IMG/VR virus record: IMGVR_UViG_3300032046_000010
Span: 1 to 64,000 of that record
Reading direction: 5' to 3' (one strand)
Source of the DNA: a virus
DNA: 64,000 bases
Every line of letters begins with the position of its first letter. Within the stretch, counting starts at the first letter, position 1. The position numbers and the translations under genes are program-made. Below are positions 1 to 64,000 of this stretch, piece by piece. The notes below the pieces were generated by a model. The model was given only the letters and a program-made list of their open reading frames with translations. It made no database searches and was not told where the DNA came from.

Positions 1-159
1 GGCCAACTGGACGCATTGAATGCGCAACATCTGCCGGCCCTCCCCCTGAGGCCCACCGCCCCTTTGCTCGACCTCGACAACGGCTTGGTACATCGTCAGG
101 CTCCGCCCCTCCCCTGGGGCCTCCCCTCCCCGGCCGACCTCCCAGCCCGCTCCCCCGTC

Positions 160-214
160 CAAGCCTTGTACCCTTCGCATCGTTGATCAAGCCTTGTACC
201 CTTCGCATCGTTGA
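160..214. repeat. 27-bp direct repeat CAAGCCTTGTACCCTTCGCATCGTTGA x2
   Basis: Identical copies at 160-186 and 188-214. Confidence 0.9.
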
Positions 215-455
215 GCAGGGATGACACCTGCCCCCAGTTGATTTGCATCGTTGGTTTCGCCGCTCAAGAACTGCGCCCTGGTCCTTGTACCACCTGTCCT
301 CCCTCCGGCCTCCCCTCCCATCGCTCTGTTCGCCTCGCCGCGTTCCTGCTGGGATTCCGGTCAAGACTTCAGTGCCCGTCCCCATACCCTTTCAGGGCAA
401 TCGTGACACGAAACTTGATCAGTTTGCTCAGGTCTGACATCCCCTGGCCCATGGG

Positions 456-827
456 GTAGGATAAGGTATGCGAAGGTAGGATAAGCGCCAGCGCCTTCCC
501 TACTCCAGCGGCCAAGGTAGGATAATGCAGGACGCATATCCTACCCCGTCAGACGACAGGGGCCAAAGTAGGATAAACAGGGACGCATATCCTACCTAGG
601 CTGATACTTCCCTACTGTAGCATACCTTTCCCTACCTTGACAGCCTAGGTAGGGAATACAGCGACGCATATCCTACCCCGTCAGATACAGTCGGTGTTTA
701 TCCTACCCCGTCAGATACAGTCGGTGTTTATCCTACCCCGTCAGATACAGTCGGTGTTTATCCTACCGCGTCAGACGGGGTAGGATAAGGTATGCTTAGG
801 TAGGTCAAGGTCAGCCGCGTATCCTAC
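456..827. repeat. Array of 17 GTAGG(A/G)(T/A)A octamers in both orientations, including a 30-bp tandem repeat x3.5 (669-775)
   Basis: Octamer starts at 456,476,496,517,537,568,588,608,628,649,669,699,729,759,780,800 (degenerate),820. Confidence 0.9.
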
Positions 828-856
828 CTTGGGCGTCCAGTCAATGCAGTGGGTAG

Positions 857-1560
857 CCCATCCGGCCCCAGCTCCGCCCATCCGGTTGAAGCGCGTCCCA
901 TCTGCTGGTGCCTGGGCGACCGGCCGCGAACCTCGGTTCACCGCCCCTCCCATCTGCTACCTGATGGGCTCAACCCAGTGAGTGTGGCCCGCTGATGGGA
1001 CGGTGTGGCCTCCCATCACCACAGGTTGGGTAGCTGTGGGTCCTGATGGGTGCCCCATCACCGCTGTGGGTCGGCCACCAGAGCCCATCAAGGCTGCATC
1101 GAGGCCATCGCCGCCGACCTCGGCCCATCACGTTGCCATGGCTGTACATCAGGTGCCACCAGGTGCCCATCATGTGGAGCCTGGGCCCATCCCGTCCGGC
1201 TTGGGCCGGTGGTGTCGCCCACCTGATCTGGATTGGGCCCATCCCAGGCCTTGTGGGTCGGCTTGGGCCACTGTGGACCTCCCAACACTGCTGTGGGTCG
1301 CCCATGATGGCTGTGGGCCGCCCATCAGGTGCCATCAGTGCCCAACACGTGCCATCAGGGTGCCAGGCCTGCCCATCAGGTGCCAGCACGTTGCCATTGG
1401 TGTGGATGAGGCTCAGCCAGCCGCCGGTCGGCCGTGGCTGAGGCCTGTGGGTTGTGGGTTGGGTGCGCATCCAGGTGCTGTGGGCCTGGTGGCACCGCTG
1501 CAAGGGGTTGGCACCCTGGCATCCCCTGCATTGTGATGGATGATGGGTGTGTCGTCCAGT
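857..1560. repeat. Degenerate ~10-bp periodic CCCATC / TGTGGG satellite-like region
   Basis: (C/G)CCA(T/A)C-like words at 857,877,897 and 1321,1331,1341,1351,1362,1372,1382; TGGG ending at 1030,1040,1050,1070. Confidence 0.75.
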
Positions 1561-2000
1561 GCTGGTGGCTGGTGGTGTGACAGGGCCACGTGTGCTGTGA
1601 GTGGCAGGGGGACCCACCACACTCCCGACGCACCATCCTTCAATACAGCCCAAGCTGGGGACCTCCCGCCGCCCTTCCGGCACTCCACCATCCTACATCT
1701 CCGGCCAAACGCTGGTGCTTGGCGAGGGTACACGCTACATAATCCTGCTTGGACTCTACCATCTCCTGTAGTCTCCCCTCCCCCTAGGTGTACGGATACC
1801 CATCCTGATACCTGTAGACCTTCCCTACATCTCCTAGCACTCTGCATCCCCTGAACCATCCTTCCCCCTTCCCCTCCCGTCTATCCCTGAGGTGGTGATG
1901 GGGGTGTTTGGTCAGAGGTGGGATTGGGGGTGGTTTAGGTTTATTGGTAGTGTTTGATGTTGGTTAGCCTGGGATTGTACTGGAGATGGTGGGTAGGCGG

Positions 2001-2399
2001 TCAGTCGTCGTTGGGGGTAGGGTCATCGTCCGGCTTCGGGAACTTGATCGGCCAGGAGTGATCAGGTGGGGCGAGCAGTACTGTTGTGTCCCTAGCCCTG
2101 AACAGACGGTCCCAGATCTCCGGCCTTTGTGGCGGTCCTAGCAAGATGAGGTGTTGCTCTCCCACCGCCTCCCTCCGGTATCGGTCCTCAGCCTCTTGAC
2201 AGGGCTGGCAGCGGGTCATGATGAAGCCGGGTTGGAGTGCCAGCTTCCAAGCGATGTTGGCCCCGAACAGCCCGCATGTATGACCCTGTTGGTAGTAACA
2301 GCTGTAGCAGCGCCGTCCCTGGGCTGCGACCTCGATGTCCACCGGTCCCGTCTTGCCGTCCGGTCCCACGCCGTGCTTGGATACCAGTCTGAGCTTCAT
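2001..2399 (-). CDS. hypothetical protein (Cys-containing)
   Basis: Last ORF of the coupled minus-strand run; CYSC...C...CQPC. Confidence 0.6.
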   Translation of the reverse strand: MKLRLVSKHGVGPDGKTGPVDIEVAAQGRRCYSCYYQQGHTCGLFGANIAWKLALQPGFIMTRCQPCQEAEDRYRREAVGEQHLILLGPPQRPEIWDRLFRARDTTVLLAPPDHSWPIKFPKPDDDPTPNDD

Positions 2400-2716
2400 C
2401 GCCCCGACTCCCTCATCGCCCGCCGCGCCTCATCCTCTGCCGCCTGCTTGAACATCGTGATGAGCGTCTTGGCGATACGCTCGCCCTCCATCCTTGAGAA
2501 GTCCTTGACGCCCAGGACTGACATCGTCAGCACGGTGTCGTCCACCATCCGGGTCGTCATGATCCCCTCGACTCCGGCCTTGGTCAGAATCGGGATAGAC
2601 AGCGAGATCATCGTGGCCTTCTTCAACCGCTTGAAGCCCAACTGGAACTGGTGGCCGCCGATGTTGTCGATGACTCCCTCCCTGACGGCTTCCTCATCCA
2701 GCTTGTGAGTCTTCAT
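2396..2716 (-). CDS. hypothetical protein
   Basis: ATG at 2716 overlaps the upstream TGA; GC-rich third codon positions. Confidence 0.7.
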   Translation of the reverse strand: MKTHKLDEEAVREGVIDNIGGHQFQLGFKRLKKATMISLSIPILTKAGVEGIMTTRMVDDTVLTMSVLGVKDFSRMEGERIAKTLITMFKQAAEDEARRAMRESGR

Positions 2717-3312
2717 CTCAGCTCCTGTTCCCGAACGTGCTGATCCATCAGGCTGATCAGCTTCAGATCTTCCGCTTCGATGACGCTGGTGGCAAGGCAC
2801 GTCCAAAGCTCGGTGTCGAGTGCCCGCCGGTACTCACGCGACTGAGAGCCGGGGTTGGTGTCCTGGCAGCTGTAGCACCCTGGGCAAGCTACCAGCGCTT
2901 GTTCGATCAGCACCCGCCCATCAGCATCTTTCACCGTCGCTGGGATCAACCTCCGGCCGTTACAAACACGCTTCAGGTCCTCCAGCACCCGGTCCTTGAA
3001 CCAGAACGTCCTGGACGGCTTGTAGATGGGCTTCCACTTCGGCGGGGGTCCGAAGTCCCGCGTGATCTCCCTGATGGGGAAGTGATCCCGTTCCAGCCCT
3101 CCCGTTCCCGGCCTGACGTAGTGTGCGATGATGACCATCGTGTAGTAGCGCCCGGCCTCGCCGCGCGACTCGCCCTTCAGCATCTGGATGGCGTGGACGA
3201 TGGCGTCCTTGAGCTTGGTCAGGTAGATGCCACGGACCTTGAACACCTCATCGTGTAGGTCGTGGTGCGGGCCTCCGTACATCCTGATGGAGTAGGTGCG
3301 CCTGTTCATCAC
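2713..3312 (-). CDS. hypothetical protein
   Basis: GTG/ATG start overlapping the upstream stop; CPGCYSC motif. Confidence 0.7.
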   Translation of the reverse strand: MMNRRTYSIRMYGGPHHDLHDEVFKVRGIYLTKLKDAIVHAIQMLKGESRGEAGRYYTMVIIAHYVRPGTGGLERDHFPIREITRDFGPPPKWKPIYKPSRTFWFKDRVLEDLKRVCNGRRLIPATVKDADGRVLIEQALVACPGCYSCQDTNPGSQSREYRRALDTELWTCLATSVIEAEDLKLISLMDQHVREQELR

Positions 3313-3563
3313 TTGCCTCCGAACCGCTTGGTACAGTACACAGGATGGCTGAACTGATCCCGTGGCGGGAGCCGACACGCCAGCATCCCATCACCAACCA
3401 TCTTGTCGCAAGCGTCCTGAACCGCCTTGACCATCCCCGCCCGGCCGCGTGGATTGTTCTCCCAACGCTCCCCGAACACGATCACGGCGATGGTCCATGA
3501 GCTGTTCATCCCGTTGAGGGACCGCTCGATGACCTTGAGGCACTTGGTCTGGAAGTCGGTCAT
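3309..3563 (-). CDS. hypothetical protein, possible winged helix
   Basis: ATGA coupling; MTDFQTKCLKVI... pattern suggests a winged helix. Confidence 0.6.
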   Translation of the reverse strand: MTDFQTKCLKVIERSLNGMNSSWTIAVIVFGERWENNPRGRAGMVKAVQDACDKMVGDGMLACRLPPRDQFSHPVYCTKRFGGK

Positions 3564-3805
3564 CGCCCCTTCCTCACGACGATGATGCGCTTGGGCTTCC
3601 CGGTCGGCTGCGTCTGCTGCTTGGTCCCCACAGGCTGCCATCGGCCGTCCTTGAAGTCAAGTCGCCCGGTGTACACCCTGTCCATCTGGTTTGGGTACAT
3701 GATGTGGGTCGGACAGTCGGTGGGTAGCTCCTTGTCAACGCCTCCGCAACGCCGACAGTGCGTCATGCCATCCACCACTTCCAAGTCGTGCTTCACCGAC
3801 TTCAC
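3560..3805 (-). CDS. small Cys-rich hypothetical protein
   Basis: CRRCGG...LPTDCP. Confidence 0.65.
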   Translation of the reverse strand: MKSVKHDLEVVDGMTHCRRCGGVDKELPTDCPTHIMYPNQMDRVYTGRLDFKDGRWQPVGTKQQTQPTGKPKRIIVVRKGR

Positions 3806-3807
3806 TA

Positions 3808-3894
3808 TCAGTCCTTGAGCAGCACGGCATAGGCGATCATGAGGATGACCGCCCCGATGACGATAGCGTCCACGATGGTGCTCCCTGTCGTCAC
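3808..3894 (-). CDS. 28-aa single-pass membrane peptide (below the ORF-track size cutoff)
   Basis: GTG overlaps the upstream TGA; MTTGSTIVDAIVIGAVILMIAYAVLLKD fills the gap. Confidence 0.6.
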   Translation of the reverse strand: MTTGSTIVDAIVIGAVILMIAYAVLLKD

Positions 3895-4142
3895 TTGCCG
3901 CCTCCCTTCACCGCTTCCAAGCCGCAGAACATCCGGCACATCACCAGCCACTCGCTCAGCGGGACATCCTCCAGCGTCACCAGCTGCCCCGGCTTCCCCT
4001 CTTGCTTCGGCTGGTACATGGCGATGCGTACCACACCGCTGCCCGGAGGCCAGAGCGGCGGATCATCGCCATCGAGGCTGATCCTGGTGAAGCCCTTGTC
4101 CGGCTCCCCTTCGACAGCGTTGAAGATGAACTCTGCCTTCAT
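3891..4142 (-). CDS. hypothetical protein
   Basis: ATGA coupling, GGAGG RBS. Confidence 0.7.
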   Translation of the reverse strand: MKAEFIFNAVEGEPDKGFTRISLDGDDPPLWPPGSGVVRIAMYQPKQEGKPGQLVTLEDVPLSEWLVMCRMFCGLEAVKGGGK

Positions 4143-4681
4143 CGTCGCCTCCCGCCTTCCTTGATCTTGATGTTGGTCACGGGAGCATCTGGCAACCCCT
4201 CGATCACCAGCGTCCCGTCCGGCTCCCGCTTGCCGTTGTACATGTCGGATGCGAACCGGAACAGCGTGGTGAAGTCGCCGTTCTGGTCGATGAGGTCGTT
4301 GAGCGCGTTGGCGTGAGCCTGGCCAACCATGATGTTGCCCGGCTTGCCCTCAACCATCCACGGGCGAGTCCCTTCCAGCTGGTCCCTGAGCGTGGTGCGC
4401 CTGCTGTTGATGATTTGCATCAGGCTGCCAGTATCCACGCCGCCCTCGATGCCGCCCTTGAGGTCACGCTGGAGGTTGTGAAGGTAGCTGAGGCGAGTCT
4501 CGACCCTGACCGCCTCATCCGCGTTCCACTTGATGAAGTCGTACAGCCGCTTGCCGGGCTGGATCCTTTCCATCAGACTGTCCAGCCGCTCCTGCTCCGA
4601 CCGGATCATCACGCCCAGTTCCTTCAGGATTGCCTTGGCCTGCGCCTTCCGGGTCGCCGCTCCCTTCAGGGTCTCAGTCAT
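4139..4681 (-). CDS. hypothetical helical protein
   Basis: GGAGG RBS before MTETL; codon bias. Confidence 0.7.
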   Translation of the reverse strand: MTETLKGAATRKAQAKAILKELGVMIRSEQERLDSLMERIQPGKRLYDFIKWNADEAVRVETRLSYLHNLQRDLKGGIEGGVDTGSLMQIINSRRTTLRDQLEGTRPWMVEGKPGNIMVGQAHANALNDLIDQNGDFTTLFRFASDMYNGKREPDGTLVIEGLPDAPVTNIKIKEGGRRR

Positions 4682-5372
4682 CTGGGCCTCCATCGCAGAA
4701 CCCATCCAGGTTCCGTATCAACATGAACTCCTCTGCGAACCTGTAGCCGACCCGTGAGCCACACAGCTCAGCGTATCGCTTCAGCATCGTCAGCGACCTG
4801 GGGTGCGGTGGCTCTGGTAGCTCGCTGGGGTAGCACTCCAGCGCGTCCAGCTTGCGCTCGATGACCGACTCGATGTCCACATACCAGTTGGGCGTGAACA
4901 CTCGGCCGGTCGTGAACGGGATCCAGTCGGTTGAGGACGGAGCCGTGTACACCAGGACTCGCCTCACGCAGCAGTCCGGCTTTGGACGGGTCGCCACCAT
5001 CGTGCTCTCATACAGGATCTGATGGTCCCTGTTGATGTCACCATGGAAGTGGGTGAACACCGTGTGCGGCTGTAGCCGCTCGATCAGGTCCTCCAACATC
5101 CGGTTGATGTCCACCTGGGACAGTGTGTCGAGCCTCTGGTTGGGTAGGTTCAGGAACGCCGGAGGCTCGATGCCCAGCTTCACGCAAGCCCGCCGACAGC
5201 AGTTGCGCATCCGCTCGTCAGCCTCCGTGGATGAGCCGTGCCGCACGATGGCATGGCCAGCCACGATGATGGGCTTGACTGCCCACCCGCTGGCTGCGAG
5301 CAGTGCCAGCGTCCCACCCAACCCAAGGGTCTCATCATCCGGGTGAGCGCTGATGACCAAGGCGCACTTCAC
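4674..5372 (-). CDS. PIG-L/LmbE-family N-acetyl-sugar deacetylase
   Basis: AHPDDE metal motif, xxDH motif (NRDH), KLDALECY; GTGA-coupled start. Confidence 0.9.
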   Translation of the reverse strand: MKCALVISAHPDDETLGLGGTLALLAASGWAVKPIIVAGHAIVRHGSSTEADERMRNCCRRACVKLGIEPPAFLNLPNQRLDTLSQVDINRMLEDLIERLQPHTVFTHFHGDINRDHQILYESTMVATRPKPDCCVRRVLVYTAPSSTDWIPFTTGRVFTPNWYVDIESVIERKLDALECYPSELPEPPHPRSLTMLKRYAELCGSRVGYRFAEEFMLIRNLDGFCDGGPDD

Positions 5373-5968
5373 GGCCGGACTCCGCGCTTGCGAGCCTTGA
5401 CGCGCTCCCAGTCGGCCCGCGTCATGATGATGGCCACACCCCAAATGCTAGGCTTCATCAGGAACCCGGCATCCCGCAGTAGCGCCGTCGCCATCTGGTT
5501 GCGCCAACCGGCCCTGCGTTCGCCCTTCCCAGGCTTCCGGTAGATCATCACGCAGTGCTGAAGCGACAGCCCCATGTCCGACACGCTGAACTCATCGCCT
5601 GAATCTGCCACCAACAGATCTGCGATGGTGTCCAGGTTCCACTTGGCGACCTCGCCGCCTGGGAACTTGGTGAACTCATCCTTGTTGTGACACCGTGGCG
5701 GAACAGTGAAGGCTGGCTTGTGTCCGAACCGCCCTGCCGTCTCACCCGCCACTTCCATCGAGGCTGCGGCCATGTCCATCTTTTCGATGGGCGGTGTCAT
5801 GTCCGGCTCCGCGTCCAGTTCGTTGTACTGGTGAAGGCGAGTGTGATCTGCCAACGTGTTGAGCTTGGACCACTGCTCCGACATCACACCATCGCCGTCG
5901 ATGACAGTCTTGTCCGACTCCGGCCGGGGTCTGCTGAAGTGCTTGCGCCACTCTTCCAAGGTTGGCAT
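5369..5968 (-). CDS. hypothetical protein with N-terminal MPTL motif
   Basis: ORF in the coupled run; starts MPTLEEWRKHF. Confidence 0.7.
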   Translation of the reverse strand: MPTLEEWRKHFSRPRPESDKTVIDGDGVMSEQWSKLNTLADHTRLHQYNELDAEPDMTPPIEKMDMAAASMEVAGETAGRFGHKPAFTVPPRCHNKDEFTKFPGGEVAKWNLDTIADLLVADSGDEFSVSDMGLSLQHCVMIYRKPGKGERRAGWRNQMATALLRDAGFLMKPSIWGVAIIMTRADWERVKARKRGVRP

Positions 5969-5970
5969 GG

Positions 5971-6267
5971 TCAGTCCCTCTCCAACTCCGACTCACCGTC
6001 AGCGAGCAAGATAACATCGCCCACGATGTAGTCATCAGGGAAGATGGCCCTGTCCATCAGAGCCGCCTGGGTTGCGACCTCGTTGCGCCGGAGGCCCAGC
6101 GCCTTCCCGTCCTCATTGAAGATGAGCCAGGTGGGCTGGATGTTGGCCACAAACACCCGCTCCACGTAACCTCCGACCAGCCCTTGTAGCTCCTTGAGCC
6201 GGAACAGCTTGCCGTCGCCCGGCCTGATGGTGGTGATGGTCCCGTCCACTTTGATGATCTTGGCCAT
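5971..6267 (-). CDS. DUF3846-like phage protein
   Basis: LKELQGLVGGYVE...NEDGKALGLRRN...IVGDVIL. Confidence 0.8.
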   Translation of the reverse strand: MAKIIKVDGTITTIRPGDGKLFRLKELQGLVGGYVERVFVANIQPTWLIFNEDGKALGLRRNEVATQAALMDRAIFPDDYIVGDVILLADGESELERD

Positions 6268-6467
6268 CAGATGTCTCTCCGCCCGTAAGGTTTGCCGTCT
6301 GGATCCACCAGTTCCGCAACCACGGTCTTGTCGTCCATCCTGCGGTCGGTCCCGCAATCCCACCCCATAAAGTACCATTGGTTGCCACGTCGCTCAGCAA
6401 GTTGCCATTTGGTCCAACCTGCTGGTTTGCTGTTGATGAACATCCGCTGCTTCACCCAGAACAACAT
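6267..6467 (-). CDS. hypothetical protein
   Basis: TGATG overlaps at both ends. Confidence 0.65.
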   Translation of the reverse strand: MLFWVKQRMFINSKPAGWTKWQLAERRGNQWYFMGWDCGTDRRMDDKTVVAELVDPDGKPYGRRDI

Positions 6468-6907
6468 CAGCGCCTCCCGCTCCCGTCGTGGTCGTTCAGC
6501 GCCTCATCACGAGCCTTCAGGAACGTGCTGGGGTCATCCGTGAACTCCACGCCGAACCGCGTCATCACCCGCAGGCTGGCGACCTCGTGGAAGTGACCGT
6601 GCAGGTCCTCCAACAACCGGGAGTAGCCGACCAACTGAAGCCACTCGACCGCATCTTTGTTCCAGTCCGGCTCGTGAGGCGGCAGCTTCGCGCTGGTCCA
6701 GTTGTGATCCAGGCAGTTGACGGCGATGCTGCCCAGGATGCGCTCCCGCATGTCGTTGGGGAACTCCCGGTCACCGACCGCCAAACTCACCGTCTGGATC
6801 ACGGCAAGCTCGATGTTGGCCACGACCGTCCTGAAGCTCTCATCTGCCAGGTTCATCGAACGCGCCTCGTGAACGTCCCGCCCGACAGCGTCCCAGTAGC
6901 TTGACAT
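6467..6907 (-). CDS. hypothetical protein
   Basis: GGAGG RBS; codon bias. Confidence 0.7.
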   Translation of the reverse strand: MSSYWDAVGRDVHEARSMNLADESFRTVVANIELAVIQTVSLAVGDREFPNDMRERILGSIAVNCLDHNWTSAKLPPHEPDWNKDAVEWLQLVGYSRLLEDLHGHFHEVASLRVMTRFGVEFTDDPSTFLKARDEALNDHDGSGRR

Positions 6908-6932
6908 CGTACATCCTCCCGCCCGCCGTAGA

Positions 6933-7697
6933 CTAGCGGGTCTTGCTGGTCTGCGCCACCTTCTGCGTGGCGGAACCCTCGCACCTGGACTCCTGTACCA
7001 TCTTCATGTGCTGGCGCAGGATGGTGGTGAACTGATCGAAGTCGCGCCGGACCTCCGGGTTGGCGCTGAACGGCTTGCGCGGCCGGATGCCCCACATACC
7101 CACACTCTCCATCCGCTTCATCCACCGGCACTGATCCTCGGCCCAACAGCCTTGCCAGTCGGCCCGCCGACCGTACTTGCGCTTGAGCCGCGTCATCTCA
7201 GCCACGTTGTCCGGTGAGATGGTGTCCCAGATGTCGTGCCATACCATCCCATAGCGGTCCTGCAGCAACAGCGGGAACCCGAAGGCATCGCCGTGGACGA
7301 TGGTCAGCCGCCGTCCGTGTCGAGCCTTCAGGGTCGGCCCCACCAGCTTGATCACATCCTCACTGGCGTCCACGACCGTGACATGTTCGACACTGGGCTG
7401 CTTCAGGATGGCATCCGTCACCATCCCCAACCCCAGGCCGTTGACCAGACAGCACCGGGTCGCACGGAAGATGGCCGTGAGGTGGTCGGCCACTTCATCC
7501 GGCGTGTCGCTCATCACCAGCGTGTCGTTGCGCATCAGCCTGATGTAGCTGCCCGGCGGCACATAGCCGCGCCCCTCGTTGGCCACGGCCCTCAGCCTGC
7601 TGAACTGGCTGTCCAGCTCACTGATGACGATGTGCTCGATGCGCCAGTCACCGCTCGCTCCGGCCGGGATGGTCACCTTGTACTTGCTCAGGTCCAC
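6933..7697 (-). CDS. class I SAM-dependent methyltransferase (spermidine-synthase-like fold)
   Basis: LVNGLGLG motif I, VTVVD, IVHGDAF, WHDIW; GGAGG then GTG start. Confidence 0.8.
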   Translation of the reverse strand: MDLSKYKVTIPAGASGDWRIEHIVISELDSQFSRLRAVANEGRGYVPPGSYIRLMRNDTLVMSDTPDEVADHLTAIFRATRCCLVNGLGLGMVTDAILKQPSVEHVTVVDASEDVIKLVGPTLKARHGRRLTIVHGDAFGFPLLLQDRYGMVWHDIWDTISPDNVAEMTRLKRKYGRRADWQGCWAEDQCRWMKRMESVGMWGIRPRKPFSANPEVRRDFDQFTTILRQHMKMVQESRCEGSATQKVAQTSKTR

Positions 7698-7708
7698 GGT
7701 TGCCTCCC

Positions 7709-8122
7709 CTACACGTGCGGGTTGTAGGAGTAATGGCGGCCCAAGCTCATCCAGCTGAACCCGCCCAGTTCCTTCCAGCTGCCCTTCTTGTCGCGCCGGA
7801 AGTAGTGGACGCCTCCGTTGGAGTTGGGGGTGAAGTCGCACGGCTTGGCGCCCTCATATTCGCCACGCCCTTCCGGCTTCACCATGTAGTTGTCGGACTG
7901 GGCGACCAGCGTGACCGCCTCGCCCCGCCCGTTCACGGTCGCGCTGATCAGCGTCCCGGGGTAGCAGTCGCCGTTGAAGCCCCAGCTGAGCCCGTCCACG
8001 CCGATGGTCAGTTCGTGGGCGACCTGGACATCGCGCGGTCCCTCGCCGGTCTGCTCCCAGACCTTGGACTGCTCCCACCGGACCACCTTCACCGTTCCCT
8101 CATTCAGCTTCTTGTTCGACAT
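7709..8122 (-). CDS. hypothetical phage protein
   Basis: Follows a conserved promoter motif and GGAGGT RBS. Confidence 0.75.
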   Translation of the reverse strand: MSNKKLNEGTVKVVRWEQSKVWEQTGEGPRDVQVAHELTIGVDGLSWGFNGDCYPGTLISATVNGRGEAVTLVAQSDNYMVKPEGRGEYEGAKPCDFTPNSNGGVHYFRRDKKGSWKELGGFSWMSLGRHYSYNPHV

Positions 8123-8143
8123 CGCGTCACCTCCACCCTAGAC

Positions 8144-8163
8144 AGTAAGCGAAAACCGGGCCG
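8144..8163 (-). promoter_or_regulatory. conserved promoter copy 1 (sigma54-like CGGCCCGGTTTTCGCTTACT)
   Basis: One of 7 copies, each just upstream of an RBS. Confidence 0.75.
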
Positions 8164-8165
8164 TG

Positions 8166-8453
8166 CTACCAATCCACCGCGATTCCCAGCTGCTTGGCGA
8201 TGGACTTGACCTCGCCTCCGGTCACGCAATACGAACGGTTGTCATAGCTGAACTCGTGCGGTCCCGGCCGGTGCGCCCCGTTGACCCACAACCCCTCGGT
8301 CACGTTGTGGACCCAGTACTTGCCGAACGCCGTGTCCAGGGTCGCCTCGCCTCCGTCGCGCAGCCGCTCGTTGATCTGAGTCACCAACTCATCCCACTGC
8401 GCCCGCCGCTCCGCTACCGCCTTCCGTTCCGCCGTCCGTTCTTGCTTCGTCAT
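8166..8453 (-). CDS. hypothetical protein
   Basis: AGGAGG RBS, start MTKQER, downstream of promoter copy 2. Confidence 0.75.
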   Translation of the reverse strand: MTKQERTAERKAVAERRAQWDELVTQINERLRDGGEATLDTAFGKYWVHNVTEGLWVNGAHRPGPHEFSYDNRSYCVTGGEVKSIAKQLGIAVDW

Positions 8454-8475
8454 CGTCGCCTCCTGGGGTCTAGCC

Positions 8476-8495
8476 AGTAAGCGAAAACCGGGCCG
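8476..8495 (-). promoter_or_regulatory. conserved promoter copy 2
   Basis: CGGCCCGGTTTTCGCTTACT. Confidence 0.75.
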
Positions 8496-8500
8496 TTTGG

Positions 8501-8701
8501 TCAGCTGGGGGAGTAGAAGTTGACGACTGGAAGCTGGACCTCCACGATTACAAGGGCTGCCGCATCGTGGATGGTCTCTGCCAAGCAAGCCCGCGCCTGC
8601 TCCGCCTCCTGGATGGTGGTGAAGGGCACCGACAACCCCTGCCACCGCTCGATGTTGGATTCGCACTGCGTCGCCAGAAAATACACCATCATGTATCCCA
8701 T
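8501..8701 (-). CDS. hypothetical protein
   Basis: Coupled start, GGAGG RBS. Confidence 0.6.
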   Translation of the reverse strand: MGYMMVYFLATQCESNIERWQGLSVPFTTIQEAEQARACLAETIHDAAALVIVEVQLPVVNFYSPS

Positions 8702-8937
8702 CACGCCACCTCCGTTGCCGACCACTCGACCTCGACCAGCAGGACCTCGACCTTGTTGAAGTGCCGCATCCGGCCCAACACAGTCTGCTTGGCATCCAGC
8801 CCTTCCATGATGGTGAAGAACGGGCCTGCCGCCGCGTCCCAGACCTTGCGCCGCCCGGCTCCCTCGCCGCGCTCCGGCGCAAACCGGCTGACCACCAACC
8901 ATGCTCTCACGGTCAGGCGCTTCAGCTTCATGGCCAT
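8701..8937 (-). CDS. hypothetical protein
   Basis: TGATG coupling. Confidence 0.65.
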   Translation of the reverse strand: MAMKLKRLTVRAWLVVSRFAPERGEGAGRRKVWDAAAGPFFTIMEGLDAKQTVLGRMRHFNKVEVLLVEVEWSATEVA

Positions 8938-9287
8938 CAGCCGCCCCTCCGCTTCCTGGGCTGCTTGTTGTGCGCCAGATACTGCTTCATGTTGAACCCG
9001 GCCGGGTAGATGCGGCGGGTCTTGATCAGGTTGTAGGCAGCGCACTCTTCCAAGCTCAGACCCAAAGCATCGGCCAGAGCGGCCGTGTACCACAGCACGT
9101 CACCCAGGACCTCCCGCATCAGGTCGGTGTCGCTCTTGTGGTTGTGGTCGCGGATGGACTTGGTGTGGTCCATCACCTTGACAGCCCGCACCACCAACCC
9201 CATCGCCAGCCCGGTCAACCCATCGAGCCAGTCAGCGTATGGCCGACATGTGCTGAGCGCCTCTTTCTGGAAGTCGTTGAGCTTCAT
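8937..9287 (-). CDS. MazG-like (all-alpha NTP pyrophosphohydrolase fold) protein with degenerate active site
   Basis: LGDVLWY...LGLSLEE...N..K...YPAGF pattern. Confidence 0.8.
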   Translation of the reverse strand: MKLNDFQKEALSTCRPYADWLDGLTGLAMGLVVRAVKVMDHTKSIRDHNHKSDTDLMREVLGDVLWYTAALADALGLSLEECAAYNLIKTRRIYPAGFNMKQYLAHNKQPRKRRGG

Positions 9288-9511
9288 GACGCCTCCCCGG
9301 CATCGGCCTGCTTGCTACGGCCAAACGCTTGCCACTCGATGGTGATGGTGTTGGACTCCCCCTCGACCCTGCGCCGGTCCAACCACGCCTGCGTGATCGC
9401 CAACGCCTCGACCGAAGTGCGAGCCCACATGACTGATCCGTCCGGCCGCACGACCGTCAGGCCGTCCCGGCGGCACTTGACGGTGAACCGGCCGTGGTGG
9501 TTGTTCTTCAT
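9284..9511 (-). CDS. hypothetical protein
   Basis: ATGA coupling at both ends. Confidence 0.65.
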   Translation of the reverse strand: MKNNHHGRFTVKCRRDGLTVVRPDGSVMWARTSVEALAITQAWLDRRRVEGESNTITIEWQAFGRSKQADAGEAS

Positions 9512-9753
9512 GGCTCCCACCTGTGCTCTTCCAGCAAAGCCGCCTGGAGGCTCTGCGACTCGCGCACGATGTCGGCGGTGTCCAACCATCCTGCGTTGTC
9601 CGTCCACAGTTCCCGGCCTTCCAGCCGGATGTTGGGCTCTCCCTCTTGCGTTTCCTGCGCCAGACCATCCGCGATGGACTGGACCACCGACAGCTGGAAG
9701 GTCAGTGCCTCATGAAGCTTGTTCAGCGCCTCCTGCGTCTTGGTTCCCATCAT
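9508..9753 (-). CDS. hypothetical protein
   Basis: Start MMGTKTQ; the longer upstream extension in the ORF track has AT-rich third positions. Confidence 0.7.
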   Translation of the reverse strand: MMGTKTQEALNKLHEALTFQLSVVQSIADGLAQETQEGEPNIRLEGRELWTDNAGWLDTADIVRESQSLQAALLEEHRWEP

Positions 9754-10052
9754 GCCACATCCTTCCCGGCTTCCATCGCCTCCATCGTCGCCCTCGCCCT
9801 CTTGTCGAGCCGCTTGCCAATGCGCTCGACCAGACTCGCATAGAGCGAACCCGGGACCAGCTTGTTCAGCTTGGCCTGGATCCTGTCGAAGTCCCGCGCC
9901 ACGTGGTTGAGCTGGTTGCCGGTCCAACGCTCCAGTCATCGCTCATCGGCCTGCGCCGTCCAGATGAGCTGGCTACAGAGTGCCGCATGAACGCGCGACA
10001 GTTTGCGGAGCGTTCCCATCATGTCAACCGCCTTGCTGATCTTGGGGTCCAT
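9750..10052 (-). pseudogene. ~100-codon gene interrupted by an in-frame TGA at 9936-9938 (pseudogene or readthrough)
   Basis: The frame stays GC3-rich after the TGA and ends in an ATGA overlap with the next gene. Confidence 0.6.
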
Positions 10053-10056
10053 CTTC

Positions 10057-10596
10057 CTACTCCACCACGAAAGCGCCCTTGGGGCCGACTCCGATGGCCT
10101 TGGGGAAGTGCGACTTGAGCAGCTTCCAGAGCGCCGGTCGCTGGACGCCCGGGACGATGTTGACCTTGCGTTCCTTGTCCCACCAGCGGCCCTGGATAGA
10201 CCGGAAGGCCATCGCAGCCGTCGCCGTGTAGGGGGTCTTGACGTGGATCCATTCCCGGCCGCTCGCCGGGTCCTTCATGACTTCGATGCGGATCGCTGAC
10301 ATCCGGTCCAACACCCGGTCGGCCAACTTGTCGAGGCCCAGCGCCCTCAGCTGCTCCGCTGCCGCCACCACGTCCAGCCCGGTCTGACGCGCCGCGATGT
10401 AGTACACCAGCCGGTTGGCTTCCCGGCGCACATCGTCCGTGATGTTCGGGTTGTCCACGCCGTACTTCACCCGACAGTCTGGGCCGATGCCCAGTTCCAC
10501 GCTCTTGGCATCCACCAGCGCGTGACCACAGCAAGCGCAGTGTGATGCCAACATCTTCGTCGCGGGCGCATTCTCATAGCTGCTATCGCTCATCAT
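10057..10596 (-). CDS. DUF6011-like zinc-ribbon protein
   Basis: CACCGHALVDAKSVELGIGPDC. Confidence 0.8.
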   Translation of the reverse strand: MMSDSSYENAPATKMLASHCACCGHALVDAKSVELGIGPDCRVKYGVDNPNITDDVRREANRLVYYIAARQTGLDVVAAAEQLRALGLDKLADRVLDRMSAIRIEVMKDPASGREWIHVKTPYTATAAMAFRSIQGRWWDKERKVNIVPGVQRPALWKLLKSHFPKAIGVGPKGAFVVE

Positions 10597-10607
10597 GTCC
10601 TCCTATC

Positions 10608-10829
10608 CTAGCGGGCCTGGTACACGCCGATGTACACCCACTCTCCGGCCGTCGCCGCCGGGTCAACGGAGCCTCGGATGGCCTGCTCACAAGCATCGAT
10701 GCTCTCCTGCGGGACGGAGTGATGTCGCATCGCCTTGAGTACCTTGCCCACCACCGTGTACACCGGGTCGCCCGGGTCCAGCTTCACAGTGATGCGGTTG
10801 AAGCGCGGCTCCATCGTCGTCATCGTCAT
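10608..10829 (-). CDS. hypothetical protein
   Basis: GGAGG RBS after promoter copy 3. Confidence 0.7.
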   Translation of the reverse strand: MTMTTMEPRFNRITVKLDPGDPVYTVVGKVLKAMRHHSVPQESIDACEQAIRGSVDPAATAGEWVYIGVYQAR

Positions 10830-10852
10830 CGTCGTCGCCTCCATGACCTACC

Positions 10853-10872
10853 AGTAAGCGAAAATCAGGCCG
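10853..10872 (-). promoter_or_regulatory. conserved promoter copy 3
   Basis: CGGCCTGATTTTCGCTTACT. Confidence 0.75.
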
Positions 10873-10878
10873 TTTGTC

Positions 10879-11202
10879 TCAAACCTGGTTCTCCAGCTCA
10901 ACTTCATGACGCAGCTTCGGGATCATGCGCTCCTTGAAGGTCGCCCAGACATCCTCGCTGACTGCTTCCCGCTCCGACTCGCCCAGAGCGTTCCAGTGGC
11001 CCCAACCCACGCTGGTCCAGAACGCCCGCAGCGCCGTCGCCTTGGTTTCCCGCGTGTCCAGGTCGCTCAGCAGGTCGGCCACCGTCGTGATGGAGCAAGC
11101 ATCCTCGCCATAGGACTCATCCATCCACTCGATGGTCTCATCGATCAGCGCCTTGGTCGCTCCCAGCTTCTCCAGGGTTGCCATCGTCTCAGCCTTCATC
11201 AC
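10879..11202 (-). CDS. hypothetical acidic protein
   Basis: GGAGG RBS, GTGA coupling. Confidence 0.75.
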   Translation of the reverse strand: MMKAETMATLEKLGATKALIDETIEWMDESYGEDACSITTVADLLSDLDTRETKATALRAFWTSVGWGHWNALGESEREAVSEDVWATFKERMIPKLRHEVELENQV

Positions 11203-11453
11203 GCCCTCCCAACCATCCCCAGGTCGGTCGCCCGGCGCACGATCCTGGCGTCGTATTCCGCAGCCATCCGGTCGAAGCGCACGGCCCGCTCCATCGAGGC
11301 TTCCTTGATTCCCTGGAACCGGGTCTCAGCGCCGCACTCGCTCGCCCAACGCCGCTCGCCCTGCGCCGCCGACCGGAGTGAACGCGCCTCGTGAGCGTAG
11401 CTACGGATGATCCAGTCCTGCTTTGCCGCCGCCCGCATCTCCGTCTTGGTCAT
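11199..11453 (-). CDS. hypothetical protein
   Basis: GGAGG RBS after promoter copy 4. Confidence 0.7.
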   Translation of the reverse strand: MTKTEMRAAAKQDWIIRSYAHEARSLRSAAQGERRWASECGAETRFQGIKEASMERAVRFDRMAAEYDARIVRRATDLGMVGRA

Positions 11454-11473
11454 CTTCGCCTCCATGGCTAGAC

Positions 11474-11493
11474 AGTAAGCGAAAATCATACCG
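11474..11493 (-). promoter_or_regulatory. conserved promoter copy 4
   Basis: CGGTATGATTTTCGCTTACT. Confidence 0.7.
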
Positions 11494-11540
11494 TTGTATG
11501 GATGCTGGAGAACAGCGATGGATATTATTGAACTTTGGTT

Positions 11541-11843
11541 TCAGCCGGTTGCTTTGTTGGTGGAACACAACTCGCAGAACCGCTCCCAAGCCTCCAACTT
11601 CCACTCATGTAGGATGCCCAGGATCGTTCCCCTCCGCTTGTACCGATGACGGCACCGCTCCGGCCCGTTGCTCTCATGCTCTGCCCGGAGCACGGCGTGG
11701 ACCTCCTGGAACGATGGCAGGCCTGCTCTGAAGTCCCGATAGCGGCACAGTTGCTCACAACCGTCGCAGCGAACGTGACGCCAGTAGTATGATCGCTCCA
11801 GCCCGCGCCGGAGCGCCGGATGGGCAGAGCGCCGGAGGCTCAT
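11541..11843 (-). CDS. hypothetical Cys-containing protein
   Basis: ATGA coupling; CDGC...CELC. Confidence 0.6.
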   Translation of the reverse strand: MSLRRSAHPALRRGLERSYYWRHVRCDGCEQLCRYRDFRAGLPSFQEVHAVLRAEHESNGPERCRHRYKRRGTILGILHEWKLEAWERFCELCSTNKATG

Positions 11844-12106
11844 ACCAGCTTGACGGTCTTGATGATGCTCCAGGGGATGTGATCGGCTTCATCCAGATCC
11901 AGCTTCAGCGCGATGGGCGTGTCCCACTCCATGCCCAACACCTTCATCGTGCGCCAGATGATCTCCGTGAGGATGCCGGACCTGTAGTGGCCGTCGTCGG
12001 TCTCCACCTCGATGCGCCGACCGATGAGCGCACTCAGGTCGATGCACCACACCAGCTGATCCTCCACCTTCATCGAGCTGGAACCCTTGATCTCCTTGGA
12101 CATCAC
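11840..12106 (-). CDS. small beta-barrel (Sm/SH3-like) hypothetical protein
   Basis: LIGRRIEVETDDG..RSGIL...IPWSIIKTVKL. Confidence 0.65.
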   Translation of the reverse strand: MMSKEIKGSSSMKVEDQLVWCIDLSALIGRRIEVETDDGHYRSGILTEIIWRTMKVLGMEWDTPIALKLDLDEADHIPWSIIKTVKLV

Positions 12107-12690
12107 TACCTCCGCGTGGACCGTCTCACGGTCCTTGTCGGCCGCTTGGCAGGCGGCTGGTTCCTGTTCGCGCTCCCGCTGGAACTTGCTTCATCCGCCG
12201 GAGCGGCCGGAGCCTCCGGCTTCGGCGGGTAGGCTTCCATCAACGACATCCTGGGACGGGTCCGGCCGGGAGCCGTCCCCAGCTTGGTGACCTTCACTTG
12301 GAACGCTGGTTGGCCACGCCGGTCCTGGGCTTCCCCGCTCAGGTCCAGCTTGGCCTCACCGCCGATGGCGATGTGCTGGCGATGGACGGAACGGGCCATC
12401 ATCAGGCAGCGTTTGAAGGCGATGTACGGTCCCTTCCTGATGCGTGTTGGGTCACGCTGCTTCGCCTTCACCATCGCCTTCACATCGGTGATCGGAACGG
12501 GCAGCTTTGGCAGCACGATGTTGTACAGCGCAATGTAGTCCACCGGTTGGGGAGGTGTGTAGGACGGCCGGACCATCTCCAACTGTGGCTCCGGCAGCGG
12601 CTCCGGCGGCACGTCCGGCTCCGCGTCCGGGGCCATTGCCTGACCCAACACGTCGTTCATCTCATAGAACCCAGCGTGGCTCCTATCCAT
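12106..12690 (-). CDS. hypothetical Pro-rich protein
   Basis: AGGAGGT RBS before MDRSH. Confidence 0.7.
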   Translation of the reverse strand: MDRSHAGFYEMNDVLGQAMAPDAEPDVPPEPLPEPQLEMVRPSYTPPQPVDYIALYNIVLPKLPVPITDVKAMVKAKQRDPTRIRKGPYIAFKRCLMMARSVHRQHIAIGGEAKLDLSGEAQDRRGQPAFQVKVTKLGTAPGRTRPRMSLMEAYPPKPEAPAAPADEASSSGSANRNQPPAKRPTRTVRRSTRR

Positions 12691-13111
12691 GTGGCACCTC
12701 CTGACTTGCCGCCTCCCGCAGAGACTGGCCCAGCTCCAGGTGGTGTTTCCAGTGTTGTTCCAGTCGGCTCTTGATGGTCCGGCTGACGCCATCCTTGATG
12801 CTGGCACAGTGCTCCCGTACCATCTGGAACCCCTCGCGCACGCCGTTCTCACGGATGAGCACCAACCGTTCCTGCGTCCAGCCTGCCATGATCATGATGG
12901 CTTCCGCGAACCCCAACGCCGTTGCTAGAGCATGGTACACGGTCGTGATGCGTGAGATGACTTCCGTGTTCCGGTCAGCAACTCCTACCAACCGCTTGAG
13001 ATCCAGACGGCTGGTGATGAGTTTGATGAGGTCCCGCTCGATGGCCGCACGATCCTGGTGGAGCCTGGTTGCCTGATCAGCTGTCATCTTGAGTGTCATC
13101 GTTCGCTCCAT
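12683..13111 (-). CDS. hypothetical helical protein
   Basis: Part of the coupled run. Confidence 0.7.
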   Translation of the reverse strand: MERTMTLKMTADQATRLHQDRAAIERDLIKLITSRLDLKRLVGVADRNTEVISRITTVYHALATALGFAEAIMIMAGWTQERLVLIRENGVREGFQMVREHCASIKDGVSRTIKSRLEQHWKHHLELGQSLREAASQEVPHG

Positions 13112-13454
13112 CCTGTTGCGTCACCTTGATGGCGGGCGCGTGTTCGACCTCCGCCCCACTCGTGGTCAGGTTGAGGTAGCGTGCCACACGGTACAGCCGG
13201 ACGCTCTGCCTGTCGTCGGCCAAGTGAAGCAGTCGGTCGCCGGGTAGCTCCCGCCTCCGTGTTACCACGTTGCCCCAGCCAATGAACTCGACCACCGCCA
13301 GCGCCTCCCGCTTCCCAACGACTCGCCCGGGCCAGCTGTACCACCACTTCCCTTCGTACTCAGGATGCTCAGTCATCACGAACATCCCGACATCGATGGC
13401 CTGTCCGTCCGCAAAACGGCACGGTGACTCAGGCCTGGGTTTGCGGAGCGGCAT
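13077..13454 (-). CDS. hypothetical protein (Tudor/SH3-like pattern)
   Basis: VGMFV...WPGRVV...VVEFIGWG. Confidence 0.6.
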   Translation of the reverse strand: MPLRKPRPESPCRFADGQAIDVGMFVMTEHPEYEGKWWYSWPGRVVGKREALAVVEFIGWGNVVTRRRELPGDRLLHLADDRQSVRLYRVARYLNLTTSGAEVEHAPAIKVTQQDGANDDTQDDS

Positions 13455-13464
13455 CGGTCCTATT

Positions 13465-14049
13465 CTAGCGGGTCGGTTGTGGTAAGTCCCTGAGTCTCGT
13501 TATCGAATCGCGCACATCCTCGCCGTTCAACTCCAATCCTACACATGTCCATCGAGGGTATTGCTGTCTTGCGAACATCTCCAGCTTCGGCCCGTCGAAC
13601 ATCCTATCCAGCCGCTTGTGGAATGCGTGAGTCTTGCGTGAGTGGGGCTTCAATGACCGGCCAACGAAGATGTTGCGCTGGTTGCGGACCTTGAGGAACC
13701 GCTTTGGGTTGCCTCTGACACCAACCAACGCCAGTTCGCCGCTGTAACGGAAGATGCGACCCATCCCGAAGTGTAGCAGGCCGTTCTTGGTAGTCTTGAC
13801 CCAGCCAGCCCATTGGACACACTTGAAGCCCCACGCCTTCATCACTGACAGTGCATCCTCCACGAACGGACCACCAACCCAAAGAAACAGCACAGCATCG
13901 TCGGCTGCGACACACGACACGCCGCATGACATGATGTCAGCGAGCGTCAGAGTGCTGTATTGGCTGTCGGCCCCACGCTTGACACTGGACATGGCCAGTT
14001 TGTCGTCGTACAGCCACGGAGGGTCGGCGCTGATGACGCGGAACTTCAT
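13465..14049 (-). CDS. MT-A70-family N6-adenine methyltransferase
   Basis: VISADPPW, LFLW, AWGF, HSRK, LEMFAR. Confidence 0.92.
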   Translation of the reverse strand: MKFRVISADPPWLYDDKLAMSSVKRGADSQYSTLTLADIMSCGVSCVAADDAVLFLWVGGPFVEDALSVMKAWGFKCVQWAGWVKTTKNGLLHFGMGRIFRYSGELALVGVRGNPKRFLKVRNQRNIFVGRSLKPHSRKTHAFHKRLDRMFDGPKLEMFARQQYPRWTCVGLELNGEDVRDSITRLRDLPQPTR

Positions 14050-14543
14050 TTGGCAGTCTTGGCCTTGGTGTTCGCGGCCGGAACCCGCAACCGCAGTTTG
14101 GAGTCCCAAAACGCTGCGGCAGCCTTGGCTCCGATGTACTTGTGAAGGTCCCGCTTGTGAACCAACGTCGGCTTCGCAGGGAAGGGAAGCAACCCCAGCT
14201 TGGCCCTGGCCACCATTGCTTGAGTCGCCTGTTCCCCCTCCGTCGTCGCCGGGATGAGCACCATCACTTCCTCACCATAGTCCTTGATGACCTGGACGAC
14301 AGGGTCGCCTTTGTCGGAGTGGTACACCACCGACATCCCCATCGGTAGCTCGCTGGGAAGCGCCTGCGTGAAGGTGAACATCCGCTTCCCATCGATGAGC
14401 CTGTTGCCCATCAGCACCACGAAGTCCTTGGGGTGTTTCACCCTCATGCCTTGATTGGTTCCCAGTTCCTTCAGAGGATGGCGCCGCTTCTGTCCCTCGC
14501 CATGACCCAGCTCCGATGCGCGCTTCACCAGGTTCCGTCCCAT
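14046..14543 (-). CDS. hypothetical protein
   Basis: GGAGG RBS; coupled. Confidence 0.7.
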   Translation of the reverse strand: MGRNLVKRASELGHGEGQKRRHPLKELGTNQGMRVKHPKDFVVLMGNRLIDGKRMFTFTQALPSELPMGMSVVYHSDKGDPVVQVIKDYGEEVMVLIPATTEGEQATQAMVARAKLGLLPFPAKPTLVHKRDLHKYIGAKAAAAFWDSKLRLRVPAANTKAKTAK

Positions 14544-14544
14544 C

Positions 14545-15111
14545 TCAGCCTCCCGCCAACTCCAAGGCCAGCTTCAAGTCGCTGACCAGATGCCCGTATT
14601 CTACGCTGCCGACACCGCCTTTCCGAAGTGCCGCTGAAGGATGATAGGTCGGCAGGATGGGTATCGTGATTCCATCGAGCACACAAGGCAGCGTCTGTCC
14701 CCGCATCCGGGTGACTCCATCCTGTCCAGTCAACAACTTGGTTGCCGTGTTACCCATGGATACGATGATCCTCGCCTCCAGCGCCTCGATCATCTTCACT
14801 ACTCGCGGCCGGCAAGCCTCGACCTCGACCGGCCGGGGTGGTCGGTTGTTGGGTGGCCGGCAACCCAACACGTTCATGATGTACCGCTCGCTGATGGTTC
14901 CGGCCTCGCCCTCCGCCTCCCTCAGCATGTTCCCGGCCGCTCCCCCAAACGGCCTGCCGATCAGGTCCTCAGTCCGGCCGGGAGCCTCGCCCATTAGGAC
15001 GATGCGAGGATGGTCACGACCTCGCCCGAACACAAAGCTGTTACGCACCTTCCAAAGCTCGCACCGCTGACACCCGTTCCACGCAGCGGCCAACATCTGG
15101 AGTCTAGTCAT
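14545..15111 (-). CDS. uracil-DNA glycosylase, family 4 (Fe-S type)
   Basis: CQRC, GEAPG, CRPPNNRPP, TYHPS. Confidence 0.92.
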   Translation of the reverse strand: MTRLQMLAAAWNGCQRCELWKVRNSFVFGRGRDHPRIVLMGEAPGRTEDLIGRPFGGAAGNMLREAEGEAGTISERYIMNVLGCRPPNNRPPRPVEVEACRPRVVKMIEALEARIIVSMGNTATKLLTGQDGVTRMRGQTLPCVLDGITIPILPTYHPSAALRKGGVGSVEYGHLVSDLKLALELAGG

Positions 15112-15382
15112 CGCCGTGTCTCCTGGTGAGACCGTCCAGGAACGGGAGGTCATCACGGTCGTCAATCTCAGCAAACGAACGGGTGGACGGCATCGTGAAC
15201 AGACCTGATCCCTTGACGGACGCGATGGGTTGGGACTCCTGCGACTTGATGGCGTGATGCATCTTCATGTTCTCTTTGCGCAGCTCCAAGAACAGCCGCT
15301 CCAGGCCAGCGTACTCACGCCGCCAGAAGCAGTCAAAGCATACGCGTGGCGGCTTCGCCGTCTGTTTGGTACGCTGTACCAC
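15104..15382 (-). CDS. hypothetical protein
   Basis: GGAG RBS; fills the gap. Confidence 0.55.
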   Translation of the reverse strand: MVQRTKQTAKPPRVCFDCFWRREYAGLERLFLELRKENMKMHHAIKSQESQPIASVKGSGLFTMPSTRSFAEIDDRDDLPFLDGLTRRHGDD

Positions 15383-15400
15383 GCTCCCCTCCCATCGCTC

Positions 15401-16342
15401 TCACCCACCCTTCAAGCGTAGCAGCTGTGCCAACCTCCCGGGCTGTGCCCATGAACGGAAGTCCAGGCTCATCATCTCCTTGACCAGCCGGTCCTTGTCC
15501 CAGCCCGTCATTGGTGTGAACCGGAGCGGCACGTTGGTACGGATGCGCGCCAGTTCGTACCACATCTTGAGCCGGTCATCGGCCAGTTGGCGCTCCAGCT
15601 CATCGTGGAACCGTTGCGGCAGGACCTCCATCGCTGTCCTGGCCACATGCTCAACCGTCAACGCTCCCGTCGCCTCCGCCGCGATCACGGCCTTGGCGGC
15701 TGTCTTCATCCCGATGCCTCGCACTCCTGGGATGCCGTCGCCATCGTCGCCAGCTAGCATCTTGGCGTACAGGAAGCCCTGCGGGCTGATGCCGTACTGC
15801 TCCATGATGGTGTTGGGCGACTCGATGTCGAACGCCCCGTGCTTGCCCGGCCGGATGATCTGGACGTTCTCATCGGCACACTGAAGCAAGTCCCGGTCGC
15901 CGGTGAACACGCCAACTCTCGCCCCGATGCGCTTCCATCGAGCCGCCAGTGTCCCCATCACATCGTCGGCTTCCCATCCCGGTGAGTGAACCTGTGGCAC
16001 GTTGAGTCCAGCCAGCAAATCACGCAGCCGGTCCTGCTGATCCCGCATGGAACGGATCAACTCCAGCCGGTCCAGCGGGATCTCGCCGTCACCGCCGCGA
16101 TGCTGCTTGTATCCTTCGAACATCCGCTGGCGTTCCAGCTTCCGGCCGTAGGAGTCCCAGCAGACCACGACATAGCCACCACCCTCGACCACCTGCGACT
16201 TGACACGGGTCACGATGATGAGGAACCCATAGATGGCACCGGTGTGGAACGTCTGCCCGTCCTGCTTTGCCGACAGGTCCTGGAAAGCATCTACAGCCCG
16301 CCAAAGGACATGTTTCCCGTCGATGAGCAGAACGTCCCGCAT
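15401..16342 (-). CDS. 5'-3' exonuclease / flap endonuclease (PolI N-terminal-like)
   Basis: LLIDG, EADD, TGDRDLLQ, GDDGDGIPGVRGIGMKTA. Confidence 0.93.
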   Translation of the reverse strand: MRDVLLIDGKHVLWRAVDAFQDLSAKQDGQTFHTGAIYGFLIIVTRVKSQVVEGGGYVVVCWDSYGRKLERQRMFEGYKQHRGGDGEIPLDRLELIRSMRDQQDRLRDLLAGLNVPQVHSPGWEADDVMGTLAARWKRIGARVGVFTGDRDLLQCADENVQIIRPGKHGAFDIESPNTIMEQYGISPQGFLYAKMLAGDDGDGIPGVRGIGMKTAAKAVIAAEATGALTVEHVARTAMEVLPQRFHDELERQLADDRLKMWYELARIRTNVPLRFTPMTGWDKDRLVKEMMSLDFRSWAQPGRLAQLLRLKGG

Positions 16343-17106
16343 CAGTCGGCTCCGGCTCCCCGGGCGGTCAACCACTCCCGGCCCAACAAGTTGACTGGGT
16401 GCGCCTTGGTCACTCGGTTGAACACCCTCACAGCATGTTCATCCAGGTCGGACATCAACAGGATGCCGCGCCTTAGCAAGACCTCGACTTGGACCATCAT
16501 CGCCACTGTGTAGGCTGCGGCCAGGTCCTCTGACACCGGGTAGGCGCTGCGCTTCTTGGTGGTTGTCGCGTTGAAGTGCCTGAAGTCCTGCCCCCACTTC
16601 TTGCGCACAGCCGCCTCGACCTCCAGCCCGGCGGCATCGCCGCGACCGGCCGCGAACAGCTTGACGCTGAGCGGGTCGTGAGGACGGACGGAGCGCCCGC
16701 GACAAAGCCAACGCGCCAGCCCTCCCAACTCACCATACTGGTACGCAGATGAGCTGACGGCTGTGAAAGCATAGTCCTCAATGCCCACGTGTTGGGCATC
16801 GGTGTTCCGCTTCAGGAACACGTTGAGGACGCGCCCCCACCAGACCAGCCGGTCAAAGGTGGTCCGGTCCCGCTCCTTGTACGGAGACTTGTACATCACA
16901 GCCTGGAACGGTAGCTCAGCCCTGGCAAGGCAGTTCTTGCGCTCCGTGGAGTACAGCGCATGGCGGATGTCGAACCCTCGGAGGCACACCAACGCGCCGT
17001 GGTTGAGGCTGAGGTCCATCCCGATGACGAGTGACCCGGGCAGCGCCCTGCCAAGCTCCTGCGCCCGCCTGCCAGCGATTGATAGCCAGTTGGTACTCTC
17101 GCTCAT
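16342..17106 (-). CDS. RuvC-like Holliday junction resolvase
   Basis: VIGMDLSL, GIED, VKLFAAGRGDA, EDLAAAY. Confidence 0.75.
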   Translation of the reverse strand: MSESTNWLSIAGRRAQELGRALPGSLVIGMDLSLNHGALVCLRGFDIRHALYSTERKNCLARAELPFQAVMYKSPYKERDRTTFDRLVWWGRVLNVFLKRNTDAQHVGIEDYAFTAVSSSAYQYGELGGLARWLCRGRSVRPHDPLSVKLFAAGRGDAAGLEVEAAVRKKWGQDFRHFNATTTKKRSAYPVSEDLAAAYTVAMMVQVEVLLRRGILLMSDLDEHAVRVFNRVTKAHPVNLLGREWLTARGAGAD

Positions 17107-20100
17107 TCCGCCCCTCCCACCACCACGGAGGACACGCCGCCGTCCTTCACCACCGTCCACACGTTGTCGAATGAACCCTTGACATCTGCATCGTGCGACA
17201 CCACGAGGATGGTGCCCTTGGTCTTGCGCAGCTCATCCAGGAGCCACAGCACCCGGGTCTTGCCGGTTGCGTCCAACCCATCGAACACCTCATCCAGGCA
17301 GAGCAGATCCACGTTCGCTCCCTCCCGCTCTGCCACCAGGTCCATCAGGGACAGCTCCACAGCAAGTTCAATCTTGCGCATCTGTCCACCACTGGGAGCC
17401 GTCTCACCGTTGTGCTCGACCTCCGCCGTGATGCTGAACTTGTCCCGCGCCTCGCCGGACTTGGTGTGGCTCACCGTGTCGATGCTGATCTTGATGTCGC
17501 CGTCGCTCAGGGTCTGTAGGTAGGCGTTGGCCCGGTCGTTCAGTGGATCAGCGATGATGTCCATCATCCACGACTGAACGCCGGTCGCCCCGAACCCATC
17601 TGACCAGAACTCGGCCATCAGCTTCTCAGCGTTCAGGACCGACATCTTGGTGCCCAACAGCTTCAGCCCCTTGTCGATGGTCTCCAGTTCCGCCTTAGCC
17701 TCACGGATCAGGGCTGTGTAGGGGTTGACCGCATCCTTGGAACGCCTCGCCTCATCCTGCTTCTGCGCAGCCGAACGTCGAAGGGCATCCGCTTCCGCCT
17801 TGGCGTCTGTAGCCTTGCGCAATGCTGATTTGGATTCCAACAAGTCACTGCGAGCCTGGGCCGCCTTCTGGTCCAACTTGTCCCGCTCGCCGGACTCAGC
17901 GCTCAGTTTCTTGTCGCGCTGCTTCTCCAGTTCCGCGTCCTTGGCCTCGATGTCGGCCAGCTGCCCTCGCAACAACTCCAGCTCATCCTTGAACTCCGTC
18001 TTGTGCTTCGCCGCCTCCCCCTTCGACAAGTCGCTGAAGCAGACAGGACAGATTCCGTTTGTCATCTGCTCCAGCCGCTGAGTGAGCGACTTGATCCCGC
18101 CCCTCAGCAGTCCCTGCTTCCCAGCGCTGACCTTCAGCGCCCGCTCGCAGTCCTCACGGACGGCCGACAACTCCTTGTCCAACTTGGAGCTGGACTCCAT
18201 CAGGTTGGTCAGCGTTTCCTCGATGGACTGAACCCGCTTCTCAGCCCTTCCGGGGTCGGCCTTGATGGCGGCTGCCTCCGCCTCCATCTCGGCAGCTTCA
18301 TCCTGTAGCCGCTTGACCTCAAGCTCGTGGGTGTCCTTCCAGTCAGCGGACAACCCACGTAGCTCCGTCAGCCGGTTGGAGTCCCGTCGCCCCGTCAGCC
18401 CGGCCTCCTGCCGCTGTAGGACATCCAGCTCATCTACGATAGCCCGGCCCGCCTTGGCGCAAGCGTCACGCGCCACATCGAACACTCCCAGTCCTAGCAC
18501 ATCACGCAGGATGGCCTTCCGGGTCGCATCTGTCGCCGCCGGGTCTGCGAACCGCTTGGTGTCGTTCTGCCCAAACAACACCGTGTTGCGGAACGTGTCG
18601 AAGTCCAGGCCCACGATGCGGAGCGCCTCATCCTGTAGCTCGTTGACGCCTCCCGCCAGAGCCTTCCCGCCGCGCTCGATGATCAGCGTTGCGCTGGAAG
18701 ATGTCGGCTTCTCACGGGTGACCTTGACCTGCTCCCCGTCCACGCTGAACGTGAGAGTGACTTTGGCCCCCTTGGAACCCTGTCGTACCAGCGCGTTGCC
18801 TGTCTCATTGCGATAGATGGTCTTGCCGTACAACGCCCATGTGATGGCCTTGAACAGTGTGGTCTTGCCCGCTCCGTTGCTATCTGCTGCCGCGCTGTCC
18901 CGGTTGTCGGCTCGCACTGACACAAGTCCGGCCCGCTTCAGGTCCAGGTCGGCCGACCCGATGGGGCCAAAGTCCTGGATAGTCAGGTGTTCCAGTTCCA
19001 CATGACAACGCTTGCTGGTGACTGTCCGCGACTCCGCGATGGCCTTGTCCAGCACTTCGGTTCCGTATCGCAGCAACGCTTTGCGGTCTGCTCCCTCCGG
19101 CATCGTGAGTGAGTCCAACCAGATGGTCAGGGACTTGCGCAAGTCAGAGCGCCCCTCGGCCATCTCCTTGGAACGCACCTTGGACTCGGTGCGTACGATG
19201 CGCTCATCCGCCACAACCCGCCGGAACCCGGTGTTGGACAACTTCGGGATCAGCCGGTCGCTGAACTTGCGGACGGCGTGCTTGGTACCACGGATGGTGA
19301 CACGCAAGTAGCCCACCGCTTCCGGTAGCCGCTCCGCCAGGTCCTTGATCGAGCCGTCGTCAAACAGGTCCACCTCGATGGTGCGGAACGGGACCGTGAC
19401 CACGGAAGGCAACGGGATAGCCGACAGCTCCAGTGTGTTGCCATCGAGCATCCAAACGCATTTTGTCCCCTCGTCACGGAAGTCGATGGGGAGTGGCGAC
19501 CCCACATACCATCCGCGTTTCACACCTTCCAGCTTCTGTTTGGTGTGGACGTGCCCCGACAGCACCAAGTCGAAGTGCTTGACATCGGATGACAACAGCC
19601 CGTCCTTGAAGGTGTGGCCGTATTCCGCCGCGCCCTTGAAGGTCGTGTGGAGGCAACCTGCCAACCCCTTCCCATTGGCCCGGTCGGCCTCCAGCGTCTT
19701 GCGTAGCTGGGGAACCGGTGCATAGGGGTACAGCCGGATGCGGGAGTCTGGGATGGTGACCGGCTCCGTGGGGACCTTCACGCCCCTGACCGCCTCCAAC
19801 CACTTGTTGGTGAAGTGGATCAGCCGCGCGTCGTGGCTCTCATGGTTCCCGGGAAGCACCCAGATCTGCGTGAACGACTTGGCCAGCCTCCGCATGGTCT
19901 GGCTCGCTGCTGTCAGCGTCACGGCGTCCAACAGCTTCCGGTCGAAGTAGTCACCCAGAATGAGCAACCCTTCTGCGCCGTGCTTCTGTCCCAAAGCAGC
20001 GATGTACTTGGCCATCCGGCGGATGTCCAACATCCGGTCGGTGACGCCGGTGTCCCAGTCCAGAACGCTGTACGGGAGTGCGTTACACCAATGCCAGTCA

Positions 20101-20120
20101 GCCGTGACGATGAACTTCAT
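17103..20120 (-). CDS. fused SbcD(Mre11)-SbcC(Rad50) nuclease-ATPase
   Basis: N-terminal ADWH, GD.FD, GNHE, SGHVH, YVGSP; then SNGAGKTT, CPVC hook, SGGQ, LDEVFDGLD, VSHD, all in one ORF. Confidence 0.9.
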   Translation of the reverse strand: MKFIVTADWHWCNALPYSVLDWDTGVTDRMLDIRRMAKYIAALGQKHGAEGLLILGDYFDRKLLDAVTLTAASQTMRRLAKSFTQIWVLPGNHESHDARLIHFTNKWLEAVRGVKVPTEPVTIPDSRIRLYPYAPVPQLRKTLEADRANGKGLAGCLHTTFKGAAEYGHTFKDGLLSSDVKHFDLVLSGHVHTKQKLEGVKRGWYVGSPLPIDFRDEGTKCVWMLDGNTLELSAIPLPSVVTVPFRTIEVDLFDDGSIKDLAERLPEAVGYLRVTIRGTKHAVRKFSDRLIPKLSNTGFRRVVADERIVRTESKVRSKEMAEGRSDLRKSLTIWLDSLTMPEGADRKALLRYGTEVLDKAIAESRTVTSKRCHVELEHLTIQDFGPIGSADLDLKRAGLVSVRADNRDSAAADSNGAGKTTLFKAITWALYGKTIYRNETGNALVRQGSKGAKVTLTFSVDGEQVKVTREKPTSSSATLIIERGGKALAGGVNELQDEALRIVGLDFDTFRNTVLFGQNDTKRFADPAATDATRKAILRDVLGLGVFDVARDACAKAGRAIVDELDVLQRQEAGLTGRRDSNRLTELRGLSADWKDTHELEVKRLQDEAAEMEAEAAAIKADPGRAEKRVQSIEETLTNLMESSSKLDKELSAVREDCERALKVSAGKQGLLRGGIKSLTQRLEQMTNGICPVCFSDLSKGEAAKHKTEFKDELELLRGQLADIEAKDAELEKQRDKKLSAESGERDKLDQKAAQARSDLLESKSALRKATDAKAEADALRRSAAQKQDEARRSKDAVNPYTALIREAKAELETIDKGLKLLGTKMSVLNAEKLMAEFWSDGFGATGVQSWMMDIIADPLNDRANAYLQTLSDGDIKISIDTVSHTKSGEARDKFSITAEVEHNGETAPSGGQMRKIELAVELSLMDLVAEREGANVDLLCLDEVFDGLDATGKTRVLWLLDELRKTKGTILVVSHDADVKGSFDNVWTVVKDGGVSSVVVGGAE

Positions 20121-20542
20121 CAACCAACCTCGAATGGCGCTGGCTCTGGAACGCCGACCAACGTCACCACAGCATGAGTCGCATTGGACACGATGGACGG
20201 TGTCAAACGCCAAGTATGCGGCCCCACACAATCCAAACCCCAAGCTTGCGGGGCCTGTTCGCCTTCCTTGGGCGGCAGCGGCAATCCTACGCGCACAGGA
20301 AGCGTCAACACTTCCTTCGATGCGAGGCGCAAAATCAACTCGATGCCACGCATCCTCGACCGAACGAACCCGACAAGGTCTCCAGGACGCTCGTCAGTCA
20401 ACACGCCATCTGACCATTGCGCGAACATCGCGTCTCCCACCACCCCGATACCGCGTGCCATTTCAGCGATCTGTTCATCGCTGATGAACAATGCCCCGTG
20501 TTGACCGCAACGTGAACAACACACATCTATCTCTGCTGGCAT
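20120..20542 (-). CDS. hypothetical protein
   Basis: TGATG coupling to sbcD-sbcC; CSRC; WRLTPSI. Confidence 0.6.
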   Translation of the reverse strand: MPAEIDVCCSRCGQHGALFISDEQIAEMARGIGVVGDAMFAQWSDGVLTDERPGDLVGFVRSRMRGIELILRLASKEVLTLPVRVGLPLPPKEGEQAPQAWGLDCVGPHTWRLTPSIVSNATHAVVTLVGVPEPAPFEVG

Positions 20543-20546
20543 CTGT

Positions 20547-21623
20547 TCACGCCTTCCGCACGGCCTTGCGGATGATCTTCATCAGTTCCGGCCGGGCCTT
20601 CACGACATCACGGAAAGCATCAGCGCCCTGCCACTTGACCTCCGCCTCGCCCTCCGGTGTGAAGCTGTACCATGCTCCTGCCCGCACGATGACCTGGGTT
20701 TCCTCCGCCCGCTTGTGGAGGCACCACAGCTTGTCGATGCCACGCTTGAAGTCGATGCGGATCATGGACTCACGGAACGGCGGGGCAATCTGGTTCTTGA
20801 TCGCCTTGACGGCGAAGTCGCAACCCACCACTCCCATCTCGCTGTCTGGGATGCCGTCTGGATACAGCTTCCGAAGCTCCGACAGCTTCTTGCCGCCAGA
20901 CATCACCTTGCCAAACTGTTCGAACGTGAGGATGAGGCAACTGTAGAACTTGACTGGGTTCCCGCCGGAGATGGTGTAGCCAGCATTCATCTTTTCACGG
21001 ATCTGGCTGATGAGCATGAAGGTCGCCCCGCTCCGCTCCAGGTGGGGCATCAACTTCGGTATGCTGGTGGCCAGAACACGAGGCTGGGGGCCGTAGGTCG
21101 GCTGGTCCTCATAGCCAGCATCCATCTGCCCCTTGGTCAACCCGGCCGTGATGGAGTCCAGGACGATGAGCAACGGCACCGCCGGGTCCGTCTTGGTGAC
21201 TGCTTCCTCGATGGTGTGGAACGCCCGCTCCAGATGAAGTGGGTTGGACGTGATGAGGTGTTCGAGGTCAACACCGTTCTTGACAGCCCAATCCAGGTCC
21301 AGCTTGTGCTCTGCGTCGATGTACAGGCCAATGCCGCCGCGCTTCTGGAACGCCGCGACTGTGGCCAGAGCCGCTGTGGTCTTGCCTCCGCCTTCCTTGC
21401 CGCTGAAGGTGACCATCCTCGACCGTGGCAGACCTCCCCGCCCGATCACGCCGTCCAGCGTCTCAATCCCGGTCGGGATGGTGACGATGTGCTGACCATC
21501 GGTAGCTCGGCGCAGGTTGGAGCCGTCGCTGATCTGCTTGTCCTCGCGCAGAGCCGTCAAGAGGTCATCGGACGAAGTGATGCCCGCGTTAGCAGTCTTA
21601 GCAGGCTTTGAGATGGTCTTCAT
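20547..21623 (-). CDS. recA: RecA/UvsX-like recombinase
   Basis: IPTGIETLD..IGRGGLP, GKEGGGKTT, YIDAEH, ISQIREK, SGGNPVKFY, KNQIAPPF. Confidence 0.93.
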   Translation of the reverse strand: MKTISKPAKTANAGITSSDDLLTALREDKQISDGSNLRRATDGQHIVTIPTGIETLDGVIGRGGLPRSRMVTFSGKEGGGKTTAALATVAAFQKRGGIGLYIDAEHKLDLDWAVKNGVDLEHLITSNPLHLERAFHTIEEAVTKTDPAVPLLIVLDSITAGLTKGQMDAGYEDQPTYGPQPRVLATSIPKLMPHLERSGATFMLISQIREKMNAGYTISGGNPVKFYSCLILTFEQFGKVMSGGKKLSELRKLYPDGIPDSEMGVVGCDFAVKAIKNQIAPPFRESMIRIDFKRGIDKLWCLHKRAEETQVIVRAGAWYSFTPEGEAEVKWQGADAFRDVVKARPELMKIIRKAVRKA

Positions 21624-22599
21624 ACAGTGGCCCCACAACGTCCGCGCCGTGGTTAGGCAGCATACGCCTGCCTCCATCGATGACGGACTTGAAACTGTCC
21701 GTGGACTTCAGCGTCTTGGCCAGTTCCTCCGGCCCATCCACAAACAGAGCATGTTCACCGTGTTTGAGGATGTTGAACGCCGGATCGGAGCAGAGCCACC
21801 CCTTGGCGTTGACCAGGATGGCACCTGCGTCCCACGACTCCAGCGTGGTGTACTGTGGCGCTCCGCCGTCGCCCCTCGCCACGGAGGTCATGTCCACTGA
21901 GAACCGGGCGGCACGGGCGCAGTCAAACCCGCCGTTGGGAGACTTGAACACGCCCATGTAGTCTTGCCGCCAACTGGGAAACTTCGGGTCCAGGTCGTTG
22001 TAGGTGTACACGTTGCTGATCTGGCCCCAGGACTTGATCCGCTTCCCCGGAGGCAACAACAGGTTCGCCGCCGCGATGACCTCCGGGTGCTTGCTCCACT
22101 CGATGCGTGTCATACAGACGGCGTGATACACGATGGACCGCACCGTCGTCGGCTCCGCCGGAGTGTACGGCAGCGGTATGTACACTGACTTGAACCCCTG
22201 CTGCTGGAGCTGGTGTACCAGCACCGGCTTGACGGCGATGATGCGACAGCCAGAGTCCTTGAACACCTTGTAGTTGCCTTTGTGAAGGTCGGTTGGGTCG
22301 TGGACGATCATGGTCGCACCGTTGAGCAACAGTTGTTCCTGGGCTTCCTTGAACTGCCTGTGGTACAGCGTTGCGACGATGCTGGGACCGTCCTTCATCG
22401 CTGTGATGGCGTCCTCCAGCGACAGGTTCCGGTAGGACACGCCGTGAGGGTACTGGCGCAGGCGAGGCTCCGACCGCTTGCGGACTGCGTACACGTTGAC
22501 CTTGTGACCACGATGCTTCAGGACCTTGGTCAACTGGTGCGTGTAGGTCATCGTGCCGCCGACCGGCGGATTGGCGAGCAGATACAGGTTGATGATCAT
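21598..22599 (-). CDS. GT-B-fold glycosyltransferase, candidate DNA glycosyltransferase
   Basis: GGTMTYTHQLTKVLKHRGHKVNVY N-terminus; QYTTLESWDAGAILV donor-binding segment. Confidence 0.75.
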   Translation of the reverse strand: MIINLYLLANPPVGGTMTYTHQLTKVLKHRGHKVNVYAVRKRSEPRLRQYPHGVSYRNLSLEDAITAMKDGPSIVATLYHRQFKEAQEQLLLNGATMIVHDPTDLHKGNYKVFKDSGCRIIAVKPVLVHQLQQQGFKSVYIPLPYTPAEPTTVRSIVYHAVCMTRIEWSKHPEVIAAANLLLPPGKRIKSWGQISNVYTYNDLDPKFPSWRQDYMGVFKSPNGGFDCARAARFSVDMTSVARGDGGAPQYTTLESWDAGAILVNAKGWLCSDPAFNILKHGEHALFVDGPEELAKTLKSTDSFKSVIDGGRRMLPNHGADVVGPLYEDHLKAC

Positions 22600-22628
22600 C
22601 GGTCGGAGCCTCCCTGCGCGGTGGACTG

Positions 22629-23963
22629 CTACTTGGCCTTGCCCTTGTCCTTGGCCCGGGCCTTGAGCTTGGCCTCCAGTTCCTTCAGCGCCGCCTCATC
22701 ATCATCGTCGGCGGCAGCGGCTTCCGGCTCCGCCTCCGTGGCGCTGTCGTCCTGGACCTCGACCGTGACCGGCTCAACCTCCGCGTCCATCTTGACCCGG
22801 AAGATGTCGTCATCGTCCTCCACGTTGGTGAACAGGGCCCACTTGCCGGCCTTGCCGCTGAAGGTGCCGACCTTGGTGGAGCCGTCCTCCATCGTGGCTT
22901 CGTAGGTTTCGCCCTCCTGGCAGTCGCCCGCCTTCACCTTGTCGCTCGCCGCTTCCGGCTCCGCCTCCGGTTCCGGCGGAGGCGTGGGCTTTGCCACCGG
23001 CTTGTTGGCGGGCTTGGCGGGCTTGGACTCCGGCTTGGGGGTCGGCTTCGCGGCCGCAGCCGGTGTGGGCTTCGCGTCCTGGGGACGCTTCGCCGCGCTC
23101 GCCGCCCGGCACTGCTTCGTGTTCGGGCACTTGGCGCACTCCTTGGAATCGTCCCAGTCCACTCCGAAGCAGGCAGGCTTGGTGGGCTTGTCTTCCTCGC
23201 CCTTGCCCTCCAGTTCCATCCCGCCCCAGTCGGCGGCCATGGTGGTCGCGTCCTTGGTCATCGCCGCGACGATACGCAACAGGTCGCCCTTCCCGCCGTC
23301 CGCCAGCGCCTCCCGCAAAGCCGTCTTGGTCGCCTTGTCGAGCACCAGCGGCTTCTTGACGGTGGCCATGTCGGCGGTCACCTTGTAGCGGGTTTTCTGG
23401 CCGGTGCCCTCCCGGTTGATCTGGATGAGCACGGCGCTGTTCGGGTCGGTGACGTCGCCCAGCTCACCGATCACGGAGCAGATGCCGTCCCACACGGTGT
23501 ACGAGCACATGTAGGGGCGCAAGCCCTCGCCCAGTTCCACCCACGGCGAACCCTGCTTCTTGCGGAACCGCATCGGGATGATGTTGAACAGGTAGTTGGT
23601 GCGCCGCTTGACCTCGTCGGCCACCTTCTTGTCCAGCCCGTCCATCGCCTCGCAGATGGGACAGTGCCCCAGGTCATCGGTGTCGCGTTCCATCTCCCGC
23701 AGACGGTCCAGGAACGGGTCCAGCGTCAGCAGGGCGTTCTCGCCCTTGTCCAAACAGAGCGCCGAACCCTTGGCCGAACCCTGGGCCTTGGCGTTGAAGT
23801 GGAAGGTGCTGGCCACGTAGGGGAACCCCTCCACACCCGGCGGGCACGGGGCCACGTACACGAGGGTGTCGCCCTCATCCGGGGTCCAGAACTCACCCCG
23901 CTTCTTGGCCTCGCGGTCCTTGGCAACCGCATCCTTGTTGATCCCGCGAAACTCGTCACTCAT
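22629..23963 (-). CDS. single-stranded DNA-binding protein (gp32-like) with extended C-terminus
   Basis: CPICE, YLFNII, DVTDP..INREGTGQKTRYKV; lies between UvsY-like and RecA. Confidence 0.75.
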   Translation of the reverse strand: MSDEFRGINKDAVAKDREAKKRGEFWTPDEGDTLVYVAPCPPGVEGFPYVASTFHFNAKAQGSAKGSALCLDKGENALLTLDPFLDRLREMERDTDDLGHCPICEAMDGLDKKVADEVKRRTNYLFNIIPMRFRKKQGSPWVELGEGLRPYMCSYTVWDGICSVIGELGDVTDPNSAVLIQINREGTGQKTRYKVTADMATVKKPLVLDKATKTALREALADGGKGDLLRIVAAMTKDATTMAADWGGMELEGKGEEDKPTKPACFGVDWDDSKECAKCPNTKQCRAASAAKRPQDAKPTPAAAAKPTPKPESKPAKPANKPVAKPTPPPEPEAEPEAASDKVKAGDCQEGETYEATMEDGSTKVGTFSGKAGKWALFTNVEDDDDIFRVKMDAEVEPVTVEVQDDSATEAEPEAAAADDDDEAALKELEAKLKARAKDKGKAK

Positions 23964-24501
23964 CTCCGTCATCCTCCTGCGCAGAGTCCTTCACCCCGCG
24001 CTTCATGGCAGCCCTCACCTTGGCATCGTTGTCCTGGCGCTTGCCGCCGTCCTTGCTGAACACTGGGTCCAGGTCAGTTGATGCGTCCAACTCCGCTCGC
24101 CGGTCGGCACGGAGGGTCCGCAACATGTCCATCTTCTTGTCGTAGCCTTGCGCCGCCGCATCCGCGATGTCCGCTGCTTTCTGGAAGTCTGCGATGCGTC
24201 GCTTGTACAGGCTGAAGTCATCGGTGTCGGTGACCAAGTTGTCGCGCTTCCCCTCCGACAACTTGGGGTCCTTTGCTAGCAAGCTGTTCGCTTCCCTTGC
24301 GCGCCAACGCCTGTAGTCCCGGTCGGCCAAGGATACCTTCCGCCGCGCCCGCGCCGCAACGATGAGCCACCACGCGAACTTGGCAGCCGCTTGCTTGAGG
24401 TCTGGATCGTCACGGCCGGTGATGATGAGATCGGCCGGGTTGAACGTGTACACGTCCGTCCCAAGCTTGATCTCCTGTACGTTGTCGAGCTGGGACGGCA
24501 T
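23956..24501 (-). CDS. UvsY-like recombination mediator
   Basis: Helical protein ending KKMDMLRTL...RRAEL, next to SSB. Confidence 0.6.
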   Translation of the reverse strand: MPSQLDNVQEIKLGTDVYTFNPADLIITGRDDPDLKQAAAKFAWWLIVAARARRKVSLADRDYRRWRAREANSLLAKDPKLSEGKRDNLVTDTDDFSLYKRRIADFQKAADIADAAAQGYDKKMDMLRTLRADRRAELDASTDLDPVFSKDGGKRQDNDAKVRAAMKRGVKDSAQEDDGDE

Positions 24502-24809
24502 CAGTTGCCCCCGCGCTTGGTACCCTTGGCCGCCCCCTTCGGCTTGTCGTCCACCAACTCGTGCCGGGCCTGAGCGGAGGCATGGAAGGCCAGACGCTCA
24601 TACGCCGGGACCTGGGCCGTGCCGGTCGCCAGGACGCTGCTGGTGATGGTGCGGGGCTTGGACCGCTTGACCTTGAAGGTCCCGAACCCCTTGATGATGA
24701 CCGACTCGCCCGCGAAGCATCTGGCCAAGATGGCGTTGAAGATCTCAGCCGCCTCCTCATCCTTCAGCCCCGCCTGCCTCGCAACCTCGTGGATTCCTGC
24801 CATCTTCAT
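24501..24809 (-). CDS. HU/IHF-family DNA-binding protein
   Basis: GESVIIKGFGTFKV...VPA...F.AS. Confidence 0.88.
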   Translation of the reverse strand: MKMAGIHEVARQAGLKDEEAAEIFNAILARCFAGESVIIKGFGTFKVKRSKPRTITSSVLATGTAQVPAYERLAFHASAQARHELVDDKPKGAAKGTKRGGN

Positions 24810-24839
24810 ACTCCCTTCTGTTTGCGCGTGACTCCCGTG

Positions 24840-27800
24840 TCACGCTATCCTAGCGCGTGCCTCCAGAACCTTCAGCCGCTCTGCGTCCCTTGACTCCAGT
24901 GTGAATGCATCCCCGTTGTTCGTCGCCCGAACCTCGATGATGTCTCCCACGTTGAACTTCCCCTTGAACGATGGCCAGGATGACCCAAAGCAGATGAGGT
25001 CGATGTAGCCCTTGTATCCCAGCAACCCCATGAAACACATCTCGCTCATCCGCTTGTCGAGCCGGATGTTCATGTGGGTTACAATGCCCACCGCCTTGAA
25101 TCCGCTCTTGGCGTTGCTCGCCGTCTGTTCGATGTCATCCTTGGAGTGCTGCTTGACAGGGTGCCGCCCCTTCAACAACGCCCGTTCAAACACGTCCAAC
25201 GGCTCCCCCGCATCGAGCCTCCGGCGAAGCAAATCCAAGTCTACCATGAAGTGGATCCTGATGGAGTGCCACTTGGCGTCGATGGTAGCGTGGAAAGCAA
25301 CGGGAGTCCCGATGCCCCTGTCGATGATCGGTCTATGCTCATCGAACGTGTCAACGTCAATCTTGGCCCTGTTGTTCTTGCCGCTGATGTCCTCCACGTT
25401 GATGTTGGCGTACCTAGCGCCCCAACGCATCTTCAGTTTGGTTTCCTCGCTGGGAGCCTCGCCGGTATGGAAGTCGCCAATCTGGTTGTACTTGATCTCA
25501 ACCAGGATGCCGTGTAGGAACCCATGCGGACGCGAGTACAGATCCTCATCATCCATCCGCTCCCACTTCACGTTCATCCTGTCGTTCAACAGTTCTTGGT
25601 AGGGAACAAGCGGATGCTTACCACTGGCAAGGGGGCAGACCTCTGCGGCCGTCCACACAGCGTCCTGTTCGCTGTGCTGAGGTTCCTTCCTCGACCGCAA
25701 CAACATCTCCGCCACATCGACATCGCCGCTAGACTTGGCCAGCGCCTTCCAGACATCCTCGATGTGCTCCACGAACCACTTGCGGTTGGGGAACAGCTGA
25801 TCCAGAGCGCCAGAGCGGGCAAGCGCCAACACCACTCCCTTGTGGACCTTCCGCCGGTCCACGCGGCCAATGAAGTCGATGAACGACTTGAACGGTTGTA
25901 CCGCCTCGATGCTCTGCGCCGCTATCCCGCCACACCCCTTCACATCCACGAGCGAACCCAGGATGTCGGGTCCGTCGATGATGTAGCTGGCCTTGCTGCG
26001 GTTGATGTCCGGCAGCTTGACCTTGATGCCCAGCCGGTCGGCTTCCTTGACGTACCTACGGATGGCTTGTTCGTCCGGCTCGCAAGACAACAGCGCCCAC
26101 ATGAACTCGATGGGATAGTACGTCTTGAGGAACATCTCACGATAGCTGATGAGCCCGTAAGCAGTGGAGTGCGACTTGTTGAATCCGTATGAACCAAACA
26201 TCGTGATCTGGTCCATCAGCTTCGCAGCCAACACCGGATCATGCCCCCTCGCCGCCGCTCCCTTGATGAAGTTTTCGCGCTCCTTGCCAAGTGCCGCATC
26301 GCCCCACTTCTTGGCGATCTTCTTGCGCAAGCTGTCGGCGGTCCCGGGAGCGAAGCCAGCGAAGTCGGTGAACATCTTGATGACATGCTCTTGGTACACA
26401 ATGACGCCGTAGGTGTCGGAGCAGATCTGGTCCACCAGCGGGTGGATGGTCTTGATCTTGCTAGGGTCCTTTTTGCGCTTCAGATACTCTGCCGCCAGAC
26501 CGCTCCGCGCCGTTCCCGGCCGGTCCAAGGCGATCATCGCGGCCACGTCCTCAAAGCTGGTGAACTGTACGCCCTCGGTGATCTTGTCTGCGCTGGGGGT
26601 ATCGTACTGGAACACGCCCGCGTAAGCATGAGCAGTGAAGTTGGCCAGCACATTCAGGTCGTGAAGGTCGATGCGGTCCCAGTTGATCTCGACCCCATGC
26701 CGTTCCTTCACAGCCTTGAGACAACGCTTCATGACGGTCAGGTTGCGCAACCCCAACACGTCCATCTTCACCAGGCCGACTCCCTGGACGCCGTACATCT
26801 CAAAGCCAGTGATGATCTCCTGCTTCCCGGCCGACTCCCTCATCTCCATTGGGATGATGTCTACCAGCGGAACCGGCGAGACCACGAAGCCCGCCGCGTG
26901 CTTGCCCAATCCCCTGACGTGGCTCTCCAGAACGCGCGCATGCTCCAGGACCTCCGGGTGGCGCTCATTGAACTTGCGGCACACCTCAAAGTCCTTGAAG
27001 CTATCCTCGATGGTCTGGCTGGCCCGCTCGTCACCACTCGACCGCTCGATCACGCTGCTGGTAACCTCGTCAACCTCCGACATCGGTATCTGGAGCACCC
27101 GTGAGATGTCCTTGATGCATTGCTTCCCCTTGAGCGTCATCAGGGTGCTGATCTGGGCTGTCTTGTCCTCCCCGTAGCGGTGTCGCAGGTATGTGAACAC
27201 CTCTTCACGGCGCTCATCCTCAAAGTCCATGTCGATGTCGGGCAGGTCGATGCGGTCTGGGTTGAGGAACCGCTCGAAAATGAGACCGTGTTCGATGGGG
27301 TCGGTGTCCGTGATGTTGAGCAGGTAGCTGACGAAGCACCCGCCCGCGCTCCCCCTCCCGGGTCCACACTCAATGTGAGCATCGTTCTTGGCCCAACGGT
27401 ACAGGTCCCAGACCACCAGGAAGTAGCGCACCACGTTCTGCTTCTTGATGGCCTTCAACTCATGTCGGAGCCGCGCGATGTACTGCTCATGAAGCTCGCT
27501 GGAAGTGATACCGCGCCGGACGGCCAACTCATCGATGCGTCGCGGCATCTCCCGCGACTCCCAACCCACCCAACACAGGTGCATCATGTACTTGAACTCA
27601 TCGTTGTCGAAGTGTTTGGGGATGTCGATGGCCGGGACCAGCGCCTTGAAACGGTCCACTTCAAAGCTGGCCTGGCACTTCTCAGCAATCTCCAGCGTGT
27701 TCAACATTGCCCGCCGGACCTCCGGCTCAGGCATGTAGGGGTGGGAGCGCCGGAACGCATCCAACATCTCATCCCACGTCTTGAGCCAGAAGTCCTGGAC

Positions 27801-28610
27801 GCTGAACTTGAACCTGTCGGGGTTGCTCATGAAGTCGTGAGTGCGGATACACAGCATGACCTCGTGGGTCTTGACGTGCTCCTTCTTGATGTAGTGGGCG
27901 TCCACGGTGGTCACCATCGGTCGGCCGAACCGCTTGTGGTACTTCAGCATCGCCCGGTTGACCATGGCCTGCTCTGGCATATTGGTCGGCTGGATCTCCA
28001 GATAGAAGTCCTCACCAAACAGGTCCACAAACCATTCCATGCGACGGTCGGCCAACTCCTGGTTGCGATGTACGATCTGGTGAGGGACCACACCCTCCAT
28101 ACAGCCGGATAGGACGATCAGCCCCTCGCGGTGCTTCTCCAGGGTCTCCAGGTCGATGCGTGGCCGCTTCCAGAACCCCTCAAGATAGCCCACAGAGGTC
28201 ATCTTGAACAGGTTGAGTAGCCCCACCTGATTCTTGGCCAAGACCGTCAGGTGATACCGTTGGCGGAGGCCCAGCTCAACCTCCCGCTTGTAGATGGCCT
28301 CCCCGATGCCCTTGCGGCCCTTGTTCTCCGCCCTGATCCGCTCGTCATCCTCCGGCGGCAGACCTCGTGCGTGGCGGCTCTCACACAGGTAAAACTCACA
28401 ACCGTAGATTGGCCACGGCCGCGCTTCGGGGTCCATGTTGAACACGTTCTCATGAAGCTTGTATGCTCCACGCATCGAGCCATGTTCTGTGAAGGCGATG
28501 GCCGGGTGCCCCAACTCGACCGTCCTGTTCAGGTAGTCTTGCTGCCGTCCCAAGCCGTCCAACAAGGAATATTCACTGTGTACGTGGAGGTGAACGAATG
28601 GCTTGCTCAT
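24840..28610 (-). CDS. dnaE: DNA polymerase III alpha subunit (family C)
   Basis: HLHVHSEYSLLDG, GPGRGSAGG, PDIDMDF, KMDVLGL, YGFNKSHS. Confidence 0.96.
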   Translation of the reverse strand: MSKPFVHLHVHSEYSLLDGLGRQQDYLNRTVELGHPAIAFTEHGSMRGAYKLHENVFNMDPEARPWPIYGCEFYLCESRHARGLPPEDDERIRAENKGRKGIGEAIYKREVELGLRQRYHLTVLAKNQVGLLNLFKMTSVGYLEGFWKRPRIDLETLEKHREGLIVLSGCMEGVVPHQIVHRNQELADRRMEWFVDLFGEDFYLEIQPTNMPEQAMVNRAMLKYHKRFGRPMVTTVDAHYIKKEHVKTHEVMLCIRTHDFMSNPDRFKFSVQDFWLKTWDEMLDAFRRSHPYMPEPEVRRAMLNTLEIAEKCQASFEVDRFKALVPAIDIPKHFDNDEFKYMMHLCWVGWESREMPRRIDELAVRRGITSSELHEQYIARLRHELKAIKKQNVVRYFLVVWDLYRWAKNDAHIECGPGRGSAGGCFVSYLLNITDTDPIEHGLIFERFLNPDRIDLPDIDMDFEDERREEVFTYLRHRYGEDKTAQISTLMTLKGKQCIKDISRVLQIPMSEVDEVTSSVIERSSGDERASQTIEDSFKDFEVCRKFNERHPEVLEHARVLESHVRGLGKHAAGFVVSPVPLVDIIPMEMRESAGKQEIITGFEMYGVQGVGLVKMDVLGLRNLTVMKRCLKAVKERHGVEINWDRIDLHDLNVLANFTAHAYAGVFQYDTPSADKITEGVQFTSFEDVAAMIALDRPGTARSGLAAEYLKRKKDPSKIKTIHPLVDQICSDTYGVIVYQEHVIKMFTDFAGFAPGTADSLRKKIAKKWGDAALGKERENFIKGAAARGHDPVLAAKLMDQITMFGSYGFNKSHSTAYGLISYREMFLKTYYPIEFMWALLSCEPDEQAIRRYVKEADRLGIKVKLPDINRSKASYIIDGPDILGSLVDVKGCGGIAAQSIEAVQPFKSFIDFIGRVDRRKVHKGVVLALARSGALDQLFPNRKWFVEHIEDVWKALAKSSGDVDVAEMLLRSRKEPQHSEQDAVWTAAEVCPLASGKHPLVPYQELLNDRMNVKWERMDDEDLYSRPHGFLHGILVEIKYNQIGDFHTGEAPSEETKLKMRWGARYANINVEDISGKNNRAKIDVDTFDEHRPIIDRGIGTPVAFHATIDAKWHSIRIHFMVDLDLLRRRLDAGEPLDVFERALLKGRHPVKQHSKDDIEQTASNAKSGFKAVGIVTHMNIRLDKRMSEMCFMGLLGYKGYIDLICFGSSWPSFKGKFNVGDIIEVRATNNGDAFTLESRDAERLKVLEARARIA

Positions 28611-29260
28611 GCTTTGTAACCGCTGTCTTCCATCCACTTGATAATCAGCGCCTTCAGGTCCTCACCGAAGTCCTCACGAAGCACCCATCGCAGGTAGTCT
28701 CGCTGATCCGGTCCCTCGACCACCAGCTGTGATACACGCTTCCCGCGATGTTGACCAAACATCAACACCGCATCCGGCTCCGACTCGCGGCCGGTTGGAC
28801 CTCCGACCTCAACCCATTTGGTTGGCTTCGGCTTCGTGACCAATGCCACGCGCCCCAAGATGCCGCGCCCGCACTTCTTGAACCTCCCGAAGCTAGCCAC
28901 CCTGACCGGCCTGAAACCATCCGCCTCCATCTGCTTGGCCCGCTCTTCATCGGACTTGGCGAATGCTTCCGACAGTGTGTTGCCGCAGTTGGGATGGGAC
29001 GGAGGTGTGGCCAAAATCCCGGCCACAGGATTCACTGCCCCCATCATGGGGATGTCAGGGATGCCGGTCTTTGGGCCTTTCTGCTGTGAAGGCTCCGGCT
29101 TGGACTCCGGTACAGGCACCAACCACTCAACAGCATCCTGCGTGGAAGCATCCACTTCCTGCGTGGGCTTCGGCTCCGGGTCAGGCCGCGCTTCCGGCTC
29201 CGGCTCCGCCTTGGGAGCCTGACCGCTGTAGCGCTGCCGTACCTCATCAAGCGTCGGCAT
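28607..29260 (-). CDS. hypothetical protein with N-terminal MPTL motif and C-terminal DUF3820/ExoX-C-like domain
   Basis: LMFGQHRGKRVSQL...DYLRWVL; TGATG-coupled start. Confidence 0.7.
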   Translation of the reverse strand: MPTLDEVRQRYSGQAPKAEPEPEARPDPEPKPTQEVDASTQDAVEWLVPVPESKPEPSQQKGPKTGIPDIPMMGAVNPVAGILATPPSHPNCGNTLSEAFAKSDEERAKQMEADGFRPVRVASFGRFKKCGRGILGRVALVTKPKPTKWVEVGGPTGRESEPDAVLMFGQHRGKRVSQLVVEGPDQRDYLRWVLREDFGEDLKALIIKWMEDSGYKA

Positions 29261-29880
29261 CAGCCCACCGCCAGCAGTTCCTTGGCTCGTTGAAGGGTCG
29301 CAGACCGATCCAGGCCTGTCGTGTCCAGTCTGTAGACCTCCAAGCCCTCGACCCACGATACAGCCTCACAACACTTGGAGATCAGCTCAGCCTCCCTCGA
29401 CATCCACCCCTTCAAGCTCAACCCCATCTCTTCAGCACGCCCCAAGATGCGCGCTGGGAAGATCCTGTCGCCCGTCCGCTCCATCCTCTTGTTGAGGTCA
29501 CAGACCAGTTCCAGAACAACTCCATGCGCATCCCGCAACATCCGACCCCAGACGGCTGCGACCTCCCCGCCTTGCCCCTCCGGCAAACAAGTGAACACAT
29601 GATCCAGATCCATCGCATTGTAGGCAAGCGCTGAAGGCATCCCACGGTCACAGATCACGTCCGGCCGGAGCGCCCGAAACACGTCCATCTGGAACATGTC
29701 CTCGACCCACGTGTTGACCGGGAACACGGAGTGGATGCTGACCGGAAGGATGGAGCCGGGGGTGTGGTCGTCGCCGTCGCGTCTGAAGCTGCGGTACAAC
29801 GGGCGGTTGATGTCCTTGGACAGCGCTTTCCCCAGCGTGGTCTTGCCGGTCCCGATGCCGCCTTCCAACACGATGATCAT
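29260..29880 (-). CDS. P-loop deoxynucleotide monophosphate kinase-like protein
   Basis: IIVLEGGIGTGKTT; VICDRG.PSALAY. Confidence 0.8.
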   Translation of the reverse strand: MIIVLEGGIGTGKTTLGKALSKDINRPLYRSFRRDGDDHTPGSILPVSIHSVFPVNTWVEDMFQMDVFRALRPDVICDRGMPSALAYNAMDLDHVFTCLPEGQGGEVAAVWGRMLRDAHGVVLELVCDLNKRMERTGDRIFPARILGRAEEMGLSLKGWMSREAELISKCCEAVSWVEGLEVYRLDTTGLDRSATLQRAKELLAVG

Positions 29881-31145
29881 GGCTGGCCTCCGAAACAACG
29901 CGATGCCGCCCGGTCCAGTCTGGCCAAGGCTTGCTCCATCAACTCCGGCGGTGAGTTGAGTGGTGGACAGATGCGGAGCGGCCGGTGAGGCAGATGCGCC
30001 ATCAACAGCAGTCCTTCCTCCATCGCCCGATCACGGAAGGCAAAGGCATCGCTGTCTCCCCACTTCGGCGTCAGCGACCAGACCAACCCGGTCCCTTCCG
30101 CCTTGTCCACCCAACGGCGACAAGCGAAGCCGTTGCGCAGAATGGTCTCACAGTTGCGCACGTTCTCCAACACTCCGCGTTCCAAGCCGTCGATCAGCCA
30201 GTTGATGAGGTAGCCCGCCAACAGGTTCCCGCCGAACGTGCTGAAGTGGGTCCCGGGCTCAAAGCCCTTGGATGCTTCCTCCGTCGCCAAGCAAGCTCCG
30301 GCCGGGATGCCCATCGCCAACCCCTTGGCCAACGTGAGGATGTCCGGCTTGAACCGCTCGCCGCTCACGTCGGTGACAGCCGGGTTCATCCAAGCACACG
30401 GATAGCCGGTGCGCCCCATCCCCGACTGAACTTCATCGAAGATCACCAGGAACCCGTGCTTGGCCCGAAGCTCCGACAACCTGGACCAAAACACGGGGCC
30501 GTAGAAGCGCATCTGGTTGTGCGTCAGAACCGGAGACATGATGAGCGCCGCAATATCGGGCCAGTTGATGAGGAATCTCGCATCCGAAGGAACCTCAGAC
30601 GGTGTGGTGTGTAGATGGTATGTTTCCAAGTCCTGTTCGGCCATGTAGAATCCAGACGCAAACGGACCAAATCCCTGCTTGTAGTACGGCGTGGCGTTGG
30701 TCTGTGTGGCAGCGAGACTGAACCCTGTGCGACCGTGAAGTTGATCTGGCAATGACAAAATCACCTTGCGCCCTGGCTCCCCCTTGATATGGTGATAGCG
30801 CCTCGCCAGCTTGATGGCGGCTTCATTGGCCTCCGTCCCGCTGTTCGCAAAGAACACACGGTCCATGCCGCAGAACGCCGTCAGCCGGTCGGCCGTCGCC
30901 GTCCGTTCCGGCACGTTGTACCCGTTGGACACATGGACAGCCTGGGTGCTGTTGACCATGAAACACTCGATGGCACGCCTGAGATCCGTGTGCCCCAGCG
31001 AGGCCACTCCGCCATCACACCACAGGTCGAAGTATTGCCGGCCGTCCCGGTCGATCAGGAACCCATCAGCCGCGCCTTCGATGGTGGGCTCCAACGGCGG
31101 GAGCGAAGTGCGGATCAACGACCTGGGGTCAGCCTTCCCGCCCAT
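29877..31145 (-). CDS. class-III PLP-dependent aminotransferase
   Basis: NSGTEANEAA, HGRT, FDEVQSGMGRTG, PDILTLAKG, STFGGN. Confidence 0.92.
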   Translation of the reverse strand: MGGKADPRSLIRTSLPPLEPTIEGAADGFLIDRDGRQYFDLWCDGGVASLGHTDLRRAIECFMVNSTQAVHVSNGYNVPERTATADRLTAFCGMDRVFFANSGTEANEAAIKLARRYHHIKGEPGRKVILSLPDQLHGRTGFSLAATQTNATPYYKQGFGPFASGFYMAEQDLETYHLHTTPSEVPSDARFLINWPDIAALIMSPVLTHNQMRFYGPVFWSRLSELRAKHGFLVIFDEVQSGMGRTGYPCAWMNPAVTDVSGERFKPDILTLAKGLAMGIPAGACLATEEASKGFEPGTHFSTFGGNLLAGYLINWLIDGLERGVLENVRNCETILRNGFACRRWVDKAEGTGLVWSLTPKWGDSDAFAFRDRAMEEGLLLMAHLPHRPLRICPPLNSPPELMEQALARLDRAASRCFGGQP

Positions 31146-31149
31146 GACA

Positions 31150-32115
31150 TCATTCTCCCTTCGGCTTGGACCAACGGAACGGGTCGTGCCCCCACAGTTC
31201 CGCGTAGCCTGCGATGCGATCAACCGTGTCCTGATCCCCAGTCACTTCCCCGATCAGGTCGCCGTCCGGCTGGCGTCCGTGGTTCTCACAGTCGGCCACG
31301 AGGTACAGCGGGCAGGGCGCATGAGCATCCGACCCGTCGATGCGTCGCTGGTTCTCCAGGCGGTAGACGCAAGCGTTGAAGGTGTCGGTCAGCTTGTCCA
31401 CGCACGGTGGTGCGATGACCCGCCGGAACAGTGGGTCCACCTTGCGCTCCAGCTCAGCAACGATACCACGGATGATGGGTCCCCACAGACCGTATTGCAG
31501 GATCCAGCAGGACCGCTCCCCGATGATGTGGAGCAGAGCCGCCAGGTTGAGCGACCATGAGATGCGGTGCGTGGCCCCCAACGGGATCACGTCCCTGGCA
31601 TCCTCCATCGGCACGCCCGCCTCGACCAGTGCGTTGTAGGACCGCTCCGCCGATGCCATCGCCTGTTCGAACAGCGCAGCCGCCTTCGGTCGTTGGAACA
31701 CAGCATCGGCCGTCCTGTACTGCCCCTTCCTGGCGAACTCACCCATGCTCTGGATACGCATCGACTGCGACCAGAACCCGCTCTTGGCTAGGTCGGGCAC
31801 GATGTCAAGTCCCATCCGCTCCGGCGAGGCGCAGACGCCGATGCGGTGACGCACCATCTGCTCACGGAAGGACACCGACACGTCCTCCAGCATGAACACG
31901 AACCCCACGTGCTCAGCGATGGGGATGCGCTGCTCCAGGATCTGGAGGAACAGAGCATCGACCTCCCGCTTGAAGTCGGGGTCTTGGTTGCGCTTCAGTG
32001 CCAGCGCATCAGGCAGCATCAGCTGTTCCTCGCCCTTGCTGGCCTGCCAGACCGTGTAGATGGTCTCGACCGGGTTGCGGGTGCACGACAACAACGTCGC
32101 CTTGGGGTCGCTCAT
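31150..32115 (-). CDS. thyX: FAD-dependent thymidylate synthase homolog (divergent)
   Basis: EH.GFVF, EQMVRHR, SQSMR, GVPMEDARDVIP. Confidence 0.85.
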   Translation of the reverse strand: MSDPKATLLSCTRNPVETIYTVWQASKGEEQLMLPDALALKRNQDPDFKREVDALFLQILEQRIPIAEHVGFVFMLEDVSVSFREQMVRHRIGVCASPERMGLDIVPDLAKSGFWSQSMRIQSMGEFARKGQYRTADAVFQRPKAAALFEQAMASAERSYNALVEAGVPMEDARDVIPLGATHRISWSLNLAALLHIIGERSCWILQYGLWGPIIRGIVAELERKVDPLFRRVIAPPCVDKLTDTFNACVYRLENQRRIDGSDAHAPCPLYLVADCENHGRQPDGDLIGEVTGDQDTVDRIAGYAELWGHDPFRWSKPKGE

Positions 32116-33083
32116 CCTTCCACCTTCCTGTACTTGTCCTTGATGGCCTGCTCTGCCCTTCTGGCGACGATGCGCAGGACATCAACCCAGTCCCTCGCCC
32201 GCTCGATGTTCGAGCCGTCCGCCAGCCCTTGGTTGTTGGGCTGGTCGAACATGATGGTGTGGACACCGTGTCTGGACAGTTCCCAGACCTCACGAGGCAT
32301 GTCGTCCACGGCCGCGATCACCGTCGCCGGAGCTATGCGTCTGGTGATGGCGTCCCACTTGTCGTGATCGAACAGCAGCAAGTCCCGCTGGAACCCGTGC
32401 TCATCCAACCAGTCCGTCGTGTCGAGGTACAAGCGGGGGTACTCACGCACCGGCCGCGCCGTCAACACCACGACCTTGACACCCAGTTCACGTATCAATG
32501 CGATGGCATCCGCCGCTCCAGGGATAGGCTTGAGCTTCCGCAACGCTCCGGTCTGGTACAACTCACGCCTGTGATCCAAGTAGGCTTGCGCCTTCGCAGA
32601 ATCGCCCTCCGGCACCGGGCCGATCATGCCTTGTGTCGCCGGGTCGCCCAGGAAGTCGGCCAACACACCATCCAAGTCGGTGACGAACACCAGCGTGCCC
32701 TCGCGCAGCTTGACCTGCTCTGCCTCCCACCGTTGGGCAACCGTCCGCGTCTTGGCGTGGAAGCCCTCACACCATTCACAACCCTGGATGCCGCAGGTCA
32801 GCAACACAGCGATGATGTACTTGAACGTGTCCACTGCTTCCTCAATCACCCGCTCCCGGTCAGCCGGTCGGGCAGAGGCCAACAAATGGTAGCGTGATCG
32901 GTCGGTGGCCTTCTGAAGCTCCGCCAGTTCCTCGTGCGCTCCCAACAGCAAATCCTTGATCAGCAATGCCCGCTGGTCCGGGTCCAGCTGTGCCGCATCG
33001 TGCCACAGACGCTGTTGTTCTGCTTGCGCTGCCCATAGCTTCAGGATGGGGCAATCGTCGCCTACCTTCAAGTCACAGGCCAT
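32112..33083 (-). CDS. dimeric dUTPase/MazG-like domain fused to a HAD 5'-nucleotidase-like domain
   Basis: EELAEL...IEEAVD; DLDGVLADF; AVDD. Confidence 0.8.
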   Translation of the reverse strand: MACDLKVGDDCPILKLWAAQAEQQRLWHDAAQLDPDQRALLIKDLLLGAHEELAELQKATDRSRYHLLASARPADRERVIEEAVDTFKYIIAVLLTCGIQGCEWCEGFHAKTRTVAQRWEAEQVKLREGTLVFVTDLDGVLADFLGDPATQGMIGPVPEGDSAKAQAYLDHRRELYQTGALRKLKPIPGAADAIALIRELGVKVVVLTARPVREYPRLYLDTTDWLDEHGFQRDLLLFDHDKWDAITRRIAPATVIAAVDDMPREVWELSRHGVHTIMFDQPNNQGLADGSNIERARDWVDVLRIVARRAEQAIKDKYRKVEG

Positions 33084-34050
33084 TCGCCGCCCTCCACCGC
33101 TCCGCCCGCTCCAACGCCTTGTCCATCGTCATCCGGGGGTCCCATTGAGCGAACCGGCCCAACACCAACACGTTGGACGGATGCTGGAACACCGGAACCT
33201 CCCCGAACACATGAGCGGTGCGGATGTATCGCGGCTTGCCGACAATGCTGGCGTCGGAGCCGAACACAGAGTTCACGTCCAACATCAGCGCCCGCTCCGA
33301 CACACCTTCAGCGTTGTAGGCTCCGTCTGGCAGCGGTGACAAGCGATACAGGGAGTTGCCCGGCGTGTACGGCGTGTACACGAAGTCCCAGTCCACGAAG
33401 TCCCGACAGGATGGCGCTTCAACCCTCGCCATGTAGGCGTCTGAAGCATGGAGCGGAACCGGCGAACGGATGCCCAGCATCGACAACGTCAGTGGTAGCG
33501 GCAGCGTCCAGACCAGATGGCTGTACTCCAAGTGTTCCTGGTCGTCGCCGCTCAGGGCCGACCGGCGAACGTCCAGTGTGTTCGCTCCTGGGTACCAAGC
33601 CACAACTCCCTTGCGCAACACCTTGACTCGGTCCTCCACAGCCCGCCCCAACGCTCCCACGGACACCATGTACCGCTGCGGGCCTGCTTGCCCGCCCTCG
33701 TTCATCGCTGTGTCGTGGAACCCATAGGTGGTCCGGCGAGTCTTGGTGTAGTGGTGAAGCACAAACTGGCGCAACGGTTCCTTCCCGAAGTGGTCGGCCG
33801 CAGCCTTGAATGAGTACACACGCCCCTTCAGATACAGGCCAGAACGCACAGCCCGCTGCTCACATCGGATACCCCAGACCTTGAAAGTGCTGTCGAACAG
33901 TTCTGACTGATGGATGTAGAACAGCCCGCCTCCGCCGGGGTTGCCCCCGGTTCCAAGCGGGTCGATGACAGTGACCTCGTGGTGTTTGGCCAGCACCAGA
34001 GCCGCTGCGACTCCGGCCGGGCCTCCGCCCACGATGATGATCGGCTTCAT
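33073..34050 (-). CDS. FAD-dependent oxidoreductase/mutase (UDP-galactopyranose mutase-like superfamily)
   Basis: IIVGGGPAG; LVWTLP; LGRFAQW...MDKAL C-terminal motif. Confidence 0.8.
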   Translation of the reverse strand: MKPIIIVGGGPAGVAAALVLAKHHEVTVIDPLGTGGNPGGGGLFYIHQSELFDSTFKVWGIRCEQRAVRSGLYLKGRVYSFKAAADHFGKEPLRQFVLHHYTKTRRTTYGFHDTAMNEGGQAGPQRYMVSVGALGRAVEDRVKVLRKGVVAWYPGANTLDVRRSALSGDDQEHLEYSHLVWTLPLPLTLSMLGIRSPVPLHASDAYMARVEAPSCRDFVDWDFVYTPYTPGNSLYRLSPLPDGAYNAEGVSERALMLDVNSVFGSDASIVGKPRYIRTAHVFGEVPVFQHPSNVLVLGRFAQWDPRMTMDKALERAERWRAANGL

Positions 34051-35159
34051 GGCGGGGCCTCCAACGGTGGCGGCTGGTTGCGTGGCGGGGGCATCTCCAG
34101 GATGCCTTCACGCATCATCCGCCCGATCAGCTTGGCAGCCGCTCGGGCAAGGTCGGGAGTCCGCACGCCTCGCCAAGCAACCGGCATCGCCGGGTCCGTC
34201 AACTGCTTCAGCTTGGCTCCCGGTAGCGCCAAAGCCTTGTCCCAAGTGGTGCTGAACGCGATGTCCAACCGCTTGGCCAGAGGCTTCAGCTTGATCACGC
34301 AGACCTTGGCATAATGGCCGCTCGTGGCGATGTACACAGTGATGTAGTTTGACTTGTCAGTCACACGGTTGACGAACACGTCGCCCGGGAGCGCCCCGCT
34401 GCGCTTGGCCTTCCAATCGTACCCCAACCTGAACAGAGACAACTGGAGCCGCTTCAGGAAAGCATCGACCAGCGGTTCAAGGTCGCTGAACCGCCCTGGA
34501 TCGGTCGGCCGCTTCCGCTTCTCACGCTTCACCAACTTGGCCACCAGCGTGCCCTTGGCCTTCCCGGTCGCCTTCGGAACCACGATGGCAGGTGGCGTGA
34601 TCTTGTTGATGTACTTCCGCTCGATGTCGGCCAGTTCCACGTTGAGCGCATGAGGGTCCGTCCGCTCATCCATGAACCGCTCCGCCGTCAAGGAGTGTTC
34701 CATCAGGTACAGCTTCAGCGAGTAGCAGCGCGCACGCCAAGTACAAGCCGACTCGACATGCCCAGACGCCTTGTTGTAGCCTCCGTCGCAGGTCGAACAG
34801 TGGTCATGGTAGCCCAGGCACTCAGGTACGGTCACCGTCATCCGCGCCTCCTGCTGCGGGAAGCCTACGTCATCAATCCACGGGATGGGAATCGAATCTT
34901 CAATGCCGTCATTGCCCCTTACCCTGAACTCATCCCAGCACACCTGGCCGACCATCACCAACGTTGAAGCCCACCCGGCATCCCCGTCGCTCACGAACGC
35001 CACTTGGCCCCAACAGTAGCGTTCTGTGTTGATCGTCCGCTTCCCATCCTTCCATGAGGCCCATCCGCCGGGCATCGGCTTCGGGCCTAGACTGTGACGC
35101 CGGATGATGCGGGACACGAACCTGAAGTCCAGAGGCTTGATGGACTCGTGGATTGCCAT
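34047..35159 (-). CDS. hypothetical protein with Cys cluster
   Basis: Starts MAIHES immediately after the sigma stop; PECLG...CSTC...C...C. Confidence 0.7.
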   Translation of the reverse strand: MAIHESIKPLDFRFVSRIIRRHSLGPKPMPGGWASWKDGKRTINTERYCWGQVAFVSDGDAGWASTLVMVGQVCWDEFRVRGNDGIEDSIPIPWIDDVGFPQQEARMTVTVPECLGYHDHCSTCDGGYNKASGHVESACTWRARCYSLKLYLMEHSLTAERFMDERTDPHALNVELADIERKYINKITPPAIVVPKATGKAKGTLVAKLVKREKRKRPTDPGRFSDLEPLVDAFLKRLQLSLFRLGYDWKAKRSGALPGDVFVNRVTDKSNYITVYIATSGHYAKVCVIKLKPLAKRLDIAFSTTWDKALALPGAKLKQLTDPAMPVAWRGVRTPDLARAAAKLIGRMMREGILEMPPPRNQPPPLEAPP

Positions 35160-35160
35160 C

Positions 35161-35805
35161 TCAAGCCTCCCGCAAAACCTGACGAGCACGTGCCAGAGCG
35201 GACTTGACCCTGGCGGCCGGGATGCCCAGATGTTCCGCCAACATGTTCTCGGTGATGATCGGCTTCCCGGGTCGAACGTTGCGAGCCATGATCTCCAGTT
35301 CAGGTGGAGGACACAACCGTGCAGACAACACCAGCCGGTCCACCTCATCCAACCGCTGGATGATGCGCTCGGTGACCCAGGCCTGCTGCTCATGTTCCTG
35401 GGTAGCTTCCAAACAGGCTGGGTCCGTCACGTCAGCATCGTTTTCCGCTGTGGAGCCGAACCCGGCCAAGCGCTGGTGCTTGGGAGACACACCATCGCCT
35501 TCATCGATGCGTGGTGCTCGTTTCAGCGCCAGTTCGTAGTTGACGATGGCCAACAGCGCGTTGCGCACAACCAGGTCAACCCAAGTGCGGAGTGCCCGGC
35601 CGCGCTCCGGCTTGTGCGTGGCCACGGCATAGATGGCGGCGATGCGAGCCTCTTGAAGCAGTTCAAAATGGTTCAAACCTGGGATGCGCTTGAACGGACG
35701 CGCCTTGGCATGGATCACGTCCTCCAGTTGAGGCAACAGCTTCGCCAGCGTCGGCTTCAACTCGTCAGGGCATGTCCAGCCTGTAGGAACGATATGCGGT
35801 GCCAC
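35161..35805 (-). CDS. sigma70-family RNA polymerase sigma factor (regions 2 and 4)
   Basis: ELLQEARIAA...KPERG..LRTW...VRN; LAEHLGIPAARVKSALARAR HTH; AGGAGG then GTG start. Confidence 0.8.
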   Translation of the reverse strand: MAPHIVPTGWTCPDELKPTLAKLLPQLEDVIHAKARPFKRIPGLNHFELLQEARIAAIYAVATHKPERGRALRTWVDLVVRNALLAIVNYELALKRAPRIDEGDGVSPKHQRLAGFGSTAENDADVTDPACLEATQEHEQQAWVTERIIQRLDEVDRLVLSARLCPPPELEIMARNVRPGKPIITENMLAEHLGIPAARVKSALARARQVLREA

Positions 35806-35886
35806 CCATCCCTCCTGTCCCCATCCCAACGCCCGCCTGCTCCCTCTGAAGCAACCGGGCGCTGAGTCGGAACGGGAAGCCGGTGG

Positions 35887-37110
35887 CTACCAGTCCTTGA
35901 CGCCCAGCTTGAGCATCCCCATGGTGATCCACTTGGTCACCAGGGCGCGCAGGCGCGGTTCGATGGCCTCGACCACCTTGACGCGGATGGCTTCCTTGTT
36001 GCCCTGGACCTCCACCAGCGGCTTCTTGCCGCCGACCGGCTCCAGCTTGACGCTGGCTCCGGCCTTGATGGGCCGGACGGTGAGCAGGTGCGGCTTGCCG
36101 CCCATGTTCATCGTCGTGGTGTAGACGTTGCCCTTCACCACGCCGCCCTTCTCCGGCTTCGGCTCCGTGCTGCGGGGCCGTCCCGGGCCGCGCTTGGCGG
36201 GCTGCGCCGCCGGGGCGGGGGTTGCCGCCTTGGCCGCCGGGGTCGGCTTCGCGGCCGGGGTCGGCTTGGCCGCCGCCGGGGCGGGGGTCGGCTTCGCCGG
36301 GGTCGGCTTCGCCGGGGTCGGCTTCGCCGGGGTCGGCTTCGCCGCCACCTTGCTCTTGGTGTCCTGCTTGCCCTTCGTTCCCATGTTGTCCTCCTGGCCG
36401 TCATCGGCCGTGGTTGCGCCGTCGGCATCGCTGCCTTCGGCATCCTCCCCGTTCCCGTCGCCGTCGCCGGCATCATCGTCGGCATCGGCATCGGCATCGT
36501 CGTCGGCATCGTCGGGGTCGGGGTCCGGGTCCGGCTCCACGACCTTGGCCGGAGGCTTGCCGGTGCCCTTGGCCTTGGCCTTGGGCTGCTCCGGCTCCGG
36601 CTCGCCCGCGCCCGCGTCCGGCTCCGCCGTCGTGGCCTCCGGTTCCGCATCCGGCTCCGTGGCCTCCGGCTCCGTGGCCTCCGGCTCCGCCGTCGTGGTC
36701 GTCGCCTTGGCACCCTTCTTCACGATGATCTTCTTGCCCATGACGCCTTCCTCCTGTTGACGGGGTCCACCCGCCAGCTTCGTGGTCACCGGGATGTCCA
36801 ACGCCTCCCGTGTGAACCGTTTGCCCACTTCGTGGAACCGGAAGATGAACAACCCGTCCATCCCCAGACCCACGCGCTTGATGATCTCCATCAGCTGGTC
36901 GTCGGTCGGCTCCGACTCCCGGCTGTCCAACACCACCACCGACTCCCGCTGCGTCTTGCTGTAGTAGCCCGCCGCGCAGAAGCTCCCTTCCAGCAACCCA
37001 GTGGTCTTGCCGTTCTGGAACACGCCAGTCACCAGCGACACCAACCACACGTCCGGTGCGACGGGCTCAACCACCAGTTCCTTGCCGACATTGGGTTCGT
37101 ATCCGATCAT
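35887..37110 (-). CDS. low-complexity acidic/basic protein with AKPTP repeats and AT-hook (histone H1-like candidate)
   Basis: D/E tract, AKPTP repeats, KRGPGRPR. Confidence 0.7.
   Translation of the reverse strand: MIGYEPNVGKELVVEPVAPDVWLVSLVTGVFQNGKTTGLLEGSFCAAGYYSKTQRESVVVLDSRESEPTDDQLMEIIKRVGLGMDGLFIFRFHEVGKRFTREALDIPVTTKLAGGPRQQEEGVMGKKIIVKKGAKATTTTAEPEATEPEATEPDAEPEATTAEPDAGAGEPEPEQPKAKAKGTGKPPAKVVEPDPDPDPDDADDDADADADDDAGDGDGNGEDAEGSDADGATTADDGQEDNMGTKGKQDTKSKVAAKPTPAKPTPAKPTPAKPTPAPAAAKPTPAAKPTPAAKAATPAPAAQPAKRGPGRPRSTEPKPEKGGVVKGNVYTTTMNMGGKPHLLTVRPIKAGASVKLEPVGGKKPLVEVQGNKEAIRVKVVEAIEPRLRALVTKWITMGMLKLGVKDW
36284..36343. repeat. 15-bp coding tandem repeat x4 (AKPTP)
   Basis: GGGGTCGGCTTCGCC x4. 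Confidence 0.9.
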
Positions 37111-37148
37111 CCCGCACCGCCTAATCTAGTGACCCACCTTGGCTTCCA

Positions 37149-37787
37149 CTAGTACACCTTGTTGATCGCCATCCGCTGGAGCCAGTCGATCAGCTGTGGA
37201 GCGCCGTCGCCGCGCTTCGGGTCCGACATGAACTGGACCGTCTTGGATGCCCACGGCTTCAACTGGCAGATCATGAACTTGCGGTTCCAGACCCGGCACA
37301 CCAGCGTAGCTCCGCCCTGCCGACCGTTGGGCGACCCAAGCTTGATCTCGCCCTTGCTGTAGATGCCGCCCTTGCTGTCGGTGAACGACTCCATCGGGCC
37401 GTCCCACGGGCACGGACCACGGTGACCGGCGAGGGCATCCACGCCGCTCTTGACCGCCATCAGCACGTTGGACTGCTTGGCGATGCGGTCCCGCTTCTCA
37501 GGGGTCAAGGTCGCCGGATCAACACGCCGCTGAGCCTCGCTGGGCGGAGTGGCCTTGCCGTCCGTCGTCGTCGGGACATCGACCGGCTTGGCCTGCTGCT
37601 TGGCAGGCACCACCGGCTGCGGCTTCGGCTGTTCCACCCTGGACTCCGGCTTGGAGGTCGGGGTCTGGGACTCTGCGATGGCATCCTCACGGGCCTCCCG
37701 GGCACGCAGCTCAGCCTCAGCATCCGGCTCCGGCTGGAGTGCGACTCCAACTGTGAACCGCTTTCTCAAGTCATCCAACGTCGGCAT
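37149..37787 (-). CDS. hypothetical protein with N-terminal MPTL motif
   Basis: AGGAGG RBS after promoter copy 5. Confidence 0.75.
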   Translation of the reverse strand: MPTLDDLRKRFTVGVALQPEPDAEAELRAREAREDAIAESQTPTSKPESRVEQPKPQPVVPAKQQAKPVDVPTTTDGKATPPSEAQRRVDPATLTPEKRDRIAKQSNVLMAVKSGVDALAGHRGPCPWDGPMESFTDSKGGIYSKGEIKLGSPNGRQGGATLVCRVWNRKFMICQLKPWASKTVQFMSDPKRGDGAPQLIDWLQRMAINKVY

Positions 37788-37808
37788 CGTATCCTCCTGC
37801 CCCTACCC

Positions 37809-37828
37809 AGTAAGCGAAAACCAGGCCG
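37809..37828 (-). promoter_or_regulatory. conserved promoter copy 5
   Basis: CGGCCTGGTTTTCGCTTACT. Confidence 0.75.
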
Positions 37829-37842
37829 TTCATCGCCCGCCC

Positions 37843-40041
37843 CTACTGCGCCACCCGACGCACCCGGCCGTTCATCAGCTTCGCCGCCACGGCCTTGAAC
37901 AGCGCCTTGGGGAGCGCCGCCAGATCCCAAACAACCTCCGCATTGCGATAGAAGCTCGTCACCGCATCGCTCTGGATTCCGATTCCCACGACCTCGATGC
38001 CGCGCTTTTCAGTCGCCCGCACCACGTCCTTCAGGTGCCGCCCCTCGATGCTACGCTCACGCTCATTGCGCCGGGTGTAGTTGCCGCTCACGTTGGCGCG
38101 CTTGGGGTCGTAGGTTCCGCCGGTCACGGTCGAAGTCCCGGCCGCAGGTTGACCATCCGACAGGACGATCAGCACCTTCCGCTCCTGGGGCTGCTGCGCC
38201 AGCAGGTCAGCGACCATCTGGAGCGCATCGCCGTCAGCGTTGTTCGCCCGGCCGTTGATCTTCACCAGGCGGGAGCGCACACGCCGGAACTGCTCGCTGA
38301 AGCTCTTGTACTGGTACAGGTGGATCGACTCATTGCGGCCGTTCCACCAGCTTCCAGCGTCCAGCGTGTCGTCATCAGTCGTCACCATCCCGCTGGTGAA
38401 CCCGTAGATTGCGAAGGGCACGTTGAGGGCCGTCAGCGTCTCACCCAGGGCAACCGCCGCCAGCTGGGCCGTCGCCGCCTTGACTCCGCCCATCGAGCCG
38501 GACTCATCAACCAGCACCGCAACCGCCGGGACCTCATCCAGCGTCGTGATCTTGCGGGAGAACACGCGCCGCTCGCCGGTCACCGCCCGGTACAGAGCCG
38601 CGCTGTCCAGCTTCCCTTCCTCCTGGTCGGGGTCGTTCTGGACGTCAGCCTTGCCCTTGAGGACCATCATCAACTTGGAGCGGAGGCCGCCAACGACTCC
38701 CGCGACCATCTGCTTCAGCTGGGCGTAGTGCGCATCGCTGCTCAACTCTTGGACGATGATCTTGTCAGCCGCCTTGGCGCTTGGCCGGGCCACGTAGCGG
38801 CCATCGCTCTGCGCCGCGCTGGAGGCGTCCTTGCTCAGCTGGTCGCGCACCGCGTCCATCATGTCCTTCGCAGCGTCATCGAACAGGTCATCAACCGGCT
38901 TGGAGTCGGTCGGGTCATCATTGATCTTGGTGTTGTCGCTGGCGCCCACGTTGCCGCCCGCCTCGCCGGTCTCAGCCTCGCCACCCTCCTGGTCACCCTG
39001 ATCCTCGCCAGTCCCTTCCTGCTCGCCCTTCCCGGCCGACCCTTCCTGGTTGCCTTCCTCGCCGTCCTCACCCTCAACAGCGCCGTCGTCGCCTTCCTCG
39101 CCCTCGTCACCGCCGTCCTCATCCTCGCCCTCGCCCGCACCACCCTCACCGTCGTCGCCCTCGTCGCCCTCGTCGCCCTCGTCATCCGACTCGCCCTTGG
39201 ACTCGCCCTTGGTGTCCTGCTCGCCGTCCTCAGCACCGTCGTCGCCCGCACCGTCGTCGCCCTCGTCAGCCTCGCCCTCATCACCCTCATCGGCCTTGCC
39301 CTGCTCGCCCTTGCTCTGGGGCTTGGACTCGGGCTTGGACTCGGGCTTGGACTCGGGCTTGGACTCGCCCTGCTCGCCGTCCTGCGACTCCGGCTGGGTC
39401 GGCTGGGTCATCGCGTCCCGCAGCGTCTGCTCAACCAGGTGCATCATCGACTCAACCTTGTCGTACCCAGCGCCGCGAAGCTCCGCCATCCTGGGGAGCA
39501 GCTTGGCAACCGCGCCTTCCAGCCGGGGGTCCAAGGTCACGGCCGACTCACCGAACGACCGGAGATACAGTTCAGAACCGAACCCGTGAAGCCCACTGGT
39601 GTAACCCGGGGTCGCCGCGTTGCGCTTGATCAGCTTGACGCCGTAGCGCCGGAGCGCCGACAGGTTCCGCTCAACGCCCTCAAACGGGTTGCCCATCTCA
39701 TCGTGGATGTCGGCCACGATGTTCAGGATGCTGTGGCGGGTCTTGGAGACCTTCATCGCCTCGGTGATCAGCTCACTCGGCAGCTTCACGGTGGCGCCAG
39801 CCGCCCGCGCCGCAACCGCCGCTTGCTCTTCACGAGCGTGGCAAGTCTCATGGTCCAGCATCCCCTCGACCACCGCCACAACGTCCTCACCCATCTCATC
39901 GACGTTCTCAGGCAGCTGGATCAGCTTCTGGTCGAACAGGAACCGACAGGCGGTCCCGGCCTGGACTACCTTCAACCCGGTGTCGGCGCTGAAGGTCCTG
40001 GCCACCTTCCCCATCGTTCCTTCCTGCGTCCGGTTCTTCAT
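37843..40041 (-). CDS. CobT-like VWA-domain protein with N-terminal HExxH motif and long acidic linker
   Basis: LDHETCH; VLVDESGSM MIDAS; VLSDGQP. Confidence 0.88.
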   Translation of the reverse strand: MKNRTQEGTMGKVARTFSADTGLKVVQAGTACRFLFDQKLIQLPENVDEMGEDVVAVVEGMLDHETCHAREEQAAVAARAAGATVKLPSELITEAMKVSKTRHSILNIVADIHDEMGNPFEGVERNLSALRRYGVKLIKRNAATPGYTSGLHGFGSELYLRSFGESAVTLDPRLEGAVAKLLPRMAELRGAGYDKVESMMHLVEQTLRDAMTQPTQPESQDGEQGESKPESKPESKPESKPQSKGEQGKADEGDEGEADEGDDGAGDDGAEDGEQDTKGESKGESDDEGDEGDEGDDGEGGAGEGEDEDGGDEGEEGDDGAVEGEDGEEGNQEGSAGKGEQEGTGEDQGDQEGGEAETGEAGGNVGASDNTKINDDPTDSKPVDDLFDDAAKDMMDAVRDQLSKDASSAAQSDGRYVARPSAKAADKIIVQELSSDAHYAQLKQMVAGVVGGLRSKLMMVLKGKADVQNDPDQEEGKLDSAALYRAVTGERRVFSRKITTLDEVPAVAVLVDESGSMGGVKAATAQLAAVALGETLTALNVPFAIYGFTSGMVTTDDDTLDAGSWWNGRNESIHLYQYKSFSEQFRRVRSRLVKINGRANNADGDALQMVADLLAQQPQERKVLIVLSDGQPAAGTSTVTGGTYDPKRANVSGNYTRRNERERSIEGRHLKDVVRATEKRGIEVVGIGIQSDAVTSFYRNAEVVWDLAALPKALFKAVAAKLMNGRVRRVAQ
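39319..39366. repeat. 12-bp coding tandem repeat x4 (ESKP)
   Basis: GGGCTTGGACTC x4. Confidence 0.9.
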
Positions 40042-40062
40042 CTTCGCCTCCACGCTCCTACC

Positions 40063-40082
40063 AGTAAGCGAAAACCGGGCCG
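40063..40082 (-). promoter_or_regulatory. conserved promoter copy 6
   Basis: CGGCCCGGTTTTCGCTTACT. Confidence 0.75.
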
Positions 40083-40108
40083 TTTGTGAACGGCCCTGGT
40101 TCCCAGTC

Positions 40109-41323
40109 CTAGTAGAACACGCGGTCAACGATGGCCTTCACGTAGGCGCGGTCATCCTTGCCCAGCCGGTTCAGGATGGCGACCGCAGCCGCCTTCCGCG
40201 CGTTGCCCCACTTCACGGTCAGCTTGGCCCAGGTGAGCAGCCGCCGGGTGCTCATCGTACAGAAGCACTCTTCACGGATCAGGCCGTCGCGGACCTTGCG
40301 AGCGATGTCCACCATCTTGCCAGCCACGTCCTTGGTGACGCCGGTCTTGGTCACGAGCACGCTGATCTCCTGGGGTCCCTGGAGATAGGAGACTTCCATC
40401 ACCACGCCGAACCGATCCAGAGTGGCCTCGTTCAGCACGTTGGTCCCGGTGTACATCCCGCTATCGTCGCCGCGCCCCAGGGTGTTCGCCGTAGCGATGA
40501 TGCGGAAGTTGGAGTGGACCTTCACGACCTCGCCGTTGTTCTCTGCCAGGACCAGCGGGTGACCGGGCTCAAGCACCGACTGAAGCCGCATCATGATCCG
40601 CGCGGGAGCCGCGTCCAGCTCATCGATGATCAGCCAGAAGCCCTTGCGCGCGCACTCCGTCAGGATGCCATCCTTCCAAAGCACGACCGTCGCACCAGAT
40701 TCCGACTCCGCCAGCACCTTCTCACCCACGAAGTCCGCCACCCTGAACTCGCCGTTCATGTTGACGCGCTTGGTGGGCTGGTTCATCAGGGACGCCAGCT
40801 CAAACGCCAGGCTGGTCTTGCCACAGCCCGCCGGGCCGACCATCAGCACGTTGGTGTCCATCTCAACGCCAACCGCCATCTGCTCCAGGGTCTCATCATC
40901 GAAGTCGAACATTTCATCGTGCTTCGGAACGTACAGTGCGTCATCCTCGCACACGTCGTCACGGACCTTCAAGACCGCCTTGCCGATGGAGAGGCAACCG
41001 GGCGGGAGCGCCGGAGCGGCCGGGGTCGGCTTCGCGGCCGGGGCAACCGGGGCGGGAGCGGCCGGGGCGGGGGTCGGCGTGGACGACGGAACGGTCCAGC
41101 CGGTGCCGCGCGCACCCTTGGTGTGGCCCTTGCTCAGCTGACGCCGTCCGTAGGTGCTGATCGTCTTGGAACCGGGGTACTGGCGGCGGTATTCCATCGT
41201 GCTCATCCCGTGGGCCGACTTGAGGTGGACGGCCAGCGTGTGGTAGTACTGCCCACAACGTTCGCACTTCACCATCGCGTTTCCGTCGCGGTCGGCCGGG
41301 TTGAAGTTTGCCATGTTCCTCAT
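40109..41323 (-). CDS. CobS/MoxR-like AAA+ ATPase with N-terminal C2H2-like zinc finger
   Basis: CERC..HLKSAH..EYRRQYP; GPAGCGKT; IIDELD; ATLDRF. Confidence 0.9.
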   Translation of the reverse strand: MRNMANFNPADRDGNAMVKCERCGQYYHTLAVHLKSAHGMSTMEYRRQYPGSKTISTYGRRQLSKGHTKGARGTGWTVPSSTPTPAPAAPAPVAPAAKPTPAAPALPPGCLSIGKAVLKVRDDVCEDDALYVPKHDEMFDFDDETLEQMAVGVEMDTNVLMVGPAGCGKTSLAFELASLMNQPTKRVNMNGEFRVADFVGEKVLAESESGATVVLWKDGILTECARKGFWLIIDELDAAPARIMMRLQSVLEPGHPLVLAENNGEVVKVHSNFRIIATANTLGRGDDSGMYTGTNVLNEATLDRFGVVMEVSYLQGPQEISVLVTKTGVTKDVAGKMVDIARKVRDGLIREECFCTMSTRRLLTWAKLTVKWGNARKAAAVAILNRLGKDDRAYVKAIVDRVFY

Positions 41324-41361
41324 CCTCCATCGGCGCGTCCCTCGCGCCTCTCACCCGACCA

Positions 41362-41381
41362 AGTAAGCGAAAACCGGGCCG
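41362..41381 (-). promoter_or_regulatory. conserved promoter copy 7
   Basis: CGGCCCGGTTTTCGCTTACT. Confidence 0.75.
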
Positions 41382-41540
41382 ACCAGCAACCCAAAATGTT
41401 CAGGCTGGGTAACTACTTGGAAACGCCCGATTCCAGCATTTTCTATGGGCATCGAGCCGATCCTAGCTGTTGAACTGATCTTCCCTTCCTTCCTTCTAGG
41501 GCCACCGCTTGGTGGCGGTTGTGGGTCGGAGCCAGCCCAG

Positions 41541-41925
41541 CAAAAAGTGTGTACGCGACTTTTGGATCCGGTTTGGCAGTTCACTATGAACCAACTAGAA
41601 ACTATGTAAGAATCGCCAACAGCTTTTGGCCATTTTCCAAAAGTGTCATCACTCGACACGACTTTGAGATCCGATTTGGCACTCACCATGAACCAACTAG
41701 AAACCTTGGATCTTTTGTTGTGTGTTTGAGTCGGCCGCTCGACATGTGAAAGCCAAACCGGATCGCGCGATCCTGGGGCCAAGGAAGCCCTGCCTTTTCC
41801 AATAGTTTGGATGTGTTGTGTGTGGTACATTCTAACCGCTTGATTCGTTTACTGTTTTGGGTGTGTACCAGCTAAAGTGTGGACCATACCCCATTTTCAC
41901 TATGAACCAATTAGAAACTATGGAA
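41541..41925. repeat. AT-richer intergenic region with three 22-bp direct repeats (candidate replication origin)
   Basis: TCAC(T/C)ATGAACCAA(C/T)TAGAAAC at 41581, 41683, 41897. Confidence 0.7.
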
Positions 41926-42105
41926 GAAACCCAGAATCGTTTGTTGAGTTTTTGGCCTGATGCGCTCGGCATCCAATGCTCCGCGACCATCGCCGGATGG
42001 TACAGTTTCCATTTTCGTCCCACTTTTAGTGGGCCAATCGAGTTTTCCACCATGTTGGTAAGGCTGGAAAACGGTGTCGGCAGAAAGTGGGTGATCCACT
42101 TCCCA

Positions 42106-43122
42106 CTATGTGAAACGTGGCAAATCCGAAACGCGCCGCTTCAACAACATTACCCTCGCTTGGCTCGCCGGCACCGCCTTGGAAACCAGTTCCGCGATGT
42201 ACGTAGTGGGCGATTCAGCCGGATCGGACTGGTTGGCGTTAGGGTACAGCGCGATCTTGACGTTGTCTAGTTTCTCCGATTCCGCCACTACGTAGCTGGC
42301 CGCGTCTGGATCCAGTAGCATCACCTTCGGCCCGTCTAACATGAGAAGCATCGCCAATTGGGAGCCACGTATGGACTTGCCCATCAGGCCTAACGTCCCG
42401 AAACCAGCACGGAATCCAGCCAACGTATCTAATGGCCCTTCGACGATTAGCCACGGTGGTCCGAAGGGTAGTGCAACCTCCCATCCGAACAGTAGGTGCC
42501 CCACTCCGTCGCCTCCCAGGTAGCGCGGCATCATCCCCGGGAGGGTCGCCCGGGTCGTGAAGGAACGTCCCAAGGGGCAGGAAACCGGGAACACTACACG
42601 GGAAGCGTAGCGCCCGCTGAGGCAATAACCCAGGCCGTATGCCTTGATCTCTGCGTCCTGTACGCCCCTCTGCCTCAGGTAGCGCGGCACCACTAGGCGT
42701 CCGTCCTGCTCGCAAGGCGTGTACTCTGCCGGGAGCGGTGTGTCCACGACCTCCTGCTTGCGCTCCCGCCGGAGCGCCTCCAAACGCTCCGTCAGCTCAC
42801 CCTTGATGTGCGGGATGTAGGGCATCGACTCCGATGCGATGATGCGCCGTGCCTCGCCGGGTCCGACTCCAAGCACACCTTGGACCAACTGGACGGGACC
42901 TCCGGCGATGGAGCAGCACTTGCAGTCCCAAGCGCCGGTCTTGGTGTTCACGTACAAGTGTGCTGGTTTGCCGCAACTGAAGCAGTCCATGACCACGTGG
43001 TCGCGGCCGGACGGCCGGAGCCGACCCACCGACCTGCTGAGCAGTTCCTTGATGTCGAAGCGCAGCGGGTCGCGCCTCGACCCGTCCCGCCGCTCGATGT
43101 GTGCGCCGGGATCAAAGCTCAT
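42106..43122 (-). CDS. DNA primase (zinc-binding domain + TOPRIM)
   Basis: CFSC..HLYVN...WDCKCC; YLRQRG; IVEGPLD; LDPDA. Confidence 0.88.
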   Translation of the reverse strand: MSFDPGAHIERRDGSRRDPLRFDIKELLSRSVGRLRPSGRDHVVMDCFSCGKPAHLYVNTKTGAWDCKCCSIAGGPVQLVQGVLGVGPGEARRIIASESMPYIPHIKGELTERLEALRRERKQEVVDTPLPAEYTPCEQDGRLVVPRYLRQRGVQDAEIKAYGLGYCLSGRYASRVVFPVSCPLGRSFTTRATLPGMMPRYLGGDGVGHLLFGWEVALPFGPPWLIVEGPLDTLAGFRAGFGTLGLMGKSIRGSQLAMLLMLDGPKVMLLDPDAASYVVAESEKLDNVKIALYPNANQSDPAESPTTYIAELVSKAVPASQARVMLLKRRVSDLPRFT

Positions 43123-44410
43123 CGTGGGTTTCCTCCGGTGCCGTGTCCATCCTCATCCGCTCCAACTCTGCGACCAAGGGCACCAACACGTTGCGCTTCC
43201 CTGAGCGCCTCTTGCCCAAGTACATCAGGAGCCGTTCCTCACCCTTGTCACCCTGGAGTGCGTTGATCGAGATGTACCAGTCCGCGATCCTCACCTTCTC
43301 ATAGTTGTCGGCCACCGCCTCCTTGGTAGCGATCTTGTTGACCCAGGACTTGTGAACCTGTGTTGTGGCCACGACAACGCAATGCTCTTCTTCAGCCAAG
43401 CCCTTCAGGTCATAGTAGACCTCGGTGGACTCAAACCTCTTGTCGTTGTACTTGCGAGCGGAGCGGAGGTGGTCAGGCGAGTCCACCAACACGAGGGTCG
43501 GCCGGCAACCAGCATTTGACCTCTCACGGATCACGGCGCGGATGTCGGACACGGTGCCGATGTTGACACCCAGCCGCTCCATCCGCAACAGCTTGTTCAT
43601 CCGGTCCCAGTTCGCCTCCATCCAACGTGATAGCAGCCGGTGCTCTGCCTTCATCAGATGTCGCTCACGGATGTTTTCTTCCAACACGCCGGTGAACCGC
43701 GACATGTAGCGCCCGGCCCTCGACTCGTTGTCCATCTCCGTCCCGACATCAAGCGTGAAGATGCTGCGGCTCACGGCCTTGGCACCGATGTTCATCGCTG
43801 TGATGGACTTGCCGACGTTGCTGATGCCTGCGATGAGGACCAGTTCGCCCACCTTGAACCCGCGCCATCGCTTGTCGAGGTAGCTGAAGCCGGTCGGCAC
43901 GAAGTCCCGCGTGTCCTCTGCTAGCTTGGGTGAGATGAGCTTCTTGACTACATCCAGGATGCCGGTGTCTCCGTCGCGGGTCGCCCTGGCCTGGACTCGC
44001 GCCTGACCATCTGCCATCGCCGTCTGAAGTGCGTCCGCATCCTCCGCCTCGATGGCCTTGACCAGCTGTTGAGCCACAGCCGTTCCCTGCTGTAGCTTGA
44101 GCCTCCGGTTCATCTCTACCAGGGAGGCTCCTGGCGAAGCATCCTCCAGCTTCATCGCCTTGATCTGGCGGATGACACGGATGACCGCCAGCAGTTCGCC
44201 ATCGTCCTTGAACTGGGCCTGCGCCCGCTCCATCAAGAACCGGAACCCGGGAGCCTCCGCGTGTTCCAGACAACACTGGCGTGCGATGTCCCAGACCCAG
44301 TTGAGCTGCGGTGAGCTGTACTGGTACCCGTTCAACTGGTTGACCGCCCTGGTCAGGAAACCGATGTCTTGTACGCAGCGCCGGAGGACACCAAGCTCAA
44401 GGTCGCTCAT
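43112..44410 (-). CDS. dnaB: DnaB-like replicative helicase
   Basis: VPTGFSYLD, GELVLIAGISNVGKS, LVDSPD, KRRSG. Confidence 0.88.
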   Translation of the reverse strand: MSDLELGVLRRCVQDIGFLTRAVNQLNGYQYSSPQLNWVWDIARQCCLEHAEAPGFRFLMERAQAQFKDDGELLAVIRVIRQIKAMKLEDASPGASLVEMNRRLKLQQGTAVAQQLVKAIEAEDADALQTAMADGQARVQARATRDGDTGILDVVKKLISPKLAEDTRDFVPTGFSYLDKRWRGFKVGELVLIAGISNVGKSITAMNIGAKAVSRSIFTLDVGTEMDNESRAGRYMSRFTGVLEENIRERHLMKAEHRLLSRWMEANWDRMNKLLRMERLGVNIGTVSDIRAVIRERSNAGCRPTLVLVDSPDHLRSARKYNDKRFESTEVYYDLKGLAEEEHCVVVATTQVHKSWVNKIATKEAVADNYEKVRIADWYISINALQGDKGEERLLMYLGKRRSGKRNVLVPLVAELERMRMDTAPEETHDEL

Positions 44411-45072
44411 GAGGGGTCCTCCAGGTCCACCGCGCCCGGTCCCGCCTTCTCACGGGTCACGTACAACCCCGTGTCGGGGTCGAACACCAGCCCAGGTTCC
44501 CAAATCCAACTTGATGAGGTGGTGTGCACCATCTTCCTCGCCGCCCCTGGTCCCAGATACGCTCTGTCAAGTGGGATGGGGATCTCACATCCCTGGATCG
44601 TGGGGTCGCCGGTAGCGTCCCGGTCGCCCCAGCTTCCCGACAGGAGTGCGCTCAACACGTAGTTGCCAAAGGCCTGAGCAGGCCTTGGGAACGAAGTCTT
44701 GTACATCTGCCCGTTGCGACACAACCACACGGCGCAATCCAACATCTCCCGGGGCATGTGTCCGTGTTCATAGGCGTCCCACGCCAGCTTGAACTGGTCC
44801 CGGTACGCTCCCTTGCGGAGATGCCACCAGTCCAAGTCGGTCGGCTTCCCGCGCCGCTTCTGTTCCTCGTTGAAGGCAGCGCTGTACAACTTGGCCGCGT
44901 GTTTCGCCACAGCCTCCCTGAACGCCTTCACCAATGCTGGGTCGCCGGAGGCTCCGGCCGCTTGTCTGTCCGTCAGCGGCACTCTGGACAGCATCAACGG
45001 GATGGTGTTGGGCAGCACCTTCATGCCTGAGGGCAACAGCCAGCCAGCATCCAGCTTCGTGACTTCGCTCAT
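44407..45072 (-). CDS. hypothetical protein (initiator/helicase-loader position)
   Basis: GGAGG RBS; ATGA-coupled to dnaB. Confidence 0.65.
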   Translation of the reverse strand: MSEVTKLDAGWLLPSGMKVLPNTIPLMLSRVPLTDRQAAGASGDPALVKAFREAVAKHAAKLYSAAFNEEQKRRGKPTDLDWWHLRKGAYRDQFKLAWDAYEHGHMPREMLDCAVWLCRNGQMYKTSFPRPAQAFGNYVLSALLSGSWGDRDATGDPTIQGCEIPIPLDRAYLGPGAARKMVHTTSSSWIWEPGLVFDPDTGLYVTREKAGPGAVDLEDPS

Positions 45073-45430
45073 GGTGTCGCCTCCCGCGCTCGCGCGTTGA
45101 TTGCGAGCGAAGCGAAGCACTTCACGAGCGAAGCGAGTGAAGGGATAGCAGAGGGGTTGAGGGAGGGGTTCAAGGGGAGGGAGCAGGGGAGTGCCGACAC
45201 ACTCACGAAGTTTGGGCAATCCCAGCACTTGTCTTGGCTCACCATCTCATCGCCTTTGTGTTGCCAGAGCGTCAGGCCGTCGCACCCGGTCGGCTGACTT
45301 GGTGAGGCTGGGTGGACCCCAGGGGAAGGCTGCCCCATCGCGTCAGTTTGGCCCGCTCCGGCGTTGAACCGGGCCGATGCGCAACGATAGCCTAGCGGGC
45401 AGCTTGTATCCGCCAGTCGTTCCAGCGCTT

Positions 45431-46852
45431 TCATACCCCACAGGCCTTGATGCTGAAACACTTCTCAGCCTTGTAAGCCTTGATCCGTTCCAGCGAGTGT
45501 TCTGCCAGGTATGGGTTGGTGAGGTCCACGAAGTCGATGATGGTTGCTCCTGTCTTGCCCTCGCTTGGCGTCATATTGCGAAGCCGCTGGATGGTACTCT
45601 TGCGAGCCGCCCCGCCCTCCGCGTTGATCACCACTTCCAACTCAGGGATGTCAACGCCCTCGCCCAACAGTGTGCTCACGATCACGTCCAGCCGTCCGGC
45701 TCGGAGCCGTGCCACTGTTTCAGTCCGTTCCTCAGATGTGGACTTGTTGATGAGCAGCTCTGCCCTGAGCCCTTCCGACCTCAGCATCTCCAACAGGTTC
45801 TCGCCGTGCTGGATCCTGCCGATGTCCACGAGGGTCCGCAGCCCTTCCGCGCTGGCCTCGACCGCGCACTGGACGATGCGATGATTGCGGGGTCTGTTGT
45901 GCGTGATCAACCTGTCGTAGATTCCACTGCTCCAGTCGCTGTCATCGCTGGGGGACTTGATGGTGTACAGCCGGACCTCTGTGGGGACCAGCCATCCCTT
46001 CCGCACGAGGTAGGCCATGTCCACTTCGTACACGACCGGCCCACAGATTGCTTTGAGCCAGAGCGCCGCTCGCTCGTTGGGCTTCCGCCGTGAGATGTAC
46101 GCCGTTGCGCTCAGACCCACACGCGCTGCGGCCGGGCACTCCATGAGTGGACGCCGCCATTCCTCAGCTTCCAAGTGATGGCACTCATCAACGATCAGCA
46201 ACCCGGCCCGGTTCAGGACTTCCCTGACATCCTTGGAGCCGGAGCCACTCATCAGCGACTGGAACGTGGCGACTGTGATGTCGCCCGCCGTCCGCTCACC
46301 ATCTCCTATCTCCCCCACGGCCAGCCCGCTGAAGACGGAACGGAACACCGTCGCAGCCTGCTCCAGCAACATGATGGATGGGACCACGAACAGCGTACGC
46401 AGGTTCAGCTTGTGGATCAGCAACGATGCCGTGAGCGTCTTGCCAGACCTGATCGGCATCTTGAGGATGCCCAGCTGCTTGACATCGGCCCGGCCGACCT
46501 CGATGGACTCCACTGCCTGGTCCTGGTACGGCCGGAGCCGCTTGCCGGGGTCGTACAGATGCTCTGGGAGTGGTTCGCCCGGCCCGCGCCGATCCTGGAC
46601 TCTGAAGACAACCCCCATGTTGCTCAAGGCTGTCTTCACATCTGGCAACAACCCGATGGGGAATGTGTAACCACCGCTGCGTCGCTTCACACGAATGAAA
46701 TGGACCTTGCCATCCCATCTTTTCATTCTGTAAGCCTTGGAAAACCAAGCACCTTCGACCGGGTATGAAAGCAGTTCATCGAGTTGGCGTGCCACTTCAA
46801 GCGGAGCCTCGGAAACGGTGACTTTTGAGCCTTCAAGCTCGATGACGATCAT
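45431..46852 (-). CDS. SF2 DExH helicase (UvsW/XPB-like)
   Basis: LRPYQ, RSGKT, DECH, GLSAT, EGVDIP. Confidence 0.92.
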   Translation of the reverse strand: MIVIELEGSKVTVSEAPLEVARQLDELLSYPVEGAWFSKAYRMKRWDGKVHFIRVKRRSGGYTFPIGLLPDVKTALSNMGVVFRVQDRRGPGEPLPEHLYDPGKRLRPYQDQAVESIEVGRADVKQLGILKMPIRSGKTLTASLLIHKLNLRTLFVVPSIMLLEQAATVFRSVFSGLAVGEIGDGERTAGDITVATFQSLMSGSGSKDVREVLNRAGLLIVDECHHLEAEEWRRPLMECPAAARVGLSATAYISRRKPNERAALWLKAICGPVVYEVDMAYLVRKGWLVPTEVRLYTIKSPSDDSDWSSGIYDRLITHNRPRNHRIVQCAVEASAEGLRTLVDIGRIQHGENLLEMLRSEGLRAELLINKSTSEERTETVARLRAGRLDVIVSTLLGEGVDIPELEVVINAEGGAARKSTIQRLRNMTPSEGKTGATIIDFVDLTNPYLAEHSLERIKAYKAEKCFSIKACGV

Positions 46853-46887
46853 GCCCTATCCTACGTGTACAGCTACAGCGTCAACGA

Positions 46888-47091
46888 TCAGTGCTGGCTC
46901 GGTCCATCCTCCGGCGGAGGCTCATCCGATGGTCGTTCGCTCGGATGCTCAGATGCCCCGTTGCTCCGCCGGTTGCGCAGCTTCCGCCGCGCCTCCCGCA
47001 GTTCCTGCATGGTGGTGTCGAGCCGCTGACCGCTCTCCAGCGTGTCCTGTTCCAGTTTCTCCAACTGTGGCGTCATGTCAGCCTCCGCCAT
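46888..47091 (-). CDS. small coiled-coil protein
   Basis: Heptad pattern; follows the holin-like gene. Confidence 0.55.
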   Translation of the reverse strand: MAEADMTPQLEKLEQDTLESGQRLDTTMQELREARRKLRNRRSNGASEHPSERPSDEPPPEDGPSQH

Positions 47092-47338
47092 CCCCCAGCC
47101 CCTCTGTGAACTTCTTGTAGGGGCAATCCTCGCATGACTCGTTCAGGTCAGTGATGGCACCCGTGACCTCCGTCGCCAACTGGGCGTTCCGGGTAGCGTC
47201 TGCTACCAGCTGCTCTGTGTAGCGCCGGTACAGGTCCCACATCTGCCGGTCCCGCTTCCAAAGTGCCAGGAGTGCCAGGAGGCACACCAGCCCCAGAACA
47301 CCTCGCTCAAGGAAAGCTGCGATGATCTGCTCGGTCAT
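47078..47338 (-). CDS. small membrane protein, holin-like
   Basis: N-terminal TM helix GVLGLVCLLALLALW followed by a coiled segment. Confidence 0.6.
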   Translation of the reverse strand: MTEQIIAAFLERGVLGLVCLLALLALWKRDRQMWDLYRRYTEQLVADATRNAQLATEVTGAITDLNESCEDCPYKKFTEGLGDGGG

Positions 47339-47341
47339 GGC

Positions 47342-47809
47342 TCACATGCACTCCAACAGCGCTACTCCCCCGAACACCAGCCCGATTCCACCAACCAACC
47401 CGATGATGATCCCGATGGTCAGCGCGTAGCGGTCCCACCAGGACTCCTCACTGATGGTGGCCACTTGTCGCATCGCGCCTTCGTAGATGGTCTGTTGCTC
47501 TTCCAGCAAAGATGCTCGGATGCCGGCCAGCCCTTGGGCTTCCTGTAGGTCCAGATCCAGCTTGAGGTAGCCCACGAACGTTGCCTCAGGCACCAGTAGC
47601 CCGTTCCACGGGGCCGACTCGCCCTGTAACAACGGAACGACCGGCGGCACATCCGGCTCCGCGTCCGGCTCCGTTGCTCCCGCGTCCGGCTCCGCCTCAG
47701 CTTCAATGGTGGCAGTTCCACCGTCAGTGCTGTCCGCAAACGCCAGCTGGGGCAGGAGTAGCGGCGGGATCAAGATGGGCAGCAGGAACACGTATTGCGC
47801 TGGTATCAT
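47342..47809 (-). CDS. signal-peptide plus C-terminal TM protein (spanin-like candidate)
   Basis: Hydrophobic N-terminus ending AFA; C-terminal TM helix. Confidence 0.6.
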   Translation of the reverse strand: MIPAQYVFLLPILIPPLLLPQLAFADSTDGGTATIEAEAEPDAGATEPDAEPDVPPVVPLLQGESAPWNGLLVPEATFVGYLKLDLDLQEAQGLAGIRASLLEEQQTIYEGAMRQVATISEESWWDRYALTIGIIIGLVGGIGLVFGGVALLECM

Positions 47810-48114
47810 CGTCGCTTCATCCTGTTGGCGAAGTCCGCCAAAGCCATCAGCCTGTACTTGTCGTTCTTGATTGCGCTGATGGTGGTCAGTTCCTTCTTGG
47901 CCTGCTCGACTTGCGCTGTGAGCAGACGCTCCTGAGCTTCCGCTCGCCGCTTGGCCAAGTTGGCGTCATCGATGGCCTTGAGCAGCTTGGCGTCCGTGGG
48001 AGTGGACTTCCACTTGACCAGGACGATGATCAGCGCCGCGATGGCGATGATCGCAATGACCAGGAACACCCAACCCGCCGTTCCCATCGCTCCCTCCCTC
48101 ACCACCACGGCCAA
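47806..48114 (-). CDS. single-TM coiled-coil protein (i-spanin-like)
   Basis: WVFLVIAIIAIAALIIVLV followed by a coiled coil. Confidence 0.6.
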   Translation of the reverse strand: MAVVVREGAMGTAGWVFLVIAIIAIAALIIVLVKWKSTPTDAKLLKAIDDANLAKRRAEAQERLLTAQVEQAKKELTTISAIKNDKYRLMALADFANRMKRR

Positions 48115-48572
48115 CGGTCGTTCCCGGCCTCTGGGCCTAGACCGCCGATGGCCTCCCCCGCTTGACGCCTTGCGTCCAGTTCAAACGGGTTGGCGGAGTA
48201 GCTGTGGAGGCTCCGGCATGCGAGCCAGATCACCACGCTCATCTGGGCGTAGAACACCCAGTGGATCAGGCCCAGGATCAGCTGCTGCTTCAGGTGTACC
48301 CGCTCATGTAGCCGGGTCCGCTGGTCCTTGTAGCTGTTCTCACTCGTGTAGACCACGAACCAGCCCAGGGAGAATGCGGACCAGTTGGACTTGCTCATCC
48401 GCGAACCCGGCTCCACCGTCAGGTCCCAAGCTCCCTCGCGCCATCCCCGCCATGTCAGTTGACGGAAGGCAAGCAGCGGTCCCAGGTAGAACAGGAACCC
48501 CAGCACCATCGTGGGAAGGGACCAGATGCCCACGAGGATGCGGACCGCCCAGTTGCGAGGCCAGTGAGACAT
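48099..48572 (-). CDS. membrane protein with HExxH motif
   Basis: RLHERVHLKQ...NPFELDA. Confidence 0.7.
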   Translation of the reverse strand: MSHWPRNWAVRILVGIWSLPTMVLGFLFYLGPLLAFRQLTWRGWREGAWDLTVEPGSRMSKSNWSAFSLGWFVVYTSENSYKDQRTRLHERVHLKQQLILGLIHWVFYAQMSVVIWLACRSLHSYSANPFELDARRQAGEAIGGLGPEAGNDRWPWW

Positions 48573-48582
48573 CGCCGCCCCG

Positions 48583-49185
48583 CTAGCCAGTCCCGGTGCG
48601 CTTGGCGCGGCCGGTCGGAGTGACCGTGTTCATCAGCTCGTTGAAGCCGGATGACCCCAGTGCCGCTCCGATGCCGCCTAGGAGTGCGCTCCACCAGACG
48701 ACACCGCCGTTCATCGCTGCGAACACGGAACCCGCTAGGCCCAGCACCAGTGCAATGAGGGGTCTGAGCCATTTGCGGACTCCCAGCAGCGTCTTGATGA
48801 AGCCCAGCTTGGTGATCTGGATCAGCAAGTAGATGAGCGCCGTCAGGCCTGCGATCCATCCTTGCGTCTTCCAGATGTCGAAGGTGTCGCCTGCGCCCTT
48901 GACGATGTCGCCCACGGTCGGCTCCGGTTCCGTTCCGCCGTCGCCTTCTGCGTCACCCACCTGCGTGGCTCCTGCGTCGCCGGTGCTGGTGTTGGTGGTG
49001 CCTTCGGGCGGAGGTACATCCACCGCAACTGCGGCATCTGCGGTGGATTCCGCAACGGGTGCCGCCGGAGCCGCATCCGTGACAGCCGTGGCCTCCGTGT
49101 GGAGCGCCGCAACCGCTCCCGCGCCCTGTGCGGACGCGGAAGCCGCGAACACGAACATCAGGAACGTGACCAGGATTGCTTTCAT
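48583..49185 (-). CDS. signal-peptide multi-TM protein (holin-like C-terminus)
   Basis: ASA signal, low-complexity linker, three hydrophobic helices. Confidence 0.65.
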   Translation of the reverse strand: MKAILVTFLMFVFAASASAQGAGAVAALHTEATAVTDAAPAAPVAESTADAAVAVDVPPPEGTTNTSTGDAGATQVGDAEGDGGTEPEPTVGDIVKGAGDTFDIWKTQGWIAGLTALIYLLIQITKLGFIKTLLGVRKWLRPLIALVLGLAGSVFAAMNGGVVWWSALLGGIGAALGSSGFNELMNTVTPTGRAKRTGTG

Positions 49186-49640
49186 GACAGACCTTCCTTC
49201 CCCTTGCCCCCAGCTTCATCGCTGTCGGGCGGTGTCGGCGGTAGCAACGGACCACCCGCCGCTCCCCGCATGCGTCCGGCGAGGGCAAGCGCCTCAGCGC
49301 GCTTCGCCTCCGCCTTGGCCTTGATGTCAACCAGTTCCGGCGGCAGTGTGCGAGGCTCGCTGGGGTCCAGCTTCCCGGTCGGCTCGCCGCCGGTCGCCGC
49401 CGGGGCGTCAAACTCCAGCAGCATCGCCTCGATGGACTCCTGCGCGCCGATGGCCTTGAGGTGTTGCGATTCTGCTTCCTCCAAGTCATGTCGCAGCTTG
49501 GTCACGATGGATTCCATCCGCTGTCGCAACCCGTTGGTCTTGTGCCACTTGTCAATCAAGTAGCCCGTGGTGCCCTTGCGAGCCTCCTGCGGGGTCTGAA
49601 GGATGGCGGCCAACTTCTGTTTCGCATCGTTCAAGTTCAT
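49182..49640 (-). CDS. hypothetical coiled-coil protein
   Basis: AGGAGGT RBS; ATGA coupling. Confidence 0.7.
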   Translation of the reverse strand: MNLNDAKQKLAAILQTPQEARKGTTGYLIDKWHKTNGLRQRMESIVTKLRHDLEEAESQHLKAIGAQESIEAMLLEFDAPAATGGEPTGKLDPSEPRTLPPELVDIKAKAEAKRAEALALAGRMRGAAGGPLLPPTPPDSDEAGGKGKEGLS

Positions 49641-50141
49641 CTAAGCACCTCCTGCGCCGAAGTCTAGCGGTTTGAGTTTGCGACGTTCGCTCTGCTTGCG
49701 TCGTTCAGCAGGGTCCGACCAGCGACGGAAAGCTGCGCATCGTAGTTTCTCAATGTGTCGAGCAGTCGGAGAAACTCCTGTTTTGGCAGCGCTGATTCTG
49801 TGTCGAATCTCAGATGTCATTGTGACACCGTCGCCGCCGTCCGTGCTATTGGTCAGACGCGCTCCCCACCCACGTAAAGTTTTGATCCAGAACCGTTCAG
49901 CGCTGTCCAGCATTGACAGCGGAACCTCGGTCAACCTGACTATGGATGGACGCAAACCGTTGGTCACCAATGCTCTGATCCAACGAACACGGTGGAACTG
50001 GTATCTCTGGCATCCGGCATCTCGCATATGGGATGCCAAACGTGAACTGAGCGCAACACTTGTTTGTCCCACGTATCGGATCTGTCCGTCGCGGGGGTCG
50101 GTGAGTGCGTAGATGTATCCGACCTGTACCATTTTCATCAC
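49641..50141 (-). CDS. GIY-YIG homing endonuclease with NUMOD3-like tail
   Basis: GYIYAL...YVGQT, RL..H, ERFWI, LTNSTDGG; lower GC than flanks. Confidence 0.88.
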   Translation of the reverse strand: MMKMVQVGYIYALTDPRDGQIRYVGQTSVALSSRLASHMRDAGCQRYQFHRVRWIRALVTNGLRPSIVRLTEVPLSMLDSAERFWIKTLRGWGARLTNSTDGGDGVTMTSEIRHRISAAKTGVSPTARHIEKLRCAAFRRWSDPAERRKQSERRKLKPLDFGAGGA

Positions 50142-50145
50142 AAGA

Positions 50146-53100
50146 TCACAGGTTGTTGTTCACCGCGTTAGCTCCGATCATGTTCGCTGCCGCAAGGTCC
50201 CGCACGTTGCCTCCGGGGCAAACACAGCGGTTCAGCTGCCCGATGTTGTTCGAACTTCCAACTGCGAACGTCACACCCCAAGCACCAGCCGTCAACGTGG
50301 ACGTTACGTTGGAGCTGACCACGTTGCCGTTGCTGCTGACGTAGATGATGTCCAGCTGGATCGTCCCTGACAGCGGGTTCACGATGCCGGCCTGTCCGAT
50401 ACCGTTCATGACGTTGCCAGTGATCGAACAAGCTCCGCTGGTTCCGGCCGGAGACCAGATGGCATGACCCAGGATGTTGCGGAAGTAGTTGCCGGTGATG
50501 GCAGTGTAGGTTGCGCTGGCGTAGATGCCAATGCCACCGTTGACGTTGTTCCCGATGCGCCCCAGGTAGTTGCCGACCACCACGTGTCCCCAGCCACTGA
50601 GTCCGATTCCTACCGCACTGGTCGCAGCATCGCTGTTCCAGATTTCAACATGGTTGCCGATGACAACGCAATCGTATGTAGACTGGAGTCTGATGCCCCA
50701 GGTCCCGCCTCCCGCTCCCATCATCTTGCCTTCAACGTGATTGCCGGTGATGATGTGGCCGGTCCCCAACGCTCTGATCCCTGCCGCACCGACTCCGCCA
50801 CCTTGGGCTCCGTGACCCCAAACTAGGTTGTTTGAGATCACGTCGTATCCGCCCTCCACCAAGATGCCTTCGCGGTAGAACATCTCAACGCAGATGTTCC
50901 CATCAATCACGCATCGCTGCGGGGAACCTCCGCCCACCCAGATGCCGCCGTCGCCGTAGTAACTGATGTTGTTGGTGACGGCGCATTCCCATCCGTTCAC
51001 TGTGATGTCGAATGCTGTGGTGTAGCCACCACCATTGTAGTAGCAGATGTTGCCATCGTAGACCGACTGCCATGCCGCGCTGTAGATGGCTCCGGCTGAG
51101 TTGGTTTGCCCGGTGTCCATGACCAAGTTGTCGTTGACCTGGAACATCGCAGCGCTGGGAGACCAACAGAGGAAACCGAAGTCATGCATGACGGAGATGG
51201 TGTTGGACAGGAACTTGAGCGCCTGGTTGTTCAGGAAGTTGAACGGGACCACCAGCGCGTCCCGCGCAAGCGTGAAGTAGTTGTCCTCCACGGTCACGCG
51301 CGTGAACCCACCACGCAGATTGATGATGTCGCAATTGGTGGAGTACCCGCCGTTGAACAAGTTGTTCTGGATGTAGATGTCTTCGACAACATCGAAGTCG
51401 AACACGTATTCATTGGGGCTTCCGCTAGCGCCGGAGCGCCAGATGTAGTTGCCTTCCCAACGGCTGTTCGAAACAGGCATCCCCAACCCGCCGGTGGTGA
51501 ACACATAGTCCAGGAATCCGGCCTGAACCTCGTTGCCCTGGAACTTGAACCGCTTGATGCCGGAACCCACATCAACCAGGGCGCAGAACGTGCCGCCCGC
51601 GCCTCCGCCGTACGCAAAGAGTGTATCACGCATCGTCACGTCGCTGCACTGGATGTAGAACAGCGGAGCGCCGGTGAACGACCACGACACCATCGAGTTG
51701 GATTGCTTCAGATTGGACCGAATGGTCACAGGTGTGTTGATGCTGATCGTCTGCGTCTCCACCAACGGCCCACTGATAACGATCTCCACAGGCGCGTAGC
51801 GATGCGGGACCACGCCCCACACGTTGGTGGCCAAGTTGACCCAATCCACCGCCGCCTTCAAGCTCTGGAAGTTGTAGATGCGCGGGTTGCCGGGTCCGGC
51901 GAAGCCGACCGGCCCCACGGTCACCGACACGTTCCGGTCACTCTGACTGGTGAAGAACCGGAGATCAGACAGTCCGCTCAGGTTGGCTCCATCGCTGTAC
52001 ACGGAACAGATCTGAACGTATCCGTCCGTGAAAGCCGTTGTGTAGGTCAGGGTGGATACAAGTGCCCCGGTGTCGTCCACATACACGTAGTAGGTTCCAG
52101 GCACAGGGAAAGCGAAGCTGATTGGGGAAAGCAGTGCTTCACGAATACACCTGAGACCGCTTCCGTTGTCTTTGGCAATCAGCACGCTTCCGGCTGTGAA
52201 GCCCAGTGATGTACCAATCCCAATAGAAGGCTCGATGCCGTAGTTGACACCACATGCGAAGTGGTTGGACTCGATGTCTTGTGCCTCGTTGAGCGACTCC
52301 ACGATGGACGGATGCGTGAAGTGGCTCATCTGTCCCCACGTAGGCAGCATCACATCGAATCCAGACAGGTTGACCCCGCCCGCTCCGAACGTGTATGGAT
52401 CCCTGAAGTTGAGATCCGCTCCGCCGTATGTGATGGAGTCGATGATGGCGGTGGCACCAGCAAGGTACAGGGTGCCGTCCAAGTACACGGAGTGCGTGAA
52501 GCCGGTCCCGGCTCCCCAAAAGAACGACATGGGAGCGCCGGCAGGCCACGGGCCAGCGCCGGTGACCTCAAAGAACATGTAGCCAGCGCCCTCATAGATG
52601 CTGTAGTCATCAAACTGGAACTCTGAGGACGAAGACATGACCAAGTTGCCGATGAGGTCCACGTCGCCGCCGATGTAGGTGTCGCCATCCTCATCGACTC
52701 CGAACACCCTGGCAGCCAGCGCGTCCAAGACTGTGATCTGATCCTCGTTGACATCGAGCACATCGGCCGTGACCTGGACCTTGGTGTCACCATGGATGTC
52801 GATGCGCGTGATCTCGGACCACGCACTTGCGGTCCACGCGATGACGTGCTGGTCCACCGTGCTGATCTGGCCTGGCAGAACCGGAGTGCCCGGCCCGCCT
52901 CCGGTGATGGCGGCGAGGAACAGCACGCCCGGGGTGGTCCGCAAGTCACCGCTGGTCTGGCGCTGGAAAGTCACGCCCAGCTCCTGGACCTTGTAGTCGG
53001 CCGGGGTCGTGCTGACGCTTCCGGCCATCTGCCCCAGGAGCCCACCGGTGTCGATGAAGTTGTTGAAGCCATTCCACTGAACGGCGCAGGTCTCAAAGGC

Positions 53101-53640
53101 TGCAGCTGGGATGTCGATCAGCGGGTTGGTCAACCAGATCTTGACGTTGCGTCCCACGTGGCTGACACCAGGCTCGGTGACACTATTCACGATGACACGA
53201 ACAAACGCGCCCATGTCGGTCACCAGGTTGGGAGTCCCCAGGTTGCCGATGCTCTCCTTGTACTGGGTGTAGTGCTTCCAACCCGTCCGGGGGTTGACCT
53301 CAACGCCGTCCTCCACGATGACGTGACGCAACCCCAGATGGTACACCACGCCCAGGCTGTTCTCGAACAGGATGTTGCTCAACAGCGGGTCGGCCGCGCC
53401 GAACTCGATGGTGTATCCATCTCCGCTCGCTCCGGCAAACGCAGCCGTGATCCTCACACCGTCCACGAATGCCGTGGGGATGACCGGCGTGAGCACATCG
53501 AAGCTGCCATCGTCGTTGAACACCCGGCTGTGGATGTCGATCTCCCTGTCGCGCAGGTAGTCCAGAAAGCCGGTGCGCAGCTGATCGTAGGGCAGCAGCT
53601 TCTTGGAGTACAGGTTCGTGAAAACAGCGCCGGTTCCCAT
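50146..53640 (-). CDS. tail fibre/tailspike with right-handed beta-helix repeats
   Basis: Repeated IxGN/VxNN parallel beta-helix units; follows the baseplate genes. Confidence 0.85.
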   Translation of the reverse strand: MGTGAVFTNLYSKKLLPYDQLRTGFLDYLRDREIDIHSRVFNDDGSFDVLTPVIPTAFVDGVRITAAFAGASGDGYTIEFGAADPLLSNILFENSLGVVYHLGLRHVIVEDGVEVNPRTGWKHYTQYKESIGNLGTPNLVTDMGAFVRVIVNSVTEPGVSHVGRNVKIWLTNPLIDIPAAAFETCAVQWNGFNNFIDTGGLLGQMAGSVSTTPADYKVQELGVTFQRQTSGDLRTTPGVLFLAAITGGGPGTPVLPGQISTVDQHVIAWTASAWSEITRIDIHGDTKVQVTADVLDVNEDQITVLDALAARVFGVDEDGDTYIGGDVDLIGNLVMSSSSEFQFDDYSIYEGAGYMFFEVTGAGPWPAGAPMSFFWGAGTGFTHSVYLDGTLYLAGATAIIDSITYGGADLNFRDPYTFGAGGVNLSGFDVMLPTWGQMSHFTHPSIVESLNEAQDIESNHFACGVNYGIEPSIGIGTSLGFTAGSVLIAKDNGSGLRCIREALLSPISFAFPVPGTYYVYVDDTGALVSTLTYTTAFTDGYVQICSVYSDGANLSGLSDLRFFTSQSDRNVSVTVGPVGFAGPGNPRIYNFQSLKAAVDWVNLATNVWGVVPHRYAPVEIVISGPLVETQTISINTPVTIRSNLKQSNSMVSWSFTGAPLFYIQCSDVTMRDTLFAYGGGAGGTFCALVDVGSGIKRFKFQGNEVQAGFLDYVFTTGGLGMPVSNSRWEGNYIWRSGASGSPNEYVFDFDVVEDIYIQNNLFNGGYSTNCDIINLRGGFTRVTVEDNYFTLARDALVVPFNFLNNQALKFLSNTISVMHDFGFLCWSPSAAMFQVNDNLVMDTGQTNSAGAIYSAAWQSVYDGNICYYNGGGYTTAFDITVNGWECAVTNNISYYGDGGIWVGGGSPQRCVIDGNICVEMFYREGILVEGGYDVISNNLVWGHGAQGGGVGAAGIRALGTGHIITGNHVEGKMMGAGGGTWGIRLQSTYDCVVIGNHVEIWNSDAATSAVGIGLSGWGHVVVGNYLGRIGNNVNGGIGIYASATYTAITGNYFRNILGHAIWSPAGTSGACSITGNVMNGIGQAGIVNPLSGTIQLDIIYVSSNGNVVSSNVTSTLTAGAWGVTFAVGSSNNIGQLNRCVCPGGNVRDLAAANMIGANAVNNNL

Positions 53641-53652
53641 CTCAGACCTCCA

Positions 53653-54825
53653 TCACAGGACCCAGTTGTAGCTCTCTGTGGTCCCGCTCGGCTCGATGAT
53701 CGCCCAACGGAGCGGTTCACGGAACAGCTCCACGTTATCCACTTCCACGTCGTTGACCAGGGCCACATGAGCCATCTTGCCGTAGGCTGGCACAGGCCCA
53801 ACGCCTCCCGCCGCGATGACCTGCGTGCTGTCGATGAACACCAAGGCCCCCAACCCTGCGAGCGCCCTGATGCGCAGCTTGTACCAGGCGTCCACAGCGA
53901 TGGGGAATGAGGCGGATACCAACATGACGTTCAACCCGCCGACCACCCGCCAAAGCTCCACGTTGTTGAGAACGCCGGGGTACACGTTCACGTAGAAGTA
54001 GTCATTGATTGACTGCGTGAAGAACCAGAACTGGTGCCCAACGCCTGGTCCCGCCGGTCCAGTGATCTTGAACTTGTGCATCGTGATGATGTTGGTGAAC
54101 GCCGTGGCTCCCTGGATGGGGATGGACGGGACCTCGATTGACCCGGCCGGGATTCTGAACGTCAGAGCCGTCGTGATCGTCGCCGGAGCGCCGGACAGCG
54201 TGGTCCACTTGCCTCGCCCCTCGTTGAACTGGTCCATGAAGTCCACCAGCGAGACTTCAAACCGCTCCGACAGCGGGCGCATGATCTCCAGGACTCGCAG
54301 CAGCAGTTCTTCATCCAGGTTGCCATCGTCCATCACACGAATCTGTGAGGTGTACTCATCAAACCGGGTGATGGCATCCCCGATGATCCAGAAGTCGAAG
54401 CCGATCTGCTCTTCGCCCAGGATGGTCTCACCGACGATGACACGAAAGTCGAACCAGTTGCGGATGTAGGGTGTCTTGCCCGTCAACAGCCGGATGGCGA
54501 CCTCCGCCCCCAGCTCAGTGTACAACCGCTTCCAGAGCGCCGCTGCCGCTAGGATGAGCTTGCGTTTGGTGGAGGGTGACAACCTGTCGAGGATGGCGCT
54601 GTAGCGGCTGGTGAAGCCGACGATGGCGGCCAGGTAGTCCAGCAGGTCATCCGGGCACAGTTCCGGGTTGATGAGATTGGGGAGTGCCTGGATGCGCGCT
54701 TCAACCCAATCGCGCCAGTACTGTGGCCGCTCCAAGTATCGCTTCAGGAACAGACCGCCCGCATCCCGGTCCTGATCACGGATGGGCCGGATGAGCCCTT
54801 TGTACAGGTCGAAGGTCGTCATCAT
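53653..54825 (-). CDS. baseplate wedge protein (P2 gpI-like) with C-terminal beta-sandwich
   Basis: INPELCPDDLLDYLAAIVG...LWKRLYT..G. Confidence 0.8.
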   Translation of the reverse strand: MMTTFDLYKGLIRPIRDQDRDAGGLFLKRYLERPQYWRDWVEARIQALPNLINPELCPDDLLDYLAAIVGFTSRYSAILDRLSPSTKRKLILAAAALWKRLYTELGAEVAIRLLTGKTPYIRNWFDFRVIVGETILGEEQIGFDFWIIGDAITRFDEYTSQIRVMDDGNLDEELLLRVLEIMRPLSERFEVSLVDFMDQFNEGRGKWTTLSGAPATITTALTFRIPAGSIEVPSIPIQGATAFTNIITMHKFKITGPAGPGVGHQFWFFTQSINDYFYVNVYPGVLNNVELWRVVGGLNVMLVSASFPIAVDAWYKLRIRALAGLGALVFIDSTQVIAAGGVGPVPAYGKMAHVALVNDVEVDNVELFREPLRWAIIEPSGTTESYNWVL

Positions 54826-54831
54826 CCGCTC

Positions 54832-57012
54832 CTACGGCACCAGCGTGATCGTGACGGTCCCGATGATGGGCAACTCCTGAGCCGTCAGGATGGTGTCTGT
54901 CGCAGGAGTCACCACGATCACGTTGCGCGGCCGGGGGTCCGATTCCATGATGGCCGTCACGATCTTGGAAACCGGGATCAGCTCACCGAACTCCCACTCC
55001 CATTCCGTGCTTTCTGTCCCGTCGCTGTTCTTCAGCTTCGCTTCTGGATTGAGCAGGGCTGTCACAGCCGCAACTGCTGACGTGAGGTTCCCGCCATAGA
55101 CTGTGGCCACGACGTTGATGACCCTGGGTGTGTAGTTGACGGCCACGACCTGCTGGTTCATCACGATGATGCCCCTGATCTTGCGGGCTGTGTCACCGTT
55201 GAAGTAGGTTTCCAGGTCGTCCAGCTCATCCGAAGTCGCCAACAGCCCGCCGTTCTTGACCAGCACCACCTCGACCGTCTTGGGGCCAAACCCTCCCTCA
55301 ATTGCCAAGGCTCTGCTGAACAGGTCGGAGCCATCCGTGGTCTTGTACGACTCCACCAGATCTACCACATCCGGCACTGATGTCGCCTTCCCGAAGTTGC
55401 GTAGTGAAGCTGGACCCAGGATCTTGGCCCGCTCCAATCCTTGCGGCGTGCTACCTTCCTTCGGCGCGTAGCCCTCTGCGACACGTGGGTTGCTGACGTC
55501 TGCGATGTAGGCCACGCCGCTCCGGTTCACGACGATGGTGTTGGAACCGACGTTGCCATCCTGGTCCTCCATCGTGCGGTAGGTCGCCCTGATGTTGTCG
55601 ATGCCTGCCGCCGGGACCTTCCCGTTCACACCGTCACCGAACGCGATAGTGGCTCGCCCGTCGCTGTCGAACGTGACCCTGTAGTGCTTGTCGCTGCCGT
55701 TGGAGGTGAGGAACGTCGCAACACGGGTCCAGACTTCCTCAATCGCCCCTTCGGTCACGTAGACCATGATGCCGCTGTCCAGGACCGGGAACCGCGCCAG
55801 CGTGCACTCCTGGTCCGGCAACCCGGTGGATGAGGCCAGCGGAGCATCCTCCCGGCTCCGACCTTGGACTACATCCGTGAAGGCATATTGTTTGCCGTAC
55901 TGGATGAGGATCTTGGTCAACGTAGGAGCCACGGGCGCGAACACACTGATGATGCGGAACCTGATCCAGTACGCAGTGATGCCGTTGATCTCGGTCTTGG
56001 TCCACCACTTCGTTGCGCTCTTGGGGACCGTGTAGTCCACGTCCCTCAAACCTGGAGCGGCCGTGAAGCTGACGCTCGCGTCAACAGAGTCGTCCATCTC
56101 ATCCCAATCGCGTCCCACGGTGTAGTCACGCAAGTCCAGCGACGGGACGGTCTGTCCAAGGAATCCGACCGTGTCCACGCGGTTCACGCCGCCGACGTAG
56201 GCGCTGGCGATGTCCTGGTACGCTCCAGTCTGGTTACACCTGACGCGGATGGTGGTCCCGGTACGGCTGGCCGTTCCCATCAGTCCGTTCAGTTCCAGCC
56301 GGAGGCCCGTGCCGATGTTGGTCACGTTGTCAGGCTTGCCATCGTCCCAATCGCCGTCATAGAACTCCCAGACACCGACAATGCCGGTGGCGGAGCCGAT
56401 GATGGTGTTGCGCACCTTGTTCCACCCGATGGAAGTGTGCCCGAAGTACAAGATGTCACCAGGTGTGGCTCCGGCTCCCCAAGTCGGAGACCACGGCCCG
56501 GCTCCGTTGGCGTTGGCTGTTTCGTCCGTGTAGGCGAGCAGCACACCATCGTAGGCGAAACAAGCGACCAACTGATCCGTCCGCAAGGTTGAGAACAGTT
56601 CTGACACCTCATACTCGATGGGTGGCTCCGTCGCCGTCGCCCGCGTGGCGAACACAGCGCCCTTCGGGATGAGGTTGACAGTCGATGTGAAGGCCTGCGA
56701 TAGCCTGTGGACCAACACAGCATCGGCCGGACTGGTCTGCGCCAGCTGATAGTCGATCAGCGCCAAGAGCGCCACCACGCTGTCACGGAGCCGTGCCGTG
56801 GGCAGGAACATCTCGTTGGCCGTGATGTCGAGCAGCACGTTGTTGAGGTGGGTGCTGGCGCAAATCACGGACGCCAGTTGCATGAACGGTTCCTCTGGCG
56901 ACTCGTCCAGCGACAGCCCCTGGTCCCTGAAGTACTGGATCACGTCTTCAAGAAGCTCTCCATAGTAGAACCCTGACCATTCAAAGGTCGGAACGCTCAC
57001 TGTGGCCGTCAT
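54832..57012 (-). CDS. baseplate J-like wedge protein
   Basis: NEMFLPTARLRDSV; IAFGDGVNGKVP; ATYR..GNV. Confidence 0.85.
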   Translation of the reverse strand: MTATVSVPTFEWSGFYYGELLEDVIQYFRDQGLSLDESPEEPFMQLASVICASTHLNNVLLDITANEMFLPTARLRDSVVALLALIDYQLAQTSPADAVLVHRLSQAFTSTVNLIPKGAVFATRATATEPPIEYEVSELFSTLRTDQLVACFAYDGVLLAYTDETANANGAGPWSPTWGAGATPGDILYFGHTSIGWNKVRNTIIGSATGIVGVWEFYDGDWDDGKPDNVTNIGTGLRLELNGLMGTASRTGTTIRVRCNQTGAYQDIASAYVGGVNRVDTVGFLGQTVPSLDLRDYTVGRDWDEMDDSVDASVSFTAAPGLRDVDYTVPKSATKWWTKTEINGITAYWIRFRIISVFAPVAPTLTKILIQYGKQYAFTDVVQGRSREDAPLASSTGLPDQECTLARFPVLDSGIMVYVTEGAIEEVWTRVATFLTSNGSDKHYRVTFDSDGRATIAFGDGVNGKVPAAGIDNIRATYRTMEDQDGNVGSNTIVVNRSGVAYIADVSNPRVAEGYAPKEGSTPQGLERAKILGPASLRNFGKATSVPDVVDLVESYKTTDGSDLFSRALAIEGGFGPKTVEVVLVKNGGLLATSDELDDLETYFNGDTARKIRGIIVMNQQVVAVNYTPRVINVVATVYGGNLTSAVAAVTALLNPEAKLKNSDGTESTEWEWEFGELIPVSKIVTAIMESDPRPRNVIVVTPATDTILTAQELPIIGTVTITLVP

Positions 57013-57013
57013 C

Positions 57014-57412
57014 TCAGCCCTCCAGAACCCGGGCGGTGCCGAACCGCCCCACCCCAAGCCGCAGGTCCTTGGGTGTCCGTGTCTTGAGGTCGATGTACTG
57101 GATCTCGATCATCGCCTCACCGCTGTCGTTGCGTCCCAGGTTGGTGACGATGCGCTTCAGCTTCGCCCGCCCCTCCCGTTGGAACCTGGCAAAGCGCCGC
57201 TCGATGTACTCATGGATACGCCCGCGCACGGCTCCGTCGTTGATGTCGAACACGTTGTCTTCACTGATGCCGACGTTCGTGAACGGGTTGTCGCACTCGC
57301 AATCGCTCAAGGACAGCGCGATGATCTTGGCCAGCTGCTCGCTCTCATCCTCAATCATCCGTGCCTTCCCGCCGGGACCAGGCAACACGGGAATCTGTAG
57401 ACCTCGCAGCAT
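57014..57412 (-). CDS. baseplate wedge/sheath initiator (gp25-like)
   Basis: Size and position between the spike and J-like genes. Confidence 0.7.
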   Translation of the reverse strand: MLRGLQIPVLPGPGGKARMIEDESEQLAKIIALSLSDCECDNPFTNVGISEDNVFDINDGAVRGRIHEYIERRFARFQREGRAKLKRIVTNLGRNDSGEAMIEIQYIDLKTRTPKDLRLGVGRFGTARVLEG

Positions 57413-57568
57413 CGCCTCACTCCTTGAAAGAGGATACCGCGCCCGGGTCGCCGGACGGAACCCACACCAACTTCCTGCGTGCTTCCTGGGCCCCTTCCCT
57501 TGCTACATAGGGCGACCCAGGTGTTGACCTGAGAGGCTGCAGCGCAATGGAATAGCCTGGCATCAAGG

Positions 57569-58291
57569 TCACTCCACCAGGTGTTTCGTGGAAAGGACTG
57601 AAGTTGGCGGTGGCGTAAGTGGCGGCGGTGATGGCGGGCTTGGCGGACCAGGAGCCGCTGTCGGGTGAACATGCCCGCTGAAAATGGGGATCAGAGTGCT
57701 GGTGATCCAGTTGACCAGGGTCTCACCCTTGACCAGGTGCTCCGTCGCTCCGGCTCCGACCTTGATGCCTGCCGCCTCCATCTCGATGCCGCTGGCCTTC
57801 CACTCGATGTAGTGCCCATCCTTGGAGAGCACCTTCACACCATTGGTGCTGAGCAACAAGCTGTTGCCGCTCTTGTCCTGTAGCAGCGCCTGTTCCTGCC
57901 CCTCCGTGTCATCAAACAGCAGGATGTTGCCGGCCGGGGTACGGATGCCGCGCCGCTTCGGGTAGTTGGTCTTGAAGTCATCCGGCAGCTGCTGTGCTTC
58001 GTTGTACAGCGCGGCCCGGTAGCGTGCGTTGGGTGCTACCAGTGACGACTCGCCAGGCATCTCATCAGACTTCATGCTGTCGGTCACTTCCAGCTCAACC
58101 TGGTCGCCCTCGTCAGGTGGAAAGAACCAGCCAGCCAACTTGCTCGACACGTAGGGGAAGCACGGTTCAATCCAGTAGGGCAACTCACGGTCGGTGCGGA
58201 CCAGCCCGGGGCATCGAGCCTTGATGCGCCCTCGCTGCTCCGGGTCCTCCACGTTGGTCACAACCCCAATCTGGATCGTCACGTTCCTCAT
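57569..58291 (-). CDS. baseplate spike (gpV/Gp5 OB-fold)
   Basis: GVVTNVEDPEQRGRIK; FFPPDEGDQV; C-terminal HVH metal-binding tip. Confidence 0.9.
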   Translation of the reverse strand: MRNVTIQIGVVTNVEDPEQRGRIKARCPGLVRTDRELPYWIEPCFPYVSSKLAGWFFPPDEGDQVELEVTDSMKSDEMPGESSLVAPNARYRAALYNEAQQLPDDFKTNYPKRRGIRTPAGNILLFDDTEGQEQALLQDKSGNSLLLSTNGVKVLSKDGHYIEWKASGIEMEAAGIKVGAGATEHLVKGETLVNWITSTLIPIFSGHVHPTAAPGPPSPPSPPPLTPPPTSVLSTKHLVE

Positions 58292-59751
58292 GACTCCAGC
58301 ACCTTGTTCGCCTTGAACTCCGTCTTGAAGCCCTGGTCTGGAACAAACTTGTGACGGACCATCGTCAGTTCCCAGTTGCCGTCAAGCCGCGCTCCCAGCC
58401 CCACCAGACGATGAACTTGACGTGCCTTCAGGGTCTCAATCCCGATCAACTCGCCGGTCCCGGTCACGAAGCTGTTGCGCCGCGCTCTCATCCACCTGCG
58501 CGCAAAGTCCAGCGCGTCTGCTGCGCTCGTGAACGGCCTGTCCGATACCACATCGATGGCGTGCCCAGCCGCAGCGATTCGCAGCGAGGTGGCTGATGTG
58601 ATCTCTTCTTCAACGTGTTGTGTCTCGGTCCCGGCTCGCATCCGGCCGTCCGGCCGTCGTGTTGCCGTGTGGCGGGAGGCCCGGCCCGCGCCGCTCTGGT
58701 AACGGGGGTTTGAGCCTGCTTCGGTCGCGCCTTCCTCCGTGATGTACTGCCAGTCGCCGGTCACCCGGTCCCAGTACATCACCTTGACCTCTGCCACGCC
58801 GTCGTCCAGGCTGTATTCCGGGTCAAAGCTCAGTAGCGTTGATTGACTCCCGGCCCGGTATCGGAAAGTGTAGATGGGGTCCTGGTTCTCAGGGAACGAC
58901 CGCCAGTGTAGCACCCACACCTTCCGGCCGCTGTAGTCATAGTCCACCCAGAAGTCACGGCTGTTGACGTTGGCCAGTCCCTGGACCAGTGCATAGTCGC
59001 TCATGTCGCGCTTCTGAACCACATCGTCAACCCGGTCGGTGTCGTCCACTTCAGCCAGGAACCCGTATTTGTCCGCGATGTTCCTGATGACCTCGCTGTG
59101 AGTCATCTGCGGGAACACCGCGCCCTCTTCATCGTCCTGCGCGCCCCTCCGCTCCGTCCGGCCGTTGCCCACCACCTTGATCTCGCTCCGCTCCCCCATC
59201 ATCAGCTTGGAGGCATCGAAGCCGGTGATCTCCAACCCAGACATCCCCTCCTGCGGGAACCTGGGCGCATGACGCCACAGCTTAGCACGTCCCAGATGAA
59301 CAGACCGACTGTATGGGCCGTAGCCTCCCAGGATGTCTACCTCGTTGCCGGGCAGGAACACCTTGTGGGATGTGAAGTCGGGCATCATCTGGTTCTCAGG
59401 GTCTGAAGCCTCGCCCAGCACATCGAACTGGTGAGACGGATTCAGGATGTGAATCTTGAGCTTGTCGCACATCCCGACAGCCGTCTCATACTCAACCAGT
59501 TGGATGAACCTGGTGATGTCCTGCCAGATCCACTCGCCCTCGACCTCGACCGCATAGAACGGTCCCAGGTCATCCCCGAACATCCGGCCTCCCGGCCCGC
59601 TGAACGACATCGCCGCAGCTGGATCAGGGGTCACGAACGGGTTGTTGGGCGACAACGCAATCGTGCGCGGGGTACGGAACCCGGGAACCCGCCCGCGTGG
59701 CGGTCCATAGAATGGGTTGACGCTGGACAGGGTCGGCGGCATCAGCTCCAT
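58288..59751 (-). CDS. baseplate hub (phage late control D-like)
   Basis: SEVIRNIADKYG..Q..MSDYALV..LA; LDGNW....VRH.F. Confidence 0.85.
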   Translation of the reverse strand: MELMPPTLSSVNPFYGPPRGRVPGFRTPRTIALSPNNPFVTPDPAAAMSFSGPGGRMFGDDLGPFYAVEVEGEWIWQDITRFIQLVEYETAVGMCDKLKIHILNPSHQFDVLGEASDPENQMMPDFTSHKVFLPGNEVDILGGYGPYSRSVHLGRAKLWRHAPRFPQEGMSGLEITGFDASKLMMGERSEIKVVGNGRTERRGAQDDEEGAVFPQMTHSEVIRNIADKYGFLAEVDDTDRVDDVVQKRDMSDYALVQGLANVNSRDFWVDYDYSGRKVWVLHWRSFPENQDPIYTFRYRAGSQSTLLSFDPEYSLDDGVAEVKVMYWDRVTGDWQYITEEGATEAGSNPRYQSGAGRASRHTATRRPDGRMRAGTETQHVEEEITSATSLRIAAAGHAIDVVSDRPFTSAADALDFARRWMRARRNSFVTGTGELIGIETLKARQVHRLVGLGARLDGNWELTMVRHKFVPDQGFKTEFKANKVLES

Positions 59752-60503
59752 CTCCTGATGCTGTGGCTGATGTAGTCTCGGTTCAGCCGGTTGAAGGCTT
59801 GCTGCCGGAGTGTGACGAACGCCTCTGTGCGGACCAGCGGGATGGAGTACGGTTCCACCCTGTCATAGCGGAGGTCACGAGGGTCGGGGCAGATGACCAG
59901 TTCGCCTTCGGTCAGGATGGCCTGGTAGGGATGCCGCCTCCGCAACAGGTCGCCCAAGTGCGGGTTCAGGTAGATGGAGCTGGACACGTGTTCGTAGGTT
60001 TCGCCGCTCGCCGCTCTGTAGTAGCGCGTCCCAACCGGAGGCGCATTGGGGTCCGACAACTCGATGTCAAATGACGTGTAGCGGCGCATGGTGATGGACA
60101 GGACCGCTCCGCGCAGCGAGCCATCATTGCGCAAACTGTCGTACTTGATGCCGCCGATGCCCTCGACCACCACGCGCTCGTTGACGACCGTTCCCCAGAC
60201 AAACCGGAAGATGTGCGGCCGTCCCAGGTCTGCGTCCGGCTTGATCAGGTCCTTGAGTTGCTTCAGCCGGTCATCGATGTTGTCCTGGCTGTGCTTGGCG
60301 AACAGCCGGACCTCGATGCGCACCTGCCGACTCTGTCCGTGGGTCCACTGCGTGATCGGGTCCTCACGGCTCAGCGCGAACACTTCACTGAACGATGTGG
60401 AGACTTCCTCACCCACGCTGATGGCGGGGTACTCACCCTCAAACTCATCGCCACCGTCCAGGTCGATGAGCTTCCAATGCTGCTGGTTTCCCGGCTTGCT
60501 CAT
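59742..60503 (-). CDS. tail tube initiator with LysM-like domain
   Basis: PHIFRFVWG; GETYEHVS...Y.NPHL. Confidence 0.75.
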   Translation of the reverse strand: MSKPGNQQHWKLIDLDGGDEFEGEYPAISVGEEVSTSFSEVFALSREDPITQWTHGQSRQVRIEVRLFAKHSQDNIDDRLKQLKDLIKPDADLGRPHIFRFVWGTVVNERVVVEGIGGIKYDSLRNDGSLRGAVLSITMRRYTSFDIELSDPNAPPVGTRYYRAASGETYEHVSSSIYLNPHLGDLLRRRHPYQAILTEGELVICPDPRDLRYDRVEPYSIPLVRTEAFVTLRQQAFNRLNRDYISHSIRRWS

Positions 60504-60512
60504 CTCGCGCTC

Positions 60513-63500
60513 CTACGCCGGTGCCGGCAGGTCGGTTGCCCGAACCACCGCCGCTCTGCGTTGCCACGGTGTCGTCTCAAACCCGGCCCGCTCCCGCGTC
60601 TCACGGGTATGCCTGGAGCTAGCAGAGGACACGCAGCGTCCGTCAATGTTGGTCTGCGCCGTGATGTCGAAGTTGGCGTCAACCGTTGGTGCTCCGCCCG
60701 GGGTATCCTCCGGCCTTGGCGGAGTAGTCTGCGCCGCCCGCTCTGCCCCGATGGCTCCTGCTGCTGCTGGGAGCCGCGATGGGATCACCATCATCGTCGC
60801 CGGTCCTGCCGCCTCGACATATGACTTGGGAGCGGCTGCCTTGTCTAGCGCAGCTTGCCCCTCTTTGATCCTTCTGACTTGATCAATGATTCCTTGGGCT
60901 TGTGAAATGCCTCCCAGAATCCCGCTAACCTTGTCCCAGACCCATTGCAGTCCCTGTACGATTCCGGTGATGACCGCTCCGACTGCTTTGAACGCAAGCG
61001 TCAGTGCCCCGCCGACCGTGTCCACCAACGGCTTGATGATGTTGTTGTAGACCCAGCCCAGCACATCGAAGATGCCCATCACCACGACCTTGATGGCCTC
61101 AAACGCAGGCTTGAGATTCTCCCACAACCACTTGCCGATGGCAGAGATGACGCTGAAGATGGGCTGGAGAATGGACCAGATTGCTTGGAGCACCCCGTAC
61201 ACGAATCCCATCAGGACTCGACCGATCTCCCAGACGGCCGCAAGGATGGGTCGCAACACTGTCATGATGGTGTTGAAGGCGAATGAGAGGACATCGGCCA
61301 ACCAACTGAACTCGTTGATCAGCCATGCCACCTTCTCACCAACCCAACCAACGATGGTTCCCACGAACGCAAACACTTCACCAAGGAAGCTGAAGGCGTC
61401 CGACAGGATGCCCATCAGGGATGCCAACCCTTCCCTGATTCCGTTTACGAACCTCATCGTGAAGCCCCAAACAGCGTTCAGGATGGCGAACACACCGCTG
61501 AAGATGCTGGCGAGTCCGTTGGCCAGCCCGTAGATAGCCGCCCGAATCGAAGCGCTGAGGATGTTCCACTGCTCGGCTAGACCGACCGTTAGCATGTTGA
61601 GAACGCTGCCAAGGTTCTGGACCACGGTCATGATGAAGCCGAACGTCTGCTGGATGGCCGGGATGAGCGCTTGCGTGAACAGGAAGGTCACGCCGTCTGC
61701 GATGTCGAGCAGGATGCCACTCACCAGACTTGCGAAGCTACGCCACCAAGCCAGGATAGACTCGCCGCTGGTGGTGAAGACAGACACGATGTTGCTCCAC
61801 ACCGCCGACAGCATGTCCGCAAAGCTGATCACGGCAGGCATCAGGACCTCGCCCAGCTGCCGACCGAACTCAATGACCGGCTTCAGGATGGCTTCAAAGA
61901 CAGCCAACGCCCTCCGGCCAAACTCCACGGTCATGTCCTTCATCCGCAGCAGGGTGTCGGTGACTGAGTCCCCATCTTCCCTGGCGGCGAGGAAGAACAC
62001 ACCAAGCGCCGCTCCTACGATTGCGAGGACAGGCAGGAGTGCGGTCATAGCCATCAGCAAGCCTCCCGCTCCGCTGATGATATTGACCAGACCGCCTGCG
62101 ATCATCCCCACCCACTTCAAACCCATCATCAAAGGCATCAACGCCGCTGCGGCCATCGTGATGACTGTGACCCACTTCATGATCTGCGCCGTATCGGTTT
62201 CCCCAAACACGCCGCCGATCTTATCAGCCATCTCGCTGAATGCCGACTTCACGGACGCCCAAGCGGAGCGGAGCGTGTTGAACCCGTACAACACGCCCAA
62301 AGCCATCTGAACGGTCGTGCGTCCAAACTCTTGCTCAAGCGCTGTGACGTCGATGATGCCGGATGAGGTATCCTTGAGCCTGTTCAGCGTGTACAGGAAC
62401 TTGTTCAGCGCCCCTACAGCATTCAGGACGGCCCCAGCCATCGGCTTGAGGAAGCTGACGAACATCGTGATGCCCAATCCCTGGAAGCTGGACCTGAGCA
62501 GTTTGATGGCACCTTCCAAGTTGTCCAAGCGCCTCGCCGCCATTGCTGAAGCCGCACCGACCTTTCGGCCGTACTGGTCTGTCATGTCTCCCGCGTCTTG
62601 TAGCTCCGTCGTCAGCGCCCTCAGCGCGTCCGTTCCCTGCGCTTCCAATGCTCTGAAAGCGCGTGTGCCCGTATCCCTGAACAGCGTGAACAACAGCTGG
62701 TCACGCTTGATTGGATCTTCGATGTTGGTTAGCGCCGCTGATACGTTGTCCACGATGTCAGCAATGGGTCTGAGGCTCCCGTCCGCGTTGCGGAACGATA
62801 GGCCAAGCTGTGTCGCAGCCTTGGCGGCACGGGGCGTCATGGTCAACAGCCCCTTCAGCATCGCCTCCATCGCCGTTCCCGATTGACTCGACTGAAGGCC
62901 AGCGTTTGACATCATGCCCATCGCTGCGGTAGCTTCCTCAAACGACACACCGGATGAGGCTGCCATCATTGCGACGTATTTGAATCCCTCGCCCAGCCCT
63001 GAGATGGAAGTGTTCGTGCGAGCCGAAGCCAAGGCCAGCACGTCAGCGACTCGCTGAGAATCTGACATCTCCAAGCTCATGCCGCGCAACACGGTAGTGA
63101 TGATGCTGGCGGCTTGCTCAAGCCCCATCCCTTCGGCCGCTGCCGCTCCCAACACGCCGCCGATGGCGTCGATGGATGCCTGCGTGTCGAAACCAGCGCG
63201 TGCAAGAATCTCCAAACCTTGCGCAGCTTCCGTCGCTGTGAAGACAGTTGAGATCCCCAGTTCCATCGCCGTGTCGGCTAGCCGCTTCATGTCGGATTCC
63301 GATGCTTGCGACACCGCCGATACAGCGCCCATCTGTGCTTCAAACTTGTACGCCGAACGGGCCAAGTATCCTAGCCCGATTCCGACCGGCAGAAGCGCCA
63401 TCCCCAGGCTGGAGAAACCAGAAGACATCGTTGCGATGGAAGCCTTGGCCCGCATCGCGCTGGCCTGAAGTCCCTTGAACCCCAGATTCGCCTTGTTCAT

Positions 63501-63566
63501 CCCCGACAGCGCTTGTGTGCTGTCGAAGGTTAGGACTCCGCCCAGTCCGATGGTCTCATACGCCAT
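60513..63566 (-). CDS. tail tape measure protein
   Basis: FEAQMGAV, TVFTATEAAQGLEILARAG, RLDNLEG; W/F-periodic helical repeats. Confidence 0.93.
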   Translation of the reverse strand: MAYETIGLGGVLTFDSTQALSGMNKANLGFKGLQASAMRAKASIATMSSGFSSLGMALLPVGIGLGYLARSAYKFEAQMGAVSAVSQASESDMKRLADTAMELGISTVFTATEAAQGLEILARAGFDTQASIDAIGGVLGAAAAEGMGLEQAASIITTVLRGMSLEMSDSQRVADVLALASARTNTSISGLGEGFKYVAMMAASSGVSFEEATAAMGMMSNAGLQSSQSGTAMEAMLKGLLTMTPRAAKAATQLGLSFRNADGSLRPIADIVDNVSAALTNIEDPIKRDQLLFTLFRDTGTRAFRALEAQGTDALRALTTELQDAGDMTDQYGRKVGAASAMAARRLDNLEGAIKLLRSSFQGLGITMFVSFLKPMAGAVLNAVGALNKFLYTLNRLKDTSSGIIDVTALEQEFGRTTVQMALGVLYGFNTLRSAWASVKSAFSEMADKIGGVFGETDTAQIMKWVTVITMAAAALMPLMMGLKWVGMIAGGLVNIISGAGGLLMAMTALLPVLAIVGAALGVFFLAAREDGDSVTDTLLRMKDMTVEFGRRALAVFEAILKPVIEFGRQLGEVLMPAVISFADMLSAVWSNIVSVFTTSGESILAWWRSFASLVSGILLDIADGVTFLFTQALIPAIQQTFGFIMTVVQNLGSVLNMLTVGLAEQWNILSASIRAAIYGLANGLASIFSGVFAILNAVWGFTMRFVNGIREGLASLMGILSDAFSFLGEVFAFVGTIVGWVGEKVAWLINEFSWLADVLSFAFNTIMTVLRPILAAVWEIGRVLMGFVYGVLQAIWSILQPIFSVISAIGKWLWENLKPAFEAIKVVVMGIFDVLGWVYNNIIKPLVDTVGGALTLAFKAVGAVITGIVQGLQWVWDKVSGILGGISQAQGIIDQVRRIKEGQAALDKAAAPKSYVEAAGPATMMVIPSRLPAAAGAIGAERAAQTTPPRPEDTPGGAPTVDANFDITAQTNIDGRCVSSASSRHTRETRERAGFETTPWQRRAAVVRATDLPAPA

Positions 63567-63741
63567 GACCGCCTCGCCGCTTCGCCAAGCTGTCTTGCCG
63601 TGATCGTTCTGCGCTCTTGACCTCCCGCTTCCGCTGATCGATCAGCCTCTGGAGCAGCCCATGACGCCAGGCAGGCGTCATTGACTCGATGTCCCCCAGC
63701 GTGACGCTCGTGTTGTACGTCAGCTGGAAGACTTCATCCAT
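63556..63741 (-). CDS. tail assembly chaperone, frameshifted extension (gpT-like)
   Basis: -1 frame relative to the upstream ORF, open from the slippery site. Confidence 0.75.
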   Translation of the reverse strand: MDEVFQLTYNTSVTLGDIESMTPAWRHGLLQRLIDQRKREVKSAERSRQDSLAKRRGGHGV

Positions 63742-64000
63742 CAGCTCTTCCTCAGTGGAGACTGGGAGGGCATGGAGAAAAAACCCTCACTGGCCCACTC
63801 CAGCAAGCCGAACATCTCGCTGGAGCACCGCTCGCAGCGCGACTCGATGAGCATCCGGGGTCCGGGGCTGTTGTCCTCGATGGACTTGGAGATCAGCTCC
63901 ACGTCCCACTTGGACATCTCGTCCACATCCGCATCGAACAGTACCGGAGGCCCGTCCAGTCCCTCCGCCGTGACCAGAGCCGCCTTCAGCATCATGATCT
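63741..64000 (-). CDS. tail assembly chaperone (gpG-like), 5' truncated by the window edge
   Basis: Upstream of tape measure; ends CERC...EGFF. Confidence 0.75.
   Translation of the reverse strand, partial: IMMLKAALVTAEGLDGPPVLFDADVDEMSKWDVELISKSIEDNSPGPRMLIESRCERCSSEMFGLLEWASEGFFSMPSQSPLRKS
63780..63786 (-). other. programmed -1 frameshift heptamer G-GGT-TTT
   Basis: In-frame X XXY YYZ; the -1 frame reads through into 63556..63741. Confidence 0.8.

Follow-up and report, generated by a model that had tools for sequence, protein, structure and literature searches.

In the 64,000-nucleotide window analysed here, which derives from an uncultured 93-kb phage, five ORFs on the minus strand were all confirmed at 29260-34050, exactly where the original prediction had placed them and one small ORF away from dnaE (Table 1). 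ATGA or TGATG overlaps are present at four of the five junctions between the upstream ORF and the small ORF past the kinase, including those at which the stop of the upstream ORF overlaps the flavoprotein start (ATGA) and the stop of the aminotransferase gene overlaps the kinase start (ATGA). One further overlap leads from the small ORF into dnaE, the small ORF being translationally coupled to each neighbour (TGATG and ATGA). The FAD/HAD junction is an 11-nt overlap, the 4-nt spacing between the ThyX and aminotransferase genes is the largest gap in the gene series, and inside the operon no terminator-like hairpin exceeds 5 stem pairs. The five genes thus form a tight, translationally coupled operon.

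Table 1. Genes and domains of the operon and its flanks (positions in the window)
Coordinates	Strand	Feature
34047..35393	-	Upstream ORF, 448 aa
33073..34050	-	Flavoprotein, 325 aa, PPO/UGM/amine-oxidase fold
32112-33083	-	MazG-like/NT5C fusion protein, two domains
32709..33083	-	N-terminal MazG-like NTP pyrophosphohydrolase domain, all-alpha (residues 1 to about 125)
32112..32708	-	C-terminal NT5C-type HAD 5'(3')-deoxyribonucleotidase domain
31150..32115	-	ThyX, phage 'Cys4' subfamily
29877..31145	-	Class-III (omega-) aminotransferase, 422 aa
29260..29880	-	P-loop kinase, Tmk/dNK superfamily, about 206 aa from ATG at 29880
28607..29260	-	Small ORF between kinase and dnaE
24840..28610	-	DnaE-type DNA polymerase III alpha

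The DnaE protein carries the PHP, DNA_pol3_alpha, finger and HHH_6 domains and also matches phrog_405; its true start is likely the ATG at 28610, overlapping the preceding stop. The C-terminal part of the small ORF (residues 196-244) gave a weak ExoX-like match (NF005937, E 0.002), and its counterpart in a related locus (L015) matched PF20600; it probably encodes a replication accessory protein, outside the metabolic set. The upstream ORF gave no family match in domain searches, while its counterpart in another locus (L007:4169-5311) showed a weak match to sigma-70 region 2 (PF04542, E 2e-5), and this ORF is probably regulatory. Since the phage was found to lack ThyA, dCMP deaminase, a trimeric dUTPase and RNR, the five genes represent its only nucleotide-metabolism set. 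Elsewhere in the window, the UDG of the original prediction was found at 14545-15174 (PF03167, 1e-25). A PIG-L de-N-acetylase is encoded at 4674-5444, and an ORF at 6933-7841 shows a weak spermidine-synthase likeness.

Each of the five products was identified at the level of family or fold. The flavoprotein contains an FAD-Rossmann motif at its N terminus, to which all Pfam and NCBIfam matches are confined, and the Pfam GLF domain gave no match. Its AF2 model (pLDDT 76.5) shows the UGM/PPO/amine-oxidase fold, with Foldseek matches to renalase, UGM, LAAO and PPO at about 1e-11 and VIA matches to UGM (Z 19.9), PPO (18.5) and desaturase (17.9); polyamine, putrescine and monoamine oxidases are also among the fold matches. 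The alignment of the family shows invariant GxGxxG, HYxKTR, MND, YTPYTP and GRFAQWDPRxTxD motifs. Its Atlas homologues fall in clusters that hold viruses only, the closest named family being Amino_oxidase/PPO. The protein thus belongs to a family restricted to viruses within the UGM/protoporphyrinogen-oxidase/amine-oxidase (GR2) superfamily.

In the fusion protein, the all-alpha N-terminal half carries the MazG-type EExxE...EExxD signature with invariant E51, E52, E55, D85 and K88; profile matches were obtained with YpjD (2gta, 2e-4), the MazG-like 2q73 and 5ie9, and HisE, while no match of the Pfam MazG model reached this region. The C-terminal half matched PF06941 at 38.3 bits (cut-off 24.8), with the motifs D136-x-D138-GVLAD, T208, K242 and D260/D261, and its best solved matches are the human cytosolic and mitochondrial 5'(3')-deoxyribonucleotidases (6e-5). 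All loci carry the two domains as one fused protein. The kinase is a P-loop protein with the Tmk-type DRxxxSxxAY motif; invariant in the alignment are G-x-x-G-x-GK, D79-R80-x-x-P83-S84-x-x-x-Y88 and R136. It matched phrog_761 thymidylate kinase (1e-10) and the profiles of SPbeta YorR (9e-9), Tmk (6e-6) and dNK (1e-4), its TIGR00041 score being far under the cut-off. No relationship was found with the 5-hmdU DNA kinase of PaMx11.

ThyX matched PF02511 above the cut-off (74.9 bits) and remained below the equivalog cut-off of TIGR02170 (57 versus 87.9 bits). The top fold matches of its model (pLDDT 74) are the T. maritima ThyX, and it retains RHR, S118, R120, R174 and R201 (R78-H79-R80, S88, R90, R147 and R174 in T. 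maritima) together with all dUMP-binding Arg/Ser/Gln residues. About 22 aa are inserted after RHR, and a C-terminal extension of about 100 aa contains the invariant C203, C238, C249 and C268. At least 349 metagenomic homologues of this ThyX were found. The aminotransferase, with its true start at the ATG at 31145, matched PF00202 (1e-57), and its closest solved structure is AcOAT (2eh6, 2e-77). It retains the PLP lysine and the D-E-V-Q motif. Where cellular ArgD has the Glu-switch motif E-P-I-Q-G-E-G-G, A/S-P-V-L/F-G-N-N stands here; about 20 aa are inserted, and the C-terminal Arg position is Arg or Lys. The enzyme represents a clade confined to viruses and descended from the ArgD/AstC/OAT group. 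Because the active site is rebuilt systematically across about 25 members, the clade is predicted to act on a new substrate.

The original prediction depended on the genes being conserved together in relatives, and the five-gene set was found contiguous in about 30 viral loci of about 21 distinct IMG/VR lineages, with GC contents of 35-66% and three gene orders. An arrangement repeated in so many loci is not a matter of chance. The lineage carrying it consists of uncultured, strictly viral, DnaE-type phages. The remodelled aminotransferase adjoins ThyX and the kinase in all members found, and the flavoprotein and MazG-NT5C accompany it in each case where flanking sequence or a whole genome was available for searching; other viral class-III enzymes retain the Glu switch and have no ThyX nearby. 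With its Glu-switch motif lost and its neighbours fixed, the enzyme is not a captured argD. The dependency is asymmetric: some loci have ThyX, and others the flavoprotein, in the absence of the aminotransferase, but no aminotransferase of this kind was found without ThyX and the kinase, a pattern that would fit a late tailoring enzyme. The set is split in one genome (G005), in which ThyX, aminotransferase and kinase lie away from the flavoprotein (a divergent ORF, with a weak match only) and MazG-NT5C, these two being directly adjacent there as in the other loci of the set. Gene order thus suggests two sub-modules, one of flavoprotein and MazG-NT5C staying beside dnaE, the other of ThyX, aminotransferase and kinase moving as a unit.

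Taken together, the five genes resemble a pathway that would lead to an unusual DNA base. The three classical roles claimed for the locus are present, namely a thymidylate synthase homologue, a dNMP-type kinase and a dNTP-destroying enzyme, the last in a stronger form than was claimed, as a dNTPase-dNMPase fusion. This combination corresponds to the classical equipment of thymine-replacing phages, which is known to include the SP5C dTMP nucleotidase, the PBS2 dTMPase and the phi-e dTTPase. We tentatively propose, at less than even confidence, that the operon remodels the deoxypyrimidine pool through its two sub-modules. With the same reserve, it may lead, before replication, to a dUMP that is aminated and substituted at C5, for which we infer all substrates and the fate of the product. 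ThyX would deliver a one-carbon unit to C5 of dUMP, the flavoprotein would take this added carbon to the level of an aldehyde (5-formyl-dUMP), and the remodelled omega-aminotransferase would convert the aldehyde to a primary amine (5-aminomethyl-dUMP). The new dNMP would then be phosphorylated by the Tmk-like kinase for the phage DnaE, and the fused dNTPase-dNMPase would clear the competing canonical nucleotide from dTTP through dTMP to thymidine. Five relatives contain an extra gene with weak methyltransferase likeness, by which the amine could be methylated. The oxidation and transamination suggested in the original prediction have a chemical precedent in GenQ (FAD dehydrogenase) and GenB1 (class-III aminotransferase), which convert CH2OH through CHO to CH2NH2 (PMC4039129), and 5-aminomethyl-dU is a known phage DNA intermediate formed by another route (PMC8989533). 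The prediction is partly supported as a whole; the operon is a good lead for wet-lab work, the pathway still being a proposal.

Several observations weaken the modified-base reading. No homologue of characterised hypermodification enzymes was found in the genome. The PPO/amine-oxidase fold counts against the alcohol-oxidation step, GenQ belonging to another flavoprotein family. The usual oxidation targets of enzymes with this fold are C-N or C-C bonds. The ThyX clade is generic and the flavoprotein separable, both of which count against the reading. Cys4 proteins with the insertion (35-52% identity) occur in 93-100% complete PolA-type phage genomes, from which the aminotransferase and the flavoprotein are absent, some complete genomes having none of the other four genes, and the Cys4 subfamily is also present in cultured Pbunavirus. 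The ThyX called "divergent" in the original prediction is therefore not special to the pathway and most simply would be an ordinary dTMP synthase. Nor is the flavoenzyme bound to the set: it stands alone beside dnaE in a complete genome (G006), and Pbunavirus has a remote relative without any aminotransferase, so its job needs no aminotransferase. Avoidance of six-base restriction palindromes over 40 kb was equally strong for A/T-containing and GC-only sites (mean z -2.6 versus -3.1), with no relief specific to T, unlike in the T-hypermodifying PaMx11, where it was concentrated on GC-only sites (-6.4, versus -1.7 for A/T-containing sites).

The generic ThyX clade, the separable flavoprotein and the palindrome avoidance, together with the separation of the two sub-modules in G005, favour a reading nearly equal in standing to that of the aminated dUMP, if somewhat unlikely in itself: the DNA would be canonical, dTTP would be supplied by ThyX and the Tmk-like kinase (a common phage pairing) in a phage with no further nucleotide genes, MazG-NT5C would sanitise or rebalance the nucleotide pool (dUTP or damaged dNTPs, for example), and the flavoprotein and aminotransferase would be replication-era auxiliaries with separate roles off the DNA bases. 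It leaves, however, a rebuilt omega-aminotransferase found only beside ThyX and the kinase without a role, it has a nucleotidase of the dUMP/dTMP-preferring NT5C type, fused to a dNTPase, working futilely against the dTMP synthase and dTMP kinase of its own operon, and the contiguity persists through three gene orders.

An improbable alternative is a pathway at the sugar or nucleoside level, in which MazG-NT5C releases a deoxynucleoside, the flavoprotein oxidises its 5' or 3' hydroxyl to a carbonyl and the aminotransferase forms an amino-deoxynucleoside; the dNK/Tmk-like kinase might phosphorylate this compound, and the product would serve as a small-molecule effector or as an unusual precursor for DNA. 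The constant adjacency of flavoprotein and MazG-NT5C, even in G005 with the other three genes elsewhere, agrees with it, as do a fusion ending in a nucleoside, which suggests the nucleoside as the wanted product, a kinase equally close to deoxynucleoside kinases and Tmk, and a top structural match to UGM, a nucleotide-sugar enzyme. Nucleoside-antibiotic pathways include aminotransferases that work on nucleoside 5'-aldehydes. For the pathway as a whole we know of no phage precedent. Nor does it account for the aminotransferase staying with ThyX, and not with the flavoprotein, where the set is divided, and the UGM match lies within about 1.5 Z of PPO and desaturases.

Still less probable is an auxiliary polyamine or amino-acid metabolism, in which a putrescine/ornithine-type aminotransferase and an amine-oxidase-fold flavoprotein, simply co-expressed with replication genes, would adjust polyamines or related amines that serve as DNA counter-ions. 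The nearest solved relatives of the aminotransferase (putrescine, ornithine and acetylornithine aminotransferases), the amine oxidases among the flavoprotein matches and the weak spermidine-synthase-like ORF point to it; yet the aminotransferase no longer has the Glu switch and adjoining substrate motifs of those enzymes, it stays strictly beside ThyX and the kinase even when relocated, and the flavoprotein appears to have invariant Arg/Lys-rich motifs instead of the aromatic cage. The second route of the original prediction, DNA glycosylation with a furanose or amino-sugar donor made by the flavoenzyme and aminotransferase, is very improbable despite the UGM match, the PIG-L gene and the glycosyltransferase ORF at 21598-22599 (present, GT-B-like but weak; PF13439, E 0.0012), being largely refuted by the absence of a glycosyltransferase counterpart from all related loci, where RecA directly follows SSB, with neither a nucleotidyltransferase or dehydratase for a sugar-nucleotide pathway seen nor a GLF match, and with sugar-nucleotide aminotransferases being usually of the DegT family, not class III.

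The aminated-dUMP reading can be compared with known systems. T4 (hm-dC) and SPO1/SP8/phi-e (hm-dU) employ ThyA-fold hydroxymethylases, a dNMP kinase and hydrolysis of the competing dNTP or dNMP. The present locus likewise has a thymidylate synthase homologue whose substrate would be a dNMP, a dNMP-type kinase of the phage, dNTP/dNMP hydrolases and replication genes alongside; in contrast, it has ThyX and no ThyA, fuses dNTPase with dNMPase, and adds a flavoprotein and an aminotransferase that those phages lack, the modified base here being a prediction. In M6, ViI, PaMx11 and PhiW-14, thymidine is hypermodified post-replicatively by 5-HMUDK, aGPT-Pplase and PLP, FAD or rSAM tailoring enzymes (PMC8989533, PMC5889632). 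Shared with these are the proposed tailoring of a C5 one-carbon substituent of uracil by FAD and PLP enzymes, 5-aminomethyl-dU itself (an intermediate in PaMx11), tailoring genes varying combinatorially around a conserved core, and an HD or MazG-type hydrolase near the thymidylate synthase homologue. Here, 5-HMUDK, aGPT-Pplase, the PaMx11 FAD lyase and the ThyA-type hydroxymethylase all lack a homologue; the PLP enzyme is an omega-aminotransferase instead of a decarboxylase, and the kinase is, unlike theirs, of the Tmk/dNK type, so that any chemistry would take place on free nucleotides, not on DNA. GenQ/GenB1 and Neo11/Neo18 (PMC4039129) share the proposed pairing of a flavin dehydrogenase with a class-III aminotransferase, alcohol to aldehyde to amine, but their substrates are aminoglycoside sugars, and no sequence relationship exists beyond PF00202.

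With canonical ThyX (T. maritima TM0449, PBCV-1, M. tuberculosis) the present protein shares PF02511, the fold, RHR and the dUMP-binding residues, differing in the equivalog score, the post-RHR insertion and the four-cysteine C-terminal domain; Pbunavirus ThyX has the same extension and cysteines without that insertion. The Cys4 proteins as a whole are putative thymidylate synthases. A ThyX-type route is not entirely new, a hydroxymethyl-uridylate synthase having been hypothesised earlier for gp130 of SP-15, a second Thy1-family protein (PMC5977210). The likeness lies in a phage ThyX-family protein proposed to feed uracil hypermodification; the tailoring genes of SP-15 (genes 146-155) are of an unrelated kind. 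A further parallel to the proposed chemistry may be drawn with tRNA. The MnmEG/MnmC pathway leads from cmnm5U through nm5U to mnm5U; it differs in acting on tRNA with enzymes of other families (GidA, DAO) and in taking its amine from glycine or ammonium, where transamination is proposed here. Common to both would be flavin/folate-dependent transfer of one carbon to C5 of uracil, an FAD oxidoreductase and an aminomethyl product, and the optional SAM methylation of MnmEG/MnmC parallels the methyltransferase-like extra gene of the five relatives.

The five ORFs for which a DNA-hypermodification operon had been predicted are real, and their assignments stand at the level of family or fold (see the table). 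They belong to an IMG/VR record of 93,062 bp, 91% complete by CheckV, the first 64 kb of which make up the window; nearly all real genes from 17 to 42 kb are on the minus strand. The flavoprotein gene overlaps the ORF upstream of it by ATGA and the gene of the MazG-NT5C fusion by 11 nt, the fusion and ThyX genes overlap by ATGA, a gap of 4 nt separates ThyX from the class-III aminotransferase, aminotransferase and kinase again overlap by ATGA, the kinase overlaps a small ORF (TGATG), and the small ORF overlaps dnaE (ATGA), which shifts the dnaE start to 28610. These junctions show that the upstream ORF, the module, the small ORF and dnaE are a single translationally coupled chain. GGAGG-like ribosome sites precede most of its starts. 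Within the module, terminator-like sites were matched only twice, each time as a minimal stem of 5 pairs, once on the minus strand (30872-30857). ThyA, dCMP deaminase, trimeric dUTPase and RNR were not found in the genome, so that the operon represents its entire nucleotide metabolism.

Module genes and other annotated features of the window
Feature	Position	Strand	Size, match or E-value
Flavoprotein	33073-34050	minus	325 aa; N-terminal dinucleotide motif alone matches Pfam/NCBIfam/PDB sequences
MazG-NT5C fusion	32112-33083	minus	323 aa
ThyX	31150-32115	minus	PF02511
Class-III aminotransferase	29877-31145	minus	PF00202, 1e-57
P-loop kinase	29260-29880	minus	phrog_761 'thymidylate kinase', 1e-10
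PIG-L/LmbE-type de-N-acetylase	4674-5444		5e-21
Weak spermidine-synthase-like ORF, class-I methyltransferase fold	6933-7841		2.5e-5
MT-A70 adenine methylase	13465-14109		1e-23
UDG-superfamily glycosylase	14545-15174		1e-25

We tentatively favor a reading, drawn from sequence, in which the operon remodels the deoxypyrimidine pool and yields an aminated C5-substituted dUMP. ThyX would provide the carbon at C5, in the form of dTMP to be oxidised afterwards or of a hydroxymethyl intermediate; next, the flavoprotein would bring this carbon to the aldehyde, the aminotransferase would aminate the aldehyde, the kinase would phosphorylate the aminated nucleotide, and MazG-NT5C would clear dTTP and dTMP. 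It is unlikely, though conceivable, that uncultured DnaE-type phages as a group make an aminated C5-substituted deoxyuridylate at the level of the free nucleotide and polymerise it into DNA, the fused dTTPase-dTMPase removing thymidine nucleotides; the simplest product would then be 5-aminomethyl-dUMP, methylated further in some members. A close rival, itself rather doubtful, is that the DNA is canonical and that the operon combines an ordinary dTTP supply with two unexplained auxiliary enzymes.

Viral loci were gathered from IMG/VR through the aminotransferase, ThyX and the flavoprotein, and were scored by tblastn and by profile HMMs built here. The synteny in relatives that had been proposed as a check was found, all five genes being contiguous in about 30 loci, which represent about 21 distinct lineages; the contigs measure up to 116 kb and have a GC content of 0.35-0.66. 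Three internal orders occur, FAD-NT5C-ThyX-AT-kinase, FAD-NT5C-AT-ThyX-kinase and FAD-NT5C-AT-kinase-ThyX (FAD, flavoprotein; AT, aminotransferase), and the module stays contiguous through all three. In five lineages it contains an inserted gene of about 265 aa, weakly methyltransferase-like (Pfam E-values 1e-4 and 9e-3), for which profile search gave no solved relative; comparison with the spermidine-synthase-like ORF of the window showed the two to be unrelated. A complete genome of 101 kb (G005) splits the set, with a divergent, weakly matching flavoprotein-like ORF, MazG-NT5C and DnaE together and ThyX, aminotransferase and kinase about 25 kb away, indicating that the five genes form two sub-modules. 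No GenBank phage matched the 6-kb region at the DNA level, and none is close in its proteins (ThyX identity at most 28%, DnaE at most 35%). Among viral contigs, a pattern search with one sequence was likewise without match, but an alignment-based search did find relatives.

The structural model of the flavoprotein (pLDDT 76.5) has a two-domain FAD fold of the GR2 type, with an N-terminal GxGxxG and a C-terminal FAD-anchoring motif. Foldseek aligned it with renalase, UGM, LAAO and PPO at about 1e-11, and VIA-align gave Z scores of 19.9 for UGM, 18.5 for PPO, 18.4 for PF1083 and 17.9 for carotenoid desaturase. As modelled, the protein is a member of the UGM/PPO/desaturase/amine oxidase superfamily in which no one family stands out, the top Z scores being effectively tied. 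Pfam GLF did not match it; its C-terminal GRFAxW...D motif resembles the UGM motif. The ESM Atlas groups the protein in clusters made up of viral sequences only, with Amino_oxidase/PPO families as the closest named neighbours. The flavoprotein is separable from the rest of the module. In a complete genome of 104 kb (G006; L115 7980-12867, IMGVR_UViG_3300028610_002211), a lone member lies immediately upstream of dnaE and overlaps its start, the two genes following DnaC/DnaB/DnaG-like genes, and ThyX, aminotransferase and MazG-NT5C are absent from the entire record. This lone member at dnaE suggests a replication-linked role for the virus-only family. The cultured Pseudomonas phage Banzai carries a remote relative, annotated 'putative flavoenzyme', of which both termini match the family profile (E 2e-6), and has no aminotransferase.

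The gene originally predicted to be a dNTPase/HAD protein was borne out as a fusion of a MazG-like and an NT5C domain by an invariant metal-binding signature and by HAD motifs, and every relative has both domains in one protein. In an alignment of 12 members, the N-terminal 125 residues contain the invariant EExxE...D..K signature of all-alpha MazG-type NTP pyrophosphohydrolases (E51, E52, E55, D85 and K88), and a profile search of solved structures with this half gave YpjD, MazG-like proteins and HisE at 2e-4 to 3e-2. When the genome was scanned with the Pfam MazG model (PF03819), this half gave no match at E <= 1, and the model found only another, weak site (8997-9140); the domain is too divergent for this model. 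The C-terminal half matches PF06941 (38.3 bits vs 24.8), has complete HAD motifs I-IV (D136, D138, T208, K242 and D260/D261, including D-x-D-G-V-L-A-D), and finds its best solved matches in the human cytosolic (cdN) and mitochondrial (mdN) 5'(3')-deoxyribonucleotidases. Given these profile matches, the fusion protein should carry dNTP through dNMP to nucleoside. The kinase has an invariant P-loop G-x-x-G-x-GK, D79-R80, S84, Y88 and LID R136, together with a Tmk-type D-R-x-x-P-S-x-x-x-Y motif; its nearest solved relatives by PDB profile are SPbeta YorR, thymidylate kinases and deoxynucleoside kinases, and it scores 21.3 bits with the curated dTMP-kinase equivalog TIGR00041, under the cut-off of 83.25. 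A dNTPase and a dUMP/dTMP-type nucleotidase beside a dTMP synthase and a dTMP kinase would be futile, which argues against a canonical dTTP supply, unless thymidine nucleotides are to be removed or the nucleoside is wanted. The latter would accord with an amino product at the nucleoside or sugar level, which we regard as improbable.

The aminotransferase matches PF00202 (195.8 bits) and has the PLP lysine and the D-E-V-Q motif, with K274, D237 and Q240 invariant, while curated ArgD models score below their cut-offs (NF002325, the best NCBIfam model, 230 bits vs 372; TIGR00707, 226 vs 410). Its nearest relatives are acetylornithine, succinylornithine, ornithine and putrescine aminotransferases; a function of the module in polyamine metabolism is nevertheless hardly probable. 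In place of the Glu-switch motif of ArgD-group enzymes, E-P-I/V-Q-G-E-G-G, the window protein and nearly all of 24 other module-linked sequences have A/S-P-V-L/F-G-N-N, three of the sequences only in part, whereas the switch Glu is kept in five cellular ArgD sequences and in other viral class-III enzymes. Across the clade, of about 25 divergent members, three further active-site motifs are altered, an insertion of about 20 aa is present, and the C-terminal carboxylate-binding Arg varies with Lys. The rebuilt motifs and the insertion indicate that this enzyme is not a recently captured argD. Matches among GenBank phages look like host-derived or contaminating argD/astC genes and fall outside the clade.

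The remodelled aminotransferase adjoins ThyX and the kinase in every case found, and in all cases with searchable flanks or a searchable whole genome, the split genome G005 among them, the flavoprotein and MazG-NT5C accompany it (L067, truncated at the contig start, is left out of this rule). The more distant viral class-III enzymes, which retain the Glu switch, lack ThyX in their vicinity. The dependency is asymmetric, since ThyX and the flavoprotein are each found without the aminotransferase, and such a pattern is that of an enzyme which does late tailoring and depends on the other genes for its substrate. An omega-aminotransferase requires an aldehyde, a ketone or an amine, and canonical nucleotides offer none; an oxidoreductase must therefore make it, and the flavoprotein is at hand. 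The conversion of -CH2OH to -CH2NH2 by an FAD dehydrogenase and a class-III aminotransferase has been proven for GenQ/GenB1 (PMC4039129).

ThyX scores 74.9 bits with Pfam Thy1 (PF02511), above the cut-off of 24.8, and 75.5 bits when the genome is scanned; with the NCBIfam equivalog TIGR02170 it scores 57.0 bits, under the cut-off of 87.9. Residues Q86, R89-H90-R91, S118, R120, R174 and R201 are invariant in the clade and match Q75, R78-H79-R80, S88, R90, R147 and R174 of T. maritima ThyX, which comprise the RHR motif and dUMP/FAD-binding positions. The model (pLDDT 74, with low confidence in an insertion and the C-terminus) has the ThyX fold; all Foldseek hits listed are flavin-dependent thymidylate synthases (E about 2e-7, target-normalised TM about 0.58), among them T. 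maritima ThyX and, at rank 14, T. thermophilus Thy1 (6j61). A C-terminal extension, which the T. maritima sequence does not have, carries four invariant, widely spaced cysteines (C203, C238, C249 and C268 in window numbering) that could form a metal or Fe-S site. Catalytic residues and cysteines are kept in all contexts, namely uncultured DnaE-type phages, PolA-type phages (L053, L061, L073 and others) and cultured Pbunavirus, as in Banzai (PV661111, L092; ThyX 5998-6915). Thus the 'remodelled active site' is the signature of a broad phage subfamily, which is not specific to this pathway and is also found without other module genes: in 16 of the 48 ThyX-clade loci the other four are not nearby, the exceptions being the kinase of L057 and a kinase match of marginal score (20 bits) in L064/L065.

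In the PolA-type phages (L053 7297-12774, IMGVR_UViG_3300032516_000043; similarly in L061 and L064), ThyX lies just upstream of PolA and is preceded by a nucleoside-2-deoxyribosyltransferase-like gene, a YfbR-like HD 5'-deoxynucleotidase and a radical-SAM/SPASM gene, and three such genomes, 93-100% complete, contain neither the aminotransferase nor the flavoprotein anywhere. Its occurrence as the only thymidylate synthase in complete PolA-type genomes is an indirect argument for dTMP as the product and favors canonical DNA; the subfamily is most simply predicted to be a real dTMP synthase. A hydroxymethylase of the ThyX family has been put forward for phage SP-15 as a hypothesis that was never tested (PMC5977210). 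The clade has at least 349 metagenomic relatives and no member in 185,579 species genomes, and therefore gives no host clue and no prophage.

Palindrome avoidance is likewise in agreement with canonical DNA. In the whole record of the window, GATC (452 observed vs 787 expected) and CATG (317 vs 640) are depleted with z about -22, GTCGAC (33 expected), CTCGAG (26), TCCGGA (42) and also CCGCGG are entirely missing (26-42 expected for each), and GCCGGC occurs 21 times against 118 expected. Over 40 kb, the mean z of six-mer avoidance is about equal for A/T-containing (-2.6) and GC-only sites (-3.1), whereas in phage PaMx11, which hypermodifies T and served as the single known-modified control of 40 kb, avoidance is centred on GC-only sites (-1.7 vs -6.4), some T-containing sites being avoided as well. 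Module-bearing relatives gave no consistent T-specific relief. Since T-containing palindromes are avoided as much as GC-only ones, the comparison with this one control genome suggests, modestly, that the DNA of the window phage is not shielded at thymines; small 5-substituents protect poorly. In the loci L053 and L073, avoidance is centred on GC-only sites as in PaMx11, and thymine modification may be more likely in PolA-type ThyX phages than in the lineage of the window.

Kinship to the PaMx11 hypermodification enzymes was rejected, for no ORF of the genome is similar to gp46 (aGPT-Pplase), gp47 (FAD lyase), gp49 (5-hmdU DNA kinase) or gp51. With gp46 and gp49 against all six-frame ORFs, phmmer and blastp gave a best E-value of 0.67, and the positive control worked. 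A ThyA-type dUMP hydroxymethylase was sought by PF00303, with no match in the genome at E <= 1, and by likeness to gp51, again with none. The 5-aminomethyl-dU known from phage DNA is an intermediate of PaMx11, made post-replicatively (PMC8989533) by enzymes unrelated to the module of the window.

If the reading of an aminated dUMP is true, the module would represent the first ThyX-based and the first transaminase-based pathway of DNA base modification; to our knowledge, every characterised phage pathway of pyrimidine replacement or hypermodification begins with a ThyA-fold enzyme, and no transaminase takes part in any of them. A module making a modified dNTP would be a new enzymatic route to non-canonical DNA, would offer as reagents a base-accepting kinase and polymerase and a selective dNTPase-dNMPase fusion, and would mean that a large group of uncultured phages (about 21 IMG/VR lineages, hundreds of metagenomic ThyX relatives) carries altered DNA missed by sequencing-based surveys. 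Three findings would call for explanation even if the DNA is canonical: an omega-aminotransferase clade that is confined to viruses, has a rebuilt active site and is tied to ThyX; a flavoprotein family, also confined to viruses, that is tied to dnaE; and a phage-wide four-cysteine ThyX subfamily found in therapeutic, easily studied Pbunavirus phages. The module is a well-defined, testable lead.

The second route of the original prediction, an amino-sugar or furanose donor for the glycosyltransferase at 21598-22599, is very improbable: this gene is not co-conserved with the module and has no counterpart in any relative, where SSB is directly followed by RecA. A tetrapyrrole pathway, built from a HemL-like aminotransferase, a PPO-like flavoprotein and the upstream CobS/CobT-like genes, was rejected because the aminotransferase belongs with ArgD/OAT rather than HemL, the flavoprotein resembles PPO only in its fold, and CobST pairs are common in phages. 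Pyrimidine catabolism by nucleotidase, flavoprotein and beta-alanine-type aminotransferase was rejected as well, dihydropyrimidinase and ureidopropionase being missing.

Other features of the window were also noted. Two genes upstream of the operon (37843-41323) encode a CobT-like VWA protein of 761 aa and a CobS/MoxR-like AAA+ protein of 404 aa, the N terminus of which has a Ros/MucR-like zinc-finger match; the position of this pair is kept in most relatives. On the minus strand, terminator-like hairpins are located at the gene junctions 37822-37839, 40077-40096 and 41374-41394, each followed by the same GGTTTTCGCT-type tail, and this repeated element may be a terminator-promoter cassette. 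One ORF of 1046 aa (17103-20243) combines a Mre11/SbcD-type metallophosphoesterase with a Rad50/SbcC-type ATPase, and is thus a fused SbcCD; matching segments lie downstream of RecA in relatives. DnaE is 1570-1620 aa long in L002 (11832-16703), L004 (12564-17330) and L014 (11796-16511) and about 1265-1300 aa elsewhere, and a ThyX homologue of 458 aa (P0199) contains Hint/intein Pfam domains; in the lineage of the window, genes for replication and nucleotide metabolism are probably interrupted by inteins.
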